From: Candidatus Woesearchaeota archaeon
Lineage (GTDB): Archaea > Nanobdellota > Nanobdellia > SCGC-AAA011-G17 > UBA489
Assembly (NCBI GenBank): GCA_016845225.1
Contig: JAERTB010000005.1
Location: 9,644-73,643 of the forward strand
Direction of reading: 5' to 3'
DNA length: 64,000 nucleotides
Shown here: piece by piece, positions 1 through 64,000 of the stretch
Layout: the number at the start of each line of letters is the position of its first letter
Position numbering within the stretch: the stretch's first letter is position 1
Position numbers and translations under genes: made by a program
The notes under the pieces: generated by a model
The model's database searches: none
What the model saw: only the letters and a program-made list of their open reading frames with translations
What the model was told of the DNA's origin: nothing

Positions 1-193
1 ATTGTTAAAAAATAGATTTACATTGTACACAAAATACCCAGATGAATCCGCCGACTCTTGTTTTTCCATAGATTGGACATCCACATTTTGGACATGGTTT
101 TTCTGCACTACATTCTTCCACTGTAAATCGCCTTGATATCTCATTTTGATTTCAAAACTGTTTATAAATATTCTTAGAATTTAGTTGTTGTTT

Positions 194-652
194 TTAACAG
201 GCCCAAAGACCAAATTTATTCTTTTTTGCATGAGATTCTAATTTCTTTAATTCTGCATATTTCTTAGTATCATGTGCATATTTATCGTAAACTCTTGCAT
301 TACCTGTTAAAATTAATTGTGCATTGATGTCTTTGTTGTTAAAATGAACGTATCTCAACAGCCTTCCATATCTTCCCTTGTTGGTGTAATCTTTTTCAAG
401 AAATATTTCTTGATTTAATACTAACTCATTTAGAAAATTCTTTGATTTGTTATAGTAGCATTCCTCTTTTTCTGGAGAATTTATCCCAGAAAGACGTATT
501 GTTTCTTTATAATTAATCTGAAGAGTATCTCCATCAGTTACCTTAGTTACCCTATAAGGTCCTTCAAATTCAGGAGAGGTACATGATAAAAGAAATAGGG
601 AAAGCAAAATTAGAATATTGAGTTTCATGTAGTATAGTTTAATTCTTGACAA
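194..652 (-). CDS. Thermonuclease (SNase/micrococcal-nuclease-like) secreted lipoprotein
   Basis: 152 aa. Hydrophobic N-terminal leader ending LLSC. SNase-like core motifs GDTLQI and TIRLSGINSPE. Confidence 0.7.
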   Translation of the reverse strand: MSRIKLYYMKLNILILLSLFLLSCTSPEFEGPYRVTKVTDGDTLQINYKETIRLSGINSPEKEECYYNKSKNFLNELVLNQEIFLEKDYTNKGRYGRLLRYVHFNNKDINAQLILTGNARVYDKYAHDTKKYAELKKLESHAKKNKFGLWAC

Positions 653-684
653 TTTTTAAAAACTAGCGAAGCTTTTCCGTAAAT

Positions 685-1053
685 ATGACGGAATTAGTTG
701 CTTTTTTGAGTACAGGGAAAGGAAGCTGGGGACACGTCAATATGCTTCTTAATGGATTTAATGGAGAAAAATGGGACAAAATATTCTTATTGACAAATGA
801 GTTTGGAATGAAAAACTTTCCTCCGCGAGAAGATGTTGAATTAATACAATTAAATATTGAAACTAGTCTTGCCAATTTATCTGAAGAAATCCAAGCTAAA
901 TTAAAAGAAAAAATTAATGGCATGGAGATAGGCGTTAATTTCTTTTCTGGAGAAGGTAAAGAACATATGGCCTTGATTAGTGCTTTAATGAAAATGGGAT
1001 TAGGTTTTAGACTAGTAGATTTAGACGATTCAAAAAGTGTGGTCGAACTTTAA
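685..1053 (+). CDS. Hypothetical protein
   Basis: 122 aa ORF with no recognisable motif. Overlaps an antisense 86 aa ORF. Coding strand uncertain. Confidence 0.3.
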   Translation: MTELVAFLSTGKGSWGHVNMLLNGFNGEKWDKIFLLTNEFGMKNFPPREDVELIQLNIETSLANLSEEIQAKLKEKINGMEIGVNFFSGEGKEHMALISALMKMGLGFRLVDLDDSKSVVEL

Positions 1054-1986
1054 TTTCTTCAAAACTTTTTTTAGATCTTTGCTGAACGGTGCAGAAATTT
1101 CTAATTTCTTTTTTGTGAAAGGATGCACAAACTTTATTTTTGCTGCATGAAGAAATTGCCTTTTCAATAACTTTGACCACTTTTTGTTTATTTTTTCATT
1201 CCCATAAGTCTTATCGCCTAAAACCGGTGCATTTTTAGAAGAAAACTGCAACCTTATCTGATGCATTCTTCCAGTTTTAAGAATCAATTCTAACAATGCG
1301 TAATTTTCCCTAGATTCTAGTGTTTTATAGTCTGTAATTGCGTGTTTGGAGTTAGAATCTGCCTTTTTACAAACCTTCATTATAGGAACATAATCTTTTG
1401 TAGATTTTTTTATGTAACAATCAATTGTCCCTTTTACAGGTTTAGGTTTTTCTATTGTTAATGCATAATATGTTTTTTCTATTGCTCTTTTTTTTGTTAA
1501 TTGATATAATTTTGAATTTGCTTTTTCACTTTTACCAAAAATAATTATTCCAGAAGTTCCAATGTCTAATCTGTTTGCTAATGCAACAGTAGTCTCTGTT
1601 CCCTTTAGATAAAACCTTACTTGGTTAACTAAGTTATTTTCTTTTACTCCGATTCCTCCTTGTGATGCTAAAAATGGAGGTTTGTTTACTATTAAGAAAT
1701 ATTCATCTTCAAATAAAATTTCAAAGGAAGTTTTATGAACAACTCCTTTTTGTTTGTAATCTAAAATTTGTTCATCTGAAAGAAAAATCTTAATTTCATC
1801 TTCTTCTTTCAATTTGTAATCTCCACTACATTTTTTACCATTAATTTTTATTTTTCCAATTCTTAACCATTTATAGATTTCAGAGAGCGTAGCTGAAGGA
1901 AAAGTTTTCATGATAGTTCTGTCTATTCGTTTTCCTTTTCTAAACTTCTTCAAAATTATCATTTTCTGTTGTTTTAACCTATTCAA
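1030..1986 (-). CDS. RluA-family pseudouridine synthase with N-terminal S4-like domain
   Basis: 318 aa. Catalytic-region motif GRMHQIRLQF and GDKTYG typical of the RluA/RsuA family. Confidence 0.8.
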   Translation of the reverse strand: MNRLKQQKMIILKKFRKGKRIDRTIMKTFPSATLSEIYKWLRIGKIKINGKKCSGDYKLKEEDEIKIFLSDEQILDYKQKGVVHKTSFEILFEDEYFLIVNKPPFLASQGGIGVKENNLVNQVRFYLKGTETTVALANRLDIGTSGIIIFGKSEKANSKLYQLTKKRAIEKTYYALTIEKPKPVKGTIDCYIKKSTKDYVPIMKVCKKADSNSKHAITDYKTLESRENYALLELILKTGRMHQIRLQFSSKNAPVLGDKTYGNEKINKKWSKLLKRQFLHAAKIKFVHPFTKKKLEISAPFSKDLKKVLKKLKFDHTF

Positions 1987-2030
1987 TAAAACACAATAAC
2001 TATTAATAAGAGGTAGGTTTTTGTTAGATT

Positions 2031-3110
2031 ATGAATCTTTTTGATAATATGTTGGGCGGTGATGAGAGTCTTTTTTTAGAAAGTATGGCCTTAGATGTAG
2101 ATTATACGCCTCCTTTGATAAAACATAGAGAAGGAGAACAAGGACACATAGCTAGCTGTTTAAAGCCCCTTTTTAGTAAACGGAGCGGTAAAAACTTGAT
2201 AATTACGGGAGTTCCAGGCATTGGGAAAACCTTAGCTACTAAACATATCCTTGAAGAATTGAAAGAACAAACTAATGACATTAAAACTATTTTTATCAAT
2301 TGTTGGAAAAAGGATACGCCTTACAAAATAATTGCAGAAATGTGTCAACAGTTGGGATTTAAATTTGTTGCAGGAAGAAATACTGATGAACTAACTAAAG
2401 AGGTTATTAAAATTTTAAATAAAGGTGCTTGTGTAATTGTGTTGGATGAAGCAGATAAAATTGAAGATCAACATATTTTTTATTCAATATTAGAAGAAAT
2501 ATTTACCAAGTGTCTTATTTGTATTACTAATGAAGGTGATTGGTTAAGTAAATTAGATCAAAGGGTTAGAAGTAGAATGCTTGCTGAACTTGTTCAATTT
2601 AAATCTTATAACTATGATGAAATTAAAAGTATTTTACAAGAAAGAGTGAATTATGCTTTTGTTCCAAATGTATTTGAAACTGAAGCTTTTGATTTAATTG
2701 TAGACAAGTGTTCTGAAATTGGAGATCTAAGGTCTGGATTGTTTTTATTGAAAAATGCTGGCGAAGAAGCTGAGGCCAAATCTAAGAGAAAAATAACTAT
2801 TGAAGATGCTAAAATTGCAATTGAAAAATTAGTTGAATTTCAACGAAAAAGTGCAAGCCAATTAGGTGAAGAAGAAGAGTTCATTCTAAGTTTGATAAAA
2901 AATAATTCTGGAAAAACAAGTAGCGAAATGCATGAGATTTATGCGAATAATAAAGGTAAATTAGCTTACACTACCTTTCAAAGAAAGCTAAAAAGTTTAG
3001 AAAAAGGCAAATTTATTACATTAAATAAAGTCAATATTGGGAAGGGTATGACTACGGTTGTTAAATATGGCGGACCAGAGAACGAGAAGACCTTAGGTGA
3101 CTATATTTAG
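2031..3110 (+). CDS. orc1: Orc1/Cdc6 replication initiator (AAA+ ATPase with C-terminal winged helix)
   Basis: 359 aa. Walker A ITGVPGIGKT, Walker B VLDEAD. Overall Orc1/Cdc6 architecture. Confidence 0.85.
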   Translation: MNLFDNMLGGDESLFLESMALDVDYTPPLIKHREGEQGHIASCLKPLFSKRSGKNLIITGVPGIGKTLATKHILEELKEQTNDIKTIFINCWKKDTPYKIIAEMCQQLGFKFVAGRNTDELTKEVIKILNKGACVIVLDEADKIEDQHIFYSILEEIFTKCLICITNEGDWLSKLDQRVRSRMLAELVQFKSYNYDEIKSILQERVNYAFVPNVFETEAFDLIVDKCSEIGDLRSGLFLLKNAGEEAEAKSKRKITIEDAKIAIEKLVEFQRKSASQLGEEEEFILSLIKNNSGKTSSEMHEIYANNKGKLAYTTFQRKLKSLEKGKFITLNKVNIGKGMTTVVKYGGPENEKTLGDYI

Positions 3111-3130
3111 CATTTACCGTACTTACCTTG
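3108..3130 (+). repeat. Copy 1 of a 23-nt exact repeat (tatttagcatttaccgtacttac) spanning the orc1 stop codon
   Basis: Identical 23-mer recurs at 15301-15323, spanning the GlyRS stop. Both copies are followed by T-rich tracts. Confidence 0.8.
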
Positions 3131-3179
3131 TGCGCGGATTTTTCTTTTAAACAATTGCTTCCTTGTTAGAGTATTAACA

Positions 3180-3374
3180 ATGGAGGTGATGAGTATGCAA
3201 ATAAAATTGGATATTAGTCATGAAAAAATAGAACAAATAACGAGTGAGAAATTATGTAGGTTGAGTTTGGAAGAACCCAATTTCTATGATATGGATTTTA
3301 TTGATGAGCTAGAAGAAAATGATGAAATTATGCCTTGTGAATCTGGATTTATGATGGGTTATTTGAGTGCATAA
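3180..3374 (+). CDS. Hypothetical small acidic protein
   Basis: 64 aa, D/E-rich. Support is weak. Confidence 0.25.
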   Translation: MEVMSMQIKLDISHEKIEQITSEKLCRLSLEEPNFYDMDFIDELEENDEIMPCESGFMMGYLSA

Positions 3375-3414
3375 ATAACATAATTTAAAAAAGAGTATTT
3401 TCCTTTCTTAATTT

Positions 3415-3999
3415 ATGAAAGTACTATTATTTACAGATGTTCATGCAGAACAAGAACCATTAGATCAAATTGTTGAAAAAAGCAAAGATTGTGATGTAAT
3501 GGTATGTTGTGGAGATGCAAGCATCTTTGGATCAGGACTGAAAAAAACAATCAAGAGGTTAGAAGACTGTAATAAACAATTATTCATCACTCACGGAAAC
3601 CATGAAATGATTAGTGAAATGAAAGAAGTTTGTGTTAAGGACCATGTTCGATTTCTTCATAAAGAAGCAGTAGAGTTTGGAGGAATTACATTTGCTGCTT
3701 ATGGCGGAGGAGGATTTAGTGAAATTGATAAAAGATTAGAAAAATGGGCAGCTAAATTAAAAATAAATTCAGATAAAAAATTAGTTCTTTTTACACATGC
3801 GCCACCATATAATACTAAATTAGATAAACTTCCCCACCTTGGACACAGAGGATCTAAAAGTGTTAGAAAGGCAATAGAATGTTTAAACCCTGATTTATTT
3901 GCTTCAGGCCATTTTCATGAAACTTTTTTTAAACAAGAAAAAATTGGCAAAACTCTTATGATTAATCCCGGAAATGATGGCACATTAATTGATCTTTAA
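3415..3999 (+). CDS. Calcineurin-like metallophosphoesterase
   Basis: 194 aa. Metallophosphatase motifs DVH, GD, GNHE and GHFH in canonical order. Confidence 0.75.
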   Translation: MKVLLFTDVHAEQEPLDQIVEKSKDCDVMVCCGDASIFGSGLKKTIKRLEDCNKQLFITHGNHEMISEMKEVCVKDHVRFLHKEAVEFGGITFAAYGGGGFSEIDKRLEKWAAKLKINSDKKLVLFTHAPPYNTKLDKLPHLGHRGSKSVRKAIECLNPDLFASGHFHETFFKQEKIGKTLMINPGNDGTLIDL

Positions 4000-4050
4000 T
4001 TTTCTTAAAAAATAAAAAAATAGAAATAAAAAATTAAGATAAGAGGAGAG

Positions 4051-4359
4051 TTAACGTCTCCTTCTTACTGTTTTTCTTCTTGCAGTCTTTCTCTTAACTA
4101 CTCTCTTCTTAGCAGTCTTTCTCTTAACTACTCTCTTCTTAGCAGTCTTTCTCTTAACTACTCTTTTCTTAGCAGTCTTTCTCTTAACTACTCTCTTCTT
4201 AGCAGTCTTTCTCTTAACTACTCTCTTCTTAGCAGTCTTTCTCTTAACTACTCTTTTTCTTGCAGTAGTTTTTCTTGCAGTCTTTCTCTTAACTACTCTT
4301 TTTCTTGCAGTAGTTTTTCTCTTAACCGCACGCCTTACTGTTTTTCTTCTTGCAGCCAT
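4051..4359 (-). CDS. Lysine/arginine-rich tandem-repeat basic protein (histone-H1-like low-complexity)
   Basis: 102 aa made almost entirely of KRVVKRKTAK decapeptide repeats. Encoded by a perfect 30-bp tandem DNA repeat. Confidence 0.5.
   Translation of the reverse strand: MAARRKTVRRAVKRKTTARKRVVKRKTARKTTARKRVVKRKTAKKRVVKRKTAKKRVVKRKTAKKRVVKRKTAKKRVVKRKTAKKRVVKRKTARRKTVRRRR
4076..4335. repeat. 30-bp tandem repeat, about 8 copies (agcagtctttctcttaactactctcttctt)
   Basis: Direct reading of near-perfect consecutive 30-mers. They are in-frame coding repeats of the basic protein above. Confidence 0.9.
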
Positions 4360-4395
4360 TTGGTTTCACCTCTTTTTTATTCATTACGAATAGTA

Positions 4396-4413
4396 TTAGG
4401 AACTAATTCCTAA
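4396..4413. promoter_or_regulatory. Perfect 7-bp inverted repeat with 4-nt spacer (ttaggaa ctaa ttcctaa) upstream of the repeat-protein gene
   Basis: Seen directly, about 40 bp upstream of the start codon at 4359. Candidate operator. Confidence 0.3.
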
Positions 4414-4510
4414 CTGTTTAAACTATATTTTTCCTTAAATAGTTTTCTGTTAATAGTTTTTTAGAAAAAAATTAAGTTATCACTTAAACATAAAGAAAAA
4501 AATTAAAAAT

Positions 4511-5266
4511 TCACAAAAAAGTTCGTTGATAATTAAGAAAAATATTCTTTTTTACTTCTTCTTTATCTAACTTTTTTAGTTCTGCAATTTTATTTATTGT
4601 ATCAATTACAAAAGAAGGTTCACTTCTATCTTTGTCTTTTGGTGCTAAAAAAGGTGCATCTGTTTCTGTTAAAAGATTGCTAATGGCTGTCTTTAATACT
4701 GCACCTTGAAAGTGTTCGCTTTTATCGATATTTGCAGGTATGGAGATTAACCACCCGTTTTCTTCTATTTTTTTAATTAAACTAAACTTACCAGAAAAAC
4801 AATGAAATACTACTTTCTTTATCTTTAATTCTTCTAATATTTCAATACATTCTCTTTCTGCTTTTCTTGAATGAATTACAAAGGGTTTATTTAAATCTTT
4901 TAATGTTGTTAATGTTTTTTTGAAAAAGGTTACTTGTTTTTCTTGAAGTTCTTTATCTTTTGTTAGGTGAAAATCCAAACCAATTTCTCCAATTCCTAAA
5001 ATCTTATCTTTGTTTTCTTTAATAAATTTAAGTTCGGCATCTAATTCCTTTTCGGACATTTTTTCAATTGTTGTAGGATAAATTCCCAAAGTTGCGTTTA
5101 GAATTTCATCTTTCTTTGTTAATTCCAAAACCTTAACATTAGACTCATGATCGGTTCCTGCATTGATTATTGAAATCATTCCTGCAGATTTCGCTCTAGC
5201 AATTACTTCATCCAAATCAGATTCAAACTTTGGATAATACAAATGAGTGTGCACATCTACAAACAT
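4511..5266 (-). CDS. tatD: TatD-family metal-dependent hydrolase/DNase
   Basis: 251 aa. N-terminal MFVDVHTHL and TIM-barrel TatD layout. Confidence 0.85.
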   Translation of the reverse strand: MFVDVHTHLYYPKFESDLDEVIARAKSAGMISIINAGTDHESNVKVLELTKKDEILNATLGIYPTTIEKMSEKELDAELKFIKENKDKILGIGEIGLDFHLTKDKELQEKQVTFFKKTLTTLKDLNKPFVIHSRKAERECIEILEELKIKKVVFHCFSGKFSLIKKIEENGWLISIPANIDKSEHFQGAVLKTAISNLLTETDAPFLAPKDKDRSEPSFVIDTINKIAELKKLDKEEVKKNIFLNYQRTFL

Positions 5267-5305
5267 AAATAGAATTAACTTTGTTTCATTAAATAAGCTT
5301 TCGGA

Positions 5306-6511
5306 TTAAACTAAAGCAACTAAAAACATTACTGGTTTGATTAAGAATAAAAATAACTTCCATAAGAATGGGGCCATGTTAATAAAAATCAATAATAGAC
5401 AAGTTAGACTTACTATCTTCCAAATTCTGTGTGCCCTTTTCTTTGTAGTTACTCTCTCTAATCCTGATAAAAGCATCCTTCCGCCATCTACAGGACCCAA
5501 AGGTAATAAATTGAATAAACCTACTCCCCAACTTACAATCCATAACCAGAAGAACAACATGTGAATCCATTGCATTGTTGGAGGTACAAACGCCCCATAT
5601 TTCTCAACAACTTCACCTTTAGGAATTCTTGCTAATTCAAAATTTGAAACGCCCATAAATCCCTTAGATGTGTTATCTGGATTTGCTGCCGCAACGAAAG
5701 AAACTGCTCCCTTGTCAGTTTTTAGATCTACTTCATCTCCAGGCAAAACATTAGATGTTGAATTTAAGAAATCTGAAAAATCATTTACTTCTTGATTATT
5801 TAATTCTATTATCTTGAAAGGAGTTTCTAATCCTGCATTCTCCATCGGATACCCTTCAATTAAATCATGAACAACTATTCCGTCTCCTTCATAAGCTGCA
5901 TTGTATAATGGCAAAGTTACCTGAGACATCAATAAGATGAATAAAAATCCAGTTAAAATATTTGAAAAAGGCCCTGCTGAAAAAACAGAAAGTTGAACTC
6001 TTCTGTTTTTCTTAGTTAATTGCTTCTCATCTGGTTCAACAAATGCTGCCAAGATTGGACCAAATAATGCAAGACCAGAACTCTTTACTTTTACTTTGTA
6101 TAGTCTAGCATAAATTCCGTGTGAAAACTCATGAATTACTGCTATGACTAAAATTGCTAGGATCCAGTGCATAAATGATAATATGGGTAATCCAGGTATA
6201 ACTTTTAACCCAGGTAGAACTGGTGCAACTGCAGGGGCAGCTCCAGACATCATTACTAAATCAAATGTTCCTTTGAATAACCAGTAAAAAATAAAACCCA
6301 TTCCTGCAAAACCAGTTATTATGCTTAGTAATCCCAAAACATGTAATGTTTTTGGAAATTTCTTTGCAATCTTATCCATCAACTTTAATCCAATCTTCGT
6401 TCTATAGATTGCAACTAATTTTCCCTGAAATTGGAATCTTGATTTGTTTTTAGAAATGTAGAGAATTATTACTCCGTAAAATATTAATGCTAATAATAAA
6501 TCTATATTCAT
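5306..6511 (-). CDS. Site-2 protease (M50 family) intramembrane metalloprotease with PDZ-like insert
   Basis: 401 aa polytopic membrane protein. HEFSHG zinc motif and a downstream LDG-type third ligand region. Confidence 0.8.
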   Translation of the reverse strand: MNIDLLLALIFYGVIILYISKNKSRFQFQGKLVAIYRTKIGLKLMDKIAKKFPKTLHVLGLLSIITGFAGMGFIFYWLFKGTFDLVMMSGAAPAVAPVLPGLKVIPGLPILSFMHWILAILVIAVIHEFSHGIYARLYKVKVKSSGLALFGPILAAFVEPDEKQLTKKNRRVQLSVFSAGPFSNILTGFLFILLMSQVTLPLYNAAYEGDGIVVHDLIEGYPMENAGLETPFKIIELNNQEVNDFSDFLNSTSNVLPGDEVDLKTDKGAVSFVAAANPDNTSKGFMGVSNFELARIPKGEVVEKYGAFVPPTMQWIHMLFFWLWIVSWGVGLFNLLPLGPVDGGRMLLSGLERVTTKKRAHRIWKIVSLTCLLLIFINMAPFLWKLFLFLIKPVMFLVALV

Positions 6512-6543
6512 GTTTTCCTCTTTTTGAAAATTAAGTTGATGGC

Positions 6544-6720
6544 CTATTTAGCAGTCTTAATTTTTCTAAGTGCTCTAAATTCTCTTGAACCACAGCTTCT
6601 ACATTTTACTGCCCTTAGTACAACTTTAGGTGCAGAAGTTCTTTGTTTAGACTTGCATCTTTTACATACAAATATTCCTTTTACTGTTCTTTCTTCTGCT
6701 GCTGGAAATTTTCTTGCCAT
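6544..6720 (-). CDS. rpl40e: 50S ribosomal protein L40e
   Basis: Hand-translated 58 aa (MARKFPAAEERTVKGIFVCKRCKSKQRTSAPKVVLRAVKCRSCGSREFRALRKIKTAK). CxxC...CxxC zinc ribbon and MARFPEAE-like N-terminus. Below the 60 aa cutoff of the ORF track. Confidence 0.65.
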   Translation of the reverse strand: MARKFPAAEERTVKGIFVCKRCKSKQRTSAPKVVLRAVKCRSCGSREFRALRKIKTAK

Positions 6721-6721
6721 T

Positions 6722-7117
6722 TTATTCTTTCTTAACTTGCTTCATAACCTTGTCTTTTAAGATTACCCAATAAATTACATTTACTCCGTCCTTAACTTCG
6801 TCTTTTAATTCCTTAGGAATATTAATATCAAAAGTTTCAAAGGATTTTAAATCCATAATACTTGCTGAGTCTCCTGTAACTGAAATTACTTGTGCAGTTT
6901 CCTTATCAATTATTGGACTTTCCATTTTATCATGATTAGGTTTGATAAATATCTTCTTTTGCCCATCCATCATTGCTACTGCCTCAATTCTTGATTTTGC
7001 GTGGCCGTGTTTTCCTGGTCTAGAAACTTGTATGCTCTTTACAGTGCATGCAACACCGTCAACTACAACGTAGCTTCCGATTTTAAGACTTCCAACTTCA
7101 ATAGGTTTTGTGCTCAT
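6722..7117 (-). CDS. eif5a: Translation initiation factor 5A (aIF5A)
   Basis: Start placed at internal Met (MSTKPIEVGSLK...). Hypusine-loop motif SRPGKHGHAK. The 184 aa ORF in the track extends upstream artefactually. Confidence 0.9.
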   Translation of the reverse strand: MSTKPIEVGSLKIGSYVVVDGVACTVKSIQVSRPGKHGHAKSRIEAVAMMDGQKKIFIKPNHDKMESPIIDKETAQVISVTGDSASIMDLKSFETFDINIPKELKDEVKDGVNVIYWVILKDKVMKQVKKE

Positions 7118-7210
7118 GAAGCAAAAGTCATTAGTGGGATTTATAAGTATTTTGTTTAGTGAGAGAAAAAAACAATGTTTAAATAGGGAAGCAAATAAAA
7201 TACTACGAAA

Positions 7211-7885
7211 ATGGTAATAAAAAAAGGCGATTTTGTTGAAATCGATTTCATTGGCAGGGTAAAAGATGGAAGGCATATCTTTGACCTTACTAAGAAGACT
7301 GTTGCTGAAAAAGAAGGAATTTTTAACAAAAATGCAGATTATTCTCCAAAGATTATTTGTGTTGGAAACGGAGATGTTGTTAAAGGATTAGATAATTTTC
7401 TTGAAGGTAAAAAGATTGGAGAAAAATATGAATTTGATGTGAGTATAGAAGAAGGATTTGGTAAAAAAAATGCTAAGTTAATTAAAATGCTACCATTAAA
7501 TATTTTCAAAAAACAAAATTTAAGACCCTTTCCAGGATTACAAGTTGATATTGACGGTTCTTATGGAACTGTAAGAACAGTATCTGGAGGAAGAGTTTTA
7601 GTTGACTTTAATCATCCTCTCTCTGGAAAAGAATTAAACTATGAAATTGAGATTAACAAATTAATTACAGACGATACTGAAAAAGTAAAAAGCGTACTTA
7701 AGGGAATGATCTCTAAAGATATTGAATGTACTGTAAAGGATGGAAATGCGATAATTGATTTAGATTTACCAGAACAATATCAAAAAATACTTGCAGATAG
7801 AATAAAAAAAGCCGTTAAATCCTTGAAAAAAGTTGACTTTAAGAAGAAGGAACTTAAAAAGGAAAAGGCAAAAACTTCAAAGTAA
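7211..7885 (+). CDS. FKBP-type peptidyl-prolyl cis-trans isomerase (SlyD-like, with IF domain)
   Basis: 224 aa. FKBP N-terminal fold motifs (GDFVEIDFIGR, KIICVGNG) and a lysine-rich tail. Confidence 0.8.
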   Translation: MVIKKGDFVEIDFIGRVKDGRHIFDLTKKTVAEKEGIFNKNADYSPKIICVGNGDVVKGLDNFLEGKKIGEKYEFDVSIEEGFGKKNAKLIKMLPLNIFKKQNLRPFPGLQVDIDGSYGTVRTVSGGRVLVDFNHPLSGKELNYEIEINKLITDDTEKVKSVLKGMISKDIECTVKDGNAIIDLDLPEQYQKILADRIKKAVKSLKKVDFKKKELKKEKAKTSK

Positions 7886-7957
7886 CTACTTTAAGATAAT
7901 TAAATTTATATATTGATTTTTTCTTTTTCTAACCATCGTAATTTTCGAGATAAAAAG

Positions 7958-9085
7958 ATGGATAGTATGTTAAGAAGCGCGCAAGAGGCAAGTTTGGTTA
8001 ATAGGGAACTCCCTAAAAAATCTTCTTCTAGTATTGATAAGGAACTTGAAGGGTTAATCAAACAACAAACGGCTAGAATTAAAGTTGTTGGAACTGGTGG
8101 AGCTGGAAACAATACTATTAATAGAATTAAAGAAGTTGGCATTGCTGGAACAGAAATTGTTGCTGCAAATACAGATGCTCAAGATCTTCTATACACTGTT
8201 GCAGATTCTAAGATCCTTCTAGGTAGAGAAAGTACTTTAGGATTAGGTGCTGGTGGAAAACCTCTAGTTGGAGAAGAAGCTGCAAGAGAAAGTGAACATG
8301 AAATTAAAGCTAAACTTCATGGTGCAGACATGGTATTCATTACTTGTGGATTAGGTGGTGGAACTGGAACTGGAAGCGCACCAGTAATTGCTGAACAGGC
8401 TAGAAAAATAGGTGCACTTACAATCGCAATCGTAACAATTCCATTTGAGATGGAAGGTAAAAATAGATATGCAAATGCAATGGAAGGATTGGAAAAATTA
8501 GAAAAGAATGTAGATACTTTAATCGTAATTCCAAATGATAAACTTCTAGAACTAGCACCGGATTTGCCAGTTCAAACTGCGTTTAGAGTTGCAGATGAAA
8601 TACTTACAAATTCTGTTAAAGGAATTGCAGAATTAATTACCAGAACAGGATTAGTTAACTTAGATTTTGCAGATATTAAAGCTGTGATGGGTCAAGGAGG
8701 AGTTGCTATGATAGGAGTTGGTGAAAGTGATTCTGAAAATAGAGCAATGGAAAGTGTTGGAAAGGCTTTGACAAATCCGTTATTGGATATTAATATTAGT
8801 GGTGCAAATGGTGCACTAGTTAATGTGTCTGGTGGACCAGATATGACTCTCGATGAAGCAAGAACTGTTGTAGAGGCAGTATCTACTCAATTAAGTGATG
8901 ATGCTAAGATTATCTGGGGAGCACAAGTTTCTGAAGACCTTCCTAAGACCATAAGGACAATGATTATTGTTACTGGGGTGGATAGTAGCCAGATTAGTGG
9001 TAGAACTAAAGATGCTTCTCAAAAAGCTAAAAAAGAGATTGAAAGAGAGTTAGGAATTGACTTTCTTGGCGACGATACCTTTTAA
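7958..9085 (+). CDS. ftsZ: Cell division GTPase FtsZ
   Basis: Tubulin signature GGGTGTG and N-terminal GTGGAGNN. Start chosen at MDSML; an upstream in-frame ATG at 7913 is also possible. Confidence 0.9.
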
Positions 9086-9124
9086 TCAAAAGGTTTAAAA
9101 GGCAAAGGATGGATTCTCAGGATT

Positions 9125-9295
9125 GTGGCATCAAAAATAAAATCTTTCTTTAAGGAGTGTATAAGAGTCTTTAAAGTGACTAAAAAGCCCTCAATGGAAG
9201 AATTAAAGGTTATTGTGAAAGTAAGTGGAATAGGAATGCTTATAATTGGAATAATCGGGTTTTTTATTCAAATTGGATGGCAGATGTTTAGCTAG
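9125..9295 (+). CDS. secE: Preprotein translocase SecE/Sec61-gamma
   Basis: Hand-translated 56 aa (ASKIKSFFKECIRVFKVTKKPSMEELKVIVKVSGIGMLIIGIIGFFIQIGWQMFS). No in-frame ATG, so a GTG start is inferred. Conserved position upstream of Spt5-L11. Confidence 0.7.
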   Translation: MASKIKSFFKECIRVFKVTKKPSMEELKVIVKVSGIGMLIIGIIGFFIQIGWQMFS

Positions 9296-9304
9296 GAGAA
9301 AAAT

Positions 9305-9943
9305 ATGACAATATTCGCATTAAGAACAACCTCAAACAGAGAAGATCAAGTTTTCGATTTTGTTACAGCAAATATCGAAAAGAAAGGACTTCCAGTAGAT
9401 AGTGTCATTAGAGCTCATGGAATGAGAGGATATATCTTTGTTGAAGCAGAAAATAGAGAATTTGCTGAAGAGTGTTATCAAAAAGTACCTTATGCTAGAG
9501 GATTATTGCCAAAACCCATAGATTATCAAGAAATCGAACATATGTTAGAACATGTTAAAATTCAAGTTAATATTATCGTTGGAGATGTTGTAGAAATTAT
9601 TAGTGGACCTTTCAAGAGAGAAGAAGCTAAAGTTACTAGAATTGATCAAACTAAGGAAGAAGTTGTAGTTGAATTATTAGAAGCTGCTGTTCCAATTCCA
9701 ATTACTGTAAAAATGGATTCAGTAAAGGTGATCAGAAGAGAGGAATCTTCTGCTAAAGAAGTTGTAAATAGAGAACAAGTTCCAGAGGAACAAGTTGAAG
9801 TTAAACAATCTGTTGAGGAAACTTTAAAAGAGGAAGAAAAGAAGGAAGTAAAAGAAATCAAGAAAAAGAAGAAAGACAAGAGAGTTGACGACGATGTTGA
9901 TTTAAGTCTTGATGACGATGATGATTTCAATATAAATTTATAA
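9305..9943 (+). CDS. spt5: Transcription elongation factor Spt5 (NusG homologue) with long acidic C-terminal tail
   Basis: NGN plus KOW layout and SecE-Spt5-L11 synteny. About 70 aa Glu/Lys then poly-Asp extension (DDDVDLSLDDDDDF). Confidence 0.85.
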   Translation: MTIFALRTTSNREDQVFDFVTANIEKKGLPVDSVIRAHGMRGYIFVEAENREFAEECYQKVPYARGLLPKPIDYQEIEHMLEHVKIQVNIIVGDVVEIISGPFKREEAKVTRIDQTKEEVVVELLEAAVPIPITVKMDSVKVIRREESSAKEVVNREQVPEEQVEVKQSVEETLKEEEKKEVKEIKKKKKDKRVDDDVDLSLDDDDDFNINL

Positions 9944-9947
9944 GAAA

Positions 9948-10607
9948 ATGGTAAAAATTAAATTAATGGTTGAAGGCGGAAAAGCTAGCACTACTCCTGC
10001 AATGGCGCAAACTTTAGGACCTCTAAAGATGGATATGCAAGAAATTCTAAAAGATGTAAATGAAAAAACTATGACTTACAAAGGACTAAAAGTTCCAGTA
10101 GAATTGGATGTTGATGAGAAAGAAAAAACCTACACAATTACAGTAAAAAGTCCGCCTGCTGCCGAACTAATTAAAAATGAAATTGGCGTTAAGGTTGGAA
10201 GTGGAGAACCTGAAAAGAAAAAGGTAGGAAATATTTCAGTAGAACAATTAATCAAAGTTGCAAAAATGAAAATGGAAAGTTTATTTTCAGAAGACTTACG
10301 TGCAAGTATGAGGGCAGTTGCAGGAACTTGCAATAGTGTCGGCGTATTAATTGAATGTAATGTTTCAAATAAATTTAATGAATTGTTAGAAGAAGGTAAA
10401 TATGATAGCATAATTGATTCAGACAATCCAGAAGTTAGTGCTGAAAAACTTAAAGAACTAAAAACTCAACTTGAAGAAATTCAAACAGGATTAGATAAAA
10501 CTTTTGCTAAGAAGAAAGGAAAAGCTGAGAAAGAAAAAGAAGCTAAACCTGAAGAGACTAAAAAAGAAGAAGGTGCTGAAGATAAGAAGGAGGAAGAATC
10601 AAAATAA
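9948..10607 (+). CDS. rpl11: 50S ribosomal protein L11 (uL11) with K/E-rich C-terminal extension
   Basis: MVKIKLMVEGGKASTTPAMAQTLGPL matches uL11 N-terminus. About 60 aa charged tail. Confidence 0.9.
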   Translation: MVKIKLMVEGGKASTTPAMAQTLGPLKMDMQEILKDVNEKTMTYKGLKVPVELDVDEKEKTYTITVKSPPAAELIKNEIGVKVGSGEPEKKKVGNISVEQLIKVAKMKMESLFSEDLRASMRAVAGTCNSVGVLIECNVSNKFNELLEEGKYDSIIDSDNPEVSAEKLKELKTQLEEIQTGLDKTFAKKKGKAEKEKEAKPEETKKEEGAEDKKEEESK

Positions 10608-10612
10608 TTGTT

Positions 10613-10686
10613 GAGGCTGTGAGGTAATTTGGTTATCCTTCCAGGTTTGGGACCTGGTTATCACGGTTCAAATCCGTGCAGCCTCA
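10613..10686 (+). tRNA. tRNA-Pro (anticodon TGG)
   Basis: Manual fold. Acceptor GAGGCTG/CAGCCTC, anticodon stem CCAGG/CCTGG with loop TTTGGGA, T-arm CACGG-TTCAAAT-CCGTG. 74 nt, no encoded CCA. Confidence 0.85.
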
Positions 10687-10705
10687 CTTGATGGTATAAA
10701 ATAAA

Positions 10706-10915
10706 ATGGCAAATACAAAAGGACCTGCAGGAAGATTTGGGGCTAGATACGGAACCAAAATCAGAAGAAAGGTAGATAATATTGAGAGAAAGCAGAAAGC
10801 AAAACATCCTTGTCCTGGATGTGGAGAACTTAAGGCTAAGAGAATTTCATTAGGAATTTATCAATGTAAAAAATGCGAAGCTAAGTTTACTGGAGGGGCA
10901 TATACGCCTAAATAA
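10706..10915 (+). CDS. rpl37ae: 50S ribosomal protein L37ae (eL43)
   Basis: 69 aa. C4 zinc ribbon CPGCG...CKKC and MAxTKGP...GARYG N-terminus. Confidence 0.9.
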
Positions 10916-10916
10916 A

Positions 10917-11054
10917 ATGACAGACTATAAATGTTTTAATTGTAAAAAGCATGTAAAACCAGATTATATTAAGAAAAAAATTAGATGTCCCTATTGTGGA
11001 TATAAAGTTTTATACAAAGAAAGAAGTATGAGTACAAAATTAAAGGCGGTTTAA
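10917..11054 (+). CDS. rpoP: DNA-directed RNA polymerase subunit P (RpoP/Rpb12)
   Basis: Hand-translated 45 aa (MTDYKCFNCKKHVKPDYIKKKIRCPYCGYKVLYKERSMSTKLKAV). CxxC...CxxC zinc ribbon. Conserved L37ae-RpoP-PfdB order. Confidence 0.75.
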   Translation: MTDYKCFNCKKHVKPDYIKKKIRCPYCGYKVLYKERSMSTKLKAV

Positions 11055-11055
11055 A

Positions 11056-11400
11056 ATGACAGAAAAAACAATGGAAAACGAGATTGCACAATTACAAATG
11101 CTTGAACAAAATTTGAAAAGCATAGAAATGCAAAAACAAAATTTTCAATTACAATTAGTTGAAAGTGAAAATTCTTTGAAAGAAATTGAAAATTATGAAG
11201 GAAAACCCTACAAAATTATTGGGCCAGTGATGATTGAAACAGAAAAAGATGATTTAGTAAAAGATCTTAGTGAAAAAATTGAATTGTTAAAATCCAGATC
11301 AGAAAGTATGGAAAAACAAGAAAAGAGTTTTAGGGAACAATTTGAGACCATCCAAAAGAAATTGATGGAAGAAATGCAAAAACAAAACCCTAACAAATAA
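11056..11400 (+). CDS. pfdB: Prefoldin beta subunit
   Basis: 114 aa coiled-coil/beta-hairpin/coiled-coil layout. Synteny after L37ae-RpoP. Confidence 0.8.
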   Translation: MTEKTMENEIAQLQMLEQNLKSIEMQKQNFQLQLVESENSLKEIENYEGKPYKIIGPVMIETEKDDLVKDLSEKIELLKSRSESMEKQEKSFREQFETIQKKLMEEMQKQNPNK

Positions 11401-11454
11401 TTTTTTAAATAGATTAAATATCAGATTATCACTTTTATTCAGAGATATATAAAA

Positions 11455-11697
11455 ATGGAAGATATGACTAATGTTTTGGAATTGTTATCCTCAATCCAAG
11501 AGGACAATACTGTGCCAAACAACGTTAGAACTAAGGTCCAAGATACAATCTCCTGTTTAAAAAATGATGGTGACTCTGTAGAAGTTTCTGTGGATAAGGC
11601 AATTCAATGCCTAGATGAATTATCAAATGATTCAAATATCCCGATGTTTACAAGAACTCAGCTTTGGAGTGCAATAAGCGCGCTGGAAAGTAAGTAA
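11455..11697 (+). CDS. Small conserved archaeal protein, possibly UPF0147/COG1698 family
   Basis: 80 aa helical protein. Assignment inferred mainly from the conserved position downstream of prefoldin beta. Confidence 0.4.
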   Translation: MEDMTNVLELLSSIQEDNTVPNNVRTKVQDTISCLKNDGDSVEVSVDKAIQCLDELSNDSNIPMFTRTQLWSAISALESK

Positions 11698-11757
11698 TCT
11701 TGTACAGAAATTTTTATATACCACTCCTCATTAGTAATCACTAAATAGGTATACAAA

Positions 11758-12153
11758 ATGGCAATGTTTTCAAAATTAAGAAATTCCTTAGGAATAGGCA
11801 ATAGAGTCGATGAATTCGATGAAGCTTTCGGCGAGGATGAATATGTAGAAATAGACCCTTCTAGACACGTTGGAAGAAATTCTAAGATTGCTGTAAGATC
11901 TTTTGTAGTAAATAGCTTTGATGATATAAAGGAAAGTTTAGATGCTCTTAGAGAGGGATATACCATCGCATTAATTAATATTAGACCTTTGAAAGATAAG
12001 GACATTGTTGAATTAAAAAGAACAATTAACAAACTAAAGAAAACTTGTGATGCAATCGAAGGAGATATTGCAGGAATTTCTGAAGATTGGATTGTTGTTA
12101 CTCCTGCATTTGCAAGAGTTCACAGAAGTACAGGAACCGAAGAACTTCATTAA
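11758..12153 (+). CDS. sepF: Cell division protein SepF (FtsZ anchor)
   Basis: 131 aa. C-terminal SepF-like core (ALINIRPLKDKD...RTINKLKKTCDAIEGDIAGISEDWIVVTP). FtsZ is present nearby. Confidence 0.65.
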   Translation: MAMFSKLRNSLGIGNRVDEFDEAFGEDEYVEIDPSRHVGRNSKIAVRSFVVNSFDDIKESLDALREGYTIALINIRPLKDKDIVELKRTINKLKKTCDAIEGDIAGISEDWIVVTPAFARVHRSTGTEELH

Positions 12154-12189
12154 GCAAAGTTTTTTAAATTTATAATCTAGGATAATTCT

Positions 12190-12723
12190 ATGGAAGAACT
12201 AAAAGGTCAAAAATGTGTTTTTTGTGGAAAAGATACATTAACTTTGATGGAAGATGAAGTAGAAGTTGCTTTTTTTGGAAAGGTTTATGTTTTTTCTATG
12301 AATTGTGAAAACAAAGAATGTAACTACTCTAAGTCAGATTTAGAAGCTGCAGAAATTAAAGACCCTTGTAAGTTGACATTTACTATTGAAAGTGCAGAAG
12401 ACTTGAAAGTTCGTGTTGTTAAAGGTTCAAATGCGACTATAAAGGTAACTGGGTTGAAAATGAATGTTAAACCAGGTCCAGCATCTAACGGCTATATTTC
12501 TAATATTGAAGGCGTATTAAATAGATTTAAGAAGATTATTGAGAAAGTAAGAGATAATAGTGATGATGCTAAAGAAAGAAAGAGTGCTAAGAACTTGTTA
12601 AAGAAACTTTGGAAAGTTGAATGTGGAGACTCACCATTAAAAATTGTAATTGAAGATCCTACTGGAAACAGTGGAATTATTTCTGAGAAGACTAAGATTG
12701 AGAAGTTGAAGGTTAAGAAATAA
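12190..12723 (+). CDS. ZPR1-type zinc-finger protein
   Basis: 177 aa. Two Cys pairs (CVFCGK ... MNCENKEC) followed by a beta-rich domain typical of archaeal ZPR1-like proteins. Confidence 0.65.
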   Translation: MEELKGQKCVFCGKDTLTLMEDEVEVAFFGKVYVFSMNCENKECNYSKSDLEAAEIKDPCKLTFTIESAEDLKVRVVKGSNATIKVTGLKMNVKPGPASNGYISNIEGVLNRFKKIIEKVRDNSDDAKERKSAKNLLKKLWKVECGDSPLKIVIEDPTGNSGIISEKTKIEKLKVKK

Positions 12724-13710
12724 CTAAAGAAATCCTTTTTCTAAAAGATCGTCCCAAGTTATGTCACCACAAAGAACTGCAAATTCTCTAGCTGTTAATA
12801 GAGGTTTGTCAAACATACCTGCAGCGTCAATTGCTATTCTAGGACAAGCTAACTCTACAAATGCCTCAATATCATAAAGGTTTACTAATTTATCATTAGT
12901 TATTTCTGACATTGAAATCATAACATATTCTTTGTTTATTTTCTTTAATTTTTCTTTTACGAATTCAAATGAACCAAACTTTTGTCCTAATTTTGTGCCA
13001 ATAATAATTCCAATCTTCTTTGCTTGTTTTGCTTTTTCAATTGCTGCAAATCTTTGTTTGATTATTTTATCTTTGAACTCATCCATGTTATGAATTTCCT
13101 CATTGAATGGATCAACTAGGATTACTGGTTTGTTTATGCTCATTGCAACGCCTAATGCGTGGAATTTATTTGCAACTATTAATACTGCATCAACTTTGTC
13201 TGAAATTAATTTAAATGAACTGTATTCGCAACCAAGTACTTGTCCATCATAGAATGCATTTCCTTTTGCATCTGGAACATTTACTTCCAATCCTGTTTCT
13301 TCAATTAGCTTTTTTACTTGAGGAATTTGATGAATATGTTGAACTGAAGTTGCTAGTGCTATTTTCTTGAAAGATTCTAACTTATGTAGAGATTTTTTTA
13401 CAATTTTAGTAATGTCTGATTCGTACCTGGCTTCTAGATATAATATCGGAAAGTCTGCATCTGTGAATTTAGCATGGCCATAAATAATAATCATATCACA
13501 ACCAAGAGTTTTAGCTTCATTTACTGCCACATCACATGCCCCCCATAAAGGTTCGCCTGAAAGAATTACCTCTGAAGATGTCTTTTCTCTGATTAGATTA
13601 GAAATCCTAAGCCCTTCTCGTTTTATGCCTTCAGGGAGCTGTAATAAGACCCTCTTGGGCTTTTTTTGGTTTAGTTCTTCTATTAACTTGTTTTCTTCAA
13701 ATGTGTACAT
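12724..13710 (-). CDS. dph2: Diphthamide synthesis 2-(3-amino-3-carboxypropyl)histidine synthase Dph2
   Basis: 328 aa. Conserved blocks RVLLQLPEG, GACDVAVNEAKTLGCD, ATSVQHIHQ, GQVLGCEYS, ACPRIAIDAA. Confidence 0.85.
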   Translation of the reverse strand: MYTFEENKLIEELNQKKPKRVLLQLPEGIKREGLRISNLIREKTSSEVILSGEPLWGACDVAVNEAKTLGCDMIIIYGHAKFTDADFPILYLEARYESDITKIVKKSLHKLESFKKIALATSVQHIHQIPQVKKLIEETGLEVNVPDAKGNAFYDGQVLGCEYSSFKLISDKVDAVLIVANKFHALGVAMSINKPVILVDPFNEEIHNMDEFKDKIIKQRFAAIEKAKQAKKIGIIIGTKLGQKFGSFEFVKEKLKKINKEYVMISMSEITNDKLVNLYDIEAFVELACPRIAIDAAGMFDKPLLTAREFAVLCGDITWDDLLEKGFL

Positions 13711-13762
13711 TTTATTTACCTATAGCCTAGAGTGTATAGGAAAGCATTATAAATCTTCTCCT

Positions 13763-15310
13763 ATGCATTGTGTTATGCCTAACAATCCAGTCAAGGTCGA
13801 TAAGAAAAAAAGAGAAGAGTTTCTTACTAACTTGAGTTCTTTTATGCAAAGCAAGAGCTTTATTTGGGGACCCTTTCCTGAAATTTATGGCGGTGTTGCA
13901 GGATTCTATTCTTATGGGCCGATGGGAAAACTACTGAAAGATAAAGTAGAAAATATTGTTAGGAGAACTTTTCAAAGCAATGGATTCTGGGAAGTAGAGT
14001 GCCCAATTGTTTTACCCGATGTTGTTTGGAAAGCTTCAGGACATTTAGATACTTTTGAAGATAGAATAATTAATTGTAGTAAATGTAAATCAGTTTTTAG
14101 AGCTGATAAATTAATTGAAGAAAATCACGATGTTAGTGCAGATGCCTATTCTGATCAAGAATTGATTGATTTTATTACTAAAGAAAAAATAAAATGTCCA
14201 TCATGTAAGGGCGAGTTTGTTTATGATATCCAAACACAAAGTTTAATGATGAAAACTAAAGTTGCAGGTATTGAAAGTTCATTGAGACCAGAAACTGCAA
14301 CCGTAACTTATATTCCATTTAAGAGATACTATGAATTCTTTAGAAGAAAATTGCCTGTCGGTGTTTTCCAAATTGGAAAAGCATTTAGAAATGAGATTAG
14401 TCCTAGACAGAGTGTTTTGAGAGGAAGAGAGTTTACTCAGGCAGAAGGTCAATTATTTATTGATCCTTCTAAGAAAAATGATTGGGAAAAATATGATTTG
14501 ATTAAGAAAGAAAAACTACCTATTTGGGATTACAAAGCACAGAAAGGAGAAAAACCCCATGTTTCAATGAGCGTTGCTGATGGAATAAAAAAGAAGTTGT
14601 TCCAATCTAAGGCCTATGCATGGTGTGTTTGGCTAGCATATAAACAATTTATCAATATGGGCATACCTGAAGATAGAATTAGAATAAGACAGCACCATCC
14701 TGATGAAAAAGCGTTCTATGCTGATGATGCATGGGATATTGAAATAAATTTGAATAGTTTTGGTTGGACAGAAGTTTGTGGAATACATGATAGAACAGAT
14801 TATGATTTAATTCAACATTCTAAATTTTCAAAGCAAAACTTAACTGCAAAAGATGATAAGAATAAAGATATTACTCCCCATGTTTTAGAAATTGCATTTG
14901 GAATTGATAGGCCTGTTTTTGCATTGTTGGATTTATTCTATTCTAAAATGGGAAAGAGTGAAGGAAAAACAATGTTTAAATTACCATACCATTTAGCTCC
15001 AGTTGATGTTGCAGTGTTCCCTCTAATGAAGAAAGAAGGAATGCCTGAAAAAGCTAATGAGGTTAAAGTTCAATTAGAAAGTGACTTTGTTGTGGAGTTT
15101 GATCAATCTGGAAGTATTGGAAAAAGATATTTGCGTGCAGCTGAAAGTGGAACCGCTTATTGTATTACTGTTGATCATGATAGTCTGAAAGATGACACTG
15201 TTACTTTAAGAGATAGAGATTCTGAAGAACAAAAAAGAGTTAAGATTTCTGAATTAAATAATTTAATTAGAGAACTTCTAAAAGGAACTGTTAGTTTCGA
15301 ATCTATTTAG
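13763..15310 (+). CDS. glyS: Glycyl-tRNA synthetase (archaeal/eukaryotic class II type)
   Basis: FIWGPFPEIYGGVAGFYSYGPMG and class-II motifs. Start moved to the ATG at 13763 because the upstream ORF extension overlaps dph2 on the opposite strand. Confidence 0.9.
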   Translation: MHCVMPNNPVKVDKKKREEFLTNLSSFMQSKSFIWGPFPEIYGGVAGFYSYGPMGKLLKDKVENIVRRTFQSNGFWEVECPIVLPDVVWKASGHLDTFEDRIINCSKCKSVFRADKLIEENHDVSADAYSDQELIDFITKEKIKCPSCKGEFVYDIQTQSLMMKTKVAGIESSLRPETATVTYIPFKRYYEFFRRKLPVGVFQIGKAFRNEISPRQSVLRGREFTQAEGQLFIDPSKKNDWEKYDLIKKEKLPIWDYKAQKGEKPHVSMSVADGIKKKLFQSKAYAWCVWLAYKQFINMGIPEDRIRIRQHHPDEKAFYADDAWDIEINLNSFGWTEVCGIHDRTDYDLIQHSKFSKQNLTAKDDKNKDITPHVLEIAFGIDRPVFALLDLFYSKMGKSEGKTMFKLPYHLAPVDVAVFPLMKKEGMPEKANEVKVQLESDFVVEFDQSGSIGKRYLRAAESGTAYCITVDHDSLKDDTVTLRDRDSEEQKRVKISELNNLIRELLKGTVSFESI

Positions 15311-15323
15311 CATTTACCGTACT
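15301..15323 (+). repeat. Copy 2 of the 23-nt exact repeat (tatttagcatttaccgtacttac) spanning the GlyRS stop codon
   Basis: Identical to 3108-3130. Lies 50 bp upstream of the LAGLIDADG endonuclease gene. Confidence 0.8.
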
Positions 15324-15372
15324 TACTCCCTGCTGGAGAATTCTTTTTTAAGTAGTTTAAATTTTATAGGTT

Positions 15373-16137
15373 ATGGCATTATTAACACAAATTAAGAAAG
15401 AACAGTTGTGCAATTATATTTCTAAAGGAATTTCCTTAAATCAGATTAGCTCTAAATTAGGAATTCCTAAGTCTACTGCATATTATTACTATCGAAAGCT
15501 AAAATATAAAAAATATAAAAAACCTGAGTACTCCATTAAGTTTTCAGAAATAGAGGGAGAAATTGTGGGAATTTTTGCTGGAGATGGTAGCCAGTATCAC
15601 TACAAGAAAAATGGAAATTACACAACCACTATCCACTTTGGAAATGTTATTGGTTATATCTCCCATGTAAGAAAATTGTACAACTCTTTTTTTGGAAAAT
15701 CTTGGAATTTGTGGAGAGAAAGAACAAAAGAAGGATTTATACGTCATAGGTTGAGGGCATATAACAAAGAGATATTTAATTTTTTTTACAATTATCTTAA
15801 TTATGATAGTACCCATAAATATGATACTTGTGAAGTTAAATCGATTAATTTTCCAGAAGAATTTAAAATTGGATTTTTGAGAGGATTTTTTGATACAGAT
15901 GGGCACCTTAGTACTTCAAGCAATAGACTGAGAGCATTTTATTATACTACTTCAAAAAAACTTGCAACTCAGATGCAGATATTTTTTAATGATCTGAATA
16001 TTAAAACTATAATTTGGCAAGAGCAACGAAAAGATAAAAAGTGTAAAGATTTATTTATTTTAAGAGTGGCAGAGAAAGAAGTGAATAATTTTTTAAATAA
16101 AATTAGACCCTATAGGGCTAATAAGTTGGGCCGATAG
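15373..16137 (+). CDS. Free-standing LAGLIDADG homing endonuclease with N-terminal HTH
   Basis: 254 aa. Two LAGLIDADG motifs (GIFAGDGS and GFFDTDGH). N-terminal HTH-like ISKGISLNQISSKLGIPKSTAYYY. Stop codon TAG lies inside the tRNA-Ala 5' region. Confidence 0.8.
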   Translation: MALLTQIKKEQLCNYISKGISLNQISSKLGIPKSTAYYYYRKLKYKKYKKPEYSIKFSEIEGEIVGIFAGDGSQYHYKKNGNYTTTIHFGNVIGYISHVRKLYNSFFGKSWNLWRERTKEGFIRHRLRAYNKEIFNFFYNYLNYDSTHKYDTCEVKSINFPEEFKIGFLRGFFDTDGHLSTSSNRLRAFYYTTSKKLATQMQIFFNDLNIKTIIWQEQRKDKKCKDLFILRVAEKEVNNFLNKIRPYRANKLGR

Positions 16138-16201
16138 TTCAGTCCGGTAGAACGTGCGGCTGGCAGTCGCAATGCCTCGGGTTCAAATCCCGATCGGTCC
16201 A
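16128..16201 (+). tRNA. tRNA-Ala (anticodon GGC)
   Basis: Manual fold. Acceptor GGGCCGA/TCGGTCC with G3:U70 Ala identity pair, D-arm GTTC-AGTCCGGTA-GAAC, anticodon loop CTGGCAG, T-arm TCGGG-TTCAAAT-CCCGA. 74 nt. Confidence 0.9.
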
Positions 16202-16268
16202 CATTTAGTTATTATTGGGAAGTAGTTAAAATAAAAAGATTTATAAGTTTTGTATTATAAGTTTACTT

Positions 16269-16766
16269 ATGAAATATCAAAAAATTTTGAAAAATCTTAG
16301 TGAGAGTGATTCAAAGTATTTAGTAGTTGGAGGAATGGCATTACTTTTTAGTGGATATAGGCGTTTAACTATGGATCTGGACATCTTAGCAGATTTAAAA
16401 ACTGAAAATCTTGAAAAAATTGTTAAAGTTATGGACGATAATGGATATATTCCAAGAGTTCCTGTCAATGCAAAAGATATTCTTGATGAATCTAAAAGGC
16501 TAGAACGGTTTGAAGAAAAAGGAATGAAAGCATTTACTTATGTACACCCAGAAGACCCTTTGTCTAGTGTAGATTTATTAATATTTAATCCAATTTCTTT
16601 TGAAAATGCTTATGAAAATAAAAGAGAATTGCTTATTGAAAATACTCCTGTGTATTTTGCAAGTATTGATGACTTAATATCTATGAAAAAAGTTGCAGGT
16701 AGAACTAAAGATTTATATGATATAAAGATGTTAGAGATTATAAAGGAAAGAGCAGAAGATGAATAA
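16269..16766 (+). CDS. Nucleotidyltransferase-fold protein (pol-beta superfamily; AbiEii/MNT-like)
   Basis: 165 aa. VGGMALLFSGYRRLTMDLDIL resembles the hG[GS]xA..R.T.DxD NTase motif. Confidence 0.5.
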   Translation: MKYQKILKNLSESDSKYLVVGGMALLFSGYRRLTMDLDILADLKTENLEKIVKVMDDNGYIPRVPVNAKDILDESKRLERFEEKGMKAFTYVHPEDPLSSVDLLIFNPISFENAYENKRELLIENTPVYFASIDDLISMKKVAGRTKDLYDIKMLEIIKERAEDE

Positions 16767-16989
16767 AAGAAAAATATTAGAAGACAAATTATCTGAAGAC
16801 TATGAACTTAGTCTTGGCGAGAAAGTAGATGCCTCATATATCCTGGATTGGGTTCAAGAAACTAACAGATTCTTATATTCTGTAATGGATCAGAAAACCA
16901 AAGATGTTATTTATGAAACTGATAAAATAATGAATCAGAAAGCAACAAAAGAAGATATAAAACTTATTCTTGGAAGATATGAAATTTAA
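16759..16989 (+). CDS. Hypothetical protein, possible partner of the upstream nucleotidyltransferase
   Basis: 76 aa. Start overlaps the NTase gene by 8 nt. No recognisable motif. Confidence 0.3.
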   Translation: MNKRKILEDKLSEDYELSLGEKVDASYILDWVQETNRFLYSVMDQKTKDVIYETDKIMNQKATKEDIKLILGRYEI

Positions 16990-17020
16990 TTAAATTTTAT
17001 CTTATCGTAAGGTTATTATA

Positions 17021-17296
17021 GTGCTGATTCTAGGTATTTGTATGGGAAGAAAAGCAAAGAGCAGAAGAGTCACTATGCAAAAAAGAAAGCGTATGTCTGC
17101 TGTTAAAGGAAAGTTCAGAGAACAGAAAAAGGAAAGAGCAGCGAAAGCTAAAAAAATTGCATTGTCAGGAGCTGCAAAAAAAGAAAGGAGAAAGGTTTAC
17201 AAGAAAGTTAGACCTAAAGTAGATAGAAGTACCAAAAAGAGTTTTTTGAAAAAGATGAGAGAGAAAGCAAAGACTTGGGGACTTATAGATGAGTGA
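17021..17296 (+). CDS. Lysine/arginine-rich basic small protein
   Basis: 91 aa, more than 40% K/R. Overlaps the HIT gene start by 8 nt. Confidence 0.35.
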   Translation: MLILGICMGRKAKSRRVTMQKRKRMSAVKGKFREQKKERAAKAKKIALSGAAKKERRKVYKKVRPKVDRSTKKSFLKKMREKAKTWGLIDE

Positions 17297-17717
17297 GTGT
17301 ATTTTTTGTAAAATTGTAAATAAAGAGATTCCTGCTGAAGTGATTTATGAGGATGAGAAAGTTTTAGTTTTTTTAGATATTAATCCAATTACTCAAGGAC
17401 ATCTTTTAGTAATTCCTAAAAATCATTATGAAAATATATTAGAAACTCCTGAAAATGTTTTGCAAGATGTTAGTTTAATAGTTAAAAAGATGGCACAAGT
17501 CGTTGATAAAATTTCTGATGGAGTGAATATTGGACAAAATAATAAACTTGCTGCAGGACAATTAGTTAATCATCTGCATTTTCATGTAATTCCTAGAAAT
17601 GAGAATGATGGATTGGTTTCTTGGCCAGGAAAAGAATATGAATCTGAAGCTGAAAGACTAAAAATGGCTGAAGAGATAAGAAAAATCGTTAAAGAAGTAG
17701 AAGTAGAGAATCCCTAG
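17289..17717 (+). CDS. HIT-family (histidine triad) nucleotide hydrolase
   Basis: 142 aa. Histidine triad NHLHFHVIPR and N-terminal CIFCKI. Confidence 0.85.
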   Translation: MSECIFCKIVNKEIPAEVIYEDEKVLVFLDINPITQGHLLVIPKNHYENILETPENVLQDVSLIVKKMAQVVDKISDGVNIGQNNKLAAGQLVNHLHFHVIPRNENDGLVSWPGKEYESEAERLKMAEEIRKIVKEVEVENP

Positions 17718-17764
17718 AGTCTCAAAGAAACTCTTTTAAACGCAGTTCTAAAGATTATTTATGC

Positions 17765-17838
17765 GCCTCCGTAGATTAGTTGGCTAAATCGTCAGTCTCA
17801 TAAGCTGAAGATCGAGGGTTCAAGTCCCTCTGGAGGCA
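17765..17838 (+). tRNA. tRNA-Met (anticodon CAT), elongator type or Ile2
   Basis: Manual fold. Acceptor GCCTCCG/TGGAGGC, D-arm GATT-AGTTGGCTA-AATC, anticodon loop CTCATAA, T-arm GAGGG-TTCAAGT-CCCTC. Lacks initiator features. Confidence 0.85.
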
Positions 17839-19563
17839 CTATCCTTTTATTTTTCTGCCAAATCTCTCTATGAATAGAATATGGTCGATGCTTTGATTTT
17901 TGATTCTTTCAATCTTCTTTTTTCCTTTGAAAAGGTCTTTAATTATTGTAGACATTTTTTCTCCAGATACAATGTGTGGAATGATCACATAATCTGCACC
18001 TGCATCGTAAAGGTCTAATGCTTGGTGAATATGCTCTGCAACTACAATTATTTTTGTGTCGTAATTATGTTCTTTAATATAATTAATCATGTAAAGATTA
18101 TCTTCAACTGTTCTCACTGTTGAAACTACGAATTCAGTATTACTTAATCCTGCATGTTTTAGAATTTCTTCATTTGAAACGTTACCATATAGACAGTTTA
18201 CTTTCATCTTTTCTAATTCTTCAACTCTATGCGGATTGTGATCAACAACTAATACTTTTTTCTTTGCTTTTTTGAAAGTGTCTAAGAATATTGCCCCCAT
18301 TCTGTGGCACCCAAATAATACAATGTCTTTTTTTCTTAATTTCTTTTCTTTTTTTAATTTACTTTTTGGAAGAAGTGAAGAAATGAAGCTGTAATATCCA
18401 GATAAGAATGAATAGATTTTGCCTTCAATTCTCAAGGTGTATGCAGTTGTTACTATTGAAACTGCGACTAGCAACACTGTTAGGGAGAATATTTCTGGGC
18501 CAATTAAATTACTACTTAATGCTACTGCTGCAACTATTAATGAAAATTCACTAACTTGTCCTAAAGAGAAACCTGCAGTAGATGCTGCTCTTTTTTCATA
18601 TCCAAATAATAATGCTATTGTTGCAATTAATAGTGGTTTGAAAATGATCACTAATGCCAACATTGCCCAAAAAATATTTACTAAATTGCTCATCCCTGCA
18701 AACTTCATTTGAAGCCCCAAAGATACAAAGAAGATTGTTGCGAAAAAATCCTTTAGTGGTTCAATCATACCTTGAATGTTTAAACTGTATTTTAGCGGAG
18801 CAATACTTATTCCCGCTAGAAATGCTCCAACAGCAATCGAAAATCCAAAGTATGCGGCTATTGTTGAAAAGATAAAACAAGTTGTTAATGAAAGTAAGAG
18901 TATCATTTCTCTATATTCTGCCGCTGCAGTAAATAATCTTGGGAAAACTACGCTAGAAAGTAAGAGTGCTGTTGCAAATATTGCAATTCCTTTGAAGAAT
19001 GATGTTGCTAAAGAAAGAATTGTGAATGATGCAGTAGTAGATATTGCTGAAAGTAAGAAAATAACGATTATATCTTGCATCAATAATAATCCCAATGACA
19101 ATCTACTAGATAATGCATCTATCTCATCATTGTCTGAAAATATCTTAACTACGATGGAAGTACTACTAAATGCAACGATTAAACTTAGAATTGAAGCAAC
19201 AGTCGTATCCATTCCAAATTTCAGCAAAATAAAGAACGCTGCAAGGAATGTTAGAACTACTTGTATGATTGTTCCAGCCGTTGAAAAGAAACCAACTTCT
19301 TTTAGTTTCTTTAGATCCATTTCTAGACCTACAAAGAATAATAAGAATGCAATCCCTATTTCTGAAAGTGCAAAAATAATCTCTTGATTTTTAATTAATT
19401 GAAATGTTGTTGGGCCTAAAAGAATTCCTGCTAAAATATAACCTACAATCAAAGGTTGTTTGAATAATCTTGCGATAAATGCAAGTATGGTTGCAAATAC
19501 AATTATAATTGCTACATCAAATAACAGATTTATCTGTAAGTTAGACAGCACCTCTAAAGCCAT
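17839..19563 (-). CDS. Kef-type (CPA2) K+/H+ antiporter with C-terminal TrkA-N/RCK domain
   Basis: 574 aa. About 12 TM helices followed by a Rossmann-like IVLFGCHRMG NAD-binding motif. Confidence 0.8.
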   Translation of the reverse strand: MALEVLSNLQINLLFDVAIIIVFATILAFIARLFKQPLIVGYILAGILLGPTTFQLIKNQEIIFALSEIGIAFLLFFVGLEMDLKKLKEVGFFSTAGTIIQVVLTFLAAFFILLKFGMDTTVASILSLIVAFSSTSIVVKIFSDNDEIDALSSRLSLGLLLMQDIIVIFLLSAISTTASFTILSLATSFFKGIAIFATALLLSSVVFPRLFTAAAEYREMILLLSLTTCFIFSTIAAYFGFSIAVGAFLAGISIAPLKYSLNIQGMIEPLKDFFATIFFVSLGLQMKFAGMSNLVNIFWAMLALVIIFKPLLIATIALLFGYEKRAASTAGFSLGQVSEFSLIVAAVALSSNLIGPEIFSLTVLLVAVSIVTTAYTLRIEGKIYSFLSGYYSFISSLLPKSKLKKEKKLRKKDIVLFGCHRMGAIFLDTFKKAKKKVLVVDHNPHRVEELEKMKVNCLYGNVSNEEILKHAGLSNTEFVVSTVRTVEDNLYMINYIKEHNYDTKIIVVAEHIHQALDLYDAGADYVIIPHIVSGEKMSTIIKDLFKGKKKIERIKNQSIDHILFIERFGRKIKG

Positions 19564-19615
19564 GTTTATAAAAAGAATTTTCTATTTATTAATTGTTCGC
19601 TACCCTTCAAAGTGA

Positions 19616-19921
19616 TTATAACTTTTTTAGAACTATTTCAATTGTAGAAACTCTTACGTCTTTACCTTCACTGTTCTTGAAACCTTCACTATCTATAGAT
19701 ATATTTGAAACTTCAATTTGTCCTTCAAGAAATCTTTTTGCTGCAACTTCAGCAATATCTACTGCCTTACTTATGAATTTCCCTCTTGCTTTGATTGTAG
19801 AAGTTACTGCGTTTTGAGTTGTAAATTGCATAACTACACCAGTTACATAATTCATAAAGGGCTTATCTCCGATAAAAACAATGTGATCTTTTGATTCACA
19901 CTCTGTGGTCTTCTCTGTCAT
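19616..19921 (-). CDS. alba: Chromatin protein Alba
   Basis: 101 aa. IVFIGDKPFMNYVTGVV ... IKARGKFISKAVDIAEV matches Alba core. Confidence 0.85.
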   Translation of the reverse strand: MTEKTTECESKDHIVFIGDKPFMNYVTGVVMQFTTQNAVTSTIKARGKFISKAVDIAEVAAKRFLEGQIEVSNISIDSEGFKNSEGKDVRVSTIEIVLKKL

Positions 19922-19947
19922 CTTGAGTCACCCTCCTTAGAATGAAA

Positions 19948-20142
19948 TTAAAGTTCTTTTTCGTTCTTAACTAATCTAGTAGCATATCCTGCTATTACGT
20001 TTCTCATCTTTTTACCTGGAGCGGTTAATAATTGTTGAACAACCTTCTTATTTTCTTCAAAATTCTTAGTAAATGAAGATCTCTTTGCTTCTAGTAACTT
20101 GATAGTTGACCTTTTGATTAATTGTGTTTTGATTCTTCCCAT
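19948..20142 (-). CDS. rps17e: 30S ribosomal protein S17e
   Basis: 64 aa. MGRIKTQLIKR ... KKMRNVIAGY matches the eS17 N-terminal domain. Confidence 0.85.
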   Translation of the reverse strand: MGRIKTQLIKRSTIKLLEAKRSSFTKNFEENKKVVQQLLTAPGKKMRNVIAGYATRLVKNEKEL

Positions 20143-20163
20143 AAATTTAGGGTCGAAAAAAGG

Positions 20164-21282
20164 TTATTTAAGCTTTTCTAAAACATATATCTTACGCTTT
20201 ATTTTGCTGTTTTTTAGCTTATAATCTATAGGTATCAATGTATTGTCTAATGGCTGATATATCTCAAATCCGTGTTTTTTAAGCATGGACTGAAATCCTA
20301 TCCGAATAATCTTAGAATTCCTAGTTTTGAAGTTTGGAACGATAATTGACATTTTTGAGCCTTTTTTGAGTAATTTTGAAGCCTGTTGAAGTAACATATC
20401 ATAAGCTCTTGAAAGAGACTTGGCCAATTCTCTTGCTTCTGATTCGGTTGGCAACTTTCTAAGGTATGGTCCAAGATCTGGTTCTGTTGCTATGCAGTCT
20501 ACACCCTTTATTTCTTTTGAAATCCTATGAAGATTTAATTGTTTCATAGAAATCTTTGAATGCGATTTAAAATTTTCTTTTAACCATTGAATATTTTGCT
20601 TCCCTCTTTTGAATAACATAGGATTTTCTTCAATTCCAATGCTTTCTATTCCCATCAGATAAGCTTCTTGAGAAATTGTACCCAATCCACTGTAAGGAAT
20701 TAATAATTTTGATTTGTTTGTTGGTTGTGCTAAGTTGATTAATATTTTTGCTAACCTAATAGATGTAACTCTTAATGGATCAAAATTAGGCCGTTCTTCA
20801 TCTCTTGCTTTGTAACCTTTTGGATCCGATACTGCAGATACTCTGTAAAGTTTATTCTTGAAAAGTGTTAACTCTAAATCTAAATTCTTTGATTTTGAAG
20901 GAGGTATTTCTTTTTCTGTTGGATGTTTTTGCAATAATTTTAATTTTTGTTCTTTAGCAAATTGTTTCAACGTAGTTACTAACTCTTCTTTAGTTTCATC
21001 TGAAGATTCAAATTCATTTGTTGCATAAATTACCTTTGATTTGGTTAAATTTGAAAAAATTCTTGAAATAAATTCTTCCGAATTCTCTATCTCTGAAGAT
21101 ATCTTTATTGTTCCTCCTAATGCATTGATTGCTTTTTTAGGGTCGAATTTTTTAATTTCTGTTTGAATACACTTCTTAGTTATTTTTAGAATTTCATACT
21201 CTCTACTTGTTCTCTTAAGATAAGATACTACTTCTAGGATGCTTAATTCGGCATCTCTTCCCAAATGGAATATGTGTTTCAT
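20164..21282 (-). CDS. Putative THUMP-domain RNA N2-guanine methyltransferase (Trm11/Trm14-like)
   Basis: 372 aa. SAM motif I-like IPYSGLGTI and motif IV-like EPDLGPY. Confidence 0.5.
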   Translation of the reverse strand: MKHIFHLGRDAELSILEVVSYLKRTSREYEILKITKKCIQTEIKKFDPKKAINALGGTIKISSEIENSEEFISRIFSNLTKSKVIYATNEFESSDETKEELVTTLKQFAKEQKLKLLQKHPTEKEIPPSKSKNLDLELTLFKNKLYRVSAVSDPKGYKARDEERPNFDPLRVTSIRLAKILINLAQPTNKSKLLIPYSGLGTISQEAYLMGIESIGIEENPMLFKRGKQNIQWLKENFKSHSKISMKQLNLHRISKEIKGVDCIATEPDLGPYLRKLPTESEARELAKSLSRAYDMLLQQASKLLKKGSKMSIIVPNFKTRNSKIIRIGFQSMLKKHGFEIYQPLDNTLIPIDYKLKNSKIKRKIYVLEKLK

Positions 21283-22820
21283 TGAATGCCTTCTAATAAT
21301 TTTGCTACCCTTTCTTGTCCTAAGGTGATTATGAAGTTTGCCAACCTTGGCCCTTTTTCTTTTCCAATAATTGCTAAGTATGCTCCCTTAAAAAAATCCT
21401 TATTCTTTATTTTATGTTTTTGGCATAACTCATAAAACTCATTAAATAATGATTCTGCATCGTGTTTATTTTTTAATATTTCAACTAACTCTTTTAATGC
21501 AGGCTTAATTGATTCATCTAGGTGTTCATTAATCTCTTTTGTAATTTTTGTATGTACTTCAAATTTAAAATCATCTGGAGCATAAGATTCTAACCAGTTT
21601 AATGCACATTGTGCCCTTGTTTTAATTCTTGAAGATTTTATCCCTTTTGTTGCCTTTTCTATGTCTCCTTCGTGAATTTGTACTAATGTTGTTAGGTGTC
21701 TGAAAGTTATTTGTTCTCCAAATTCTTTAGGAATATCTTTACATGACAATTCATAAATTCTTTTTTGTTTTTTAGATTCTTTTTCTGTAACTTCTTCTTT
21801 GTTAAAATAAATTCTTTCACATTTATCAAAATCTTCATAAATTTTTAATGTATCTAAATCAAAACTAATTTCAAATGTTTTATTTGGTTGTGTTCCTGCA
21901 AAAAGATATGTAGCTACATCTGGTTCATAAATTTTCATAACGTCTTCTGGCAAGGTAACTACACCTCCCGAACTTGTGAATTGTTTTCCTCCCTTCATTG
22001 CAATCCATTCGTATGCCCTGTAAGTTGGTGCATTAAAATTCCAGATTAATGGAGCTATCTTTTTAGAAGTGTCGTATGAGCCTCCAGCTGCAGAATGATC
22101 TTTTCCTCCTGGTTCGAAATCTACTTGTTCGTAGTTCCATCTCATTGGCCAATCCACCCTCCATAAAAGAGCAACATTGCCTACTTTTCTAAAATCAAAT
22201 TTGTTTGAATGATTACATTTACATTCGTAATGAATTTCATATTCTCCATCGTATTCTAAAATATTTGTTGTATTTTTCCAACATTTTTCACAAAAAACTT
22301 CTATTGGCAACCATTCTTTTGCTAAAGGTTCTTTTCTATGTTTGTTCAATACTTCTGCAATTTTTTCTTTATTGTTTAATGCTTCTTTAATATGTTCTGC
22401 GTATTTACAATCTTGGTACATCTTACCTTGATAAATAAATTCAATTCCCCAATCTAATTGTTCAATTGCTTGTTCTAATTCTTTTTCGAAATGTTCTGAA
22501 TAAGATTTGTGACAGCCGTGAGGATCTGGAACTTTGCACAATGGCATTCCCAAATATTGTTTAAAATTTTCTGGAAAATCTTTTGGAACTTTTCTAAATG
22601 CATCAAAATCATCCCAAGAATAAATGAAACGTACTTTTTTTCTTCTTGATCTTAATGCTTTTGCTACTTGTGCAGAGGTAATTATTTCTCTAAAGTTTCC
22701 AATGTGTATGTGGCCTGAAGGACTTATTCCTGCTGCAACTACATAAGAAGGTTTGTCTCCTTTTTCTTTGATTATCTTTTCTGCAGTAACATCTGCCCAA
22801 TTCATTAGATTTTCAGCCAT
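21279..22820 (-). CDS. lysK: Lysyl-tRNA synthetase, class I
   Basis: 513 aa. HIGH-type motif SPSGHIHIGN and class-I LysRS N-terminal region. Confidence 0.9.
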   Translation of the reverse strand: MAENLMNWADVTAEKIIKEKGDKPSYVVAAGISPSGHIHIGNFREIITSAQVAKALRSRRKKVRFIYSWDDFDAFRKVPKDFPENFKQYLGMPLCKVPDPHGCHKSYSEHFEKELEQAIEQLDWGIEFIYQGKMYQDCKYAEHIKEALNNKEKIAEVLNKHRKEPLAKEWLPIEVFCEKCWKNTTNILEYDGEYEIHYECKCNHSNKFDFRKVGNVALLWRVDWPMRWNYEQVDFEPGGKDHSAAGGSYDTSKKIAPLIWNFNAPTYRAYEWIAMKGGKQFTSSGGVVTLPEDVMKIYEPDVATYLFAGTQPNKTFEISFDLDTLKIYEDFDKCERIYFNKEEVTEKESKKQKRIYELSCKDIPKEFGEQITFRHLTTLVQIHEGDIEKATKGIKSSRIKTRAQCALNWLESYAPDDFKFEVHTKITKEINEHLDESIKPALKELVEILKNKHDAESLFNEFYELCQKHKIKNKDFFKGAYLAIIGKEKGPRLANFIITLGQERVAKLLEGIQ

Positions 22821-22894
22821 GTGAGGATTTATAATAATATTACTTAAATAGCTTTTGAAATTGGCCTAAAATAGCTAAAAACAGCAAATAGAGG

Positions 22895-22905
22895 CTATAT
22901 TAACG
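22895..22905 (+). repeat. 11-bp direct repeat ctatattaacg (left copy) flanking the accessory segment
   Basis: Exact match to 32005-32015. Candidate target-site duplication. Confidence 0.45.
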
Positions 22906-22964
22906 GCTTTGCATGTTTATTAACCCTATTTATGTGCAATTTGAAGCCCTGCACATTTATTAAA
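22906..22964. repeat. Left-terminal array of 3 copies of a ~17-bp TTAAT-N-ATGTGCA(A/G) motif (orientation rev, fwd, rev)
   Basis: gctttgcatgtttattaa / ctatttatgtgcaa / cctgcacatttattaa. Inverted relative to the array at 31946-32008. Overlaps the transposase 3' end. Confidence 0.5.
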
Positions 22965-24044
22965 ATCAATGTTTATGCCCAATTCAAACATCTCCTGCAC
23001 CAAAACACACATATTATGTGCAAGACATTTAGCTAAAATCTCATTATCTTGGCCTATTTCACTTTTAGATCTCAAACTTTTCCCAAATTTCATCTTAAGC
23101 ATATGAAAAACAGTCTCAGAATTACTTCTTTTATGGTAATGATTCATAAATTCTTCTCGATTATATCTAAAATAGTCCCACATGGCCCTCCATATGCCTG
23201 TTCCCTTCGGATTGCCTCTAGTATTGCTCTTAAAAGGAATAAAAGGCACTCCTCCACAGTCTGAGACTGCCTGAAGGTTTTTTCTTGATAGATATGCTTT
23301 ATCTGCAGAAACTTCTCTAATATCATAAATTTTTGAAGTGGTTTTTGTTAAATTTTCAAATTCTGGACTATCACCAGAAAAACCTCTTGTTGTATTCACA
23401 GCAGCGATTATATTTGTTTTAACTCCACAGGTCATATGACACTTCCTAAATCTTCTTTTTTCAGTTTCTCTTCCTTTATCAAAACGAATATCAAACCACC
23501 TATCAAATTGGGATGTAGAGAAGCCAGAACTATCTGTAGCGAAGTCAATTTCTACTTCTGCTAAAGGGATTCCAGAAACATTTATGATATGTTGTAAATA
23601 GGTTTTATTTTCAGGTTTTCCTAAACATTTTAACACTGTATTGAAATGAGGGGTTTTTTCTACAAATCCTAATTGTCTACAAATTTCAATATCTGAAATA
23701 CATCTTCTAGAACTTTTTTGATTATAAGATTGAACAACCATATAGAATATTTGATCTCTAGTTGGAATACTTTTTCTTCCTCTTTGAGTTTTATTTTCAG
23801 GAAACTCCATATTGTTCAGTAAATCATTAAGAAAAGAGAAACAAAGAATTTTTTCCTTCATTTGAGCATTGTTGTATGCTGTCCAATCCTGAGTACATTT
23901 TTTAGGTCCTGTTGATTTAGATTTTTTTAATAAAAATTCATCTAAGAGTTTCTGCCTAGAGTAAGGTTGAAGCTTATTAGATCTAAGGATATGTTCTGTT
24001 AGTTTTTCTAACTCTTCTGATAGTTCAATTTCATCATTTTTCAT
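22926..24044 (-). CDS. DDE transposase, IS4/IS5 superfamily
   Basis: 372 aa. C-terminal block RSNSETVFHMLKMKFG resembling the YREK motif. Sits at the end of the flanked segment. Confidence 0.7.
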   Translation of the reverse strand: MKNDEIELSEELEKLTEHILRSNKLQPYSRQKLLDEFLLKKSKSTGPKKCTQDWTAYNNAQMKEKILCFSFLNDLLNNMEFPENKTQRGRKSIPTRDQIFYMVVQSYNQKSSRRCISDIEICRQLGFVEKTPHFNTVLKCLGKPENKTYLQHIINVSGIPLAEVEIDFATDSSGFSTSQFDRWFDIRFDKGRETEKRRFRKCHMTCGVKTNIIAAVNTTRGFSGDSPEFENLTKTTSKIYDIREVSADKAYLSRKNLQAVSDCGGVPFIPFKSNTRGNPKGTGIWRAMWDYFRYNREEFMNHYHKRSNSETVFHMLKMKFGKSLRSKSEIGQDNEILAKCLAHNMCVLVQEMFELGINIDFNKCAGLQIAHK

Positions 24045-24208
24045 GTTATTTAGGTACCTAATAGGTTATTTAAATCTTTCGGTACCTAATGATAAGTACG
24101 ATAAGTGATGAAAATCAAAGTATTTCGCAAACTTTACGAAGTATTTAAGGCAAAACTTATAAATTAAAGTAGTTACTACAAAATAATAGTTAAACTATAT
24201 AGAATAAA

Positions 24209-25573
24209 ATGGAAAATCAAGAAAAATCTGTTGGAGCCATTGTCTATAAAGAAGATTCTGAAGGATTAAAATTCCTTATTTTAAATAGATCTGATAAAAA
24301 AGAAGATTTTTGGGAGTATCCTAAAGGTCACCAAGAAAAAAATGAAACTGATGAATGTACATTAAATAGAGAAATTAGAGAAGAATTAGGAATTAAAACA
24401 TTTAAGATAATAGATGGGTACAAACAAACTATCTCCTATGTTTCAAATAGTAGCGGAAAAATAAGAAAATTGGTTTATTATTTGCTTTCTTCAGATGATG
24501 AGATAATTTTATCTAAAGAACATTCAGATTTAAAATGGATCAGTTTAGAAAATGCAAAATCTTTTTTTGAGTATCATGACATGGTTGAATTATTAGAAGA
24601 CGCAAAAAAATATATACAGAATAAAAAAACAAAAATCAAAATTAGCTCAAAAATCAATATAGTCGTTCCTTGTAGGAATGTGGCCAAGACAATAACTAAA
24701 ACAGTAGATTCTGTAATTTCCCAAGTAGATAATACAAATGGAAAATTGGTCTTGGTAGAAAATGATTCTGAAGACAACACTCAAGAAGTACTTGAAAAAA
24801 TCTCAAAAAAATCTCAAAACATAATTTTGAAAAAATCTCAAAGAGGAAAAATAAATGCTCTTCTAAAAGGGTTCGAGGAATTTGATAGTTTTGAACCAAT
24901 TTTTTGTATAGATGGAGACTCTTGGGCAAAGTATAGAAATTTCTCATTAGCACTTCAAGAATTTCAAAAACATCCAGAATTAAAAATAGTTGGGGGCGTG
25001 CCAAAAATTGAAGAATTTGAAATAAAAGATTCTTTAATGTCGGCAAATCTTTCAGGAATTTATCCAAGATCCAAAAAAGTTACAGATAACAAATGCAGTT
25101 TTAACAAAGCCTTTGAAGATCCGCAAGATAACTTACCACCAGAAATAGAGATTAATTTAAAACCTTTCTTCCATGGAAGACTTTTCTGTTTGAGAAATAA
25201 ATCTGTAGTTCCAAACAAATCATTAAACTGCAACTTACCTGATGACGTTTATTGGAACAGATACATCTTTAATAAATATGGCGAAAATTCAATAAGAATA
25301 CTACAAAAATTACAAGTGTATTATGAACCTTTTAAATCGATGAAAGAGTTGATTAGTTATTGTAAAAGAATTAAAGTTCAAGTGAATAAATTACTGAAGA
25401 TTTTTCCAGAATATTCCTCTCTAAAAAAAGCATTTGAAATATATAGAGACCAAGGATATGTAAAAACATTAAGCAAAAAAGCGCAGGAAGCATTCAAAAA
25501 AGAAGAATCATTTTTCTTAAATAACAAGGAATCTGAAAAAAGTTCTTGGCACGGAGAGAAATATGACCATTAG
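24209..25573 (+). CDS. NUDIX hydrolase fused to family-2 glycosyltransferase domain
   Basis: 454 aa. Nudix box GHQEKNETDECTLNREIREELGI at N-terminus. GT2-like IVVPCRN...DS core in the C-terminal half. Confidence 0.7.
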   Translation: MENQEKSVGAIVYKEDSEGLKFLILNRSDKKEDFWEYPKGHQEKNETDECTLNREIREELGIKTFKIIDGYKQTISYVSNSSGKIRKLVYYLLSSDDEIILSKEHSDLKWISLENAKSFFEYHDMVELLEDAKKYIQNKKTKIKISSKINIVVPCRNVAKTITKTVDSVISQVDNTNGKLVLVENDSEDNTQEVLEKISKKSQNIILKKSQRGKINALLKGFEEFDSFEPIFCIDGDSWAKYRNFSLALQEFQKHPELKIVGGVPKIEEFEIKDSLMSANLSGIYPRSKKVTDNKCSFNKAFEDPQDNLPPEIEINLKPFFHGRLFCLRNKSVVPNKSLNCNLPDDVYWNRYIFNKYGENSIRILQKLQVYYEPFKSMKELISYCKRIKVQVNKLLKIFPEYSSLKKAFEIYRDQGYVKTLSKKAQEAFKKEESFFLNNKESEKSSWHGEKYDH

Positions 25574-26477
25574 ATCAAAATTAGAATGTAAATCCAATGA
25601 TTATACTAATTTAGAACCCTTTGAAAATGATTCTCCAATAAAATCATCAATATTAATTCCAGCATATAATGAAGAAGGGTATCTAAAAAATACTATTAAA
25701 GCTATAAATAACGCAATAGAGTATTCCAATAATCCTAATTTTTTTGAATTGATCATAGTTGATGATGGTTCTAAAAAAGATTTAACAACTATTTTAGAAA
25801 ATGAAGAAATATGTTGTAAAAAGGTTTTCCACCGCTTTCAAAAAAATAGAGGAAGATCTCTTGCAAGAAACAAAGCAATTGAATTATCTTCAAATGAATT
25901 AATCTTTTTCTTTGACAGTGATGTGCTGATTCAAAATAATTATTTTAATGAACACTGGAAGATTCATAATAAAACAAGAAATGCAATTGCAGTCGGTTTA
26001 GCGGAAAATATCTATGGGGGAGATAGAAGGATAAATAGATTTCTATCAGAAAATGCTCCAACACCAGATATTAAAAAAGATTTTAGAATTTATAAAGATA
26101 TAAGTAAATGGGCAGACGAAAACAGTAGAAAAGAATTTCATCTACTGAATGAAACAAACAATTTTAAGCATTGGGGGAATAATAAAAAAATAGATTTTTG
26201 GACATTGCCTTATATGGTGGTTTCACATAATATGAGTGTTTTATCAGAAAATGTTGAAGAAGTAAATGGTTTTGATGAAAGATTTAAGGGATGGGGTTGT
26301 GAAGATAGTTTCTTTGGTGCAAAGTTGATTTCTTCAGGAGGTTATGTAATCCCTGTTTTAAATTCTTCTGCATATAGGATAAAACACCCTCCAAGAGAAG
26401 GAGATGAAAATCAACGTAAAAAAGAGATGATGAATAATATGGATCTTTATGAGCTCTTGTTGGATGAAAAATGTTAG
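25563..26477 (+). CDS. Family-2 glycosyltransferase
   Basis: 304 aa. SILIPAYNEEGYL, IIVDDGS and DSD motifs. Start overlaps the upstream gene by 11 nt. Confidence 0.75.
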   Translation: MTIRSKLECKSNDYTNLEPFENDSPIKSSILIPAYNEEGYLKNTIKAINNAIEYSNNPNFFELIIVDDGSKKDLTTILENEEICCKKVFHRFQKNRGRSLARNKAIELSSNELIFFFDSDVLIQNNYFNEHWKIHNKTRNAIAVGLAENIYGGDRRINRFLSENAPTPDIKKDFRIYKDISKWADENSRKEFHLLNETNNFKHWGNNKKIDFWTLPYMVVSHNMSVLSENVEEVNGFDERFKGWGCEDSFFGAKLISSGGYVIPVLNSSAYRIKHPPREGDENQRKKEMMNNMDLYELLLDEKC

Positions 26478-27289
26478 AAGCAATATTAAAAAAAGAAAAT
26501 TATGAATTAGTTAATCAAGAGTTTTTAGGAAAAAGAAATTCTGTATTTAAAATTAATAATGGAAATAATTTTGCAATTTTAAAAATCTATCAAAATAAAT
26601 ATTTTCCTAATCAAAGAGAATATGAAGCGAATATCTTAGGAAATCTTTCAGGAAATATTGTCTTTCCTAAGATAATAAAATCAGACAAGGAAGGAGGACT
26701 AAATTACAACATTTTAACATTGATAGAGGGTAAAACATTATACGTTGAAAAGCAAGAGAATTATACTTCTTTGGTGGGAAATTATCTAAATTATCTGCAT
26801 AAACTAAAACCTGCAATATGTTCTAGAAAATTGGAAAATGATGAAAATAAAATTATGAAAAAAGCTTTTGCAAAAATAAATGATAAAAGCCTAGAGAATC
26901 TTTTTGAAAAGCAAGATATGAAGGGTAACAAGTCATTCATACATCATGATCCCCATTTCAGACACACGATAATATCTCAAGAAGGGATTGTCGGGATGAT
27001 AGATTGGGAAGATGCAAGATATGGTCATTTAGAAACAGATTACGCCTCATTTATTAAAGATCAAATAGAGACAGATTGTCCAATTTCAGAAATTTATGAA
27101 TTTTCTAAAAATTATAAGGAAAAACCAGAAAATCTATTGAAACATTTAGCTAAAATTTATTTAATCGATTTAGCATTTAAGGAAGGAATTCTTAATAAAT
27201 CTGACGCAAAAACAAAAGAAGTTATTAAAGTAATGCTTTCTAATGATTCTTTTGAAAAAACAATTGAGAGGATTTATGATGATTATTAA
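26471..27289 (+). CDS. Aminoglycoside/choline-kinase-like phosphotransferase (APH fold)
   Basis: 272 aa. Catalytic loop IHHDPHFRHTI and GMIDWEDARYG (D..W.D). Overlaps the upstream gene by 7 nt. Confidence 0.65.
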   Translation: MLEAILKKENYELVNQEFLGKRNSVFKINNGNNFAILKIYQNKYFPNQREYEANILGNLSGNIVFPKIIKSDKEGGLNYNILTLIEGKTLYVEKQENYTSLVGNYLNYLHKLKPAICSRKLENDENKIMKKAFAKINDKSLENLFEKQDMKGNKSFIHHDPHFRHTIISQEGIVGMIDWEDARYGHLETDYASFIKDQIETDCPISEIYEFSKNYKEKPENLLKHLAKIYLIDLAFKEGILNKSDAKTKEVIKVMLSNDSFEKTIERIYDDY

Positions 27290-28376
27290 TGTAACTGGTA
27301 AGAAAGGAAGTGGAAAAACAACTGCACTAAATTACTTTAATAATTTAGGATTTTCAACAGTAGAGTTATATGGCAAATTTCACGAACTTTTGAAAAATGG
27401 TAAATTAACAGAAAAAGAAAAAGAAGCTATAAACAAATGGGATGACTCCCAAATAAATGTGTTAAATGAACACTTATTAAAAAATTATAAAAAAAATATT
27501 ATATTTCTTGGAGGATTACTCAGAACAGAAGAATTAGATTTTTTGAAAAAAAATGATGAAGTTATAACTCTCAACATTGAAACTTCAAAAGATATTTCAA
27601 GATATGGCCGGCTTCTAAAAAGAGCTAGAAATTCAGAAGGAAATTACAGTTATGGGGATTTTTTAAGAAGAGATAAAAATCGTAATGGTGAAACAAAAGG
27701 ATATCATGAAAATAATTTATTGAAAATAATTGATCAATCTGATTTGATTGTTAAGAATAATCATTCCGTGCAGGATTTTGAAAAAGAGCTAGAGAAAGGA
27801 TTAATTAAGATTGGAGCAATATTACAAGAAGGCAAACCATGGTATGAAACTTCAAATAAATATGGCTCATTAAAAAATCAAATACTTTTTGCTATTGAAT
27901 CATTGATTGGAAAGAGAAAGGATGTTTTAGAAAGCATTGAAGATTTAGAAAGTGTAGTTTCCCTTGGTTGTGGATTAGGTACAGAGTTAGATTCAACACC
28001 CGCCAAAAGAAAATTAGGGATAGATTTATTACCTGAAACTTGGTTCAAAAACAGAGATTTTGAATACAAGAATGCAGATTACAAAAATACCTCAAATGCT
28101 GCAGACTTAGTTACACTTCTTAGAACAAATACCACTATCAGAAAAAATTCAAAAAAAGGGATAGAAAAAGGGATATCTCTTGCAAATGAATATTTTATTA
28201 TGAGTTTTGCAACTGCAGGGATAATGTATGATGGTTCAATAAAAAAATTCAAAAAAGCTTCCGATGGAAATTCTTTGGAGGGCCTATTTTCAGAAGTAAG
28301 AGAAGAATTAAACTTATACGGTGAAGTAAATGAAAAAATCACTCCTTTTGAGCATTATTTTATATTAAGGAAGTAA
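27243..28376 (+). CDS. P-loop kinase-like protein with unknown C-terminal domain
   Basis: 377 aa. N-terminal Walker A INVTGKKGSGKTT resembling dephospho-CoA/nucleoside kinases. Overlaps the upstream gene by 47 nt. Confidence 0.5.
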   Translation: MILLKKQLRGFMMIINVTGKKGSGKTTALNYFNNLGFSTVELYGKFHELLKNGKLTEKEKEAINKWDDSQINVLNEHLLKNYKKNIIFLGGLLRTEELDFLKKNDEVITLNIETSKDISRYGRLLKRARNSEGNYSYGDFLRRDKNRNGETKGYHENNLLKIIDQSDLIVKNNHSVQDFEKELEKGLIKIGAILQEGKPWYETSNKYGSLKNQILFAIESLIGKRKDVLESIEDLESVVSLGCGLGTELDSTPAKRKLGIDLLPETWFKNRDFEYKNADYKNTSNAADLVTLLRTNTTIRKNSKKGIEKGISLANEYFIMSFATAGIMYDGSIKKFKKASDGNSLEGLFSEVREELNLYGEVNEKITPFEHYFILRK

Positions 28377-28474
28377 TTTAATATTTTATGTTGTAATGCA
28401 GATTAAAAATCAACTAAAATGTCAAATTCTTGGGTACCTAAAATTATTTAAAGTTTAAAATTATACTAAAATCT

Positions 28475-28636
28475 ATGAAACTCCAAAAACAGCTTTCTAG
28501 AAAAGTTGGAGATAAGGATTATGCTAAGTGGGTTTTGGTAATTCCTCCGGAAATAATCAAGGAAGCATGTCTAAAAGAAGGTCAAGAGTTAAAGATCAAA
28601 GTAAAAGATAATAAACTAATAATTGAGAAAGAATAA
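28475..28636 (+). CDS. AbrB/MazE-type swapped-hairpin small DNA-binding protein (antitoxin-like)
   Basis: Hand-translated 53 aa (MKLQKQLSRKVGDKDYAKWVLVIPPEIIKEACLKEGQELKIKVKDNKLIIEKE). Pattern matches SpoVT/AbrB domain. Missed by the ORF track. Confidence 0.55.
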   Translation: MKLQKQLSRKVGDKDYAKWVLVIPPEIIKEACLKEGQELKIKVKDNKLIIEKE

Positions 28637-28637
28637 A

Positions 28638-28919
28638 ATGGCAAAGAGGAAGGAAATAAATGTTAATTGTTCTTTTGAAAGTTTTGAACCAAAAATAAAT
28701 AATAGAAATGGAGAATTAACACATTTTAGTACTGGAAGCATAGTTATAAAATCAAAAAACTTAATAGGTGTTTATGAACAACAAATAGATACAAATCCTC
28801 ATCCTCCTATATATGATTTGCACTTACAAGAAAGTTTAAGAGGATCTTCAAAAAATAAAAGACCAAAGAAATTCAAGTCGAAAATAATAAATAATCTAAA
28901 TCACCAAAAAATATATTAA
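28638..28919 (+). CDS. Hypothetical basic protein
   Basis: About 93 aa from the ATG at 28638, overlapping the stop of the AbrB-like gene. No motif. Confidence 0.3.
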   Translation: MAKRKEINVNCSFESFEPKINNRNGELTHFSTGSIVIKSKNLIGVYEQQIDTNPHPPIYDLHLQESLRGSSKNKRPKKFKSKIINNLNHQKIY

Positions 28920-28922
28920 AAA

Positions 28923-29591
28923 ATGGCAAAAAAAGATAATATCCAGATAAAGAAAAAATATTTAATAATTATTGGAATCGTTATGTTATTTGTTATTTTA
29001 TTTTTTCTTAATCAAAAAGAAATCTCAGAAAATGATTATAAAAAAGAGGACTATAAACAAGTCACAGCCTCTTACAAAGAAAAATTTTTAGAAACAAGAG
29101 TTGACATTTGCGAATTAGATGAATTTGGTTTTATGAGTGTAACGGGGGTTGTGAAAAATAAAGGAAATCTTAGAGTAAATGAAATTGATGTAGGTGTTGA
29201 TTTTTATAATGGTGAGACTGCAATAGATTATTCTAAGACAGGTGTCTTAAACATTCCTTCAAATGAAGAGAGAGTATTTAACACATTAAGTACAAGCACT
29301 AATAAAATAACGGAATGTAGGGCAAGCATAGTTATTTATCCTTGGGAGTATGAAGAAGAGCAAGAACAAATCAAAATAGAAACAACTATCCCTCAAAAAA
29401 CAGAGATTAAAGAAAGCACATTGTCCTCAACAGAAAAACAAACAATTTGTAATGATATTCTTGCTTATTTTGATTGGTGTTATGACAATAGTGTTTCTGC
29501 AGAAGACTGTGGCAATCAGGCACATGAAAAAGTTTTACGTCTTTATGATATAACCAATTCACAATTACAGGAGGTATTAGCATATTGCTAA
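28923..29591 (+). CDS. Membrane-anchored extracytoplasmic hypothetical protein
   Basis: 222 aa. Single N-terminal TM helix, Cys-containing C-terminal region. Confidence 0.35.
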   Translation: MAKKDNIQIKKKYLIIIGIVMLFVILFFLNQKEISENDYKKEDYKQVTASYKEKFLETRVDICELDEFGFMSVTGVVKNKGNLRVNEIDVGVDFYNGETAIDYSKTGVLNIPSNEERVFNTLSTSTNKITECRASIVIYPWEYEEEQEQIKIETTIPQKTEIKESTLSSTEKQTICNDILAYFDWCYDNSVSAEDCGNQAHEKVLRLYDITNSQLQEVLAYC

Positions 29592-29598
29592 AATAAAA

Positions 29599-29817
29599 AT
29601 GAAAGATAAATCGGTGGCAGTAATCCTAGCAGTTTTTTTAAGTTTTTGGACATGGTTATACACTTACAGCCTAAACTCAAAAAAATTTTGGATAGGCATT
29701 CTCGTAAGTATTTTCGGTATGATAGTATTAGGTTTTCTTGCACCTTTTGGTGTTTGGATATGGGCAATAGTAGATTCTGTTTCAAGAGACACCAAAGAAT
29801 ATAAGAAAATAAAATGA
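29599..29817 (+). CDS. Small two-TM membrane protein
   Basis: 72 aa, hydrophobic. Confidence 0.35.
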   Translation: MKDKSVAVILAVFLSFWTWLYTYSLNSKKFWIGILVSIFGMIVLGFLAPFGVWIWAIVDSVSRDTKEYKKIK

Positions 29818-29963
29818 ACAAAAAAGGCAATTGGAATCTTTCAGCAATCTTAGGGATATCTGCAGTGGGCTTAATCATAATCTCATTTACTGGAATTATT
29901 TCCAAACTTTGGATTTTTTTAGGTATCTTATTCTTGTTCTTAGCATTTAAAGCAAATCATTAG
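29814..29963 (+). CDS. Small two-TM membrane protein (ATGA-overlapped with upstream gene)
   Basis: Hand-translated 49 aa (MNKKGNWNLSAILGISAVGLIIISFTGIISKLWIFLGILFLFLAFKANH). Confidence 0.3.
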   Translation: MNKKGNWNLSAILGISAVGLIIISFTGIISKLWIFLGILFLFLAFKANH

Positions 29964-30040
29964 TTTTTCGCAAATTCTACGAAAATTTGTTAGAAAACAA
30001 TAAAAACATTAAAATAATATGTCTAATTAGAGGTTATAAT

Positions 30041-31030
30041 ATGAAAAAAGAGTTTAAAACAATTGATCTATTTGCAGGTGTTGGAGGAGTAAGATTAGCA
30101 TTCGAAAAAGCAGGTTTTTCAACAGTATTTGCAAACGATATAGATAAAAATTGTAAAAAAACTTACGACATAAATTTTAAAGATATTTATCTTCACGTAG
30201 AAGATATAAATAAACTAGATATTAATTCTATTCCAAAATTTGATATACTTCTCGGAGGTTTTCCTTGTCAGGCATTTAGTATTGCAGGATATAGGCAAGG
30301 ATTCAAAGATAAGAAAGGCAGAGGAAACTTATTTTTTAGAATTGCAGATATTCTTAAAGAAAGAAAACCTCAAGCAATACTTCTTGAAAATGTTAAGAAT
30401 TTGAAAGGACATGACAAGGGTAAGACTTTCAAAATAATTAAAGAAACTCTTGAAAAAGAATTAGGATACTACATTAGAACAGAAGTTCTAAACAGCATGA
30501 CACATGGTAACCTGCCACAAAATAGAGAAAGGATATTTATTGTAGGATTTTTAGATAAAAAGAAATGTGATGCGTTTGAGTTTCCTAAAAAAATAACTTT
30601 AACTAAAAAATGGAGCGAATTTGTGGAAAAAGAAGTAGATGATAAATATTACTACAACGACAAACCACTTTATAATAAAATTAAGAACGACATCAACTCA
30701 GAAGATAAAGTATATCAATGGCGTAGAAAATATGTTAGGGAAAATAAAAAAGGAGTTGTTCCAACACTAACCGCCAATATGGGCAGAGGAGGACATAATG
30801 TTCCAATAATAAAAACTGATAAAGGCATAAGGAAATTAACTCCAAAAGAATGTTTTTTAATCCAAGGATTCCCACAGTCTTTCATTCTTCCAAAAGATAT
30901 TTCAGATAGCGAGTTATACCATCAAGCAGGAAATAGCGTAACCATTCCGGTTATTCAAAGAATTGCAGAGAATATAAAATTAGTATTAGAAGAAAAAAGA
31001 ATAAGTGAACAAATCAAATTAAAAAATTAA
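30041..31030 (+). CDS. dcm: DNA (cytosine-5)-methyltransferase
   Basis: Motif I DLFAGVGG, motif IV GFPCQAFSIAG, motif VI ENVKNL, C-terminal QAGNSV. Start at internal ATG preceded by AGG. Confidence 0.9.
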   Translation: MKKEFKTIDLFAGVGGVRLAFEKAGFSTVFANDIDKNCKKTYDINFKDIYLHVEDINKLDINSIPKFDILLGGFPCQAFSIAGYRQGFKDKKGRGNLFFRIADILKERKPQAILLENVKNLKGHDKGKTFKIIKETLEKELGYYIRTEVLNSMTHGNLPQNRERIFIVGFLDKKKCDAFEFPKKITLTKKWSEFVEKEVDDKYYYNDKPLYNKIKNDINSEDKVYQWRRKYVRENKKGVVPTLTANMGRGGHNVPIIKTDKGIRKLTPKECFLIQGFPQSFILPKDISDSELYHQAGNSVTIPVIQRIAENIKLVLEEKRISEQIKLKN

Positions 31031-31863
31031 AGTTTTTTAAGAAAATCTTTCCAGTCTTTATCACTATTTTTCAATTTAGAAACAGATTTAACATATCTGT
31101 GCCCATCAAACTTTTGTCCAGGTATTTCTGTAACCTTTTCCAAATCATCAAAATATGAAATACCACATATCCAAATAGGGATTTTGTTTAATTTTTTAAT
31201 AGTTTTAAAACCATCATTTTTTTCTAAATACTCTCTAACCTTTCCAAAAAAAGAGTGTTCTCTCAAAATTCTAAATAAATGGTCTGATGGAAGGCCAACT
31301 CTTGCAAAAATATAAACATCACTTTTTCTCTCAACTCTTTCAACTTCATTGGATCCCAATACCAAATATGCGTTTTTCATTTTACTTGCTTTAACTCCAA
31401 CACCTAATTTAGGGTAGACAAATTTCCCCTTTTTTTTGATTCTATGAAAGTCTTGAGGGGTTATTTCTTCAGTATGCACCTCTTCGTCCAATTCTATATT
31501 TGTAGAAAATTTTTCGTTTAGGAATTTTTTTATTGCATGTTCCGCAAGAATCCCCAAAATAACATCGTCAGCTGCCTGGACCTCCGTTCTTTTTCCACGA
31601 ATTCCATGCAATGCAAGTCCTCCATAGACCATTTTTATTGCGAACTCAAAGCATTTTTCATATTCTTTCATTGAAAGATAAATTGTTCTACTTTCTTTCA
31701 AGTTTTTCCAATTGTCTAAATCAGATTTTTTGAACTTCCACCTATTTTTTTCCTTAAATGCAGAAATTTCTTCACTATTCTTAAAATAATTTTCAAATTC
31801 TTTTTTATCAATACCAAGATAATCCAATGCTTCTTTTGAGTTAAAAATCCCTTTTTTCAACAT
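31027..31863 (-). CDS. Putative Type II restriction endonuclease cognate to the Dcm methyltransferase
   Basis: 278 aa, no family match by eye. Convergent and 4-nt overlapped with the methyltransferase. Call is positional. Confidence 0.45.
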   Translation of the reverse strand: MLKKGIFNSKEALDYLGIDKKEFENYFKNSEEISAFKEKNRWKFKKSDLDNWKNLKESRTIYLSMKEYEKCFEFAIKMVYGGLALHGIRGKRTEVQAADDVILGILAEHAIKKFLNEKFSTNIELDEEVHTEEITPQDFHRIKKKGKFVYPKLGVGVKASKMKNAYLVLGSNEVERVERKSDVYIFARVGLPSDHLFRILREHSFFGKVREYLEKNDGFKTIKKLNKIPIWICGISYFDDLEKVTEIPGQKFDGHRYVKSVSKLKNSDKDWKDFLKKL

Positions 31864-31945
31864 AGAATTTTATAAATATGCAATTGTTTATAAACTCTTG
31901 CACATTTTAAGAAGAATAGTTCAAAATCTAGCTATTTGGTCCATT

Positions 31946-32008
31946 TCTCCATTAATGTGCAAACCACATTATTAAATGTGCAGGACTTAATTTATGTGCA
32001 AACCCTAT
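31946..32008. repeat. Right-terminal array of 3 direct copies of the TTAAT-N-ATGTGCA(A/G) motif
   Basis: cattaatgtgcaaacc / attaaatgtgcaggac / ttaatttatgtgcaaaccc. Followed immediately by the direct-repeat copy at 32005-32015. Confidence 0.5.
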
Positions 32009-32015
32009 ATTAACG
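32005..32015 (+). repeat. 11-bp direct repeat ctatattaacg (right copy)
   Basis: Exact match to 22895-22905. Confidence 0.45.
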
Positions 32016-32118
32016 AAATCTTTATAAAAGGTATTGAGTTTTAGTTCATTGAAATCATGAGATATAGGCGCTGTAAAGTGTTTTCATGATTATTAAAACA
32101 AAACGAGGTAATAATAAA

Positions 32119-32289
32119 ATGGCAGAAATGTTAGTTGTAAGAAGTAAAGTAAAGGAAGCGGCTAAAGGAATGAACGTAGCTGGAGACTTTGCAGACTGTT
32201 TAAGCGAAAAAGTTCAAGCATTAATCAATGATGCATCAAGAAGAGCTAAAGAAAACGGAAGAGCAACCGTTAAAGCAAGAGACCTTTAA
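32119..32289 (+). CDS. Small histone-fold-like DNA-binding protein
   Basis: 56 aa from MAEMLVV... Spacing of hydrophobics and C-terminal GRATVKARDL resemble the GRKTIKAxD end of archaeal histones. Weak. Confidence 0.4.
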   Translation: MAEMLVVRSKVKEAAKGMNVAGDFADCLSEKVQALINDASRRAKENGRATVKARDL

Positions 32290-32348
32290 GTCTCTTGATT
32301 TTTCTTTTTTTTAATTAATTTTTTAAAGTTTAATTCTAAGTTTATACT

Positions 32349-32741
32349 ATGAGTAAAGTAAAGGGGTCTAGAACTGAAAGAGAACTATTGCATATGTTCT
32401 GGAAACATGATTGGTTCTGTATTAGAATTGCAGGTTCTGGAAGTATGCCTTTTCCTTGTCCAGATTTACTAGCTGGTAAAGATGGAAAAAGTATTGCAAT
32501 TGAATGTAAAAGTGGAAAAGGTAAACAAAGAAGATATATTTCTAAGGAACAAATTGAAGAGTTAGAAAGTTTTTCAAATGGATTTGGTGCAGATGCATGG
32601 GTAGGTGTTCGTTTTGATGGAAAGAAATGGGCGTTTTTGAAGTCTTCTCAACTTGGAAGAAGCAAGGGTTTGGAGAACTATTATTTTGATAAAGAACTTG
32701 TTGCTGCTTATGGAATTTCTTTTGAAAGTTTAATCGGATAA
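32349..32741 (+). CDS. hjc: Holliday junction resolvase Hjc
   Basis: 130 aa. GSRTERELLHMF, AGSG, PDLLAG and IAIECKSGK blocks match the Hjc PD-(D/E)xK core. Confidence 0.85.
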   Translation: MSKVKGSRTERELLHMFWKHDWFCIRIAGSGSMPFPCPDLLAGKDGKSIAIECKSGKGKQRRYISKEQIEELESFSNGFGADAWVGVRFDGKKWAFLKSSQLGRSKGLENYYFDKELVAAYGISFESLIG

Positions 32742-32793
32742 ATTTCGAAAAAAATACTGGAAGCTTTTAATTAAATAAAATTTAATTTCTTTT

Positions 32794-33801
32794 ATGTTAC
32801 TTCGAATAGGAGTATGGTTAATTTTGATGAGTAGTTTTGTTAGTGCGGAAATTACAGAGGTTATGTATAATCCTGTTGGAAGCGATAATAATGGAGAATA
32901 TGTGGAGGTTTTATTTGATGTTGAAACTAACTTAGAAGGATGGATAATTCGTGATGAAGATAGTTCTGATGCTTTAATTTTATTGAATGGTTCTGGAAAT
33001 AGCAAATTAAATTTAATTATTGAAGAAGAATTAGCGGGTTTTGATTTAAACTTAAACGATGTTAGTGTCTATAGTGTAGGAAAAGCAATTGGAAATGGAT
33101 TAGGGAATAGTGGAGATGAAATCTATTTACATGACACTGATGCAAATTTAATATTTGAAACAAGTTATACTGGTGATTTGGCAAATGGAAATGGAAAGGC
33201 ATTATGTTTTGATGAAGTTACTCTTGAATGTGATCCTAGTCCTGGAAGTTACGGTGTTGTTGAAGAAGGCGGTAATGAAAATAGTTCTGATGAAATTAGC
33301 GAAGATGAAAAAATTAACAAGAGTGAGAGTAGTTGGATAAGAATTAATTATGTAGAAGTTCCAGAAAATAAATGTGGAAATTTAAGAGTAGGTATAGAAT
33401 TATGGAATAATAGGAATAAAAAAGAGGAGATTTCTGCATATGTTCGAGAGGTTAATGAAATTAGTTCATTGAAGATTAATCCCCAGAGAGGACAGAGTAT
33501 TGAACTTCCTGTAGCGACTTGTGGAGTGATTAATGCTGTTGAGGGTGAATATGTATTGGTTGTAGAAGGTTTCGGTGAGGAAGACTATAGGCTGATTTGG
33601 CTTGAATTTGAAGAAGCTTCTTTGGTTGTTGAAGAAGGCCCTAGAGTGAAATTAAATGAAAGAGAAAGCAATATAAACGAAGAGAAAGAGGAAGTAATTA
33701 TATCAACTATCCCCATAGAAGATGAAAATAAGGATTTGACTCTTTATTTGAGTTATTTTGTTGGAGTATTAGGGCTGTTTTATTGGCTCAAGAAGGATTA
33801 A
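32794..33801 (+). CDS. Secreted lamin-tail-domain (LTD) protein with C-terminal membrane anchor
   Basis: 335 aa. Signal peptide, then ITEVMYNPVGSDNNGEYVEV...GWIIRDED typical of the LTD fold. C-terminal TM. Confidence 0.6.
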   Translation: MLLRIGVWLILMSSFVSAEITEVMYNPVGSDNNGEYVEVLFDVETNLEGWIIRDEDSSDALILLNGSGNSKLNLIIEEELAGFDLNLNDVSVYSVGKAIGNGLGNSGDEIYLHDTDANLIFETSYTGDLANGNGKALCFDEVTLECDPSPGSYGVVEEGGNENSSDEISEDEKINKSESSWIRINYVEVPENKCGNLRVGIELWNNRNKKEEISAYVREVNEISSLKINPQRGQSIELPVATCGVINAVEGEYVLVVEGFGEEDYRLIWLEFEEASLVVEEGPRVKLNERESNINEEKEEVIISTIPIEDENKDLTLYLSYFVGVLGLFYWLKKD

Positions 33802-33802
33802 A

Positions 33803-34285
33803 ATGGAAGAAGTAAAAACAAAAATTAAAGTAAGGGCAATTATGGAAATAATGGGATCTCCCGAAGAACATGTTAATAAAACCATGAATATGGTTGTTGA
33901 AAAATTAAAAAATTCGGACTATTTTGAGTGTATTAGTGAAAAGGTATCTGAATCAACTAAAATTGAAGATAGGCCTTTTTGGAGTAAATTTGTTGAAGCA
34001 GAATTGGAGTTTAAAGAACTAGATATGATTACAGGGTTTTGTTTTGACTTTATGCCAAGCACTATTGAAATTTTAGAACCTTCAAAGGCAGAATTTGATA
34101 GAGAAACTATGAATAATCTTTGGAATGATTTAATTGCTAGATTACATCAATATGATATGCTTGTAAAAAATCTTCATGCAGAAAATGTAGTTTTGAAAAG
34201 AGAAATGGAAAAGTTAAGCGTTAAAGCTGGACAACCAAAACCTACAGAAGCTGTTGTTGAAAAAGATGAAGAGAAAAAAGAATAA
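33803..34285 (+). CDS. Hypothetical coiled-coil protein
   Basis: 160 aa, no motif. Confidence 0.35.
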   Translation: MEEVKTKIKVRAIMEIMGSPEEHVNKTMNMVVEKLKNSDYFECISEKVSESTKIEDRPFWSKFVEAELEFKELDMITGFCFDFMPSTIEILEPSKAEFDRETMNNLWNDLIARLHQYDMLVKNLHAENVVLKREMEKLSVKAGQPKPTEAVVEKDEEKKE

Positions 34286-35572
34286 TTAATTGGTTTTTAT
34301 TACATCTGAGAATTTCTTTGTTTTAGTTTTCTTCTTTTTACCTGATAAGATAAATACTAATATTGCTATCACTAGTAGCGGAAGTATAATTGCAACTATT
34401 GGAGCTGCATTCTCTTGTGCTTCTTCTTGATATTCCCCCGCTAAATCCCAAGGAATTACGTCTTTTACTGGAGATTCTGTTTCTGTTGTTTGTTCTGTCT
34501 CTGTGATGGTTACTTCTTGTTCAGGAAATAATTCTGTTTCAATTTTTTCTTCTATTATTACCTTAATATTTAATGTGGAAGAATATTCTTCATTGTAAAT
34601 TATTAAATCTCCAGAGTAATAATCTAGTGTAGGTGTTTTATCTTTATTTATTGAAATATAAATTGAAAAGTTTGAAAGAGGTCGGATTGAATTAATTGAA
34701 GTTTGTTGTAATGAGATTATTTGGTTTAGATTTCCTGTTAGTTTTATGTTTAAGTTGTTTAATGTGGTGTCTAATTTATTGTACATGTAAAGATTCCCTT
34801 CTTCTGAATCTTCTTTGTGGATTTGTTTAATTAATTTAGAACCTTCAATTCTAAACCCTATTGGGTCTTTTAGATATTCTTTAGTTTGAGTTGATTGATT
34901 TGATTCTTCTTGAGTTATTTGTTCTTCTACTAATATGGGAATTGTGTATTCTTTTGAATTAGAAATAAATTTTATTTCTGAAGTAAGTGCATTTGTAGTG
35001 TCGTAAGAAAATGTGAATGTTCTTGGAATGTTGGAAGTTAACGTTTGTTCAGTGATATATGGGTGTGCGACATATTCTGGTACCTGAAAGCTTATGGGTT
35101 CATCTGTTTGAGATTTTACAGTTATTTGAATTTGACCCTGTTTATCTAAGTTTAAATAGAAAAATCCAGGAGTGATTGCTATTGACGGTTGAGAATTTAA
35201 TATTGATATTGTTTCTTCTTGAGTTATTTGTTGTAAAACATTATTGATTAGAAATGATTGATCTTCTATTTTTAAAGTATGATCTCCGTCTTGAATTGTT
35301 TGAGAAATTTCAAAGTATAAAAAATAATGATTTGGAGAAATTTCTTTTAGAAATGGTGCTAATGGTTGTAATGTATTTTTTGAAGAATAAAGTTTGATAT
35401 CTTGGGGTTTTAGAGGATTTATTGGATTCTTTAAAATTATTTCTGTTTGGTAAACTTCTCCTTGAGAAAGTTGGGAAGTTAAAGGCGTTAATTGGATTAA
35501 GTCGTCTGTTTGTGCGAAAACTAAATTACCTGAAATTGTAAAAAGAAAAAGAAAAACTAAGGTTTTCTTCAT
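34286..35572 (-). CDS. Secreted T/Q/N-rich surface protein with C-terminal TM anchor and lysine tail
   Basis: 428 aa. Signal peptide, low-complexity beta-rich body, TM plus KKKKTKTKK tail. Confidence 0.4.
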   Translation of the reverse strand: MKKTLVFLFLFTISGNLVFAQTDDLIQLTPLTSQLSQGEVYQTEIILKNPINPLKPQDIKLYSSKNTLQPLAPFLKEISPNHYFLYFEISQTIQDGDHTLKIEDQSFLINNVLQQITQEETISILNSQPSIAITPGFFYLNLDKQGQIQITVKSQTDEPISFQVPEYVAHPYITEQTLTSNIPRTFTFSYDTTNALTSEIKFISNSKEYTIPILVEEQITQEESNQSTQTKEYLKDPIGFRIEGSKLIKQIHKEDSEEGNLYMYNKLDTTLNNLNIKLTGNLNQIISLQQTSINSIRPLSNFSIYISINKDKTPTLDYYSGDLIIYNEEYSSTLNIKVIIEEKIETELFPEQEVTITETEQTTETESPVKDVIPWDLAGEYQEEAQENAAPIVAIILPLLVIAILVFILSGKKKKTKTKKFSDVIKTN

Positions 35573-37386
35573 TTTCCACCAAGAAGTTTTCTTGCTTCAC
35601 TTAAAGATTTTTCAAGTTCTCTTTCTGCTGAAGATTTACCTTTTTTTGGAGGGGCTCTTCTTGCTTGGAATTTTGGTTGTGGAGAACCAAATCCTCCCGT
35701 TGGACCTTTTGGTTTGAATACTGGGGCGTTCCCAAATGTTCTTTTTGGTTTTGGTTTCTTATTAAAATAACTCTTGAATGCAATAAATGCTGCAATTCCA
35801 ACAAATAATATGATTAAGAATAATAGGAAAATTGTTCCGAATCCACTTTTTTCTTTTTGAGGTGCTAAGGACTCACATTCACAGTTGTAATTACAAATTT
35901 CTCCAGATAAACATGCGGAATCATCATAACCATCGCATTCTTCTCCAGCTTCTTGAATATCATTTCCACAATACGCTGAAGCTGTAGTTTCTCCACAATC
36001 TAGAGAACATGAAGATTCTTCTGAAGGTTGACATACATTGTCTCCACAGAAACAGTCATTAGGGCAATTTTGGTTTGTTTCACCAAAACTATAATCACAA
36101 ACACCGTCTTCAATACAAAGATCCTTGGTCGTGGTTTCACAATCAGAAGGGCAAGAATATTCATTTTCTGTTAAAGGATTACAGATATCATCTCCGCAAA
36201 TACTTTCATCTGAACTATCGTCTCCTGGAGGCGTTAATGTTTCTGGTAAATCTACAGAAGCGCCTGCAAACGCAGTGTAAAGAATTAGGGCGGTAGTCGC
36301 TTCATCTGCATCCCATGCACCTTCTTGATTTACTGAAGATTCTAAATAATCTATTGCTAATGTAATTTCTTCTGTTGATGCCGATGCAATTAAGCTCATT
36401 AACGCCATGCCTGTTTCAAAATTATTTTTGTTAAAGCTCCCATCTAATCTTTGTATGTCTAATAATTCTTGTAAGTATTTTGTTTTTTTACTTGGATCTG
36501 TTGTTGATAGATAAAGTAAAGAAGTGTCTACTGGTTTTAATGAATCATATGTGTCTAGTAAGTAAAGGTTTGTGTTTATTTCTGAATTTTTATTTGTTAA
36601 TACCCAGTTAGCCCATAATGAAGTATCTTTGTGGCATGTTGCTCCTTGTTTATGGCACGCATTAGGAATTTGTGTTTTGTATTTAGAAGTAGTTGCTTGT
36701 TCAGTTACATAATATGAAGAACCTGAATTGTAAATTATTGAGATTGTTGTTCCTTCTCCAATTGAAGAACAATCGATTGTTAGTTCAATTAAAGGATTGT
36801 TATCAATTAAATTATTTCCTGCAACACATCTGTTTAAATCAAAGAACGTTGGAGGTTGACCTGCAGTACATCCAGGGAATGTACCTTCATCAACTTGAAT
36901 GTCTACTTGTTCTAAAGTTTCTCCAGCAGGATATGCAATTGTACAAGTTTTATCTTGTGCTGAAGTGATGATTTCTAACCACCAGTTTCCTGCTAAACCA
37001 GTTCCTAATTCTGATTCAATGTAAGATTCTATTTCTGAAGTGTCTTCACCATAGTTGGATAATGCCCAGTATGCAATTGCAGTATCTTTAATGTTACAGT
37101 TTCCTTTTGGAAAACATGCTACTGTGTCCTTTTTTTCTGATTGAATATATTTTATTGCTTGCATACCATATGAATTACCGTAACCTGCAAGTTTCATAGC
37201 CATTGCGTAAAAAGAAGTTGCAAAAATACTATCATCACAGTTTCCGCCCTGACAGTGTTCAATCAACCACTCATAACTTGAGGTTGGATCAAAGTCTTCT
37301 GGTTCTTCTTCTGCTAATGTAAATGGGGTTAATAGAGATAGAATTAATATTGATGTTAATATGATTGCTAACTGTTTTTGCTTCAT
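35569..37386 (-). CDS. Secreted surface protein: alpha/alpha-toroid (prenyltransferase/terpene-cyclase-like) repeats plus Cys-rich modules, C-terminal TM
   Basis: 605 aa. Repeats such as SFYAMAMKLAGYG and AIAYWALSNYGED. About 30 Cys in CxxC/EGF-like spacing. C-terminal TM and basic tail. Confidence 0.4.
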   Translation of the reverse strand: MKQKQLAIILTSILILSLLTPFTLAEEEPEDFDPTSSYEWLIEHCQGGNCDDSIFATSFYAMAMKLAGYGNSYGMQAIKYIQSEKKDTVACFPKGNCNIKDTAIAYWALSNYGEDTSEIESYIESELGTGLAGNWWLEIITSAQDKTCTIAYPAGETLEQVDIQVDEGTFPGCTAGQPPTFFDLNRCVAGNNLIDNNPLIELTIDCSSIGEGTTISIIYNSGSSYYVTEQATTSKYKTQIPNACHKQGATCHKDTSLWANWVLTNKNSEINTNLYLLDTYDSLKPVDTSLLYLSTTDPSKKTKYLQELLDIQRLDGSFNKNNFETGMALMSLIASASTEEITLAIDYLESSVNQEGAWDADEATTALILYTAFAGASVDLPETLTPPGDDSSDESICGDDICNPLTENEYSCPSDCETTTKDLCIEDGVCDYSFGETNQNCPNDCFCGDNVCQPSEESSCSLDCGETTASAYCGNDIQEAGEECDGYDDSACLSGEICNYNCECESLAPQKEKSGFGTIFLLFLIILFVGIAAFIAFKSYFNKKPKPKRTFGNAPVFKPKGPTGGFGSPQPKFQARRAPPKKGKSSAERELEKSLSEARKLLGGK

Positions 37387-37468
37387 TAAAATAACCCCTT
37401 TTTGTTAAGTATTAAATTTGAAAGAGTATTTAAATAACTTTCTATGTAATGAGGGTAGAGGGCTTAAG

Positions 37469-38041
37469 ATGGCAAAGAAATTAACGTTTGGAGAAGTAAT
37501 TGGAAAAGGTAAAAGGGGCGTAGTTAGAGAGTGTACTTTTGATGGAAAGAAGTGTGCTGTTAAGGTTCCTACTGTTGAGAGTGATGCTATTTGTAGGATT
37601 TCTAATGAAAGTTATTGGTTGAAACGATTAAATGAGTATGGAATTGGCCCTAAATTTGTTTATGCTGATGATGAAGTGTTAGTTATGGAATTTTTGGATG
37701 GAGTTCATTTAGTTGATTACTTGAAGGTTGAAAAAGATGATAAAAAAATTAGAAAAGTGTTTAAGAAAATATTGAAAGAGTGTAGAGTTATGGATAAGTT
37801 GAAATTAAATAAGTTAGAAATGCATAGAATTACTAAGAATGCTATCGTTGTAGGTAATGATGTTGTGTTGATTGATTTTGAGAGATGTAAACGAGTTTTG
37901 GTTCCTAAGAATGTTACTCAGTTTTTTCAGTTTTTAATTAAGAGAGGTTTTGTTGATGGTTCTAAAATTTTGAAAGATTTGAAAAGATATAAAGAAGATA
38001 ATTCTGAAAAAAACTTTAAGGTTTTGGAGAAGTTTGTTTAG
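37469..38041 (+). CDS. Small atypical protein kinase (Bud32/RIO-like)
   Basis: Gly-rich loop IGKGKRGVV, AVK lysine, DFE(R) metal-binding region. Length about 190 aa fits Bud32. Confidence 0.55.
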   Translation: MAKKLTFGEVIGKGKRGVVRECTFDGKKCAVKVPTVESDAICRISNESYWLKRLNEYGIGPKFVYADDEVLVMEFLDGVHLVDYLKVEKDDKKIRKVFKKILKECRVMDKLKLNKLEMHRITKNAIVVGNDVVLIDFERCKRVLVPKNVTQFFQFLIKRGFVDGSKILKDLKRYKEDNSEKNFKVLEKFV

Positions 38042-39443
38042 GTTTTTTCTTAACAACTTTCTTTTTAGAAACTCTCTTTCTTGTTGTTTTTTTCTTAACA
38101 ACTTTCTTTTTAGTATTCTTTTGGGCTTCAAATCTCATTTTAATTAATGTATAATTTAGAGGGTTCTTTATTTTTGCACACAAACCGTCTGGAGAACATA
38201 TACCTAATGCTTTGTAATATCCTTCGTTTGCACAGTTTGGAGGGAGTAGCGAAGCTGAACGATTAACTGCATTTAATTGTGCTATAAGATATCCTTCCCT
38301 TACAGGATCTCCATTTTTCTTATTCCATTCATCCATCTTATGTTTAATTTCTTCAGGAGAATAGTTTAAACTTTTTAAGAAATTAAGTAAAATGAATAAA
38401 GACCTTTTCTTTCCGTCTTCTTTTATTCCTTCTAATGCTTTCTTTACACAAGGAGGATAATATTCTTCTTTTACTAATTTATTATCTACAACTACTGCTT
38501 CAAAGTTTTTCTTTTCCGGTTGTGCAAAATAATCTTTTCCTTGAACAACTATTGTGGACTTTCTTGTTAATTTAGAATCTTTATTGGGCGCATCAAATGC
38601 CTGAATCAACAATGATCTTGCTTCTGGTTCTACTGGTTTTTTTAAGAATTTGATATCAGTGTTTACGTTTTCTATTTTTGCCTGTCCTAGTTTGAATCTG
38701 TTTATGTTGTTTGGATCAACAGGTACACTAATTAACCCTGATTTTTCATTAACCGAATAAACTGAACGAAATAGATGTCTTGAAGAGATTAATATTGTGT
38801 CTATGTCTACTATTGCAAATGGGTTGAATTTTCCATCAAGAGTTATTTCTTCAATTGATTTGCCTGTGAATTTTGAAATTTCTTCAATTGTTGCTTCCGA
38901 TAAAATCTTTTCAGATAATTTATCAAAAATCATGTTTCCTAAAAAATCTGCTATTTTTCTTGGACCTTCAGGAAATAATTGACTTGTTGGTTTACCATCT
39001 ATTTCTTTAGGAAATGCTTCAAATGGGATAATTATATGGAATCCTTTTCTTCCACTGAACTTGACTCCAAATGATTTGATATTGTAGAACTTTAAGGCTT
39101 CAATTAGTAAGAATGTTGTGATCTGGGAGTATTCTACGTATGCTGAATCAATATCTAGAACACAATCCCATCCGCTTCTTAATGCATTTAATTCTTTTCT
39201 GGGCATTCCTGTGACTATCTGTAAGGGATTGCTCCAGCGTTCTTCAGATACGTGGAATGAAGAAGCTCCGCTCCTAGCGAATTCAAATACGTCTGAGCCA
39301 TATTGTAGTATATCTGGACGTTTGCCAAATCCTCCGTCACTATACCTTACTGCTACCTCTCTATCTTTAGCTAAGTCTAGAATAGCATTTTGAATAGGTT
39401 TACGAGCATAAAATTTTAGAAGATTTTCAAAGTCTAAGGCCAT
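38016..39443 (-). CDS. priS: DNA primase: PriS catalytic subunit fused to PriL-CTD-like Fe-S domain, lysine-rich tail
   Basis: PriS motifs WDCVLDIDS, SGRKGFHIIIP and RHLFRSVYSVNEKSG. C-terminal PPCVKK plus three further Cys (CANEGYY...GICSPDGLC) resembling the PriL CTD. KKVVKKK tail. Confidence 0.8.
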   Translation of the reverse strand: MALDFENLLKFYARKPIQNAILDLAKDREVAVRYSDGGFGKRPDILQYGSDVFEFARSGASSFHVSEERWSNPLQIVTGMPRKELNALRSGWDCVLDIDSAYVEYSQITTFLLIEALKFYNIKSFGVKFSGRKGFHIIIPFEAFPKEIDGKPTSQLFPEGPRKIADFLGNMIFDKLSEKILSEATIEEISKFTGKSIEEITLDGKFNPFAIVDIDTILISSRHLFRSVYSVNEKSGLISVPVDPNNINRFKLGQAKIENVNTDIKFLKKPVEPEARSLLIQAFDAPNKDSKLTRKSTIVVQGKDYFAQPEKKNFEAVVVDNKLVKEEYYPPCVKKALEGIKEDGKKRSLFILLNFLKSLNYSPEEIKHKMDEWNKKNGDPVREGYLIAQLNAVNRSASLLPPNCANEGYYKALGICSPDGLCAKIKNPLNYTLIKMRFEAQKNTKKKVVKKKTTRKRVSKKKVVKKKPKQTSPKP

Positions 39444-39497
39444 GGATAAAGGATGCTATAGGCTGTTTAAATAGATTTTGAGCTTAGAATTGAGGTG

Positions 39498-39944
39498 TTA
39501 ATGGTTGCAATTAGGACCGTGAACGTGAGGTTCTTGTTTTGGAGAAAGCTCTGCTAATTCGTTATTTAAAGTGTTTAACTTTTGATAACTCTCTTCAATT
39601 TCTCCCTCTAATTGTGTAAGAATTTTATTTAGTTCTACTAATTGTTTATCAACTAGTTCGCTTGACTCTTTGATTGGTTTTTCTATTACTACGTTTGAAC
39701 CAATGTTAACTAGAACGTTAGTATTATCTTTTAATTCTGATTTTAAGAAAATTCCAGAACCAATTGGAGTATTCATTGAGGATCCAACTTTAGTTTTTAG
39801 AATGTTTTCTATGTTTTCTTTTAGAGAAGTAAATTCAACCATTTGTTTTTCAACAGTTGCTTTCTTTTGTTGTAAGTGATTGATAGCTTGCTCTAGCATC
39901 TGGAATTCCATGTACTTATTTCTTAGAATTGTTTCGTCTGTCAT
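39498..39944 (-). CDS. pfdA: Prefoldin alpha subunit
   Basis: 148 aa. Coiled coil, double beta-hairpin (GSGIFLKSELKDNTNVLVNIGSNVVIE), coiled coil. Confidence 0.75.
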   Translation of the reverse strand: MTDETILRNKYMEFQMLEQAINHLQQKKATVEKQMVEFTSLKENIENILKTKVGSSMNTPIGSGIFLKSELKDNTNVLVNIGSNVVIEKPIKESSELVDKQLVELNKILTQLEGEIEESYQKLNTLNNELAELSPKQEPHVHGPNCNH

Positions 39945-39981
39945 TTTTTATTTTTTTGTTTTTCAGTATTTAAGTTTTGTG

Positions 39982-42009
39982 TTATGGTAATAGCATTACA
40001 GGCACTGCCGGTGCAATTGAGTATATTTCTGAGTTTATTTCTAAATCTTCTTCTGAAGAAGTTACAAATGAGAAATATACGGTTTTTCCTATGTAATTCT
40101 GATTGTTTGGGATTGTCCAAGTTACTGTACTTGTCCCATTCAAGTTTAATTGAGATTGAGCATTTGAAAATCCATAATTAGTTGAATTTGACAACATATT
40201 TTTGAATATTTGATTATATTCTAAAGGAATTTCTCTCCTATCTGGCAAGGTTAATGGAGGAGTCATACTATCAGACATAAGTAAAGTATAATTTTTATTT
40301 GGATTTAAATGATCTGTCAAAGAAATATTTATTGTTGTTCCAATTTGTACTAAATTGTTTACAGTTATATTTGCTTGTGAATTTTCTTCAATGTTCAGGC
40401 TAGTTTCTACTTGATTGTTGGTTTCATTTAGTTCATAAATTGAATTGTTTGGATCTATGTTTACTTTTACCAGATATTCTTCAAATTTAGGAAATATGTG
40501 ATTAATTACTGCAGTATAATTCTCTCCAGGAGAAATATTTGCAATGTTTATTCCTGCACCTTTTCCATCACCAAACTCGATTCTCCCTTCAATGTTTTCT
40601 GCAAAAATTGTTCCTTGGTTTTCAATATTGTAAACAAAAGAAAACTTTCTAGGATTTATTGGATCTTGTTTCTTAAAAATTAAAACTGGAGATAAATCAG
40701 GAGTGCCATTTACAAAGATAGTCATTGTTCCTTTGTTGTTTGATTCATTTGATTCTTGAATAAGGTCTTGAGGATCCAATTCAAAATAAAATGTGTAATA
40801 TCCTCCTAAATCATAAGTGTGATTAATTAAAATGTTTAAACTTTCCCCCGCATTAAGATTTCTTGAGTTACTTCCATTTGGATAATCAAAATTATATTTC
40901 CATTCAAAGGTACTTACTGGACCACTTCCCAAATTTGCTATTGTGATGTTTGCAGTTACAGTCTCTCCGATTTCTACATAGTTAGGTAGGTAAGTCATAT
41001 CTAAAATTTTTAAATCTGGTAAACTTTGATTTGAATAAGTTTCTATAGTATTAAAATTGTAATTTGGAGAAGGATCTGCATATTTATTTAACCTTACTTC
41101 GTAAACATAAATATCAGTACTGTGGTTTGGGCCTAATCCAAAGAAAACACTTTCTGTACCTTGTGTATTTGAAGTTCCTTGCCAATTAAATTTATCGTTT
41201 CCATTTTGAATTGTTAAATTATTTCTTGTTGAATTCCAAAGAAATGTGGAATCTACTATTGCCCCATTCATGTTTACGCCTATATTCTGGCTAGCTATTC
41301 CCCCTTTATCAGAAGTAATCCATAATGCATCTGCCCCTGCATTTGCATGATTCATCCAATGGAAATATCCCCCAGTAGAATCTGATTGTGAATCTGCAAA
41401 TCCAAATGAATGATAATCTCCGTCATTATTTCTAACTTTTTTTGTTCTCATCCATAAATCTAAATTATCTGCTTGATCAAATTTCTTTATTGACTTTAGA
41501 TAGGAAGTTCCATGTAATGCGTAAGCATAACCATTTGTTTCTACCCAATCCGAAGTATTTGTCCAAATTGATGAATCAATTATACCATCTTCAAAATCAT
41601 CTGCTAAAATGAATGAGGATTTTAGATCACTTGTTGATTGGACTGATTCATTTCCAAAATATAAATACAGTTTAGCATGACCGTTAGGATCTAATTTCGG
41701 AAGTTTTACCCAGACTTCTGCAGAAATGTTGTTGCTAGATTCTACCCAATACGGGATTGTCTGAGTTCCATCAATATTTGTAAATCTTATATCTTCAAAA
41801 TTTTCTTGCATATTTGATTCATAAGGAATTGTTAACTGGAGAGAATAGTCTGAAAGATTGTTTCCAGAGAGTTCTTGAACATCTAACAATCTTCTGTTTT
41901 GCCAATTAGGATCCCACCAATTTGATGCAGAAACAATACTAGAAGTTAATATAATGATAAATAAAGAAAGGATTAGAAATTTTGAAAGTTTTTTTGTTGT
42001 GTTTTGCAT
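39982..42009 (-). CDS. Large secreted surface protein (DUF2341-like N-terminal W..W..R motif, CARDB-like Ig domains)
   Basis: 675 aa. Signal peptide, WWDPNWQNRRLL, LamG-like middle, repeated Ig-like segments with NxT/S sequons. Confidence 0.4.
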   Translation of the reverse strand: MQNTTKKLSKFLILSLFIIILTSSIVSASNWWDPNWQNRRLLDVQELSGNNLSDYSLQLTIPYESNMQENFEDIRFTNIDGTQTIPYWVESSNNISAEVWVKLPKLDPNGHAKLYLYFGNESVQSTSDLKSSFILADDFEDGIIDSSIWTNTSDWVETNGYAYALHGTSYLKSIKKFDQADNLDLWMRTKKVRNNDGDYHSFGFADSQSDSTGGYFHWMNHANAGADALWITSDKGGIASQNIGVNMNGAIVDSTFLWNSTRNNLTIQNGNDKFNWQGTSNTQGTESVFFGLGPNHSTDIYVYEVRLNKYADPSPNYNFNTIETYSNQSLPDLKILDMTYLPNYVEIGETVTANITIANLGSGPVSTFEWKYNFDYPNGSNSRNLNAGESLNILINHTYDLGGYYTFYFELDPQDLIQESNESNNKGTMTIFVNGTPDLSPVLIFKKQDPINPRKFSFVYNIENQGTIFAENIEGRIEFGDGKGAGINIANISPGENYTAVINHIFPKFEEYLVKVNIDPNNSIYELNETNNQVETSLNIEENSQANITVNNLVQIGTTINISLTDHLNPNKNYTLLMSDSMTPPLTLPDRREIPLEYNQIFKNMLSNSTNYGFSNAQSQLNLNGTSTVTWTIPNNQNYIGKTVYFSFVTSSEEDLEINSEIYSIAPAVPVMLLP

Positions 42010-42014
42010 TGGTC

Positions 42015-42440
42015 TTATTTTTTTGTAGCGGTTTTCTTAACTACTTTTTTGACGGTTTTCTTTGTAACTTTTTTCACAACTTTTTTTACTTTTGGTTTTT
42101 CTTCTTTTTTTTCAACCTTAGGTTTTGCAACTTTCTTAGGTTTTTCTTTTGAATGTGATTTTCTAACTCTTCTAGGGCGTTCAGTCTTTTTTGTTTTTGG
42201 TTTTGTAGTTTTAACATCGATGTTTAAAGTTTTGAATGCAGTTGCTACTTTAGCATGTGCATCTCCTTTTTTAATATCTAAGGTTTTGTTAAGTGGTTCT
42301 AAATGATTTATACTACACTTTCTTCTTCTTGTTTCTCCATCAATTAATACGAAGTTAGAATCAATTTTTTCAACAACAACAGCTTTCTTTCCAGCGTCTC
42401 TTCCTGCTATTTTAACGCAAACTCTTCCTACATCAATCAT
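42015..42440 (-). CDS. rpl14e: 50S ribosomal protein L14e with KKVVKK lysine-repeat tail
   Basis: MIDVGRVCVKIAGRDAGKKAVVVEKIDSNFVLIDG matches eL14. C-terminal VKKVVKKVTKKTVKKVVKK. Confidence 0.85.
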   Translation of the reverse strand: MIDVGRVCVKIAGRDAGKKAVVVEKIDSNFVLIDGETRRRKCSINHLEPLNKTLDIKKGDAHAKVATAFKTLNIDVKTTKPKTKKTERPRRVRKSHSKEKPKKVAKPKVEKKEEKPKVKKVVKKVTKKTVKKVVKKTATKK

Positions 42441-42712
42441 TGTTCTTCCTCTCTTGCTTTAGTAATTAGTAATTTTCTTGTTGCCTTAGAAGATAAAACT
42501 CCACCATAAGGTCTTTCAGGTCTTCTTTTTGACTTAGAGATTGTTTGTAACTTTGCTGATCTTGCTTGAGGCACTGCTTGTAAAGGTTTACCAGTCACAG
42601 CACACACTACTCTAGATGATCTTTTTTGCTTTACAGTTACTTTTGATCTTCCACCAGGTAAACGAATTGTCTGCTTTCCCTTGGTCTTAGAATTTACTGA
42701 TTTTCCTGCCAT
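42437..42712 (-). CDS. rpl34e: 50S ribosomal protein L34e
   Basis: 91 aa. eL34-like N-terminus and central region with one Cys. Conserved position before L14e. Confidence 0.85.
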   Translation of the reverse strand: MAGKSVNSKTKGKQTIRLPGGRSKVTVKQKRSSRVVCAVTGKPLQAVPQARSAKLQTISKSKRRPERPYGGVLSSKATRKLLITKAREEEQ

Positions 42713-42770
42713 TGTGTGATTTAGTTCTAAAATTTGATTTAAAAAGTTTTGGGTAGCTAGAAGCGCTGTA

Positions 42771-43238
42771 TTAGTGAATTTTAAGGATTTTACGGATAAT
42801 TATGCTAAAGAACACCGCTGATAGAAAATAAGTTCCTAACCAACCTAATCCTGTGCCAAATAACGGAACATTTGCACTCCAAGTGATAATATCTCCCATT
42901 TCTGAAAATTTTGCTCTTAACCATCCAAATACAATAATTAAAGGTATGAAAGTGATCATAGTTGGCTTCATACTTAGTTTCATATATTGTAAATTTTTAG
43001 CCATTGCTTTCTTTTGAATTTTCATGAATTTTTCTGGATTATCTCTCAGAGTTTTCATTTCTTTTTGAAGTTCTTTTAGTTCTTTTTTTAGAGCCTTCAT
43101 TAAATGCTGATCTGTGAAAAATTTATAGAATAAATTAATCATAAGTGTTAATAAAACTGAGACTAAAATTACAGCCCACGCTGCACCTAACTTCATGAAT
43201 GGTTGAAATAACCAATCGAAAAAACTTTCTAACACCAT
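42771..43238 (-). CDS. DUF106/EMC3-like membrane insertase homologue (archaeal Oxa1 superfamily)
   Basis: 155 aa. Three TM helices with a charged coiled-coil loop. Conserved position between secY and L34e. Confidence 0.65.
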   Translation of the reverse strand: MVLESFFDWLFQPFMKLGAAWAVILVSVLLTLMINLFYKFFTDQHLMKALKKELKELQKEMKTLRDNPEKFMKIQKKAMAKNLQYMKLSMKPTMITFIPLIIVFGWLRAKFSEMGDIITWSANVPLFGTGLGWLGTYFLSAVFFSIIIRKILKIH

Positions 43239-43242
43239 CTTT

Positions 43243-44649
43243 TTATTTCTCCATCATCTTTCTTAATGCTGGATGCATATCCATCATATGTTGTTGTGCG
43301 ATCTCCTCGTATAGTTTGTAAATAATCATTACTGCTAGTAAGATACCTGTTCCATTTGCTAATGCTCCAAGTAAATCTGCTGATGCTGCTAAAACTCCGA
43401 TAGCCACTCCTCCAAGCACTGTTAATGAAGGAATGTACCTATTTAAGATTGCTTCTAAAACTCTTGGATCTCTTCTGAATCCTGGAATTTGTAAACCTGA
43501 TGCCATCATCTTCTTTGCCTGTGCTGCCGCATCCATTCCTGCAGTTTGAACCCAGAAAACTGAGAATAAAACTGCTCCGCCAACCATTAATGCCATGTAA
43601 ACTACTGCATGTGCAATATCTATTCCTGCTAATGATCCAGTAATCATTCCATGGACAAGATTTGGAGGATATATCCATGCAACTAAACCTGATGAAGGGG
43701 TGTTTCCTGCAAAAGTACCTAGTATAGGTTTACCCCAATTTTCTAATAGTCTCGCCCATAATTGGATGTTAGCTAAAAGTGCTGCTGTTAAAATAACTGG
43801 GATGTTTGAAGTATATAAGAAATTTAATGGCCATCTCATTCCGTGACCCCTTACTCTTCCGAAAGATAGAGGGATTTGAATTTTCATGGATTGTGCATAC
43901 ACTGAAAATATGAAAATAAATATTGTTGCTAAAATTGCTGCTAAAGCTAATCCTGCACCCAATGGATTTCTACCCATTAATGATTGGAAAAATACCCAAA
44001 CTTGTCCAATTGGTGCTTGGCCTGAACCGAATGCCCAACTACCAATACTGTTTAGTGGAGAAAGTGCTCTTACGAAAATTGAACTTGACACCCCTGCAGC
44101 GATGAATAGTGAAACACCTGAACCAAATCCATATTTATTGATAACTTGATCCATGTAAAGAACCATGAAACCTCCCAAGATTAATTGAAACACTAATGTA
44201 AATTGCATAAGTAAATATGAAGAAGTTCCTAATAATTCTGATGCTGGTGCTAATCCGCCCAAGAACACATAAATAAATGCTTCAAATACAATAAAGAATA
44301 CAGTCATTACTTTTTGTAAACCTTGAAAAAACATTTTTCCATCTGGGGTGTTTGTATCGATTTTTAATATACCTGAACCTGTTAATAATTGAAGTACGAT
44401 GGATGCTGTTACAATAGGGCCAATACCTAAGGACATGATGGAACCAAAACTTGCTCCAAGAATAATTGAAAGTGATTCAAATTGAGAAAGTGCGTTTTGA
44501 CCTAAACCGAATAAAGGAATTATGGATAAAACAAAGAATGCAACTAGAATTAATAATGTCCATTTTAGTTTTACTTTGAATCCAAGTCTTTTTTCAGAAG
44601 GACCCCTTACTTCGGGAAAAATATTTGCTACTTTTTCAAAAAATTTCAT
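43243..44649 (-). CDS. secY: Preprotein translocase SecY
   Basis: 468 aa, 10 TM. Conserved SecY blocks and position after L15. Confidence 0.95.
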   Translation of the reverse strand: MKFFEKVANIFPEVRGPSEKRLGFKVKLKWTLLILVAFFVLSIIPLFGLGQNALSQFESLSIILGASFGSIMSLGIGPIVTASIVLQLLTGSGILKIDTNTPDGKMFFQGLQKVMTVFFIVFEAFIYVFLGGLAPASELLGTSSYLLMQFTLVFQLILGGFMVLYMDQVINKYGFGSGVSLFIAAGVSSSIFVRALSPLNSIGSWAFGSGQAPIGQVWVFFQSLMGRNPLGAGLALAAILATIFIFIFSVYAQSMKIQIPLSFGRVRGHGMRWPLNFLYTSNIPVILTAALLANIQLWARLLENWGKPILGTFAGNTPSSGLVAWIYPPNLVHGMITGSLAGIDIAHAVVYMALMVGGAVLFSVFWVQTAGMDAAAQAKKMMASGLQIPGFRRDPRVLEAILNRYIPSLTVLGGVAIGVLAASADLLGALANGTGILLAVMIIYKLYEEIAQQHMMDMHPALRKMMEK

Positions 44650-44683
44650 ATTTACAAGACCAGTTTTCTATTTTTAACATGTT

Positions 44684-45109
44684 CTATTCTTCAGAAGACT
44701 CGGAAGGTTTGGAAAGAACAGTTACTTTTCCCCCATTTGCTTCTATTTTTTGTTTAGCCTTTTCTGAACATGTATCTACTGTAATCTCGTATTTTAATTT
44801 TGGTGAACCTTTGCCTAAAAGTTTTTTGTATCCTAAACTTCCTAAATCTAATTTTGGAGTTTCTGGAAGATCGCATATGTTAATGGATTTAACTTCCACT
44901 GTTGTTTTTCTATGGAATCCCCTTTTACCTAAATAAGAAAGTCCAAATTTTTGAAGAACTGTGAATTTTCTATGATCTGCCCTCTTACCAGTACCAGCAT
45001 TACCATACCCTCCACGATTACCTGATCCTCTTCTCTTCTTTTGAGAACCTCCTCCGTGTGTTCTTTCTCCTCTGTAACGCTTTAGTTTTTTTTGTCTTTT
45101 TACTGTCAT
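44684..45109 (-). CDS. rpl15: 50S ribosomal protein L15 (uL15)
   Basis: Gly/Arg-rich N-terminus ([30 protein letters not shown]). Synteny. Confidence 0.85.
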
Positions 45110-45110
45110 T

Positions 45111-45614
45111 TTAAAGCATCCTTGTTAATATATCTTTGATTTTATCTTTTCTGTATCCCACAACTCCACCTTGTGCGAATGGAACCTTTATTCCTTTTCT
45201 TTCAAATCCTTTTACAGGAGGATTTAATTTAAAGAAACTCTTTAGTCCTGGAACATCTTTAATTTCTTTTTTGAATGAGATAAAATCTTTTGCAAAACTT
45301 GCAATATCTGATTTTGTTTTTTCTTTTAAGTAATCGTCTGTTAATCTTTTGTTGCCTGGAAGTTTTCCTCTTGCTTTGAATAGTGATTCACAAGTTTCTT
45401 CATCGATTTCTCCCCATGTAGCATCGTTCTTTATTTTTTCTAACATTCCTAAATGTGAAGGATCGTTAGGAATAATTACACAAGTGTACTTATTGTAGAG
45501 TCTTAACTTTTCAAATGTAGCCTTAACGTCATGCCTCATACCTGGCTTTCCTTTAATTCTAATTACTGCAATTCTTCTTTTTTCAGTCATTTTAAAGTTT
45601 TGAACCCTCCACAA
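45111..45614 (-). CDS. rpl30: 50S ribosomal protein L30 (uL30)
   Basis: 167 aa archaeal long form. Synteny S5-L30-L15. Confidence 0.8.
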
Positions 45615-46362
45615 TTCCTAATTTTTTTATGTGAGATTCTTGAATTTTAACTTTTGATAGATTCTTTAATGCATCAAAACATGCTTTAAGTAAATTTAAT
45701 TTTGTACCTGTGTGTCCTGAAGTTTTAGAGTAAATATCTTTTATTCCTGCCATTTCTAGGATTCTTGCACATTCCTTTTCTACAACTAATCCTGTACCCT
45801 GTGGAGCAGGCATTAATCTAACTTTTACTGAACCGCATTTTCCTTCTACTGCGAATGGAATTGATGTAGGTTTAGGTTCTGCTGATTCCCATGACCCTGA
45901 TCCTCTTCTTATTTTGATCAAATTTAATTTTGCTTGTCTTGTAGATTTTTCTCTTGCAGGAACTGTTTCTCTTGCCTTTCCAAGACCAATACCCACATAT
46001 CCATCTTCATTTCCAACAATTGCTAGTGCTGAGAAACTCGCTTTGTTTCCTTCTTTAGTCTTCTTTTGAGTTTGTCTCCAAATACTCTTCTTTCCACCAC
46101 CGAACTTTCCTTTAGATTGTCCGATGTTTAGTAAATCTGATTTTAAACCTGGAACTAATGCGTCCACGATTTCTGCTTCTAGAATAGTATAACCGTTATC
46201 TAATACTTGATCAATATCTGTAATTTTGCCTGCCTTTACTTCTTTACCTATTTTAGTAATTGGCTTCCAACCATCTGCATCAAATACTCTTTCTCTAGAA
46301 ACTCCCTTAGGCATGTTTCCTTCCGCTCTGGTTTCTTTAGATTGTGGTTTTTGTTCTGTCAT
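45592..46362 (-). CDS. rps5: 30S ribosomal protein S5 (uS5)
   Basis: dsRBD plus S5 C-terminal domain (VGNEDGYVGIGLGKA...). Synteny. Confidence 0.9.
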   Translation of the reverse strand: MTEQKPQSKETRAEGNMPKGVSRERVFDADGWKPITKIGKEVKAGKITDIDQVLDNGYTILEAEIVDALVPGLKSDLLNIGQSKGKFGGGKKSIWRQTQKKTKEGNKASFSALAIVGNEDGYVGIGLGKARETVPAREKSTRQAKLNLIKIRRGSGSWESAEPKPTSIPFAVEGKCGSVKVRLMPAPQGTGLVVEKECARILEMAGIKDIYSKTSGHTGTKLNLLKACFDALKNLSKVKIQESHIKKLGIVEGSKL

Positions 46363-46363
46363 T

Positions 46364-46870
46364 TTATTTCTTTAATTTATTGATTATTTCTTCATAATTT
46401 TGTTTCTTTGTTACATGTTCGCCTTTTAAGCGTTCTTCTACGGGGAATACTGAAGACTCAAGCTCTTTTCCGTGTGAAATGCTTACTCCTGCGTCTGTAA
46501 TTCCTTTAAGTGCTGCGAAAATTGCTCCGGTTGTATGAGGTTTTCTTGAACCTAAGTCTGGAACAACTTCTGTAATTTTTAGTTCTTTAATTTTATTACC
46601 TGCCAAAAGTCCAGTAATATATGCTGCAGGAATATTCTTTAATGAACCCTTTAATCCGTGAGATTTAGGTAATGTTTGTGAAGATGTTGAGGATAATATC
46701 TTATCTCCATCGGGAGTAAATTGTATTAATTGAATAACAATGTTCTTTAGTGATCTTCTAATTACTAATCTTGGTCTTCCTGCTTTAAGTAAACTAAGTC
46801 TTTTATTGTAATCGGTTCTTCCTTCTCTTTTCCTTTTGTAAGGAAGTCCATTCTTTGTTATGTTTTTCAT
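46364..46870 (-). CDS. rpl18: 50S ribosomal protein L18 (uL18)
   Basis: 168 aa. Synteny and RLVIRRSLKNIVIQLIQ. Confidence 0.85.
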   Translation of the reverse strand: MKNITKNGLPYKRKREGRTDYNKRLSLLKAGRPRLVIRRSLKNIVIQLIQFTPDGDKILSSTSSQTLPKSHGLKGSLKNIPAAYITGLLAGNKIKELKITEVVPDLGSRKPHTTGAIFAALKGITDAGVSISHGKELESSVFPVEERLKGEHVTKKQNYEEIINKLKK

Positions 46871-47316
46871 TTTTTACCTAAATTATGCTCCTCAATGTAA
46901 AGTCTAATGTGTCTTCTACTTCTGAAGAAACCACCCTTAGATTTTCTATAAAGTAAACGATAAACTTTTGTTTCGATTATTCCTTTTTCTTTTAAGTACT
47001 TTAGTAAGTCTCTAATTGCTCTAATTTTATTCATCCATGCAACTTTTTTAGGAAGTCTTGCATTACGTGTTCCGCTTCTTCTTCCTTGACCTGATCTTCT
47101 ACCTTTTCTTTTTTGTTTTAGTGTTTTTCTAAATCTTGATTTTGAAATTCCTTTATCTTGTTCTTTTGTGATTACTTTGTCCTTGATTAATGAACGAATA
47201 TCTGCTGAAGTGATTGCTTCTTTAATACTCTTAAGTTCTGAGGTGTTGAATCTAACTTTATTCTTTCCACATTTCAATGCTTGAGCTGCAATCCTTTTTT
47301 TACTTGTTAAGTTCAT
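46867..47316 (-). CDS. rpl19e: 50S ribosomal protein L19e
   Basis: 149 aa. KKRIAAQALKCGKNKVRF matches eL19 N-terminus. Confidence 0.85.
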   Translation of the reverse strand: MNLTSKKRIAAQALKCGKNKVRFNTSELKSIKEAITSADIRSLIKDKVITKEQDKGISKSRFRKTLKQKRKGRRSGQGRRSGTRNARLPKKVAWMNKIRAIRDLLKYLKEKGIIETKVYRLLYRKSKGGFFRSRRHIRLYIEEHNLGKK

Positions 47317-47322
47317 TTTTTA

Positions 47323-47898
47323 TTATTCCTTTTTCTCCAAGATTTTTTTCTTTTCTTCTTTTACTTTAGATTCTTGTTTTTCAGTAGAGGTTTTTTCTTT
47401 TGGTTTGTCTTTTTCTTCTTTTTTCTTTTCTTCTGCTTTCTTTTTAGCTTCTTCTTTCGCTCTCTTATCTTTTCTTTGTTGAATTCTTTGCTTATTAGAT
47501 TTTAATGAATCTTCTATAGCTTTTGTGTAGGACTCAACGTCTTTAATGTTTAAAATTTGAATATTATTTTTCTTACATTCTTTAATTATTTCCATTCTTT
47601 TTCTCTTTCCAACTGTTGCACCGATTGAAATTGGAGTTTTTACCCCTTCTAATTCTTTAACTGTGTTGATTAAAATTACTTCATGGCCTTCTCTAGTTAA
47701 TCCTCTTACTTCTTTTGGTGAGGAGAATCCCATTGAAGGATGCCTTCTATAGCTTCTTAGTTTCTTACGGAATTTAGAGTGTTGACCTTTTGGTTGTCTC
47801 CAGTGGTTCCTAAGTCTAACCATAGTGTTAGCTCCTTGTTTTAGGAAAGTTGGCTTCTTTGCCTTTGCTTTATTCCTTAAATCTAGTAATTTTTTCAT
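47323..47898 (-). CDS. rpl32e: 50S ribosomal protein L32e with K/E-rich tail
   Basis: RLRNHWRQPKGQHSKFRKKLRS matches the eL32 core. Confidence 0.85.
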   Translation of the reverse strand: MKKLLDLRNKAKAKKPTFLKQGANTMVRLRNHWRQPKGQHSKFRKKLRSYRRHPSMGFSSPKEVRGLTREGHEVILINTVKELEGVKTPISIGATVGKRKRMEIIKECKKNNIQILNIKDVESYTKAIEDSLKSNKQRIQQRKDKRAKEEAKKKAEEKKKEEKDKPKEKTSTEKQESKVKEEKKKILEKKE

Positions 47899-48449
47899 TT
47901 TTTATCGCTCGGTTTTGATGTAATGTAGCATCCGTCTTGGAAAGTACGTCTATCTCTCTTCTTGATGAAAGTTGCCTTTTCAATATTTGCCGCAGTTTGA
48001 CCTGCATTTTCAATTTCAGATGATTTTACTGTAATGTCTTCTCCTTTAATTTCTAAATCTACTCCTGGAAGGATAATTGCTCTTCTTGGAATTTTTTCTC
48101 CAAGGAAATTTGTTACTACGACTTCTGATCCTTCTTTCTTTACAGTCATAGGGAAGTGACCCGAACATATCTTTAACTCATAAGTAAATCCGTCAGTTGC
48201 GCCAATTATTTGATTATTGATATGTGCTTTAATTGTGTTTAATACTCTTGTAAATTTTCTTTTTACTGATCTTGAAGATACAATTATTGAGTTGTCTTTT
48301 TGTGCTAATTGAACTAAGGGATTGAAGTAATCTCTTGAATTTTCTCCTGCAGGGCCCTTCATAGTTAACACTGCCTCATTAAGAGTTGCAGTAATTCCTT
48401 CTGGAAGAGTTATTGTGTTACTTATTCCGGTATCTTTCTTAGTTGCCAT
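47895..48449 (-). CDS. rpl6: 50S ribosomal protein L6 (uL6)
   Basis: 184 aa, two-domain L6. Synteny. Confidence 0.9.
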   Translation of the reverse strand: MATKKDTGISNTITLPEGITATLNEAVLTMKGPAGENSRDYFNPLVQLAQKDNSIIVSSRSVKRKFTRVLNTIKAHINNQIIGATDGFTYELKICSGHFPMTVKKEGSEVVVTNFLGEKIPRRAIILPGVDLEIKGEDITVKSSEIENAGQTAANIEKATFIKKRDRRTFQDGCYITSKPSDKK

Positions 48450-48451
48450 TG

Positions 48452-48853
48452 TTAGTAAATATATGCGATTAACCTTCCTCCAACTTTTTGTTCTTTTGCT
48501 TGTTCATGAAGCATTAATCCTTTTGAAGTTGAAACTAAAATGTGACCAAATCCTTTTGCTGGAAGATATCTTTTTTCGAATTTTTCGAAATTATCTAGTT
48601 TAACAGGGAATCTTGGTTTGATTACTCCGCATTTGTTTAATGTTCCAATTAAATTAACTACGATTTTTCCGCCTTTTTTGTCATCGATTACTTCTTGATC
48701 TCCGATGTAACCATTTTCTTGCATTATTGTTAATACTTTTAATACCACTTTGGATACAGGTCCAACTGTACATTCGGTCTTTCCTGCTTTTGAAGCAAGA
48801 TACATTGTGTTCAACACGTTAGCTAATGGGTCATTTAACATTTTTTTCCTCAA
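48452..48853 (-). CDS. rps8: 30S ribosomal protein S8 (uS8)
   Basis: 133 aa. [13 protein letters not shown] matches the uS8 N-terminus. Confidence 0.9.
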
Positions 48854-49080
48854 CAGTATTTTTTGAATCCTATTTTTGTTGCAATATCTCTAAAACACTT
48901 TCTGCAAAGTTTTAGATTATATTTTTGAATATGTCCGGATTTTGAACCGCATCTTCTACACTTTTTCAAATTTTTTCCACAAGTACGTAATTTTGGGGAA
49001 TTGTGTTTCTTGTATTTTAACAACTTTGCAGGTTTTGCTTTAAGTTGTTTAAACATTTTAGTGTAGCTTTTTGTAGTCAT
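48850..49080 (-). CDS. rps14: 30S ribosomal protein S14 type Z (uS14, zinc-binding)
   Basis: 76 aa. CRRCG...CRKCFR zinc motif. Synteny between L5 and S8. Confidence 0.8.
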
Positions 49081-49601
49081 ATTGTCTTAACTCCATATTT
49101 TGTTTTCATAAATGTGATTGCATTTTCTTTTGTAATTTTATGGGCCTTAGGTATGCTTTTTTTGTGTACTGCTCTTCTTTTAATTCTGAATCCTTTTCTC
49201 TTCAATGTAACTGCTAATTCTAAACCAGATATCCCTATTTCTGGATCATATTCTATTCCAGGAATGTCTAAATATTCGTGAATTCCGAATGAAAAGTTTC
49301 CATGATCGTCGAAAGATGATTCTTTTAGTTCTTTTTTCTTTGCATCTAATAATTGTTTTAGTAATTCTGCTGCCTTTTTTCCTCTAACTGTAACCCTGCA
49401 TCCAAGCTCTAATCCAGGACGAACTCCCCATGTAGGAATTCTTCTTGAAGACTTTGTAGTTACTGCTTTCATTCCTGAAAGTTTATTCAATAACTTTAGG
49501 GATTTTTCTAATTGTGCTCCAGGCCCACCTGTACCACAGTTTAAAGAAATTTTCTCTACTGAGATTTCTCTCATTACATTTTCTTTAACAGCATCTGCCA
49601 T
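49077..49601 (-). CDS. rpl5: 50S ribosomal protein L5 (uL5)
   Basis: 174 aa. Synteny and conserved core. Confidence 0.9.
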
Positions 49602-50278
49602 TATAAGTCTCCTCCGACTACATATGCATATTCTTTTGCTGTTTCAATTGATTCTTTTCCAATTTTAACTATGATCTTTTGAACTGTTGAAAGATTTACT
49701 TTATCTAAAATTTCTTCTACAATTGCATTATGTCCGATGTGCTTACCTGCGGTCAAGAATACTTTTGCACCTTTTTCAAGTTTGAAATGAGATGTAACTT
49801 TGTTTTTTTCTACAACTACAGAATCTCCAACCTTGTAACCTGCATCTTTATCTAAAATTAAGTTTTTACCTGCGAATAAATTTAATTGAAGTTTACCTTT
49901 TGGAAGTATTGTTTTACCAATAATTCTTGAAGGTCTTTGAATTGCTTTTGTTTGTTTTTTGAATTCAAATTTACCTAATTGATTGTAAATTACCAAGTAT
50001 GATTCTTTTAGTAGAGGAAATGAAATTTCATCTAAGAAACCGATTGAAAATCTGTGATCTTTTACTGCTTCACCATTAACTAATACGTCACCAGTATTCA
50101 AAATCTTTTTAGTTTCTCTTGATGTTTTTACTACTTGTAAAATATCTCTTAGTGCAACTACTAATGATACTGATTCTTCCTTCTTATGCGCTCCTGCCGA
50201 TTGGCAAACTAAATACTTTGTTGCCTTTCTTCCAAGAGGCATCCTTTTTGAAGTTGCCATTCTTTTTTGATGAGTCAT
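49601..50278 (-). CDS. rps4e: 30S ribosomal protein S4e
   Basis: 225 aa. S4-like plus KOW-containing eS4 layout. Synteny. Confidence 0.9.
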   Translation of the reverse strand: MTHQKRMATSKRMPLGRKATKYLVCQSAGAHKKEESVSLVVALRDILQVVKTSRETKKILNTGDVLVNGEAVKDHRFSIGFLDEISFPLLKESYLVIYNQLGKFEFKKQTKAIQRPSRIIGKTILPKGKLQLNLFAGKNLILDKDAGYKVGDSVVVEKNKVTSHFKLEKGAKVFLTAGKHIGHNAIVEEILDKVNLSTVQKIIVKIGKESIETAKEYAYVVGGDL

Positions 50279-50673
50279 TTTTTATTTTCCTCTGTTAATG
50301 AATTTAATTTTGATTTTCTTTTTTTATCTTCAAGATTTAACTCTTCGATTTGTATATTTGATGAGTTCATTGGATGAAATGATTTTGAACCATCTCTTTT
50401 CATTGTAAATAATGAATCTATTTTTACTTTGGACGTTTTTACATCAACAGAGTCTATTTTTCCTGTTTTTCCACTGTATTGTCCTCTCATCACTTTCACT
50501 TTGTCTCCAACCCTTAATCTGAATGATCTTATCCCATACTTTTGGATTAATGCTTTTGATAAATGTGCATTTAGGAATTTTCCACGTAGGTGAATAGGTG
50601 CATTAGCTAAATATTTTCTTTGCTTTCTTCTATTCTTACTTGATTTCCAAAGTGGTGAAAAAAATTGTTTCAT
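50275..50673 (-). CDS. rpl24: 50S ribosomal protein L24 (uL24)
   Basis: KOW motif (GDKVKVMRGQYSGKTGKI). Synteny. Confidence 0.85.
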   Translation of the reverse strand: MKQFFSPLWKSSKNRRKQRKYLANAPIHLRGKFLNAHLSKALIQKYGIRSFRLRVGDKVKVMRGQYSGKTGKIDSVDVKTSKVKIDSLFTMKRDGSKSFHPMNSSNIQIEELNLEDKKRKSKLNSLTEENKK

Positions 50674-50674
50674 T

Positions 50675-51076
50675 TTATAATATAATTCTCGCTATTTTTG
50701 ATATTCTTGGCCATCTAGCCGCAGCCTCTTTTGATACTGGCCCTTTAAAAATGGTACCTTTAGGTGTTCCTTTTTCATCTTTAAGCACTACTGCCGCATT
50801 ACTTTCAAAACATACATGAGTTCCATCTGGCCTTCTGTATGATTTTTTTTGACGAACAATAACTGCAGGAACTACTTGTTTTCTCATTGCAGGAGTTCCT
50901 TTGATAACTGATGCTAATACTAGGTCTCCAACTTGAGCTTCGGGTTTACGGCCCTTAACACCTTTTGTACCCTTTACTGAAATAATTCTAAGAACTTTTG
51001 CTCCTGAATTGTCACAAGTAGGTACTTTTGCTCTATGAGGTAAACATCTACTCATACTTGCAGATAAGGCTTTCAT
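50675..51076 (-). CDS. rpl14: 50S ribosomal protein L14 (uL14)
   Basis: 133 aa. Highly conserved uL14 sequence (DNSGAK...). Confidence 0.95.
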   Translation of the reverse strand: MKALSASMSRCLPHRAKVPTCDNSGAKVLRIISVKGTKGVKGRKPEAQVGDLVLASVIKGTPAMRKQVVPAVIVRQKKSYRRPDGTHVCFESNAAVVLKDEKGTPKGTIFKGPVSKEAAARWPRISKIARIIL

Positions 51077-51339
51077 TGTGAAATAACCTCCATAGCTACA
51101 AAGTTTTTTGTTTTAGAGATAGGTCTTGTTTCAACAATCTTTAACATATCTCCCTTTGCTAATTTGAAATCTTCTGGAACATGAACTTTAATTCTTGTTT
51201 TTCTTTTTTGGAACCTTTCATATTTTGAAACGTATACTTTTCTATCGAACTCTATTGTTGTTGTTTTGTGGAAAACATCAGAGATAACTCTACCTACAAA
51301 GGTTCTTCCATGTGTTCTGATTTTTGTGTTTTGTTTCAT
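51073..51339 (-). CDS. rps17: 30S ribosomal protein S17 (uS17)
   Basis: 88 aa OB-fold. Synteny. Confidence 0.85.
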   Translation of the reverse strand: MKQNTKIRTHGRTFVGRVISDVFHKTTTIEFDRKVYVSKYERFQKRKTRIKVHVPEDFKLAKGDMLKIVETRPISKTKNFVAMEVISQ

Positions 51340-51340
51340 T

Positions 51341-51619
51341 TTATATTTTGATTTTTTTCTTCAGGCGTTCTTCAGGTCTTCCTTGAAGAATTTCTCCTTC
51401 AATGATGAATGTTTTCCCTTGAATTTTTGTTTTTATTGTTATTTGTTTTTTTACGAGTTTCTTTGTTTCTCCGTTTTCTGTTTCCAATGTGAACAGATTT
51501 TTTGTTTCATTGACAACTTTTCCTTTCATCCCAATTTGGGAAGGGTTGTTTGCAGAGATTATCTCAACAATCTTGCCAATGAATTCCGTTCTTGGAATGT
51601 TTTTTGCCTTTGTTTGCAT
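51341..51619 (-). CDS. rnp1: RNase P protein component 1 (Rpp29/Pop4)
   Basis: 92 aa. GMKGKVVNETKNLFTLET Sm-like core. Conserved position between SUI1/L29 and S17. Confidence 0.7.
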   Translation of the reverse strand: MQTKAKNIPRTEFIGKIVEIISANNPSQIGMKGKVVNETKNLFTLETENGETKKLVKKQITIKTKIQGKTFIIEGEILQGRPEERLKKKIKI

Positions 51620-51621
51620 AT

Positions 51622-51924
51622 TTATTCTATGGATTCCTTTGCAAAGCCCATTTTTTCAAGCTCGGCCTTTGCTCTTTGCTTGTGTTCTCCTTGGAGTTCA
51701 ACGGTGGTTCCTTTGATGGTTCCTCCGCAAGCAAGCTTTGACTTAAGCTTCTTTGCAACATCTTTGATGTTTATTGACTTTGGGTCCAAACCCATTATGA
51801 CGGTGATTATTTTTCCGAACTTCCTTTTTTCAAGTTTAACCTTGATTCGTTGTTCACCTTTGGCGATATTATCCCAAACGTCTAGTTCTTTTGGAAGTCC
51901 TGTTATCGGATCTCTCTCAACCAT
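51622..51924 (-). CDS. sui1: Translation initiation factor SUI1 (aIF1)
   Basis: 100 aa. RKFGKIITVIMGLD and CGGTIKG blocks. Confidence 0.8.
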   Translation of the reverse strand: MVERDPITGLPKELDVWDNIAKGEQRIKVKLEKRKFGKIITVIMGLDPKSINIKDVAKKLKSKLACGGTIKGTTVELQGEHKQRAKAELEKMGFAKESIE

Positions 51925-52226
51925 TATGCTTTCTTCTCGACCTCCTTTGTTTTTTGCGAGCTTGATTTTTTAACAACTTTTTTTACTACCTTTTTAACAA
52001 CTTTTTTTACCTTAACTTCAGTTGCTGGTGCATTTTCTTTTTGTGTTATATAAGTATTAATCCTTGCAATTGCTTTTCTTGTTGCTTTGATAAGACCTGG
52101 ATTTTCTGGAGGTGTTCCGCTTGCCCTTTGCATATTTAATTTCATTAATTCTTTCTTTAACTCTGATCCTTTTGTTCCTAATTGTTCAAGGTTTAATTGA
52201 GCAAGTTCTTTCTTTTTGATTGACAT
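51924..52226 (-). CDS. rpl29: 50S ribosomal protein L29 (uL29) with KKVVKK tail
   Basis: N-terminal uL29 helix pair (KELAQLNLEQL...ELMKLNMQ). C-terminal VKKVVKKVVKKVVKK. Confidence 0.8.
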   Translation of the reverse strand: MSIKKKELAQLNLEQLGTKGSELKKELMKLNMQRASGTPPENPGLIKATRKAIARINTYITQKENAPATEVKVKKVVKKVVKKVVKKSSSQKTKEVEKKA

Positions 52227-52227
52227 T

Positions 52228-53055
52228 TTACTCTACCTTATCTCCTTTAGTTTCTTCTTTAGGAGCTTCTTCTTTAGGAGCTTCTTCTTTAGCAACTTTC
52301 TTTGTTGTTTTCTTTACAGTTTTCTTAGCAGCTTTCTTTGTTGTTTTTTCTTTTTTAACTTCAATTACATCTATTCCATCAACTTCTGAAACTTCTACAG
52401 TTTTTTCTGCATTTAACTCCTTAAAGTCTGTTTCTTCTAATTGTGGTTCAAGTTCTTCTTGTTTGATTGCTAGCATTTCTTTTTCTAACATAATGTCTGA
52501 AGTAAGTATGCTAACTGCAACTCCAATTGTTCCCATTTTGTTTGTGAAGTTTAGTGATTTTTTATGAACTTTAGATTGATTGATATCTCCAGATTTCTTT
52601 AAGTATCCTGCTGAGAATCTCCAAGATTTTGCTCTTGTACTTGGAATTTTACCAGACAATATAATCTCTGCACCGATTGCTCCTGCATCCATGATGTTCT
52701 GTAATAATTTGTATCCAATTGACTTGAATCTTTTTTGACCAAATCTTTCTAAGCTTGAAGCAACTCTATCAGCAACATAATCTACATCCAACATAGGTGC
52801 CGGAAGTTCTCCAATCTCTAATTGAGGATTTTCTAATTTGTATTTGTTTTTTAATAATGCTGTTAATTTTTTGATATTTTCTCCCTTCTTACCAACTACG
52901 ATTCCTGGCCTAGTAGTATAAACAATTACATTTTCACCTAGAGGAGTTCTTCTTATTTCAATATGTGAAAATCCAGTTCTAGCAAAGATTCTACCTATTT
53001 GCTCTTGAATTTGGAATTCCTTCAATTTTTGGTTTATGAATTGTCTTTCTATCAT
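52228..53055 (-). CDS. rps3: 30S ribosomal protein S3 (uS3) with lysine-rich C-terminal extension
   Basis: KH plus S3-C domains. Tail KKAAKKTVKKTTKKVAKEEAPKEE. Confidence 0.9.
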   Translation of the reverse strand: MIERQFINQKLKEFQIQEQIGRIFARTGFSHIEIRRTPLGENVIVYTTRPGIVVGKKGENIKKLTALLKNKYKLENPQLEIGELPAPMLDVDYVADRVASSLERFGQKRFKSIGYKLLQNIMDAGAIGAEIILSGKIPSTRAKSWRFSAGYLKKSGDINQSKVHKKSLNFTNKMGTIGVAVSILTSDIMLEKEMLAIKQEELEPQLEETDFKELNAEKTVEVSEVDGIDVIEVKKEKTTKKAAKKTVKKTTKKVAKEEAPKEEAPKEETKGDKVE

Positions 53056-53600
53056 TTTTTATTTTCCTCAGTTTTTGGTTTTACGACTTTTTTTACAACT
53101 TTCTTTACAACTTTCTTTGTTGCGGGTTTTGTTGTTTCTTTTTCAACTTGTTTTTGTTCTGGTTTTTTTGTTTGTTTCTTTTCTTTTACTTTTTCTTCAG
53201 CATGAATTTCAATGTGTGATCTTTTTGTTTTTCTTCTAATTTGTCTTCCTTGACGCATTGGTCTTGAAGCCATATTTGGAATTACTTGTGAAATCACTAG
53301 TGAGCTTGTTTCTAATCCTTTTTCTTGAGCATTCTTTTCAACTGAATTTAATAAAGTTAATATTTCTGTAGATGCCTTTACAGGGTATCTTCCTGCAGCC
53401 ATTTTTCCTTTCTTGTGCGCAATTTTGTGTAAATGTCTAGTGAAAGGTATTGCGGATTTCAATTTGATTACTTTCTTTAGGTAATCTTGTGCAACTGAAA
53501 GCTTCTTGCCTCTAATGAAATTACTTATTACAATTGCATGCTTGGTCGAAATAGATAAATTCCTTCCAATTACCTTTGCGCTGTGTGCATCTACTTTCAT
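53052..53600 (-). CDS. rpl22: 50S ribosomal protein L22 (uL22) with KKVVKK tail
   Basis: uL22 core (SPKKL...). Tail ATKKVVKKVVKKVVKPK. Confidence 0.85.
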   Translation of the reverse strand: MKVDAHSAKVIGRNLSISTKHAIVISNFIRGKKLSVAQDYLKKVIKLKSAIPFTRHLHKIAHKKGKMAAGRYPVKASTEILTLLNSVEKNAQEKGLETSSLVISQVIPNMASRPMRQGRQIRRKTKRSHIEIHAEEKVKEKKQTKKPEQKQVEKETTKPATKKVVKKVVKKVVKPKTEENKK

Positions 53601-53605
53601 TTTAA

Positions 53606-54010
53606 TTATTTAGCCTTTGAAGCTGATGAAGTACTGGATTTAGTAGCACCGACACCTGCTGAACCGTGAGTAACTCTCTTTCTTGACGGAGCTAACTCTC
53701 CGAAAAACAGTCCAATCATTTCCTCCACTATGTGTATTTCTGCGAAATCTTTTCCGTTGTGAATTCCAATTGTTAATCCTACCATTTCTGGTAAAACAAT
53801 CATTGTTCTACTGTGTGTTTTAATTTGTTTTTTTCTAGTTCCTTGGTTTGCAGCTCTTACTTTTTTCATAAGAGGTTCTACAGTAGTCATTAAATCCCTC
53901 ATTAATGATCTTCTCTTTCTTGAAGTTAATAAATCTGCAAAAGATTTTATATCCATCTGCTTTAATTCTTCCAATGTTTTTCCTTTGTACTTGAATATTT
54001 CATCTACCAT
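53606..54010 (-). CDS. rps19: 30S ribosomal protein S19 (uS19)
   Basis: 134 aa. GLTIGIHNGKDF conserved block. Confidence 0.9.
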   Translation of the reverse strand: MVDEIFKYKGKTLEELKQMDIKSFADLLTSRKRRSLMRDLMTTVEPLMKKVRAANQGTRKKQIKTHSRTMIVLPEMVGLTIGIHNGKDFAEIHIVEEMIGLFFGELAPSRKRVTHGSAGVGATKSSTSSASKAK

Positions 54011-54015
54011 TTTAG

Positions 54016-54741
54016 TTAGTTCCTCTTACCTGTTCTTCTTGCTCTAATCTTACCAACATTTCTACCTGGTGGTGCAAACTTAGGAGCTGTAAGCGGTTTA
54101 CCTGCATGACGTCCACGACCTGAACCGAATGGATGGTCTACAGCATTCATCGCTACACCTGAAGTTCTAGGATATAGTTTTCCTTTTGCTTTCATTGCAT
54201 GATATTTATTTCCTGCTTTTACTAGAGGTTTTTCTTTCTTTCCTCCGCCTGCAATTTTTCCAATTGTTGCACGACATTCAGGATTGAATAATTTCTTTTT
54301 TCTTGAAGGCATAATAACTAATGCACCTTTTTCTGTAATTGTACTAAGTTTAGCTGTTGCACCAGATGCTCTAACTAATGAGCCTCCATCTGCAAGTCTT
54401 GTTTCAATATTATAAATTTGAGTCCCTTCTGGAATATTTTTCAATGCTAGGGTACTACCTAATGTTGGTTCTGCTTTTGCACCAGTGTTAACTCTGTCTC
54501 CTACTTTCATACCTAATGGTGCGAAGATGTAATTATATTCTCCATTATCATATTTTACTATTGCAATAGGAGCTGTATGTCCTGCACAATGTGTTAAATC
54601 TTTAACAACTCCGCCCATTGAACCTTCTTGTTCAATCTCATCATACCTTCTGTGATTAATTGCAACATTCCATCTATGTGAATGTGCTTTGTATGTGGAA
54701 GTTCCTCTTCCTCTTCTCTGTGTAATGATTCTTTTTCCCAT
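54016..54741 (-). CDS. rpl2: 50S ribosomal protein L2 (uL2)
   Basis: Start at MGKRIITQRRGRG. Highly conserved uL2 blocks (HPFGSGRGRHAGKP in the C-terminal region). Confidence 0.95.
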   Translation of the reverse strand: MGKRIITQRRGRGTSTYKAHSHRWNVAINHRRYDEIEQEGSMGGVVKDLTHCAGHTAPIAIVKYDNGEYNYIFAPLGMKVGDRVNTGAKAEPTLGSTLALKNIPEGTQIYNIETRLADGGSLVRASGATAKLSTITEKGALVIMPSRKKKLFNPECRATIGKIAGGGKKEKPLVKAGNKYHAMKAKGKLYPRTSGVAMNAVDHPFGSGRGRHAGKPLTAPKFAPPGRNVGKIRARRTGKRN

Positions 54742-54742
54742 C

Positions 54743-55006
54743 TTATAACATTCCCATTTGTGTTGCCACGTCAATTGCAGGAGTTTCTAATGAAAGTTTT
54801 ACATAAGCTTTCTTTTTTCCTGTCGGCATGATTGTTGTATTTATTCCTTCAACTTTTACTTTGAATATGTTTTCTATTGATTCTTTAATTTCTTTTTTAG
54901 TTGAGTCTTTAGCTACAGTAAAAACTAATTTATTTTCTGATTCCATTAATCTTACTGCCTTTTCTGTTGGCTTTGGATATTTTACTATGCTGTATGGATC
55001 TCTCAT
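54743..55006 (-). CDS. rpl23: 50S ribosomal protein L23 (uL23)
   Basis: 87 aa. Synteny and uL23 core. Confidence 0.85.
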   Translation of the reverse strand: MRDPYSIVKYPKPTEKAVRLMESENKLVFTVAKDSTKKEIKESIENIFKVKVEGINTTIMPTGKKKAYVKLSLETPAIDVATQMGML

Positions 55007-55926
55007 TGTTTAACTTCCTTTGTTTTCTTTGTAACTTTTTTTACAACTTTTTTTACTGTTTTTTTTGCAACCTTCTTAACAACTTTCTTTGTTTTAGGTT
55101 TTTCTTCTTTTTTTGAAATTGATTTGTAAAATAGGTTTTCTTTTTCCATTGTTTTTACTGCTTCTTCTGTGAATAATGTTAATCTTCCAGGATTTCCTCC
55201 AGGAGCTAATACCATTACATTTAGATTTTTAACCAAACAAACATCAACACCCAATAAATTTGATGCTGCATCAAATAAAGGACACTCTTTTGAAACAACT
55301 ATTAACGGCCCTCTTTTGGTCCTATATTTTCTGTTTCTCATCTTTCCTCTTCCTGCTCTAACTTTTCTTTTAGAAACTCTTTTCATTTCTTCTGATAAGT
55401 TTAATTTTGTAAGTAGAGTTGCAACATCTTTTGTTTTTGAAATTGCTTCTGCTTTAGAATCGATTACAGAGATTAATTCTGAAAATCTGTGGCCTCTTGC
55501 CTTTACAATGTCAGGAATTATTGTTGAAGAGATTGCTGAACGGATTGCAAATCTTCTTTCATTTTTATTTATTTTTTGTGAAAAATCTTTTGTTGCTTTT
55601 GCTGGATGTGCTCTTCTTCCAGATACGGTTCCTGGTGCAAACGCTCCAACATATGCGAATTGGGTTCCTCTCTTCCATAAGAATTTTCTAGGAACACGAG
55701 AAATACCTCTACCATATGAAGATTTGATTTTTTTACGTCTTCTAGATAGTTCTGCTGCTGCTCTGATACCTGCACCAACGAAAGCCCCTGCTCTTTGACG
55801 TAAATTTCCTTCAATTACTTCATTTGCTTTTTTGATAATATCTGGACGAATTGATTCAGTAAACTGTTTAGGTAGGTTGATTGAAGATCCCTTCTTTCCA
55901 TCCACTCCATAAATGTCTGCTTTCAT
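55003..55926 (-). CDS. rpl4: 50S ribosomal protein L4 (uL4) with KKVVKK tail
   Basis: uL4 core. Tail KKVVKKVAKKTVKKVVKKVTKK. Confidence 0.85.
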   Translation of the reverse strand: MKADIYGVDGKKGSSINLPKQFTESIRPDIIKKANEVIEGNLRQRAGAFVGAGIRAAAELSRRRKKIKSSYGRGISRVPRKFLWKRGTQFAYVGAFAPGTVSGRRAHPAKATKDFSQKINKNERRFAIRSAISSTIIPDIVKARGHRFSELISVIDSKAEAISKTKDVATLLTKLNLSEEMKRVSKRKVRAGRGKMRNRKYRTKRGPLIVVSKECPLFDAASNLLGVDVCLVKNLNVMVLAPGGNPGRLTLFTEEAVKTMEKENLFYKSISKKEEKPKTKKVVKKVAKKTVKKVVKKVTKKTKEVKQ

Positions 55927-55927
55927 T

Positions 55928-56887
55928 TTACTGTTTGTTCTCCGTACTTATTTTTACAATTTCGAATGATTCTGGTTTTTTTGTTTTTCTCATTGGCACA
56001 GTCATTAATACTGGCCTTTTAGCTGCTCCACCAATTGAACCTTTTATTAATACAGCTTCACCTTTTATGTTTCCGTAGTGTTTTATTCCACCTTTTTGAT
56101 TTACATCTTCTGCTTTAACGGATTTTAAAACTAATTTATTATACTCTGTTCTTTGATGGTAACCCATTTTTCCTGCGTGAGCCAATTGTCCCGCCATAAC
56201 TCTTTTAGGTGTCCATGCCCCTAAAGCTCCAGGACCTCTTTTGGTCTTTTCTGATTTATGTTGTCTAACTTTAACACCATATCTTTTAACTGGACCTTGG
56301 AAACCTTTACCTTTAGTTACTGAATGAACATCAATTAATTGTCCATCATCAAAAATTTCTGAAAATGAAAGTGTATCTTTTGCTAATAGCTCTTGAGCCT
56401 TAGTTACTTTTTCTGCCAAATCTCTTCCACCAATGCTCATTTCGAAAACATGAGGAGTTTTATTTCCTGTAGGTGTTTCTTGAGGTTGGGTATGCACTGT
56501 AAATCTTACATCGGTAAATTCTCCTTCTTTTGGAAGATCTGCAGATTTTCCAGTTTTGATAGATTTGTGAACTTTTTTAGCAAAAATTTCTGCAATAATT
56601 TTCTTGCAAATGATATTTTTTTTGTAAAAACGAATAGAAACAGGTTTTATTTTTGGACAATCAACGATTGTCACTGGAATTGTGATAATTTGGGATTTTG
56701 TCATAGAAGTCGGATTATTATCTCTTACTTGGACATGAGTCATCCCTGCCTTGTATCCTAAAAATGCCAAAGGCTTGCTTTCATTTGATGCTCCGTAGTT
56801 TCTAACCCTAGCTACAATGTTCTTAGCTCTCTTTCTAGGCCAGAACTGTTTACTTCCTCTCCTTGGATTATTGTCTACTTTTCCCAT
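55928..56887 (-). CDS. rpl3: 50S ribosomal protein L3 (uL3)
   Basis: 319 aa. First gene of the S10-like operon. Conserved uL3 blocks. Confidence 0.9.
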   Translation of the reverse strand: MGKVDNNPRRGSKQFWPRKRAKNIVARVRNYGASNESKPLAFLGYKAGMTHVQVRDNNPTSMTKSQIITIPVTIVDCPKIKPVSIRFYKKNIICKKIIAEIFAKKVHKSIKTGKSADLPKEGEFTDVRFTVHTQPQETPTGNKTPHVFEMSIGGRDLAEKVTKAQELLAKDTLSFSEIFDDGQLIDVHSVTKGKGFQGPVKRYGVKVRQHKSEKTKRGPGALGAWTPKRVMAGQLAHAGKMGYHQRTEYNKLVLKSVKAEDVNQKGGIKHYGNIKGEAVLIKGSIGGAAKRPVLMTVPMRKTKKPESFEIVKISTENKQ

Positions 56888-56988
56888 TTTGTATATTTTG
56901 CTTGTTTACGGTTTTTAACCTTTACTATATTTTTTATTTTTTTGAGATTTCACTCTCTAGAATCAGCGACTATATATTAGGCTTACAT

Positions 56989-57014
56989 GGTCCTTTCGGA
57001 CTATCCTTTCGGAC
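56989..57014. promoter_or_regulatory. Two tandem mini-hairpins (GTCC-TTTC-GGAC, TCC-TTTC-GGA) in the leader/divergent region between rpl3 and the histone gene
   Basis: Read directly (ggtcctttcggactatcctttcggac). TATA-like atatataaag at about 57063. Confidence 0.3.
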
Positions 57015-57141
57015 ATAACGGTTTTTTTATTTCAGTAGGGAATCATTTTGTCGAGTTGTGAATATATAAAGTTAACTGATTAAAGAAAACCTTATAAATC
57101 TCTTTAATTTCAAAAATAAAGACAAAAAGGAGGTTATTTTA

Positions 57142-57351
57142 ATGACAAGGTCTATTTTACCCTTAGCGGCAATGGAAAAACTATTGAAACAGGCAGGTGC
57201 TCCCAGAGTAAGTGAAGAAGCAAAGGAAGCATTAAAAGACATATTAGAGGCATATTCTCAAGAATTGGGGAAAAAAGCAGTTAAGTTTTCAGCACATTCT
57301 GGAAGAAAAACTATTAAAGCTTCAGATGTGAGGTTAGCAAGTAATCACTAA
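57142..57351 (+). CDS. Archaeal histone (HMf-like)
   Basis: 69 aa. LPLAAMEKLLKQAGAPRVSEEA ... HSGRKTIKASDV matches the archaeal histone fold. Confidence 0.9.
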   Translation: MTRSILPLAAMEKLLKQAGAPRVSEEAKEALKDILEAYSQELGKKAVKFSAHSGRKTIKASDVRLASNH

Positions 57352-57410
57352 CCACAACTTTTTTAAAGAAGTAATGTTTAGAACATATATATTATATACA
57401 TCTAATCAAA

Positions 57411-57779
57411 ATGACAAATAAAAAGCCAAAGAAAACATACCCAACTTATCTTAAAGGACAATGGTGCAGAATTAACGGCGAATGGAAATTAGTAGATGTT
57501 AATGCAAAAGGTATTGATCAATTACTTAAAGCACACCCTACAAAAAAATCCACAGCACCAGAATATTCTGATGCAGACTATATGAGATCTGGATGCAAAA
57601 ATTTAGAAGAAAGCCTATTAGTTGAATATGCCGAATCTTTGAAATGCAGAACTTATGATTTGTTAGACTTCGCATATGGTGGAGAATTTTGCAAACATGA
57701 TGACAATTATCAGACAAAAGCAATAGATATACTATATGGTGCAGGATTAATTACAGATAGTGACGAAGTGGAATATTAA
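57411..57779 (+). CDS. Hypothetical protein
   Basis: 122 aa, no motif. Confidence 0.3.
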   Translation: MTNKKPKKTYPTYLKGQWCRINGEWKLVDVNAKGIDQLLKAHPTKKSTAPEYSDADYMRSGCKNLEESLLVEYAESLKCRTYDLLDFAYGGEFCKHDDNYQTKAIDILYGAGLITDSDEVEY

Positions 57780-58210
57780 TTCCCCTTCATCTTCTTTGTA
57801 ATATTAATTTTTTCCTTACATTTTTCACATAAAAATTGTAAAGCTTTTGCTGAAGATTTTTTTCCAGTTTCTTCATCAATTATTTGTACTGTTTTTCTTT
57901 TGTAAGGAATTTCAGCTTCAGCTTCATGAATGCAATTTGGACAAGTATATATAATACACGCATTTAAACTTTCTTCATGTTCTTTTTTTTCTTCAGTGAA
58001 ACTACAGTTTAGACAAACGTATTCTTTAGCTCTTATTTTTGGTTTACCTGTTTTTGGATCTCTTGGCTTAGCCATCACTCCATCTTTACATTTAGGACAA
58101 GTTTTTTTGAATACCCATGCCTTGGTTTTTCCTTTTCCTTTAGATCTGTTTGTAAAATAAATGCACTCATCCATTGATTTTGGTTTTTTTAATGTCAATT
58201 TATTGTTCAC
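57776..58210 (-). CDS. Multi-zinc-ribbon protein (four CxxC pairs)
   Basis: 144 aa. CPKCKDG, CLNCSF, CPNCIHE, CEKCKEK. Confidence 0.35.
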   Translation of the reverse strand: MNNKLTLKKPKSMDECIYFTNRSKGKGKTKAWVFKKTCPKCKDGVMAKPRDPKTGKPKIRAKEYVCLNCSFTEEKKEHEESLNACIIYTCPNCIHEAEAEIPYKRKTVQIIDEETGKKSSAKALQFLCEKCKEKINITKKMKGN

Positions 58211-58228
58211 CTCTTAATTTATTTTTAG

Positions 58229-58303
58229 CGCTCCCTCCGGGATTTGAACCCGAGTTCTTGCCGTGAGAGGGCAAAGTGATAGACCGGACTACACTAAAGG
58301 AGC
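58229..58303 (-). tRNA. tRNA-Glu (anticodon CTC)
   Basis: Manual fold of the reverse complement. Acceptor GCTCCTT/AGGGAGC, anticodon stem TTGCC/GGCAA with loop CTCTCAC, T-arm TCGGG-TTCAAAT-CCCGG. 75 nt. Confidence 0.85.
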
Positions 58304-58338
58304 CTAATCTAATTTTAGTTTTTTTCTTTTTTTAAGTT

Positions 58339-58411
58339 TAGCCCTGCCAGGATTTGAACCTGGGTCCCGAGGCCCAGAACCTCATGTGCTAGACCACTAC
58401 ACTACAGGGCT
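58339..58411 (-). tRNA. tRNA-Gln (anticodon CTG)
   Basis: Manual fold. Acceptor AGCCCTG/CAGGGCT (A1:U72), D-arm GTGT-AGTGGTCTA-GCAC, anticodon loop TTCTGGG, T-arm CCAGG-TTCAAAT-CCTGG. 73 nt. Confidence 0.85.
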
Positions 58412-58488
58412 TTGTTACTATGACAATGATTTTATTTTTAATTGTTTTTATTAGTAAAGTTTAATAATAGAAATTCTTAAATTAAATT

Positions 58489-58818
58489 ATGACTGAAGTT
58501 AATTTTGAAGATTGGATGAAGCTAGATTTAAGAGTTGGAAAAATCTTAGAGGCGGAATTACATCCTGATGCAGATAAGCTTTATGTAATAAAAGTAGATA
58601 TTGGAGAAGAAACTCCTAGAACAATTGTTTCTGGATTAAGGGACCATTATGAGCTTGAAGAATTAAAAGATAAAAAGATAATTGTTTTTGCAAATTTAAA
58701 ACCTGCAAAATTAAGAGGCATCATGAGTGAAGGAATGTTGCTTGCTGCAGGAAAAGACGATAAGTGTGTTTTATTGGATCTAGAAAAAGATATTGAAGTA
58801 GGATCTAAAATTAGTTAA
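58489..58818 (+). CDS. tRNA-binding domain protein (Trbp111/CsaA/EMAP-II-like OB fold)
   Basis: 109 aa. DLRVGKILEAELHPDADKLYVIKVDIGEE...IVSGL matches the MetRS C-terminal tRNA-binding arm. Confidence 0.8.
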   Translation: MTEVNFEDWMKLDLRVGKILEAELHPDADKLYVIKVDIGEETPRTIVSGLRDHYELEELKDKKIIVFANLKPAKLRGIMSEGMLLAAGKDDKCVLLDLEKDIEVGSKIS

Positions 58819-59429
58819 TCTTCTTCGTCATTTAACATTAATGAGAAACCAATTACTTTATTTTTTCTTACTATGAAATCTAATCCCATTTCTTCATATC
58901 TTAGTAATCTAATTATTAATGCAGAATCTTTCTTAATTGGCATGAATAATGTATCTTCGGGAATTCCAAACTTTTGATACAATTCTGATTTTGAATAAAT
59001 TTTAGCAGTTTCACCAACTAGTTTTTCATTGAAAGGTGTTCTTATTGTGATTGATCTTATAATTCCATTATCTAGAGAAATAATTATTCCTGCCTCATCT
59101 AATCCCAGGGATGTTGAATATTCCCAACTTGAAACTCCTCCGGAGAAATCTGTTTGAAGGTCTGGATTCCCTAATTTTTCTAATAATTTTTTAGTTCTAT
59201 CTCCTACTGAAATGCCCATTACAGAAACATTATTTGCATTAAACGATTCTAATGAAAATATATCAAATTCAGTAACTTCATATTTGTCTACTATAGTTTC
59301 TTCTACAGATTTCATACTATTAAAAATAGAAAATATAGAAAATATTAGTGCCAGTAGAATTAAAGTTACTGCTACTTTGTTCTTTTCTTTTTTAATCTTT
59401 TTCGTGAATTTTTTTATGAATTTTTTCAT
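58815..59429 (-). CDS. Membrane-anchored hypothetical protein
   Basis: Start placed at MKKFIKK, because the upstream ORF extension runs through tRNA-Ile. Lysine-rich N-terminus plus TM. Confidence 0.35.
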   Translation of the reverse strand: MKKFIKKFTKKIKKEKNKVAVTLILLALIFSIFSIFNSMKSVEETIVDKYEVTEFDIFSLESFNANNVSVMGISVGDRTKKLLEKLGNPDLQTDFSGGVSSWEYSTSLGLDEAGIIISLDNGIIRSITIRTPFNEKLVGETAKIYSKSELYQKFGIPEDTLFMPIKKDSALIIRLLRYEEMGLDFIVRKNKVIGFSLMLNDEED

Positions 59430-59440
59430 TTTATTGCAAG

Positions 59441-59515
59441 TGAGCCCGAACGGATTTGAACCGTCGACCTCTCGATTATCAGTCGAGTGCTCCAACCAGA
59501 CTAAGCTACGGGCTC
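59441..59515 (-). tRNA. tRNA-Ile (anticodon GAT)
   Basis: Manual fold. Acceptor GAGCCCG/CGGGCTC, anticodon stem CTCGA/TCGAG with loop CTGATAA, T-arm GACGG-TTCAAAT-CCGTT. 75 nt. Confidence 0.9.
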
Positions 59516-59581
59516 TTAACAATTAATAAGTTTTGAATCGATTTATAAGATTTTCTAGCGTCTAAATTATTGATTAATATG

Positions 59582-59654
59582 CGTCCCGGGAAGGATTTGA
59601 ACCTTCGACCTCACGGTTAACAGCCGTGTGCTCTAACCACTGAGCTACCGAGAC
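59582..59654 (-). tRNA. tRNA-Asn (anticodon GTT)
   Basis: Manual fold. Acceptor GTCTCGG/CCGGGAC, D-arm GCTC-AGTGGTTA-GAGC, anticodon loop CTGTTAA, T-arm GAAGG-TTCAAAT-CCTTC. 73 nt. Confidence 0.9.
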
Positions 59655-59854
59655 AATAGTAAAAGATTCAAATTAGTTTGTTTAAAAGATTTTCCACAAG
59701 ACTTATATCTTTTCTAGGGCATTAAATAATCGTGATAGGGATGATATTTGGAGGAATTTTTGGGGTTGTTCCTGAAAATTTTGGAAGTTTTCAGATTTTG
59801 TTTGGATTTTTGATTTTATTATTTGGTTTGCTTATTAATTCTTGGAAAAATTAA

Positions 59855-60766
59855 TTATCTGGATAGGATAAACCAAATTCCCAAAATAATTACTACTACT
59901 GCTAAAAAGCCGAATACAATATTTTTTGCTGCATCTTCATTTGAAAAAAATTCTTGAAAAAAACCTAACTCCTCAGGTGATTTTTCTTTGACTGGTCCAG
60001 GTAAAGGAATTATTTCTTCTTTTGTTTCAGATTTACAACAGCAGGATTTATCTCCAGCACAATATCTTAATCCTTTATTGACTTCTCCTGGCTCACAAAT
60101 GTTTACATTCGGGTTAGTAGGAATTTCCCTACAAAAAGATGCGACATATCCTTCTTCATTGCAGATATCGTTGCAAGTTTTTTTATTGCAATCTGGAAAA
60201 CAGATAAATGATTCTCCTGGCTCACAAATACCATCTCCACAAACAAATTCATTTTCTTCTTTTGCTTTATCAATTGTTAATTCTGCAGAAGTTAAGGTTT
60301 CTCCGGAGATTACAATAAATGAATAATCTTTTAATTCTTGATAATCTGGATAATCTCTCAAGATTATTCCTGCCCTTCTTCTATCGTTTGGATTTGTTCC
60401 AGTAATAATTAAATTATTTCCATCAACTTTTACAATTGCTTGATTTTCCTCATAAGGCCATTCTTCGCAAGGATAACCAAATACGGATTCCAAATAAACA
60501 CTTCCACAATACGGTCCGACGTAAATTTTTGGAAGAGAATCGCTGATTTCTCCATCCAAAACTGTTTGAATCTCTAATTCATTGTGTTTTTGTAAACCTA
60601 GAACGATGTCTGTTGCCGCAGCAGTATCCCCTCCAACTGCTTCCTCTGCAAGTACAAGATAATAATATTGATCTACATCTTCTAAAGTTTCTGAAATAGA
60701 TTTTTCTGCTGAAACAAGTTGAGAAACTAGGAATACTGCCAGAAATAAAATTAATAACTTTTTCAT
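59855..60766 (-). CDS. Secreted Cys-rich surface protein with C-terminal TM anchor
   Basis: 303 aa. Signal peptide. C-terminal third has more than 20 Cys (CGDGICEPGESFICFPDCNKKTCNDICNEEGY...). Terminal TM. Confidence 0.4.
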   Translation of the reverse strand: MKKLLILFLAVFLVSQLVSAEKSISETLEDVDQYYYLVLAEEAVGGDTAAATDIVLGLQKHNELEIQTVLDGEISDSLPKIYVGPYCGSVYLESVFGYPCEEWPYEENQAIVKVDGNNLIITGTNPNDRRRAGIILRDYPDYQELKDYSFIVISGETLTSAELTIDKAKEENEFVCGDGICEPGESFICFPDCNKKTCNDICNEEGYVASFCREIPTNPNVNICEPGEVNKGLRYCAGDKSCCCKSETKEEIIPLPGPVKEKSPEELGFFQEFFSNEDAAKNIVFGFLAVVVIILGIWFILSR

Positions 60767-60767
60767 T

Positions 60768-61760
60768 TTAAAATGTTTGAAAAATCATTTGCCCTTTAAG
60801 ATTTTTTTCAAGATATTCTTTTGCTTTTTTTGTTGAATCTCCTGTTGTAAGGAATAATGTTTGTTTTTTTTGATTTTGTCCTTTTTGGTGTGCGATCATT
60901 AAGTCTTGATCGTTGATTTTCTTTTTATTTTTTGCACAGACAAATAATTCTATTGGGCCAAGTTGTGATGAAATCTTTATTATGAAATTGGATTCTGAAT
61001 TTTTTCTTACTACCTCTTTTTCTAAAATTTTAATCTGTTTTTCTAAAAAGAAATTTTCTACTTTTTTTGAAAATTCATCTTCTTTATTTTGTTTTGGTTT
61101 GATTTCCTCTACTTTTGGTTTGATTTCCTCTACTTTTGGTTTGATTTCCTCTACTTTTGGTTTGATTTCCCCTACTTTTGGTTTGATTTCCCCTACTTTT
61201 GGTTTGATTTCCCCTACTTTTGGTTTGATTTCCGTTTGAATAGTTCTTTGAGATTCTTTAACAGGAGATCTTATTTCTGGTTTTGGAACGTTCTTTGCTA
61301 CAGGTTCTAAGTGCCACCTCCACGCTTGTTCTCCATTATAATTAAAAGGTATTGAGAAATCTATTAAATTTGCTAATGCAACTCTTTCAACTGGATCAAT
61401 TTCGGCCGCCTTTAAGATTTTTTTCTGTTTTAACATATCATATGCTTTTTTTTCTGCTTCATGTAAATGATCATAAAGTATTGAAAGTTTTTCTTCTTGT
61501 CCTGGAAGGTAATATAATTTAGAACCTCCAATTTTCGCGTGACTTAACTTTATTCTTTTAGATTTAAGTAATTCTGTAAGCACTGCTCCAATAAAATAAG
61601 ATTCCCTTCCAACTCCTTGGGCAATTTTTGCAGGAAAAGATGGTCCTGCTGTTGATAAAAATTGAAATACTTGTTCTTTTAGAGAAATTGAAGGTTTTTG
61701 TGGAGAGACCACCTTAGGTTTAGATTGCATATTACCACCTTTAGAACTTAATTCGAACAT
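60768..61760 (-). CDS. Hypothetical protein with possible N-terminal winged-helix and 7x heptad (PKV[GE]EIK) tandem repeat
   Basis: 330 aa. The central repeat is encoded by a 21-bp tandem DNA repeat. Confidence 0.35.
   Translation of the reverse strand: MFELSSKGGNMQSKPKVVSPQKPSISLKEQVFQFLSTAGPSFPAKIAQGVGRESYFIGAVLTELLKSKRIKLSHAKIGGSKLYYLPGQEEKLSILYDHLHEAEKKAYDMLKQKKILKAAEIDPVERVALANLIDFSIPFNYNGEQAWRWHLEPVAKNVPKPEIRSPVKESQRTIQTEIKPKVGEIKPKVGEIKPKVGEIKPKVEEIKPKVEEIKPKVEEIKPKQNKEDEFSKKVENFFLEKQIKILEKEVVRKNSESNFIIKISSQLGPIELFVCAKNKKKINDQDLMIAHQKGQNQKKQTLFLTTGDSTKKAKEYLEKNLKGQMIFQTF
61090..61245. repeat. 21-bp tandem repeat x7 (ttggtttgatttcc[tc]ctactt)
   Basis: Read directly. First 3 copies carry cct, last 4 carry ccc. 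In-frame coding repeat. Confidence 0.9.
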
Positions 61761-61810
61761 AATCTAAATTTGAATAATAAGTATTTAAGTTTTATTAAGT
61801 TCTAGCCATT

Positions 61811-62338
61811 TTATGGCTTTTTCCAAGCAATTTCATAATAAGTTACATCGTCTTCATTATCTACAATTGCCATAAGAAGATTCTTTCTTGTTGAGTGCGA
61901 TACTCTATTTTTTGCTGAAAAGTCATGCCAAGTTAATGTATTTGACTCGTGTACTGGAAAAACAATCCATTTTGCATGGTCTTCCCCAGGCTTTATTCCC
62001 TTATCATATACTCTGAAGTCTGCACCAAATTTAAGTGCTGTTTTTACAATGTATCCTCTGGATCTTAAATCCTTGAATACTGCGTACCTTATCCAAAATT
62101 TTTTATCTATTCTTCTTGACTTTTTTATGAATTCTTCAGCAGATAGCTCTTTTTTTCCTGAAAAAACTTTTAGTTTATTAGATTCTAGCAAGTATAGTGC
62201 TTCTTGAAGAGAATATTTGAATTTGCCAGATTTTAATTCTCCAACCCTAGTTTTATCATAAAGATTTCTTGAAGTAGGATTATCTAATACTGTAATTCCT
62301 TCTTCTGCGAATATCCCTTCTAATTTAGCCCTTACCAT
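61811..62338 (-). CDS. endA: tRNA-splicing endonuclease EndA
   Basis: 175 aa. C-terminal catalytic domain GYIVKTALKFGADFRVY...H...K. Confidence 0.8.
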   Translation of the reverse strand: MVRAKLEGIFAEEGITVLDNPTSRNLYDKTRVGELKSGKFKYSLQEALYLLESNKLKVFSGKKELSAEEFIKKSRRIDKKFWIRYAVFKDLRSRGYIVKTALKFGADFRVYDKGIKPGEDHAKWIVFPVHESNTLTWHDFSAKNRVSHSTRKNLLMAIVDNEDDVTYYEIAWKKP

Positions 62339-62397
62339 ACTCTCTTTAAAAAAGAACTATTTATAAAAGCGTTTGGGTAATGAGATTTATGGTAAAA

Positions 62398-63300
62398 ATG
62401 AAAGTAACTTTTTTGGGAACCTCTTCAATGACCCCTACTAAGACTAGAGGACAGAGCGGAATTTATGTAGACTGTGGTAAAGAAAAAATACTTTTAGATT
62501 GTGGAGAGAATATCCAAAGGCAAATGAGAATTATTGGCATATCTCCTCCAAAAACTACAAGGGTTTTTATTTCTCATTGGCATGGAGATCATGTTTTTGG
62601 TTTGCCAGGACTATTAGAAAATATAGCTAAAAATGCATTTGAAAAAAAAATAGAAATATATGGGAATGCTGAAGTTAAAAAAAGATTAAAGCAATTAGTA
62701 AAAGCATTTGATTTAAACCATAAACTAAAAATTAATTTTAATCTTATTGAAAAAAATGGGATTTTCTTAAAAACTGATGACCATGAATTTGGCGCTTATT
62801 TGTTGAAACATGGAACTCCTTGTTTAGGATATTATGTAAAAGAAAAAGATAAGATTTGTGTAGATAAAACTAAAATGAAGAAGGCAGGATTACCTAGCGG
62901 ACCAATTATTAGTAAAATAAAAAATAAAAAAGATGTTACATTTAAAGGTAAAAAGATTAAATGGAAAGATGTTACATATCTAAAAGAAGGTAAAAAAATT
63001 ACAGTAATTCTAGATACTGGAATTTGTAGAAATGCAATTAATTTAGCAAAAAATTCTGATTTGCTTATCTGTGAATCTACTTATCTTGATGAAAAAAAGG
63101 AAAATGCAATTAAATACAACCATTTAACTTCTGGGCAATGTGGAGAAATTGCAACTAAATCTGGAACCAAAAAAGTAATACTTACTCATTTTAGTCAACG
63201 ATATGAAAAAGAAGATATTATTAAAATGAAAAAAGAAGTGAAAAAAGAATTCAGAGGCAAAGTAGATGCTGCTGAAGACTTTATGGTTGTAGAAGTTTAA
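62398..63300 (+). CDS. rnz: Ribonuclease Z (tRNA 3' endonuclease, metallo-beta-lactamase fold)
   Basis: Start at MKVTFLGTSS. HWHGDH motif, C-terminal ILTHFSQRY. Confidence 0.85.
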   Translation: MKVTFLGTSSMTPTKTRGQSGIYVDCGKEKILLDCGENIQRQMRIIGISPPKTTRVFISHWHGDHVFGLPGLLENIAKNAFEKKIEIYGNAEVKKRLKQLVKAFDLNHKLKINFNLIEKNGIFLKTDDHEFGAYLLKHGTPCLGYYVKEKDKICVDKTKMKKAGLPSGPIISKIKNKKDVTFKGKKIKWKDVTYLKEGKKITVILDTGICRNAINLAKNSDLLICESTYLDEKKENAIKYNHLTSGQCGEIATKSGTKKVILTHFSQRYEKEDIIKMKKEVKKEFRGKVDAAEDFMVVEV

Positions 63301-63965
63301 TTTTTCTTTATTGTTTTGTAAGTATTAAAGATAAATAATTGTGTCCATGCTGCAACACTGAAAAGTATTAATGAAGTTGCTGCTGAAATAAGATTTCCTA
63401 AAATTAAATTTTCTGAAACTGGAATTTTTGCTATTGAATAAAATACAATTATATTTAATGCTGCTATCATTAATGCTGCAAATAATACTTTTAACTTTGA
63501 TTTTTTGAAGAATTTGAATGAATTAACTAGTGTCTTTGTTGATGATTTATTTTCTATGAACAACATGGCTTCCCTATAGAAGATTGTTAGTGCTGTTCCT
63601 GCAAAGATGATTATTGGTAAGATTGTTGCCAATCTTAAGTAATTTGATACTAACAGAGAATAAACAATTAAAGATAATGTAAAAGCTAAAAGGAATACTA
63701 AAAATGCTAAAACTTTTAGAACAATTACTTTCCAATAAAATTTTTTTGAATCTTTGTAAGATGTGATTAGATTTAATTTTTTGTTCTTTGTGGCATTAAG
63801 TACCATATTAAGCTTGAATGCCTTTAATCTGGCACCAATGAAAAATGCTACTAATGCAAATAAAATTAAAGATCCTAGCACCTGTCCAAAATTAGCAAGA
63901 ACTATTGATTGAAGTTCAGATTCTGAAACTGAAAGAATTCCATTGTATTTTGCAAATAGATTCAT
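63297..63965 (-). CDS. Polytopic membrane hypothetical protein
   Basis: 222 aa, at least 5 TM helices, no motif. Confidence 0.3.
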   Translation of the reverse strand: MNLFAKYNGILSVSESELQSIVLANFGQVLGSLILFALVAFFIGARLKAFKLNMVLNATKNKKLNLITSYKDSKKFYWKVIVLKVLAFLVFLLAFTLSLIVYSLLVSNYLRLATILPIIIFAGTALTIFYREAMLFIENKSSTKTLVNSFKFFKKSKLKVLFAALMIAALNIIVFYSIAKIPVSENLILGNLISAATSLILFSVAAWTQLFIFNTYKTIKKN

Positions 63966-64000
63966 TAAAAATATAGTGATTATTACAAAAATTAAATCTG

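Follow-up and report, generated by a model that had tools for sequence, protein, structure and literature searches.

A free-standing HTH-LAGLIDADG endonuclease gene at the 5' boundary of an archaeal tRNA-Ala gene, and a DPANN family that adjoins tRNA genes

Archaeal LAGLIDADG enzymes are classically intron-encoded, and the usual view is that homing endonucleases enter conserved genes harmlessly only with an intron or intein, while free-standing homing endonuclease genes (HEGs) of the phage type avoid genes altogether. A 64,000-nucleotide stretch of contig JAERTB010000005.1 from Candidatus Woesearchaeota archaeon (the whole of which is referred to here as the window) carries a HEG whose stop codon lies inside a tRNA-Ala gene, which raises the question of how such a gene came to be there and how the tRNA gene withstands it. 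The locus is laid out as follows (loci and contigs of relatives are given below by labels of the form L001).

13766..15310, + strand: glycine--tRNA ligase (glyRS) gene, forming the left edge of the insertion (TIGR00389 at 495 bits, cut-off 243)
15373..16137, + strand: HTH-LAGLIDADG HEG, an ORF of 254 aa with an ATG start
16128..16202, + strand: tRNA-Ala(GGC), intact, with G3:U70 and without an encoded CCA (ARAGORN)
16128..16137, + strand: 10-nt overlap of ORF and tRNA, in which the codons GGC CGA TAG are tRNA positions 2-10

The glyRS ORF is listed from 13625, and the start at 13766 agrees with 511-aa orthologues. The tRNA gene is complete from G1 to A73, is matched by Rfam at 16128..16201 (62.1 bits; gathering score 29), and has an acceptor stem that reads, from the sequence, G1-C72, G2-C71, G3-U70, C4-G69, C5-G68, G6-C67 and A7-U66. 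A preliminary description of this DNA had placed the HEG stop codon at tRNA positions 8-10, with a 10-nt overlap and an otherwise intact tRNA including G3:U70, and both the sequence (TAG at 16135-16137) and ARAGORN bear this out. Because glyRS ends at its own stop codon (15308-15310), the ORF is not an intein and is not carried by an intron; together with the complete tRNA and an Rfam search that returned tRNAs only and no intron family, this makes the HEG gene free-standing, as had been described, and rules out an intron or intein reading of the ORF.

The encoded protein comprises the following elements.

15388..15504, + strand: three-helix HTH at the N-terminus (aa 6-44) and, after it, a Lys-rich linker (AF2; weak Pfam HTH matches)
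15547..15591, + strand: LAGLIDADG helix 1 (aa 59-73), with the invariant D71 at its end (alignment, AF2)
15856..15903, + strand: LAGLIDADG helix 2 (aa 162-177), with the invariant D176 at its end (alignment, AF2)

The two LAGLIDADG motifs of the preliminary description are IVGIFAGDGS (aa 64-73) and KIGFLRGFFDTDG (aa 165-177, including FLRGFFDTDG), and Pfam LAGLIDADG_3 matches the protein with E=8.6e-14 (52 bits; cut-off 22.5). Both catalytic residues, D71 and D176, are invariant among the 32 homologues aligned. The AF2 model (pLDDT 93.1) has the order of elements expected for the alpha-beta-beta-alpha-beta-beta-alpha LAGLIDADG fold, preceded by a bundle of helices at aa 6-17, 22-29 and 33-44, for which Pfam gives only weak HTH matches (E 0.005-0.03). 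A search of PDB sequences gave no match at E<=1, so that the fold search alone is informative: the best Foldseek match is I-DmoI (E=8e-11, target-normalised TM 0.75-0.79; sequence identity about 17%), with a probability of 1.00 for I-DmoI, I-SceI, PI-SceI and I-Tsp061I, and WhiA is also among the matches (8dy9_I, E=1.7e-7). NCBIfam gave weak sub-threshold matches only, to intein-containing proteins, PADLOC gave nothing meaningful for the HEG, and an IMG/VR search for a viral origin returned just two weak matches of 23-24% identity. The protein therefore qualifies as a LAGLIDADG homing endonuclease by motifs, fold and the presence/absence polymorphism described below; cleavage activity and a target site have not been shown.

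The preliminary description had proposed that the HEG invaded the tRNA leader, a view that would fail if relatives had no HEG-less spacer between glyRS and tRNA-Ala or if the ORF were degenerate. The insertions at this junction are as follows.

15311..16127, + strand: inserted cassette (promoter and HEG) of 817 nt, missing from empty alleles (blastn against L086; junction sequences)
16209..16999, + strand: second insertion relative to L086, L081 and L001, separate from the HEG cassette
16269-16766, + strand: DUF6036/AbiEii-like nucleotidyltransferase gene, within the second insertion
16759-16989, + strand: 76-aa ORF, within the second insertion

HEG-less junctions are present in six related contigs (L081, L082, L083, L085, L086 and L087), in which the glyRS stop codon lies 1 nt from tRNA G1 or shares G1. 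The L086-type junction reads …GAATCTGTTTAAT on its left and GGGCCGGTGGTCTAACC… on its right, and the L081-type junction likewise …GGTAGTCTATA and GGGCCGATAGTTCAG…. In the closest relative, L086, which comes from a marine assembly, nucleotide identity to the window is about 90-92% in both flanks and uniform at ~90% up to the junction; blastn homology ends at 15309 and restarts inside the tRNA. In a glyRS tree the HEG-bearing window is sister to HEG-less L086 and HEG-bearing L001 is sister to HEG-less L082, so that both HEG-bearing lineages are nested among HEG-less ones. A second pair of empty and occupied alleles in another upstream context (L084 and L106) likewise has its right edge at tRNA G1. 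Empty junctions thus exist and the endonuclease ORF is intact and conserved, and invasion is supported by the empty sites and the 817-nt insert. The leader part of the proposal did not survive, since in the empty alleles the glyRS stop codon abuts or overlaps tRNA G1.

The tRNA itself also differs between these alleles. Between the window and L086, tRNA-Met and tRNA-Pro are 100% identical and tRNA-Ala just 73%; between L081 and L085, tRNA-Ala is 99% identical and tRNA-Met 79%. The tRNA-Ala alleles are therefore incongruent with host phylogeny. The inference that the window gained its HEG with a co-converted tRNA, drawn from the 73% identity, was dropped because it is L086 that carries the outlier allele; for the same reason L086 may have lost a HEG plus tRNA by replacement, and whether the difference between the two is a gain in the window or a loss in L086 remains unresolved. 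On its right side, the diverged tract has no boundary that can be located: T66, the partner of A7, shows that the difference extends over the entire tRNA.

These observations leave room for the possibility that the HEG is an inactive relic or passenger, and that the tRNA-Ala locus is a hot spot of recombination and insertion into which HEG, tRNA-Ala and nucleotidyltransferase pair (15311-16999) were swapped together by general recombination or by another element. Insertions relative to L086 on both flanks of the tRNA, the unplaceable right boundary, and the insertion of MFS and DUF4352 genes beside the tRNA in relatives would all agree with this. However, the second insertion does not belong to the HEG cassette, being absent from HEG-bearing L001, and L106, L109 and L111 likewise carry the HEG without the nucleotidyltransferase pair; the ORF is intact with its catalytic residues conserved, and abutment to tRNA genes throughout the family needs a specific cause. 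There is no integrase gene among the HEG neighbours and no tRNA-derived direct repeat in 15250-17100, which also rules out an integrative element as such. A passenger origin is accordingly unlikely in our judgement, though not negligible.

How the tRNA is expressed behind such an insertion is the next point. In archaeal promoters an A/T-rich TATA box, with a purine-rich BRE in front of it, lies about 24-30 nt upstream of the transcription start. Three candidate elements are found here.

15276..15283, + strand: TTCTAAAA within the 3' end of glyRS, 27 nt upstream of its stop codon
15338..15354, + strand: the HEG's own BRE/TATA-like promoter GAATTCTTTTTTAAGTA, conserved with L001 and identical at 14/17 positions to the copy at 16083-16099
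16083..16099, + strand: putative BRE/TATA-like tRNA promoter within the ORF, GAATAATTTTTTAAATA, in codons N-N-F-L-N-K

The TATA of the HEG's own promoter ends about 20 nt before the ATG, and the HEG mRNA is therefore probably leaderless. The embedded TTTTAAAT ends 29 nt before tRNA G1, which is 4-6 nt farther than the promoters of the window's other tRNAs, where TTWTAAAY ends 22-25 nt before +1. Across the family, an 8-mer TT[AT][AT]AA[AG]N occurs 23-33 nt upstream of the tRNA in 21/36 sense loci (background 0.0034 per nt), and it is the conserved F-(L/I)-(N/K) codons at the end of the ORF that spell this TATA box. In the sense-oriented group the aligned F codon is TTT in 31/34 sequences against 66% elsewhere (p=8e-4), and the aligned L/I codon is TTA or ATA in 24/33 against 34% elsewhere (p=1e-5); this bias persists (p=0.007 and 3e-5) when the set is de-replicated to 27 sequences of less than 55% identity, and it is absent at the same codons of the group with antisense tRNAs. 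In L016 and L018 the motif is lost at the aligned codon, and a TATA lies elsewhere at the right distance from the tRNA. Statistics thus support a second role for the last 45 nt of the ORF, as BRE/TATA promoter of the tRNA, on a reading of sequence without transcript data. Because this promoter-like element stands at about the right distance, co-transcription of the HEG and the tRNA, which the preliminary description had considered possible, is not required for tRNA-Ala, again in the absence of transcript data.

The glyRS-internal TTCTAAAA is a candidate, by inference, for the original tRNA promoter of the empty allele, now pointing into the cassette; at the same glyRS position the empty alleles carry TTATAAAA, TTATTAGT or TTCTAAAA, 26-28 nt before tRNA G1. 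Since embedded promoters thus seem to be present in the glyRS of empty alleles, they may be general to these compact genomes rather than an adaptation of the HEG.

The arrangement had been called unusual, which it is not within its own family. The protein has 94 full-length homologues, and in 62 of 78 family loci, all from DPANN archaea, the 3' end of the ORF lies <=60 nt from a tRNA gene, whereas a random point of the window, with 7 tRNAs in 64 kb, falls within 60 nt of a tRNA ~2% of the time. Rfam also detects tRNAs in five loci for which ARAGORN had none. Given these homologues, the invariance of D71 and D176, and the recurrence of ORFs that run into tRNAs across the family, the arrangement is not due to chance. 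In the window's subfamily the ORF runs into the 5' end of tRNA-Ala, and all assignable loci with >=34% identity to the window's protein adjoin tRNA-Ala; in distant subfamilies the ORF runs into Gly, Asp or Pro tRNAs, sense or antisense. The upstream neighbour differs among loci (glyRS, MFS, DUF4352), and the tRNA is constant. ARAGORN isotypes of Pro, Thr, Phe, Cys and Leu for the intron-bearing tRNAs of L003, L012, L024 and L031-L033 were rejected as wrong: by eye, these tRNAs start with GGGC, have loops with GGC or CGC, and end in GGTCCA (L003, L012, L031-L033) or GGGCCA (L024). Many of the tRNA-Ala genes adjoining family members carry introns, and in L028 the ORF is fused through the tRNA.

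The nearest HEG homologue is merely 59-60% identical, so that there is no sign of recent transfer, and there is no evidence of recent horizontal transfer between contexts for L001, L106 and L109, whose HEG regions (71-74% nucleotide identity) are less alike than their flanks (80-83%).

An alternative is a domesticated host protein, either a WhiA-like HTH-LAGLIDADG DNA-binding factor or a nuclease that serves the cell at the tRNA-Ala locus, that is inherited vertically with repeated loss and is not mobile. Adjacency to tRNA-Ala in Woese-, Nano-, Iain-, Micr- and Aenigmarchaeota, the full length of most copies, the old glyRS-HEG-tRNA-HIT synteny, and the HTH with WhiA among the fold matches are all compatible with such a protein. 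WhiA is a bacterial transcription factor with LAGLIDADG and HTH domains, in which the HTH is C-terminal and the catalytic residues are lost, and it is universal in its clade. The window's protein resembles it in its LAGLIDADG double domain, HTH and fold, but differs in its N-terminal HTH, invariant Asp residues and patchy distribution, so that the marks of a WhiA-like domesticated regulator (loss of the acidic residues, uniform presence) are not met. Close relatives lack the gene with a seamless junction, distant subfamilies lie at other tRNAs in either orientation, and some genomes hold two paralogues at different tRNAs (L039 and L073 in one assembly, L013 and L046 in another). We give domestication only a small chance.

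Some relatives carry orphan copies of the 5' end of the downstream tRNA upstream of the HEG, which are exact over 18 nt in L017 and over 20 nt in L021, and match at about 27/30 in L027; the break points seen so far lie at 18, about 21 and about 28 nt. No such fragment can be demonstrated in the 62-nt spacer of the window, where a similarity seen by eye (CCG-TA-TT-A-TCC...GG-AGAA) is no better than in shuffles (p=0.40); similarities in the spacers of L001, L109 and L111 are likewise no better than shuffles. In L106, GGGCTTGTAGTT was rejected as a tRNA remnant because it is not significant as a free local alignment; it is suggestive by position only, since it follows the retained TATA by 20 nt, at the point where the tRNA of L084 begins. 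A further possibility is that RNA processing removes, or once removed, the ORF as a component of a BHB or group I intron, a split tRNA or a leader. The resemblance of orphan fragments to 5' exons, the introns of neighbouring tRNA-Ala genes and the usual intron encoding of archaeal LAGLIDADG enzymes might suggest this, but it is highly improbable given a complete tRNA, no intron family in Rfam, no detectable orphan in the window and an ORF whose overlap is with the 5' end of the mature tRNA and not with an intron position.

Overall, we regard it as probable that 15311-16127 is a free-standing LAGLIDADG cassette placed exactly at the 5' boundary of tRNA-Ala(GGC), belonging to a DPANN-wide family that uses tRNA genes as landing sites. 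The enzyme would be expressed from its own short promoter and/or the displaced promoter in the glyRS 3' end, and, as inferred from fold and analogy, an I-DmoI-like monomeric core with a tethered N-terminal HTH would recognise and cut the 5' part of a HEG-less tRNA-Ala gene. Break repair from the HEG-bearing allele would then copy the cassette with adjacent tRNA sequence, a step that is supported by the empty and occupied alleles, the host-incongruent tRNA-Ala alleles and the orphan 5' fragments in relatives. The tRNA would remain expressed through the promoter-like last ~45 nt of the ORF, for which the support is statistical and expression data are lacking. The ORF has no stop codon of its own and is closed by tRNA U8-A9-G10, as is directly seen. 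Two further points count against a homing view: the self-immunity of the HEG-bearing allele is unexplained, and a HEG present, mostly in intact copies, at the same tRNA across several DPANN phyla would also fit long vertical persistence under selection.

Comparison with known systems places this family among them. I-DmoI, a monomeric archaeal LAGLIDADG enzyme without an HTH from the 23S rRNA intron of Desulfurococcus mobilis, is likewise a single chain whose two LAGLIDADG helices both terminate in an acidic residue, but it is intron-encoded, whereas the window's protein is free-standing, has an N-terminal HTH and lies against a tRNA gene. The seg and mob HEGs of T-even phages undergo intronless homing, which depends on target polymorphism in a neighbouring protein gene and co-converts flanking DNA; the window's HEG similarly lies between conserved genes with empty and occupied alleles, but its constant neighbour is a tRNA gene, to which the ORF is physically fused. 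Islands and viruses that target tRNA genes use a tyrosine integrase and leave a partial tRNA copy (the tRNA 3' part) as a direct repeat. The present family shares with them the tRNA gene as a conserved landing site and, in L017, L021 and L027, a duplicated tRNA segment that flanks the insert and so keeps an intact tRNA; unlike these elements, the HEG loci have no integrase, the duplicate is of the 5' rather than the 3' end, and the window has no repeat. Paquin et al. are said to have described in 1994 a free-standing GIY-YIG ORF in mitochondrial atp6 of Allomyces that brings a replacement 3' end of its protein-coding host gene. The likeness lies in an insertion that does no harm although nothing is spliced, since the element brings along what it displaces of its host gene, and the difference in the parts brought, which in the present family would comprise a promoter and, for some relatives, a 5' segment of the tRNA. 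Finally, SegB of phage T4 is a free-standing GIY-YIG HEG in a tRNA gene cluster, with a 27-bp site anchored on an 11-bp conserved tRNA motif, the remainder being degenerate, and with co-inheritance of neighbouring tRNA markers (PMC2330249). The window's HEG is likewise free-standing among tRNA genes; SegB belongs to another nuclease family, is phage-borne and does not overlap a tRNA, and it is not known to have an embedded tRNA promoter.

No account of an HTH-LAGLIDADG family adjoining tRNA genes, or of its arrangement, was found in the literature searched. The window's HEG belongs to this large, undescribed family, which lies nearly always against tRNA genes. The family suggests a third strategy beside intron or intein residence and the avoidance of genes, namely to settle on a tRNA gene boundary, borrow the tRNA for a stop codon, and provide its promoter from within the ORF. 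Only tentatively, as something that could well prove otherwise, we propose that free-standing HTH-LAGLIDADG elements form a large guild in DPANN archaea, where they home into tRNA genes and drive horizontal replacement of tRNA alleles, and that their insertion is harmless without intron or intein because a replacement promoter is carried inside the coding sequence, with some lineages also bringing a replacement tRNA 5' segment and orphaning the old one; such a guild could be one selective force behind intron-rich, disrupted archaeal tRNA genes. If the enzymes do cut tRNA genes, they would explain the anomalous turnover of tRNA-Ala alleles, offer natural LAGLIDADG specificities for near-universal sequences, flag a systematic annotation problem of ORFs that run into tRNAs, and provide direct material for the idea that tRNA-targeting mobile elements shape archaeal tRNA architecture.

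The preliminary description suggested that a free-standing homing endonuclease gene (HEG) encoding 254 aa with two LAGLIDADG motifs has invaded the leader of tRNA-Ala, and the gene itself fits that account. The ORF (15373-16137, plus strand) encodes 254 aa, with a Pfam LAGLIDADG_3 match at aa 163-244 (E=8.6e-14) and a second motif, IVGIFAGDGS, at aa 64-73, and it runs into a tRNA-Ala(GGC) placed at 16128-16202 by ARAGORN and at 16128-16201 by the Rfam tRNA model (62 bits). At the boundary, ...aag ttG GGC CGA TAG..., tRNA positions 1-10 supply the last three codons, including the stop; the 10-nt overlap, the TAG stop inside the tRNA and the G3:U70 pair are all present as described. The gene is also free-standing, as the upstream glycine-tRNA ligase gene (glyRS; TIGR00389, 495 bits) has its own stop at 15308-15310, and an intron- or intein-borne reading is rejected. 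No second copy was found in the window. As mechanically listed, the glyRS ORF starts at 13625 and overlaps a divergent diphthamide-synthesis gene (12724-13710, minus strand); 511-aa orthologues point to the ATG at 13766 as the true start.

An AlphaFold2 model of the protein, built from 32 homologues (mean pLDDT 93.1), shows a bundle of three helices (aa 6-44) followed by a Lys-rich linker and two alpha-beta-beta-alpha-beta-beta-alpha halves. Its top fold match in the PDB is I-DmoI, an archaeal intron enzyme (E=8e-11, target-normalised TM 0.75-0.79), to which type it belongs by fold, followed by I-SceI, PI-SceI and I-Tsp061I, and D71 and D176, at the ends of both LAGLIDADG helices, are invariant throughout the alignment. 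Because of this fold and these residues, the modelled protein has the appearance of a competent monomeric LAGLIDADG nuclease to which a further DNA-binding module is attached, although activity has not been shown. A WhiA-type regulator, which appears lower in the list of fold matches, is ruled out by the retained catalytic residues and the patchy distribution.

Scanning metagenomes with glyRS protein as the query gave 23 loci. The invasion reading would have been refuted had no relative carried an HEG-less glyRS/tRNA-Ala junction; such junctions exist in six relatives (L081, L082, L083, L085, L086 and L087), where glyRS, tRNA-Ala(GGC), orf91, HIT and tRNA-Met follow one another without an endonuclease gene, and the reading therefore stands. 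In L081 (2147-2149), L082, L083, L085 and L087 the G of the glyRS stop TA|G is shared with tRNA G1, and in L086 the stop and the tRNA are 1 nt apart. The L086 contig is about 90-92% identical to the window across 12 kb, uniformly to 15309 and again from 17001, and the window carries two insertions relative to it. The first (15311-16127, 817 nt) consists of the HEG and its promoter and lies precisely at the glyRS-stop/tRNA-G1 junction. The second (~16209-16999), 6-10 nt downstream of tRNA-Ala, contains a 165-aa DUF6036/AbiEii-like nucleotidyltransferase (Pfam E=1e-7 and 6e-5; PADLOC AbiEii E=8e-5) and an overlapping 76-aa ORF; it is missing from the HEG-bearing L001, L106, L109 and L111 and is thus a separate event. 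This block resembles a toxin-antitoxin pair, and the window tRNA-Ala has insertion hot spots on both sides.

In the glyRS tree, the HEG-bearing window is sister to the empty L086 and the HEG-bearing L001 to the empty L082, both pairs being nested within HEG-less lineages. A second empty/occupied comparison comes from another upstream context, with glyRS, an antisense MFS transporter gene and tRNA in L084 versus the same order with an HEG before the tRNA in L106, and there too the right edge of the insertion is exactly tRNA G1. With empty alleles, a precise insertion and this further pair, the original interpretation of invasion by an endonuclease gene is essentially right. A reading of the insertion as an integrase island is rejected. 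Separately, the MFS gene of L084 (6534-7733, minus strand) lies antisense between glyRS and tRNA, and that of L085 (6634-7848, plus strand) lies in sense orientation on the downstream side of tRNA-Ala, a further rearrangement near this tRNA.

The arrangement had also been called unusual, which does not hold at the level of the family. A word-indexed search gave 94 full-length relatives of the protein, and an exhaustive search, clustered at 50% identity, gave 158 clusters at E<=1e-10 and 352 at E<=1e-3, almost all of them ~250 aa long and retaining the HTH. Among 80 genomic loci fetched from Woese-, Nano-, Iain-, Micr-, Aenigm- and Nanohaloarchaeota, 62 of 78 have a tRNA gene no more than 60 nt from the ORF stop, which mostly falls inside the tRNA, whereas a random window point is that near a tRNA ~2% of the time; in five loci the tRNA was found by Rfam where ARAGORN had none. 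All assignable tRNAs of the window subfamily (>=34% identity) are tRNA-Ala in sense orientation, mostly GGC with a few CGC, and many have introns; odd ARAGORN isotypes at several of these loci were discarded as intron artefacts. Overlap lengths in the family cluster at 10-11, 14-15, 21 and 23 nt, and the stop in each frame comes from tRNA U8-A9-R10 or a D-loop TAG. This origin of stop and tail accounts for the C-termini GR, GPVV, GPVVQW and GNSAR and for the "nearly invariant" G253. Among distant subfamilies (27-33% identity), some run sense into tRNA-Gly(CCC) and others antisense into the 3' ends of tRNA-Gly(GCC/TCC), tRNA-Asp or tRNA-Pro, with tails such as ...APAGIRISE that are the translated reverse complement of the T arm; some assemblies have two paralogues at different tRNAs. 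Within the window clade the upstream neighbour varies (glyRS, MFS, DUF4352) but the tRNA does not, which marks the tRNA as the landmark. An intact HTH-LAGLIDADG ORF, a stop borrowed from the tRNA, the precise insertion between glyRS stop and tRNA G1, empty alleles and family-wide abutment to tRNAs are direct observations. In databases the relatives bear generic names ("LAGLIDADG family homing endonuclease") or are listed as hypothetical.

Some copies depart from this pattern. In L028 (4001-5485) the tRNA-Ala (4743-4814) offers the endonuclease ORF no in-frame stop, and the ORF continues through it into a downstream HAD-like gene; the resulting 494-aa fusion is a likely annotation trap. HTH-less variants of 213-214 aa, whose match begins at aa 54-57, occur in L021 (3965-4609) and L030 (3956-4597). 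L051 (41-594) is frameshifted, and most other copies are intact.

The cassette parts tRNA-Ala from its earlier upstream sequence. Other window tRNAs have GAAAATC-TTWTAAAY ending 22-25 nt before +1. Three of them share a promoter that ends 23-25 nt before the mature 5' end, a spacing that indicates very short or absent leaders:

17734-17764: GAAA(A/C)TC-TTWTAAAY promoter of tRNA-Met
59516-59548: GAAA(A/C)TC-TTWTAAAY promoter of tRNA-Ile
59655-59687: GAAA(A/C)TC-TTWTAAAY promoter of tRNA-Asn

The HEG codons N-N-F-L-N-K read GAATAATTTTTTAAATA (16083-16099), and TTTTAAAT ends 29 nt before G1; the element agrees at 14/17 positions with the promoter-like element upstream of the HEG itself (15338-15354), and the latter is conserved with L001. 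In sense-oriented loci the conserved F-(L/I)-(N/K) motif is TTTTTAAA or TTTATAAA, and a strict 8-mer stands 23-33 nt before the tRNA in 21 of 36, including ORFs with 41-48% GC, against a background rate of 0.0034 per nt. TTT is used at the conserved F codon in 31/34 cases versus 66% elsewhere in the same genes (p=8e-4), and TTA/ATA at the L/I codon in 24/33 versus 34% (p=1e-5); the skew persists after de-replication to 27 sequences <55% identity (p=0.007 and 3e-5), and none is seen at these positions in the antisense-tRNA subfamilies. The motif is absent at that codon in L016 and L018, where a TATA occurs at another place with suitable spacing. It can be inferred from these sequence statistics, without transcript data, that the HEG carries the promoter of the tRNA by dual coding. 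In empty alleles, too, a TATA-like TTATAAAA, TTATTAGT or TTCTAAAA stands 26-28 nt ahead of the tRNA, within the 3' coding end of glyRS, so tRNA promoters embedded in genes may be widespread in these compact genomes. The window counterpart (15276-15283) now faces into the cassette and could drive the HEG.

Many family members with only about 30-45% protein identity to that of the window have a conserved structured 5' leader of ~135 nt, at the following loci (alignment A4):

L007, 3850-4003
L012, 3848-4003
L017, 3851-4003
L021, 3812-3967 and 1377-1530
L027, 3022-3170
L037, L041, L048, L050 and L070

The leader's long hairpin (AAAAAGAGAACACGCAAAACTGC ... GCAGTTTCGCTTAACGTTCTCTTTTT) has an apical stem, and the Shine-Dalgarno GGAGGTG is sequestered in a second one. 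Of the 41 pairs predicted by RNAalifold, 16 show compensatory changes, and in L017 and L021 (three copies examined) the leader is preceded by CACTGGACA-N11-14-TATTTAAA. Rfam found only tRNAs in the leader-bearing L037, L048 and L070. The leader, which the window copy lacks, may act to brake translation, or it may be a promoter-leader module that is mobile and shared.

The tRNA-Ala gene itself shows an odd turnover. The window and L086 agree at 100% in tRNA-Met and tRNA-Pro but at just 73% in tRNA-Ala, and the differences include a compensating pair (A7:T66 versus G7:C66), which indicates that the whole tRNA-Ala gene differs. Across eight to nine relatives tRNA-Met tracks the glyRS tree but tRNA-Ala does not, suggesting exchange of tRNA-Ala alleles among lineages; in L081 and L085, tRNA-Ala is 99% identical, tRNA-Met 79% and glyRS 75%. 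About three types of tRNA-Ala(GGC) allele exist (L081-L087, L001 and the window). Such exchange, read from sequence comparison, would fit a site that is broken repeatedly. Because L086 holds the outlier allele, it is undecided in which direction the window/L086 event went. All five HEG-bearing alleles of the clade have the "AGTCYGG" D-loop type, a sample too small to test.

Orphan copies of the tRNA-Ala 5' end also lie upstream of the endonuclease gene in three relatives, 220-285 nt before its ATG and 3' of a candidate native TATA box:

L017, 3781-3798 versus 4754-4771: orphan tRNA 5' copy, 18 nt exact
L021, 3680-3699 versus 4596-4615: orphan tRNA 5' copy, 20 nt exact
L027, 2945-2971 versus 3911-3937: orphan tRNA 5' copy, about 27/30

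Weaker cases occur in L006, L007, L009 and L106, and in the window no orphan fragment is demonstrable (p=0.40). The orphans look like displaced 5' ends of invaded tRNA genes, which would place the break and join within the 5' third of the tRNA, with a fresh 5' segment from the element. The support for the embedded promoter, the tRNA-Ala turnover and these duplications in relatives is statistical.

A mobile cassette is the probable, though far from certain, explanation of the HEG at tRNA-Ala, the nuclease activity of the window copy not having been shown. The enzyme would cut the 5' part of HEG-less tRNA-Ala genes, and repair would copy the cassette with the adjoining tRNA; both steps are inferred, and neither cleavage nor a target site has been demonstrated. 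The HTH may add affinity, an inference from the tRNA side of the site alone being conserved between genomes. In addition, an RNase P cut at G1, as yet untested, would strip the stop from read-through HEG mRNA and limit expression. In lifestyle the window HEG most resembles phage T4 SegB, a GIY-YIG enzyme that is likewise free-standing and sits in a tRNA cluster; the conserved T-psi-C motif anchors the 27-bp site of SegB (PMC2330249). Literature searches turned up no description of this HEG family, the way its ORFs run into tRNAs or the embedded promoter. Overall, the family-level result is the more interesting one, namely a DPANN-wide set of free-standing LAGLIDADG cassettes that are associated with tRNA genes and seem to bring the promoter of the tRNA with them.

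Follow-up and report, generated by a model that had tools for sequence, protein, structure and literature searches.

The window, the whole 64-kb stretch of DNA that was analysed, carries a segment of accessory genes between lysK on the left and a gene for a histone-like protein, together with hjc, on the right (Table 1). Both this position and the gene content agree with the original prediction, which had listed a DDE transposase, an operon for NUDIX-GT2, GT2, APH and P-loop proteins, an AbrB-like protein, and a Dcm methyltransferase with an endonuclease partner. From its sequence, the Dcm-type methyltransferase is certain. The convergent 278-aa protein is a candidate Type II restriction endonuclease; its REase_II match spans residues 47-204 and it has an N-terminal HTH domain (HTH_17), with no Pfam nuclease domain and no relative in a PDB sequence search. 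The small cargo ORFs at 28623-29905 gave no significant family match. As had been suggested, the base composition was compared with that of the surroundings: G+C is 0.265-0.287 at 24-29 kb, against about 0.29-0.33 in the flanks.

Table 1. Coordinates of the transposon, its genes and its borders, as positions in the window.
Feature	Position	Strand	Evidence or remark
Left copy of 9-bp target-site duplication TATATTAAC	22896..22904	.	single copy in empty sites L024, L025
Whole transposon, 9,101 bp	22905..32005	- (transposase strand)	L024 and L025 alignments stop at 22905, resume at 32005
Transposase-proximal end, three sites P1-P3	22905..22962	.	architecture kept in 13 relatives
DDE transposase, 372 aa, IS5 family, IS903-group-like	22926..24044	-	PF01609, E = 2.3e-16
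Palindromic operator-like sites TT[AC]GGTACCTAA bracketing transposase promoter	24050-24061, 24078-24089	.	
Transposase promoter AAAGATTTAAA	24069-24079	-	inside 24050..24089
Cargo operon	24209..28376	+	four genes
NUDIX-GT2 fusion	24209-25573	+	
GT2	25563-26477	+	
APH-type kinase	26471-27289	+	
P-loop kinase-like protein	27243-28376	+	
Third GGTACC operator, just upstream of AbrB-like gene's TATA	28430-28441	+	feature block 28430..28636
AbrB/MazE-like protein, 53 aa	28475-28636	+	PF04014, E = 1.4e-6
Small cargo ORFs, 98 aa and 222 aa on +, then 72-aa (+) or 105-aa (-) ORF	28623..29905	.	
C5 cytosine DNA methyltransferase, Dcm type	29987..31030	+	PF00145, E = 5e-88; Type II MTase model, E = 4.5e-122
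278-aa candidate Type II restriction endonuclease, convergent with Dcm	31027..31863	-	PADLOC REase_II, E = 1.3e-10
Distal end, three TGCACAT sites, one orientation	31948..32005	.	spacing identical in relatives' distal ends
Right copy of 9-bp target-site duplication TATATTAAC	32006..32014	.	
BRE/TATA (AAATC TTTATAAAA) of histone-like gene	32016..32029	+	conserved in L024-L027

A direct search found the predicted exact 11-mer, CTATATTAACG, at both borders (22895-22905 and 32005-32015); allowing up to one mismatch, the window holds three matches, against 0.77 expected. Two related Woesearchaeota (L024 and L025, with 89% and 96% nucleotide identity) run from lysK straight into the histone-like gene with one CTATATTAACG between them, providing the empty site for which a search had been proposed, and two more distant genomes (L026 and L027) have the same intergenic region uninterrupted. 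The element has recently inserted between the divergent lysK and histone-like genes, duplicating 9 bp of target. The repeat reads as 11 bp in the window because the element's two terminal bases each equal the neighbouring target base. The locus combines a single transposase and its passengers with one pair of inverted ends, one duplication and an empty site, as in a unit transposon or transporter insertion sequence, and this supports the predicted mobile, cargo-carrying transposon. The transposase has about 4,500 homologues at E <= 0.001, but the databases hold no near-identical second copy of the element and the closest transposase is 70% identical, so a single event documents the movement of this particular 9.1-kb unit; exact-sequence look-ups with the window transposase and LysK returned the same locus only, in two sequencing runs of one study.

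On the + strand, the termini of the element are GGCTTTGCA (22905-22913) and TGCAAACCC (31997-32005); the reverse complement of the latter is GGGTTTGCA, and the family consensus terminus is TGCAAAGCC. The terminal inverted repeat is 13/18 identical on direct reading of both ends, as first reported. Each end carries the site TGCACAT(A/T)(A/T)AT three times, in a layout that is fixed and conserved across the family. The distal cores (31955-31961, 31976-31982 and 31994-32000, + strand) are spaced 21 and 18 bp. The transposase gene runs at its 3' end into the proximal end, which begins with P1, the terminal site GGCTTTGCATGTTTAT (22905-22920), which has the core variant TGCATGT in place of TGCACAT and whose positions 10-15 are variable in other family members as well. 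P2 is flipped (ATGTGCA at 22932-22938), and the TGCACAT core of P3 (22950-22956) has the orientation opposite to that of the right end. The description of the ends as three-motif arrays inverted between the two extremities thus holds for the number of sites but not for their orientation, which is mixed at the left end rather than a simple mirror. P2 and P3 lie within the coding sequence of the transposase C-terminus, and conservation of these sites may therefore partly reflect protein constraint.

The ATGTGCA/TGCACAT motif occurs 14 times in the 64 kb, against 5.5 expected, and seven of these occurrences lie within about 125 bp of the element's two ends. The arrays are not the ordinary promoter elements that had been considered as a counter-explanation, since the window holds only isolated copies outside the ends; across all loci examined, complete arrays were found only at element ends and in one end remnant. 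The ends were located by motif scanning, and a generic repeat finder run on 22.5-32.5 kb did not single them out. No complete end array was present in 71 Woesearchaeota LysK loci, one of which (L084) has a possibly decayed end-like sequence, and the three-site distal array had 0 matches among the viral contigs scanned.

The proposed search for the transposase with its end motifs elsewhere led to ten complete relatives of 3,542-9,560 bp that share this anatomy, with three TGCACAT sites at each end and cargo lying between the transposase and the distal end. Outside GGCTTTGCA...TGCAAAGCC, nine of them have a duplication of exactly 9 bp and the other has one of 8 bp, and the sequence of the flanking repeat differs in every family member. 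Their cargo varies, often comprising restriction-modification or other defence genes and sometimes large surface proteins. At further loci, no distal end was found within 5.6 kb for L095 (P0009 type) or within 10 kb for L131, and L010 has no TGCACA/TGTGCA motif across the 11 kb examined. The family has been seen so far mainly in DPANN archaea.

Time and again, the relatives have inserted upstream of a gene promoter, at a fixed spacing from it. In eight of the ten complete insertions a TTTATAAA-type TATA box stands at exactly 6 bp from the duplication, and T[AT]TAA[AG]-N2-T[AT][ATC]-N1, a regular expression derived from the same sites used to test it, directly precedes the duplication in 8/10; in 2.2 Mb of Woesearchaeota DNA, with both strands counted, it occurs at a background of 5.5e-4 per position per strand. 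L123 fits the expression in its 8-bp register, and in L129 each side has TTAAAC in the same register. Among the junctions known from one flank, five also match and seven lack the motif, as would be expected if it lay on the unseen side. The targeted promoters include those of an rRNA operon, TFB, two thermosome genes (at least one of them, that of L123, by the looser match) and the histone-like gene of the window. The TATA box of the latter (ORF 32086-32289) begins 6 bp from the duplication, and its BRE/TATA is the target-defining promoter. The TATA box lies on one side of the duplication, and the targeted promoter is left intact, facing away from the element.

Promoter adjacency might instead reflect survival, with near-random insertion followed by persistence of harmless intergenic copies; in such gene-dense genomes, only intergenic insertions would likely be tolerated. 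Selection of this kind, however, would not fix a single-base register such as the exact TATA offset seen in 8/10, and even a motif ten times commoner in intergenic DNA would be met by chance at only ~0.01 per site. Furthermore, in L105 a new element has entered the 9 bp adjoining a 130-bp remnant of an older end, and shorter end-like sequences lie beside the duplication in L122 and L123. We consider the survival reading improbable.

Targeting could operate in more than one way: target choice may be set by the BRE/TATA sequence read directly, or via DNA bent by TBP and TFB. We suggest, tentatively and with more doubt than conviction, that the family finds its site via TBP/TFB-bound or -bent BRE/TATA DNA, as a prokaryotic DNA-transposon counterpart of Ty3/Tf1 promoter targeting, and from there shuttles defence and surface-protein genes among the very small DPANN genomes. 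Recognition of such bound or bent DNA would place the element a single helical turn upstream of the promoters that are strongest (those of rRNA, thermosome, TFB and histone genes), and promoter-side targeting would give the element a safe landing place beside them. The yeast retrotransposons Ty3, Ty1 and Tf1 likewise insert upstream of promoters or transcription starts with a short, constant spacing, sparing coding sequence, but they are retroelements guided by host transcription factors, whereas the DPANN family is a DNA transposon. Its choice of integration site is unusually precise and promoter-linked, and spares the promoter and neighbouring genes. Given the short, well-defined ends and the single transposase, direct tests of the targeting rule should be feasible, and the rule could become a tool for inserting DNA beside archaeal promoters.

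By sequence comparison the transposase is IS903-like, probably a distant member of that group within the IS5 family, and does not belong to IS4: NF033579, its best NCBIfam model, is matched over positions 2-287 of 289 with 116 bits, under the curated cutoff of 140 bits, while the IS903 transposase scores 353 bits. BLASTP against the latter gives 24% identity (E = 5e-11) and aligns D171, D238, E310 and the Y-2-R-3-E-6-K motif. Termini of the GGC type, GGCTTTGCA, are present at both ends of the 10 complete elements, and IS903 ends read GGCTTTGTTGAATAAATC / ...CAAAGCC. The 9-bp duplication is also that of IS903 (PMC13618097; PMC2577343 Table 1).

The original prediction had instead assigned the element to the IS4 family, with an 11-bp target duplication. 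The exact 11-bp direct repeat around the window's element, which recurs in L004 and L105, is what such an element would leave, and the Y-2-R-3-E-6-K motif is common to the IS4 and IS5 families. Yet the IS4 model NF033592 reaches 29 bits (cutoff 115), over the C-terminal 55 residues only, compared with the full-length match to the IS903-type IS5 model, and the GGCTTTG...CAAAGCC termini equal those of IS903. In addition, the outer positions of the would-be 11-mer mismatch in several relatives (both in L108, L118 and L129, one in L006 and L122), while the inner 9 are perfect. The IS4 and 11-bp reading is thus largely refuted, and we regard it as very unlikely.

Within the IS903 assignment, the DPANN family is distinct in several respects besides its archaeal host. 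Insertion sequences of the IS903 group are compact, at about 1 kb, and have a single ORF and one ~18-bp terminal inverted repeat (ISfinder), whereas the elements described here are 3.5-9.6 kb, contain cargo and have three binding-site repeats at each end. Tn903 carries its cargo between two IS903 copies, while the 2-8 kb of cargo in the DPANN family is inside a single element. The IS903 target consensus is WTTYA-N9-TRAAW (PMC2577343); the two share a T-rich preference just outside the duplication (TTT at -4 to -2 in the DPANN family), but in the DPANN family the motif lies on one side only and reaches out to a TATA box at 6-14 bp.

Taken as a whole, 22905-32005 is very probably a single unit transposon with its passengers inside inverted ends, a member of a mainly-DPANN family with distant kinship to the IS903 group of bacteria. 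The lone transposase, at one extremity, and the heterogeneous cargo would also fit a small insertion sequence lying beside unrelated genes, or a decayed composite transposon whose distal end is what remains of a second copy. We find this highly improbable: the empty site removes all 9.1 kb together; no second end lies near the transposase start (24045-24208), where GGTACC operators are found instead; 22905-32005 contains one transposase gene, with no second copy or internal end array, rather than two insertion-sequence copies around cargo; and the same asymmetric layout recurs in all ten complete relatives, none of which is a plain insertion sequence of ~1.3 kb. A genomic island that owes its integration to a site-specific recombinase, the 11-mer being the att core and the transposase an unrelated passenger, is scarcely credible in spite of the border repeats, accessory genes and slightly lower G+C, as the segment has no integrase, conserved inverted ends always accompany this transposase, and flanking repeats that differ between members are expected of a duplication and not of an att site. 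On this evidence, the site-specific recombination, composite-transposon and survival-bias readings were rejected.

For the unit transposon, we propose that the DDE transposase (D171, D238, E310) binds all six sites and pairs the distant ends; it would then cut at the GG termini and join them to target cuts staggered by 9 bp. Like transporter insertion sequences (tIS) and unit transposons (ISfinder, TnCentral), the element combines one transposase and passengers with a single inverted-end pair and moves as a unit, but described examples of these are overwhelmingly bacterial. All complete members found of the DPANN family have cargo, which makes its carriage look like a trait of the family. Several asymmetrically arranged transposase-binding sites per end and site-selective integration are also features of Tn7-like transposons and Mu, as is defence-rich cargo (PMC8649781). 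Their transposases are unrelated and their duplication is 5 bp, whereas the DPANN family duplicates 9 bp and has a single IS5-type protein, with neither TnsA/B/C or MuA/B nor a dedicated target-selector protein.

To our knowledge, few DNA transposons with cargo have been documented in archaea, and DPANN mobile elements have been little studied. Our literature searches found no description of this family; a 2026 survey of archaeal insertion sequences has DPANN only in its reference list, refers to IS5 once, in a comparison with bacteria, and does not mention passenger genes or target sites (PMC13343696). With this family there is a concrete means by which defence genes, restriction-modification among them, can move from one very small genome to another.

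The transposase promoter and the element's AbrB-like gene have in common a palindromic GGTACC operator. Its sequence, GGTACCTAA, has four matches against 0.27 expected, all of them inside the element, where they sit at the promoters of the transposase and AbrB genes. The AbrB-like cargo protein of 53 aa is a candidate element-encoded regulator; it may repress the transposase promoter and its own via the three GGTACC palindromes. As a separate observation, single-sequence folds support hairpins in the transposase leaders of the relatives.

The segment between lysK and the histone-like gene is a cargo-carrying transposon, as the original prediction held in its central idea. A LysK scan with one genome per species yielded 71 loci, including two near relatives (L024 and L025; L numbers denote loci from other genomes, gathered through LysK or transposase homology) with 89% and 96% nucleotide identity to the window across the insertion region. 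The empty site proposed as a check is present in both: they lack the insert and carry a single copy of CTATATTAACG, reading ...CAAATAGAGG CTATATTAACG AAATCTTTATAAA... unbroken in the alignment. Their BLASTN matches to the window run to 22905 and restart at 32005, overlapping by 11 locus bases. The more distant L026 and L027 (~69% identity) have the same conserved intergenic region, also unbroken. Because L024-L027 keep this region continuous, the 9.1 kb is an insertion and the unbroken state is ancestral. The insertion left the promoters of lysK and of the histone-like gene intact. From related contigs, the host is a marine archaeon of the Woesearchaeota (DPANN).

Scans with Pfam, NCBIfam and PADLOC models recovered the predicted gene content: a DDE_Tnp_1 transposase, a NUDIX-GT2 fusion, a GT2, an APH-type kinase and a P-loop protein, together with a 53-aa AbrB/MazE-like protein, several small ORFs and a Dcm methyltransferase. 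Convergent with Dcm is a 278-aa HTH protein with a hit (E = 1.3e-10) to a Type II restriction enzyme model; the cargo includes this candidate restriction-modification pair and a sugar-modification/kinase operon. The neighbors are also those predicted: class I LysRS borders the element on the left, and a histone-fold gene and Hjc lie on the right. The sugar/kinase cargo is lower in G+C (0.265-0.287) than the flanks (0.29-0.33) and the transposase region (0.316), and its source may be distinct from that of the transposase module.

At E <= 0.001 the window transposase has ~4,500 homologues; those that are named come mainly from Woesearchaeota, Nanoarchaeota and Aenigmarchaeota. We gathered the DNA on either side of relatives that are 55-69% identical, and all share one anatomy. 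The distal end (right in the window) begins GGCTTTGCACAT and contains three TGCACAT sites in a single orientation, their starts spaced by 18 and 21 bp; variable cargo genes lie between it and the transposase gene, which is read toward the proximal end. There, three sites alternate in orientation, and the element terminates ...TGCAAAGCC, overlapping the transposase stop codon. This six-site architecture with variable cargo is conserved across the family; the suggested search for the transposase and its terminal motifs elsewhere found the same end arrays. In the window, direct reading of the sequence confirms the 13/18 terminal inverted repeat, and ATGTGCA/TGCACAT occurs 14 times against 5.5 expected, 7 of the 14 within ~125 bp of the two ends. 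The arrays had been described as three motifs per end, inverted between ends; the three sites per end and the single orientation on the right stand, but on the left the terminal site is a variant (TGCATGT) and the middle one is flipped.

Ten complete elements, the window's included, were delimited (see table), and none of them is a plain insertion sequence. A perfect 9-bp duplication lies directly outside GGCTTTGCA...TGCAAAGCC in nine. The exact 11-mers predicted in the window are real, but the duplication is 9 bp in these nine elements, not the 11 bp claimed: in three cases the target is by chance C-N9-G, and the terminal G and C of the element prolong the repeat. The limits of the window element in the table follow from this explanation. 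In L116, the 40 bases to the left of the distal end match, as their reverse complement, those that follow the proximal end on its right, and the left flank of L118 differs; this symmetry is either an assembly artefact or reflects an element inverted within the population.

Elements and associated features, with positions in the window or the named locus (11-mer, the 9-bp duplication plus one base on each side)
Locus	Feature	Position	Length	Remark
Window	Element	22905-32005	9,101 bp	C-N9-G target, apparent 11-bp duplication
Window	CTATATTAACG	22895-22905; 32005-32015		Both perfect
Window	Duplication TATATTAAC	22896-22904; 32006-32014	9 bp	
Window	Palindrome, two copies	24050-24089		On both sides of transposase promoter
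Window	Palindrome, third copy	28430-28441		Just upstream of TATA box of AbrB-like gene
Window	G+C of sugar/kinase cargo	24000-29000		0.265-0.287
L118	Element		3,542 bp	11-mer mismatched at both outer positions
L004	Element		4,393 bp	C-N9-G target, apparent 11-bp duplication
L006	Element		4,580 bp	11-mer mismatched at one outer position
L132	Element		5,463 bp	Perfect 9-bp duplication
L108	Element		6,035 bp	11-mer mismatched at both outer positions
L122	Element		6,552 bp	11-mer mismatched at one outer position
L105	Element		6,944 bp	C-N9-G target, apparent 11-bp duplication
L123	Element		7,590 bp	8-bp duplication
L129	Element		9,560 bp	11-mer mismatched at both outer positions
L105	Element beside distal-end remnant	11170-11320		Equals L005 6937-7064, L011 758-904
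L122	End-like GGCTTTGtcccgaaaagtgcGCAAAGAC	11255-11295		Beside duplication
L123	End-like GCCAAAGCC	3640-3658		Beside duplication
L108	Leader hairpin	9962-9987		
L122	Leader hairpin	9963-9988		
L123	Leader hairpin	9962-9988		
L006	Leader hairpin	4114-4133		
L118	Leader hairpin	2388-2423		
L116	Symmetric flanks	1-40; 3580-3620		
L129	IS200-type Y1 transposase gene	996-1544		One side of element
L129	Small-ORF run	11324-21176		Other side of element

The link drawn to the IS4 family is not right: for the transposase the IS4 model gives only 29 bits, versus 116 bits over the whole of the top NCBIfam model, NF033579 (IS5 family), a score itself below the curated cutoff. The transposase of IS903 (an annotated copy from a Klebsiella plasmid) scores 353 bits on NF033579 and is 24% identical to the window protein (BLASTP, E = 5e-11), with D171, D238, E310 and the Y-2-R-3-E-6-K motif lined up. 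IS903 has the ends GGCTTTGTTGAATAAATC and ...CAAAGCC and a 9-bp duplication (PMC13618097; PMC2577343, Table 1). The window element shares termini and duplication length with the IS903 group, and probably works like IS903; unlike that group, it is not a compact, single-ORF element. For this reason, and given the score below the cutoff, we file its family as a separate cargo-carrying lineage, a distant archaeal relative of IS903. An integrase-borne island, a composite transposon and an IS4 element were all rejected for the window element.

Most surprising to a specialist will be the promoter-anchored integration and obligatory cargo of this family. With junctions oriented from flank through duplication to element, the window, L004, L006, L105, L108, L118, L122 and L132 all have nnTTTATAAA(G/T)GTTT(C/T) as the 16 bases ahead of the duplication, and the motif recurs in relatives with junction sequence on one side (L007, L020, L022, L023, L117P). 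L123 matches if its duplication is taken as 8 bp, and L129 has TTAAAC on both sides in the same register. On the opposite strand the motif is (G/A)AAAnnTTTATAAA, an archaeal BRE and TATA box, from which insertion keeps a fixed offset; in the window, motifs of this type often precede start codons by 20-60 bp, the transposase's own among them. In six cases the motif adjoins the distal end and in seven the proximal one, and it is therefore without orientation bias. Counted on both strands of 2.2 Mb of Woesearchaeota DNA, the regular expression for the motif has a background of 5.5e-4 per position per strand, which gives a chance of ~1e-3 per insertion of an exact-offset match on either side; the expression was built from the same sites it scored, which inflates formal significance, and the effect is nonetheless very large. 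The promoters hit are those of the histone-like gene (window), an rRNA operon (L122), TFB (L105) and, independently, thermosome genes (L108 and, only in the looser 8-bp register, L123).

In L105, only the 9-bp duplication separates the complete element from a ~130-bp older distal-end remnant, 91% identical; either a promoter-proximal site was struck twice or a tandem was partly deleted. The end-like sequences in L122, resembling a 28-bp mini-remnant of both ends, and in L123 may be left over from insertions or excisions in the past. Such cases suggest that one position has been used repeatedly.

We infer that an IS903-like DDE transposase would bind the TGCACAT sites, pair the distant ends and integrate through 9-bp staggered cuts; multiple sites may aid synapsis of ends several kilobases apart. 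The target could be chosen either because the BRE/TATA sequence is read directly or through TBP/TFB-bent DNA. IS903 favors WTTYA beside its duplication (PMC2577343), with which the TTT at -4 to -2 of the target motif agrees.

The palindrome TT[ACG]GGTACCTAA has three copies in the 64 kb, all within the element (4 strand matches, 0.27 expected). In relatives, element-specific direct repeats surround the transposase promoter, and the transposase gene has a small, divergently oriented neighbor whose product is of AbrB-like, winged-helix or zinc-ribbon type. The simplest reading of these sequences is that the element encodes a putative repressor of its transposase. Five relatives have a stable hairpin directly 5' of the transposase GGAGG and ATG (z-scores -2.9 to -5.1), with stem sequences that vary between elements; the window element lacks it. 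This leader hairpin could act as a translation gate.

Cargo in the relatives includes Dcm, an HNH endonuclease, a GmrSD-HNH protein, DUF6978, DUF1828/1829, a winged-helix protein and an AbrB-like protein (L105/L005); Vsr and Dcm (L122); GmrSD and two N6/N4 methyltransferases (L129); an MmeI-type enzyme and further genes with defence-associated domains, over >10 kb (L131); an N6 methyltransferase (L132); a D12-class methyltransferase (L095); a ParB-like and a radical-SAM protein (L123); a KAP NTPase (L004); and large secreted or surface proteins (L006, L108, L116-L118). The P0009-type element of L095-L104 combines a single, 100%-identical transposase with different surroundings: at least four flanks downstream and, upstream, at least three cargo junctions, where the sequences part ~370 bp ahead of the transposase gene. 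This points to an active, multi-copy, cargo-swapping element. The L129 element (9.6 kb) has an IS200-type Y1 transposase gene on one side and, on the other, an extended series of small ORFs together with a tyrosine integrase and a reverse transcriptase; this locus looks like a mobile-element hotspot.

Follow-up and report, generated by a model that had tools for sequence, protein, structure and literature searches.

The locus considered here raises the question of what four tightly overlapping genes (g1 to g4), predicted from sequence to encode a Nudix-glycosyltransferase fusion, a second family-2 glycosyltransferase (GT2), an APH-like kinase and a P-loop kinase, are for in a Candidatus Woesearchaeota archaeon. 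The genes lie in a window of 64,000 nt, the whole stretch of DNA that was analysed, and the original prediction read them as a translationally coupled operon that makes or modifies a phosphorylated glycoconjugate or nucleotide derivative, possibly with a part in defence. The overlaps of the open reading frames (ORFs) and the Pfam domains agree with a coupled four-gene operon of this composition (Table 1).

Table 1. Coordinates of the operon, its domains and neighbouring features in the window
Feature	Position	Strand	Length or remark	Basis
Operon, g1 to g4	24209-28376	+	four co-directional ORFs	
Conserved region 5' of g1, probably promoter and short leader	24117-24208	+		DNA similarity to Tara Oceans relative
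g1	24209-25573	+	454 aa	
g1 N-terminal domain, NUDT2-type (asymmetric Ap4A-hydrolase-like) Nudix hydrolase	24209-24628	+		Pfam, profile match
g1 C-terminal domain, soluble GT-A fold GT2 (GT2a)	24629-25573	+		Pfam, alignment
g2, second soluble GT2 (GT2b), Glyco_transf_7C-type C-terminal region	25563-26477	+	304 aa	Pfam, structural relative
g3, small APH/choline-kinase-fold kinase	26471-27289	+	272 aa	Pfam, profile of orthologues
g4	27243/27279-28376	+	alternative starts	
g4 N-terminal domain, NMP-kinase/dephospho-CoA-kinase-like P-loop kinase	27279-27836	+		
g4 C-terminal domain, class I SAM-dependent methyltransferase fold	27837-28376	+	sequence-level orphan	
IS4-type transposase	22926-24044			
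C5-methyltransferase/restriction-enzyme (R-M) pair	29987-31863			

Every gene overlaps its neighbour, g1 and g2 by 11 nt, g2 and g3 by 7 nt, and g3 and g4 by 11 nt if g4 starts at 27279. The range of 7-47 nt originally given holds except for its upper value, which arises only with the ATG at 27243 as the start of g4 and is wrong because the public gene call and all g4 orthologues begin with MIINVTG, which corresponds to 27279. Since diverged relatives repeat the same genes with overlaps of the same style (4-35 nt), the arrangement is not a product of chance. No transmembrane segments were predicted in g1-g4, and all of the proteins are soluble. In every family match of the module proteins the NCBIfam equivalog cut-off was missed by a wide margin, and the earlier remark that the operon matches no named system is borne out, as neither an equivalog-level family nor a named system fits the genes. 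The region 5' of g1 contains a TATA-like TTATAAAT and two AAGTATTT repeats, and is about 90% identical at the DNA level to the region upstream of a stand-alone Nudix gene in a Tara Oceans relative; it has no Rfam match and a fold z-score of only -1.6, and probably acts as a promoter followed by a short leader.

The first half of g1 matches the Pfam NUDIX family (aa 6-120, 49.8 bits, above the gathering score), and its box at aa 40-62 (nt 24326-24394), G40-x5-E46-x7-R54-E55-I-x-E58-E59-x-G61-I62, follows the canonical superfamily signature GX5EX7REUXEEXGU and is invariant in 5-8 orthologues. A profile of five module Nudix sequences matched human NUDT2 (3u53) over the full length (E 4.7e-23), and the conserved Tyr77 aligns with the Tyr of the NUDT2 'NYV', the aromatic position about 15-17 aa past the box. 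The canonical box, the W-x-x-PKGH motif and the Tyr after the box are shared with NUDT2 (PDB 3u53, 1xsa) and its bacterial and archaeal homologues; box and full-length similarity place the domain in the NUDT2-type family, with a predicted Ap4A hydrolase activity, although in g1 it is fused to a glycosyltransferase and set in a multi-enzyme operon. Its orthologues at the loci L001, L005, L017 and L021 are 40-49% identical, and it shares 81% identity with a stand-alone Nudix gene in a syntenic marine (Tara) relative, where the source annotation is K01518. As that gene stands alone among housekeeping genes in a close relative, the Nudix protein also serves a function outside the module.

The remainder of g1 (GT2a) matches Glycos_transf_2 (aa 151-290, 63.7 bits, above the gathering score), and its DxD (D235-G-D237) and other motifs are invariant across four aligned orthologues. 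The GT2a profile matched DPMS, GalT1 and heparosan/chondroitin synthases over the nucleotide-binding half only, and the structure model of g1 was of too poor a quality to show the acceptor site. In L005 the counterpart of GT2a is a separate 310-aa gene that adjoins and overlaps the Nudix gene, and the g1 fusion is two such genes joined into one. The fusion was rightly called unusual, being represented by only two 90%-identity clusters among 5.8 billion proteins. Both g1 and g2 carry the marks of family 2 (GT-A, inverting), a PF00535 match above the gathering score and a DxD motif for metal and nucleotide-sugar binding, that of GT2b being the invariant D118-S-D120, followed by GWGxED at 243-248; the Pfam scores of g2, both above the gathering score, are 81.1 bits for Glycos_transf_2 and 32 bits for Glyco_transf_7C. 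The best solved relative of g2 is the E. coli K4 chondroitin synthase (2z86; E 1.2e-15), with which it shares the alignment over aa 29-285, the DxD and the GWGxED, although g2 is a single-domain protein and not a two-domain polymerase. Identity to GT2b orthologues falls from 60% in L001 through 50% in L005 and 40% in L028 to 32% in L021.

The APH match of g3 (PF01636, 61.9 bits) lies above the gathering score, and the active-site residues in the alignment are K38, E52, H158-x-D160, H165 and D178 (in IDWED), so that the Lys-Glu pair, the catalytic HxD and the metal-binding Asp of APH(2'')-Id and choline kinases are all present. The protein departs from those enzymes in its very low identity, in the invariant H165 that replaces the usual Asn of the HxDxxxxN catalytic loop, and in the L001 orthologue, which has His at the catalytic Asp position. 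A profile of four orthologues matched APH(2'')-Id (E 1e-7), choline kinase (7e-3) and macrolide 2'-phosphotransferase (0.01), and was not significant against the archaeal RNA kinase ArkI (E 0.38). To judge from these matches, the nearest families would be those that phosphorylate sugar hydroxyls (APH(2''), 1e-7); a resistance role in this operon context is unlikely.

The description of g4 as a P-loop kinase was right for its N-terminal half and overlooked a second domain in its C-terminal half. The former has a Walker A motif (GKKGSGKT, aa 7-14, nt 27297-27320) and an NMP-kinase fold with a LID region rich in arginine (R108, R111, R115, R117); the sole Pfam match, AAA_18, reaches 24.6 bits, under the cut-off of 29.4, and relatives of the domain show matches to (d)CMP kinase and to a dCTP-deaminase family, in the latter case to its kinase domain. 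The latter has the Rossmann-like seven-strand fold of class I SAM-dependent methyltransferases, with a glycine-rich motif I and an acidic residue ending strand 2; it has no sequence relatives outside the module, and this orphan domain occurs in only three clusters. Compared with the Sulfolobus AdkA-like kinase 3lw7, CoaE and UMP kinase, g4 falls below Pfam and NCBIfam cut-offs, and differs in the fusion of the kinase to the methyltransferase-fold domain and in its constant pairing with a Nudix gene.

Had the genes come together in no other genome, this would have counted against the original prediction; orthologous parts of the module occur in at least four other archaeal lineages, with the fusions of the present operon in one, divided among five genes in a second and differently ordered in two more. 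L001/L002 encode orthologues of all four proteins in the same order (48, 59, 33 and 44% identity for g1 to g4), and in the five-gene version of L005-L012 Nudix and GT2a are encoded separately, by genes that overlap. In L021 the reordered parts are accompanied by an additional Tmk-like (dTMP-kinase-like) kinase and a BpsA_C-family (PF01861) protein, the Nudix gene being the sixth of seven co-directional module genes, and L028 has GT2b, APH, P-loop and Nudix genes, the last on the opposite strand. Two independent fusions, Nudix-GT2a and kinase-methyltransferase, join the components, and the Nudix gene adjoins a P-loop homologue in all nine inspected loci. Three of the nine (L029, L035, L036) have a His_Phos_1/AAA_28/LbH operon, with an NTP_transferase gene also in L029; there the Nudix/P-loop pair is found with sugar-nucleotide-type enzymes in place of glycosyltransferases.

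The domain identities, the intact catalytic motifs, the lack of membrane segments and the conserved co-occurrence with gene fusion and fission are observed features, and it is put at a probability of about 0.5 that the module represents a conserved archaeal pathway of soluble enzymes assembling and tailoring a small glycoside from nucleotide sugars. In such a pathway GT2a and GT2b, both DxD enzymes of GT-A type, would attach two sugars, one after the other, to an acceptor that is soluble or lies at the membrane surface, the kinase of APH(2'')/choline-kinase type would phosphorylate a sugar hydroxyl, either of the product glycoside or of a free sugar entering activation, and the SAM-methyltransferase-fold domain would methylate the product. 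The NUDT2-like Nudix and the NMP-kinase/CoaE-like P-loop domains may be an older, more widespread pair serving the nucleotide or sugar-phosphate side of the chemistry, in which a nucleoside-diphosphate-X or dinucleoside polyphosphate would be cleaved to an NMP that is then re-phosphorylated. We infer in what order the steps run, which donors and acceptor are used and what each kinase does. Several observations count against a glycoside pathway: no nucleotidyltransferase, flippase, polyprenyl-phosphate transferase or oligosaccharyltransferase was found in or near the glycosyltransferase-type loci, the Nudix subfamily is of the Ap4A-hydrolase type and not the type known for nucleotide sugars, the Nudix gene also occurs alone in the close relative mentioned above, and the L001 kinase carries His instead of the catalytic Asp.

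An ordinary cell-surface glycan cluster of the agl or eps type, in which the GT2s would act peripherally on an oligosaccharide attached to dolichol before it is flipped and passed on to surface proteins, with the methyltransferase and kinase tailoring the glycan and the Nudix enzyme trimming the nucleotide-sugar pool, is unlikely. Bacterial exopolysaccharide clusters and, typically, archaeal agl N-glycosylation clusters likewise contain several GT2s besides a SAM-methyltransferase for tailoring; that for colanic acid also encodes a Nudix hydrolase, the GDP-mannose mannosyl hydrolase Gmm/WcaH, which trims a nucleotide-sugar pool. Among solved structures the GT2a profile matches dolichol-phosphate mannose synthase best (1e-11), GtrB and ArnC being further matches, g2 weakly matches AglG (32.7 bits; cut-off 440), and large surface proteins are encoded near the module in L005 and in the window at 39982-42009. 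However, the GT2a and g2 matches span only the generic nucleotide-binding half of the domain, and g1-g4 have no transmembrane or interface segment. The module also differs from such clusters in having no flippase, oligosaccharyltransferase or other membrane component and no nucleotide-sugar synthesis genes, in a Nudix enzyme of the Ap4A and not the GDP-mannose-hydrolase (Gmm) type, and in two kinases that are integral to it. The ~10 kb around each locus contain no flippase, AglB or Dol-P transferase, there are no neighbours of a lipid-linked glycan cluster within ~10 kb in the window, L005 or L021, and equivalog-level matches are absent. Moreover, surface-glycan clusters usually vary among relatives, whereas the fixed module set persists to ~30% identity.

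Somewhat less probable again is a product built on a nucleotide. This would be a nucleotide or cofactor-like compound carrying sugar, phosphate and methyl groups, or else a modified end of an RNA or tRNA; the glycosyltransferases and methyltransferase would add their groups to the very nucleotide scaffold on which the Nudix and NMP-kinase-like domains work. The invariant core is indeed formed by two nucleotide-handling enzymes, the NUDT2-like Nudix and an AMP-binding-type kinase; the NUDT2 family is also active on RNA 5' ends, and the dTMP-kinase-like protein added in L021, the (d)CMP kinase and dCTP-deaminase-family matches of the P-loop relatives and the solubility of all module proteins are consistent with this proposal. 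The tRNA synthetase and RNA-modification genes near two loci are a weak pointer, as in small, gene-dense archaeal genomes translation genes can be expected close by through chance alone. Against it, no nucleic-acid-binding domain was detected in the module, the ArkI match was not significant, and loci of the L029/L035/L036 type point to sugar-nucleotide metabolism.

It is improbable that the genes share no pathway at all, and that a Nudix gene of housekeeping type, whose promoter is strong and conserved, has simply become an expression platform with unrelated genes co-transcribed behind it. Such an origin would suit the 87% DNA identity of the Nudix gene and its upstream 92 nt to the stand-alone housekeeping copy in the relative, as well as L024 and L026, which carry the Nudix gene without the other module genes. 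It is at odds with an association that survives the changes of order and strand in L021 and L028, with the two different gene fusions that link the components, and with the P-loop gene beside the Nudix gene at all nine loci.

The remaining proposal arose from the neighbourhood. On one side of the operon lies the IS4-type transposase and on the other an AbrB/MazE-like small gene, unknown ORFs and the R-M pair, 1.6 kb downstream with three small ORFs between; a possible toxin-antitoxin pair adjoins the operon in this genome. The operon had been placed within a mobile segment, a claim that was not supported, as neither IS terminal inverted repeats nor flanking direct repeats bounding such a segment were found. 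The GC content of the operon is ~2-4 points under the window mean, six small ORFs precede the L001 copy and one of these has a match to a PHROG of unknown function, and the only PADLOC match is that of the generic Nudix domain to the single-gene candidate PDC-S07, g2-g4 having none. The transposase and R-M neighbours are specific to this genome: in relatives the module is flanked by housekeeping genes, namely ArgRS, S17e, Alba and a MiaB-like gene in L005, with housekeeping flanks also in L006 and L007 and NOG1 and FtsZ beside the Nudix/P-loop pair of L017. Nucleotide pyrophosphatase, nucleotide kinases and glycosyltransferases are formally parallel to the parts of T4-type DNA glucosylation, thymidine hypermodification and PADLOC systems. 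In a module of this kind a dNTP would be depleted or converted by the Nudix enzyme and a modified nucleotide rebuilt by the kinases, while DNA would be the target of the glycosyltransferases and methyltransferase; however, no thymidylate-synthase-like hydroxymethylase or similar base-modifying domain occurs in any locus, no DNA-binding domain was detected, and no relatives of the module were found in IMG/VR, INPHARED or BFVD (2.9 M viral contigs, 50,697 phage genomes and BFVD). An anti-phage or DNA-hypermodification module on a mobile island, with the R-M system as functional partner, is largely refuted because its genomic context is not conserved, and is very improbable, the more so with a Nudix half that matches a stand-alone housekeeping gene in a syntenic relative.

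The four genes are, in sum, a real, rare and evolutionarily conserved enzyme set, for which the general idea first suggested, that a phosphorylated glycoconjugate or nucleotide derivative is made or modified, stays the best reading. The product of the module is most likely a phosphorylated, methylated sugar compound.

The window is an AT-rich segment of an archaeal chromosome (GC about 31-31.5%) whose gene content includes Alba, class I LysRS, Hjc, Cdc6/Orc1, a diphthamide synthase, primase and seven tRNAs. Two overlapping large ORFs of 428 and 605 aa that lack any Pfam match adjoin an MJ0538-family gene and Hjc. The four co-directional, overlapping ORFs of the proposed operon (here g1 to g4, the module) were confirmed with a small correction to the overlaps, which had been put at 7-47 nt. 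The overlaps of 11 nt between g1 and g2 and of 7 nt between g2 and g3 stand, but the 47 nt between g3 and g4 would require an upstream ATG at 27243, and MIINVTG (27279) is the start of g4 in every orthologue and in the public gene call, giving a protein of 365 aa and an overlap of 11 nt. All NCBIfam matches of the module proteins fall far under the equivalog cut-offs.

Features of the module, its neighbourhood and the second operon type (L-numbers denote loci on other contigs)
Feature	Position	Strand	Length	Matches and remarks
IS4-type DDE transposase gene	22926-24044	-		directly upstream of the operon
g1	24209-25573		454 aa	Pfam NUDIX aa 6-120 (Nudix domain 24209-24628), Glycos_transf_2 aa 151-290 (GT2a domain 24629-25573)
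g2 (GT2b)	25563-26477		304 aa	Pfam Glycos_transf_2, Glyco_transf_7C
g3 (APH-fold kinase)	26471-27289		272 aa	Pfam APH
g4 (P-loop kinase, methyltransferase fold)	27279-28376		365 aa	Pfam AAA_18, sub-threshold only
AbrB/MazE-type ORF	28475-28636	+	53 aa	PF04014, 28.5 bits, above cut-off; just downstream of g4
Basic protein	28623/28638-28919	+	93-98 aa	no family match
Membrane-anchored protein	28923-29591	+	222 aa	strong N-terminal hydrophobic anchor (KD19 2.5)
C5 cytosine methyltransferase	29987-31030	+		Pfam 296 bits; PADLOC MTase_II
Restriction-enzyme-like protein	31027-31863	-	278 aa	N-terminal HTH_17; weak REase_II match (1.3e-10)
Two overlapping large ORFs	34286-37386	-	428 and 605 aa	no Pfam match
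Second operon type, L029	5848-9256
Second operon type, L035	676-3388
Second operon type, L036	783-2242			short contig, only the first three operon genes visible

The genes do co-occur outside this genome. Beyond its own cluster at 90% identity, the fused g1 occurs in a single further one (P0002, 49% identity) among 5.8 billion proteins, and the two contigs that carry it, L001 and L002, hold all four genes in the same order, with identities of 48, 59, 33 and 44%. In L005-L012, where the g4 homologue is P0009, five overlapping genes replace the four, in the order Nudix (134 aa), GT2a (310 aa), GT2b, APH and kinase-methyltransferase; these loci include a 74.6-kb contig of the MAG GCA_964572035.1, whose record is labelled Methanosarcinales archaeon. 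As Nudix and GT2a are separate neighbours there, the Nudix-GT2 'fusion' of the window represents two adjacent genes that have been joined. Orthologous parts are reordered in L021 as GT2a, APH, P-loop kinase, Nudix and GT2b, together with a dTMP-kinase-like protein and a BpsA_C-family (PF01861) protein, while L028 has GT2b, APH, P-loop and Nudix, the last on the opposite strand. JGI metagenome scans with the kinase alignments added a single 1-kb contig. The module genes stay associated although their order changes, one gene switches strand and two fusions arose independently, which favours a functional link among them over hitchhiking.

In g1, the Nudix box follows the canonical pattern (G40-x5-E46-x7-R54-E55-I-x-E58-E59-x-G61-I62), and the DxD motifs of both GT2a and GT2b are intact. 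GT2b can be aligned to K4 chondroitin synthase across aa 29-285; GT2a matches DPMS, GalT1 and heparosan/chondroitin synthases through their generic nucleotide-binding half alone. The g3 protein, whose profile is nearest to APH(2'')-Id (1e-7), followed by choline kinase and macrolide 2'-phosphotransferase, keeps the Lys-Glu pair, HxD and the metal-binding Asp; its catalytic loop has His where Asn is usual, and the catalytic Asp is absent in one orthologue. The AF2 model of g1 is too poor in the glycosyltransferase half (pLDDT 65, pTM 0.38) to inform on domain packing or the acceptor site. The original prediction described g4 as a Walker-A kinase, and the Walker A motif is indeed clear, but a C-terminal methyltransferase fold had been missed. 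Its predicted SAM-site residues do not vary among the three known full-length proteins: they are the glycine-rich motif G230-C-x-x-G234-x-E236, D249, which closes strand 2, and D267. This domain is a sequence orphan: when 1.84 billion representative proteins were searched with a profile, the full-length architecture turned up in only three clusters, the remaining matches covering the kinase domain alone. The BpsA_C-family protein of L021 was considered as a counterpart of the domain, and is not claimed as such because hhalign shows no homology.

The reading that we favour, with a probability of roughly 0.5, is that the module is a soluble pathway assembling and tailoring a glycoside; in none of the four proteins is there a hydrophobic stretch that could form a membrane helix. 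The analysis establishes the domain folds, the intact motifs, the solubility and the conserved linkage, and we infer the step order, donors, acceptor and kinase substrates as follows. Two inverting GT-A enzymes would add two sugars from nucleotide-sugar donors, the APH-fold kinase would phosphorylate a hydroxyl group of a sugar, be it part of the product or a free sugar heading for activation, and the methyltransferase-fold domain would methylate the product. The Nudix/P-loop pair would act on the nucleotide or sugar-phosphate side, through cleavage to an NMP and subsequent re-phosphorylation. An ordinary lipid-linked surface-glycan cluster is a rather unlikely alternative given these soluble proteins; the set corresponds neither to agl-type clusters nor to PADLOC systems or phage hypermodification pathways, no named system fitting it.

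The Nudix subfamily gives a full-length match to human NUDT2, the asymmetric Ap4A hydrolase (E 4.7e-23), and keeps the aromatic residue C-terminal to the Nudix box, as in NUDT2. The Nudix gene adjoins the P-loop homologue in all nine inspected P-loop loci, five of which carry the APH and glycosyltransferase set and three a sugar-nucleotide-type set, while in L017 the pair is followed by GNAT. In L029, L035 and L036 this core belongs to a second conserved operon of overlapping genes, Nudix, P-loop, His_Phos_1, an AAA_28 kinase and a left-handed-beta-helix (LbH) domain, preceded in L029 by a PF00483 sugar-phosphate nucleotidyltransferase (NTP_transferase), with a PRPP synthase nearby. The operon has the look of a pathway, so far uncharacterised, for sugar nucleotides or nucleotide salvage. 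The N-terminal extensions of about 140 aa on more distant P-loop homologues were ruled out as Nudix domains. A product centred on a nucleotide or on RNA is distinctly unlikely, and the g3 profile has no significant match to the archaeal RNA kinase ArkI. A little more doubtful still is that the Nudix/P-loop pair, both glycosyltransferases, the APH-like kinase and the orphan methyltransferase domain jointly build a previously unknown nucleotide-anchored product in small-genome archaea. This might be a nucleotide or cofactor that is at once glycosylated, phosphorylated and methylated, or else RNA or DNA bearing a glycosyl group, in which case the fusions would mark substrate channelling that links nucleotide cleavage and glycosyl transfer.

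It is also conceivable, if improbable, that the genes are merely co-transcribed behind the promoter of a housekeeping Nudix gene. Archaea labelled Nanoarchaeia, and some bacteria of candidate phyla, commonly have the Nudix subfamily as a lone gene, and a stand-alone copy lies between S8e and a radical-SAM gene on a Tara Oceans scaffold (L024) that shares synteny, and 56-73% protein identity, with window 58480-63306. Window 24117-24629, that is, 92 nt of upstream sequence and the entire Nudix domain, is 87% identical in DNA to L024 7908-8421, far closer than the surrounding genome, and the identity stops abruptly, exactly at the Nudix/GT2 junction. This pattern suggests that the cassette was exchanged recently or that a gene fusion or fission took place. 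The orthologue in L001 (49% identical) is, however, likewise fused; a recent swap of the Nudix cassette would fit, and so would a fission in the lineage of the Tara relative. No g4 or GT2a homologue of the Tara relative was detectable in the databases searched. The upstream 92 nt are probably the promoter of the Nudix gene. TATA-like elements and two AAGTATTT repeats are present in this stretch; it has no Rfam match, and its RNA fold is weak (z = -1.6). Co-transcription of this kind has to be weighed against the rearranged loci, which point to a functional link.

Defence or DNA hypermodification, suggested earlier by a mobile segment beside a restriction-modification system, is very improbable. 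The transposase, small-ORF and restriction-modification neighbours and the low GC of the operon (26-30% against a window mean of 31.5%) do make the stretch look like a variable region. The 53-aa ORF, shorter than the usual ORF length filters, and the basic protein beside it may form a toxin-antitoxin-like pair; the 222-aa protein, which has several C-terminal cysteines, is without a family match and is not kept beside the module in other loci; and the methyltransferase and restriction-enzyme-like genes form a convergent type II restriction-modification pair with a 4-nt overlap. A palindromic TTTAGGTACCTAA motif lies on the 5' side of the transposase (24049-24062), with similar 10-mers at 24081 and 28433, and a GGTACCTAA 9-10-mer is present on either side of the operon, its enrichment only marginal. 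No terminal inverted repeats of at least 14 nt were detected for the transposase, and a search of the region for IS ends with terminal inverted repeats, or for direct repeats on its two flanks, turned up nothing convincing. Nor is the context conserved in relatives: in L005-L007 the module has a MiaB-like gene on one side and ArgRS, S17e and Alba on the other, and in L017 the Nudix/P-loop pair lies beside NOG1 and FtsZ. PADLOC matches the Nudix domain only, to a single-gene candidate, and a base-modifying enzyme is absent from every locus. IMG/VR scans with alignments of g4, g2 and g3 recovered no relative of the module, the only matches being to generic GT2 proteins at 23-25% identity; tblastn of g4 against INPHARED phage genomes found nothing, and BFVD yielded fold-level methyltransferase matches and no module relative. 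The sole hint of mobility outside this genome is the 6.5-kb contig L001, where six small co-directional ORFs (135-2082) precede the module; these have no Pfam matches, and the first matches phrog_27241, a PHROG without assigned function (E 6e-18), so that this copy may have a virus- or plasmid-derived context. The case is a caution against inferring function from the defence-island neighbourhood of a single genome.

The enzyme classes involved are familiar, and uncharacterised glycosylation operons are common. What is new is that six domains form a fixed set, that a Nudix/P-loop core recurs, and that an orphan methyltransferase domain is fused to the kinase; literature searches on Nudix with glycosyltransferase in DPANN, on UPF0200 and on nucleotide-activated oligosaccharides found nothing relevant. 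Ultra-small archaea rely on surface chemistry and salvage, and if a defined phospho-methyl-glycoside is made, the module would add a compact, portable pathway to their poorly known biochemistry. The pairing of Nudix with a P-loop kinase, joined as it is to differing sets of sugar-nucleotide enzymes, offers a way into the function of two families of archaeal proteins that are very common but unassigned.
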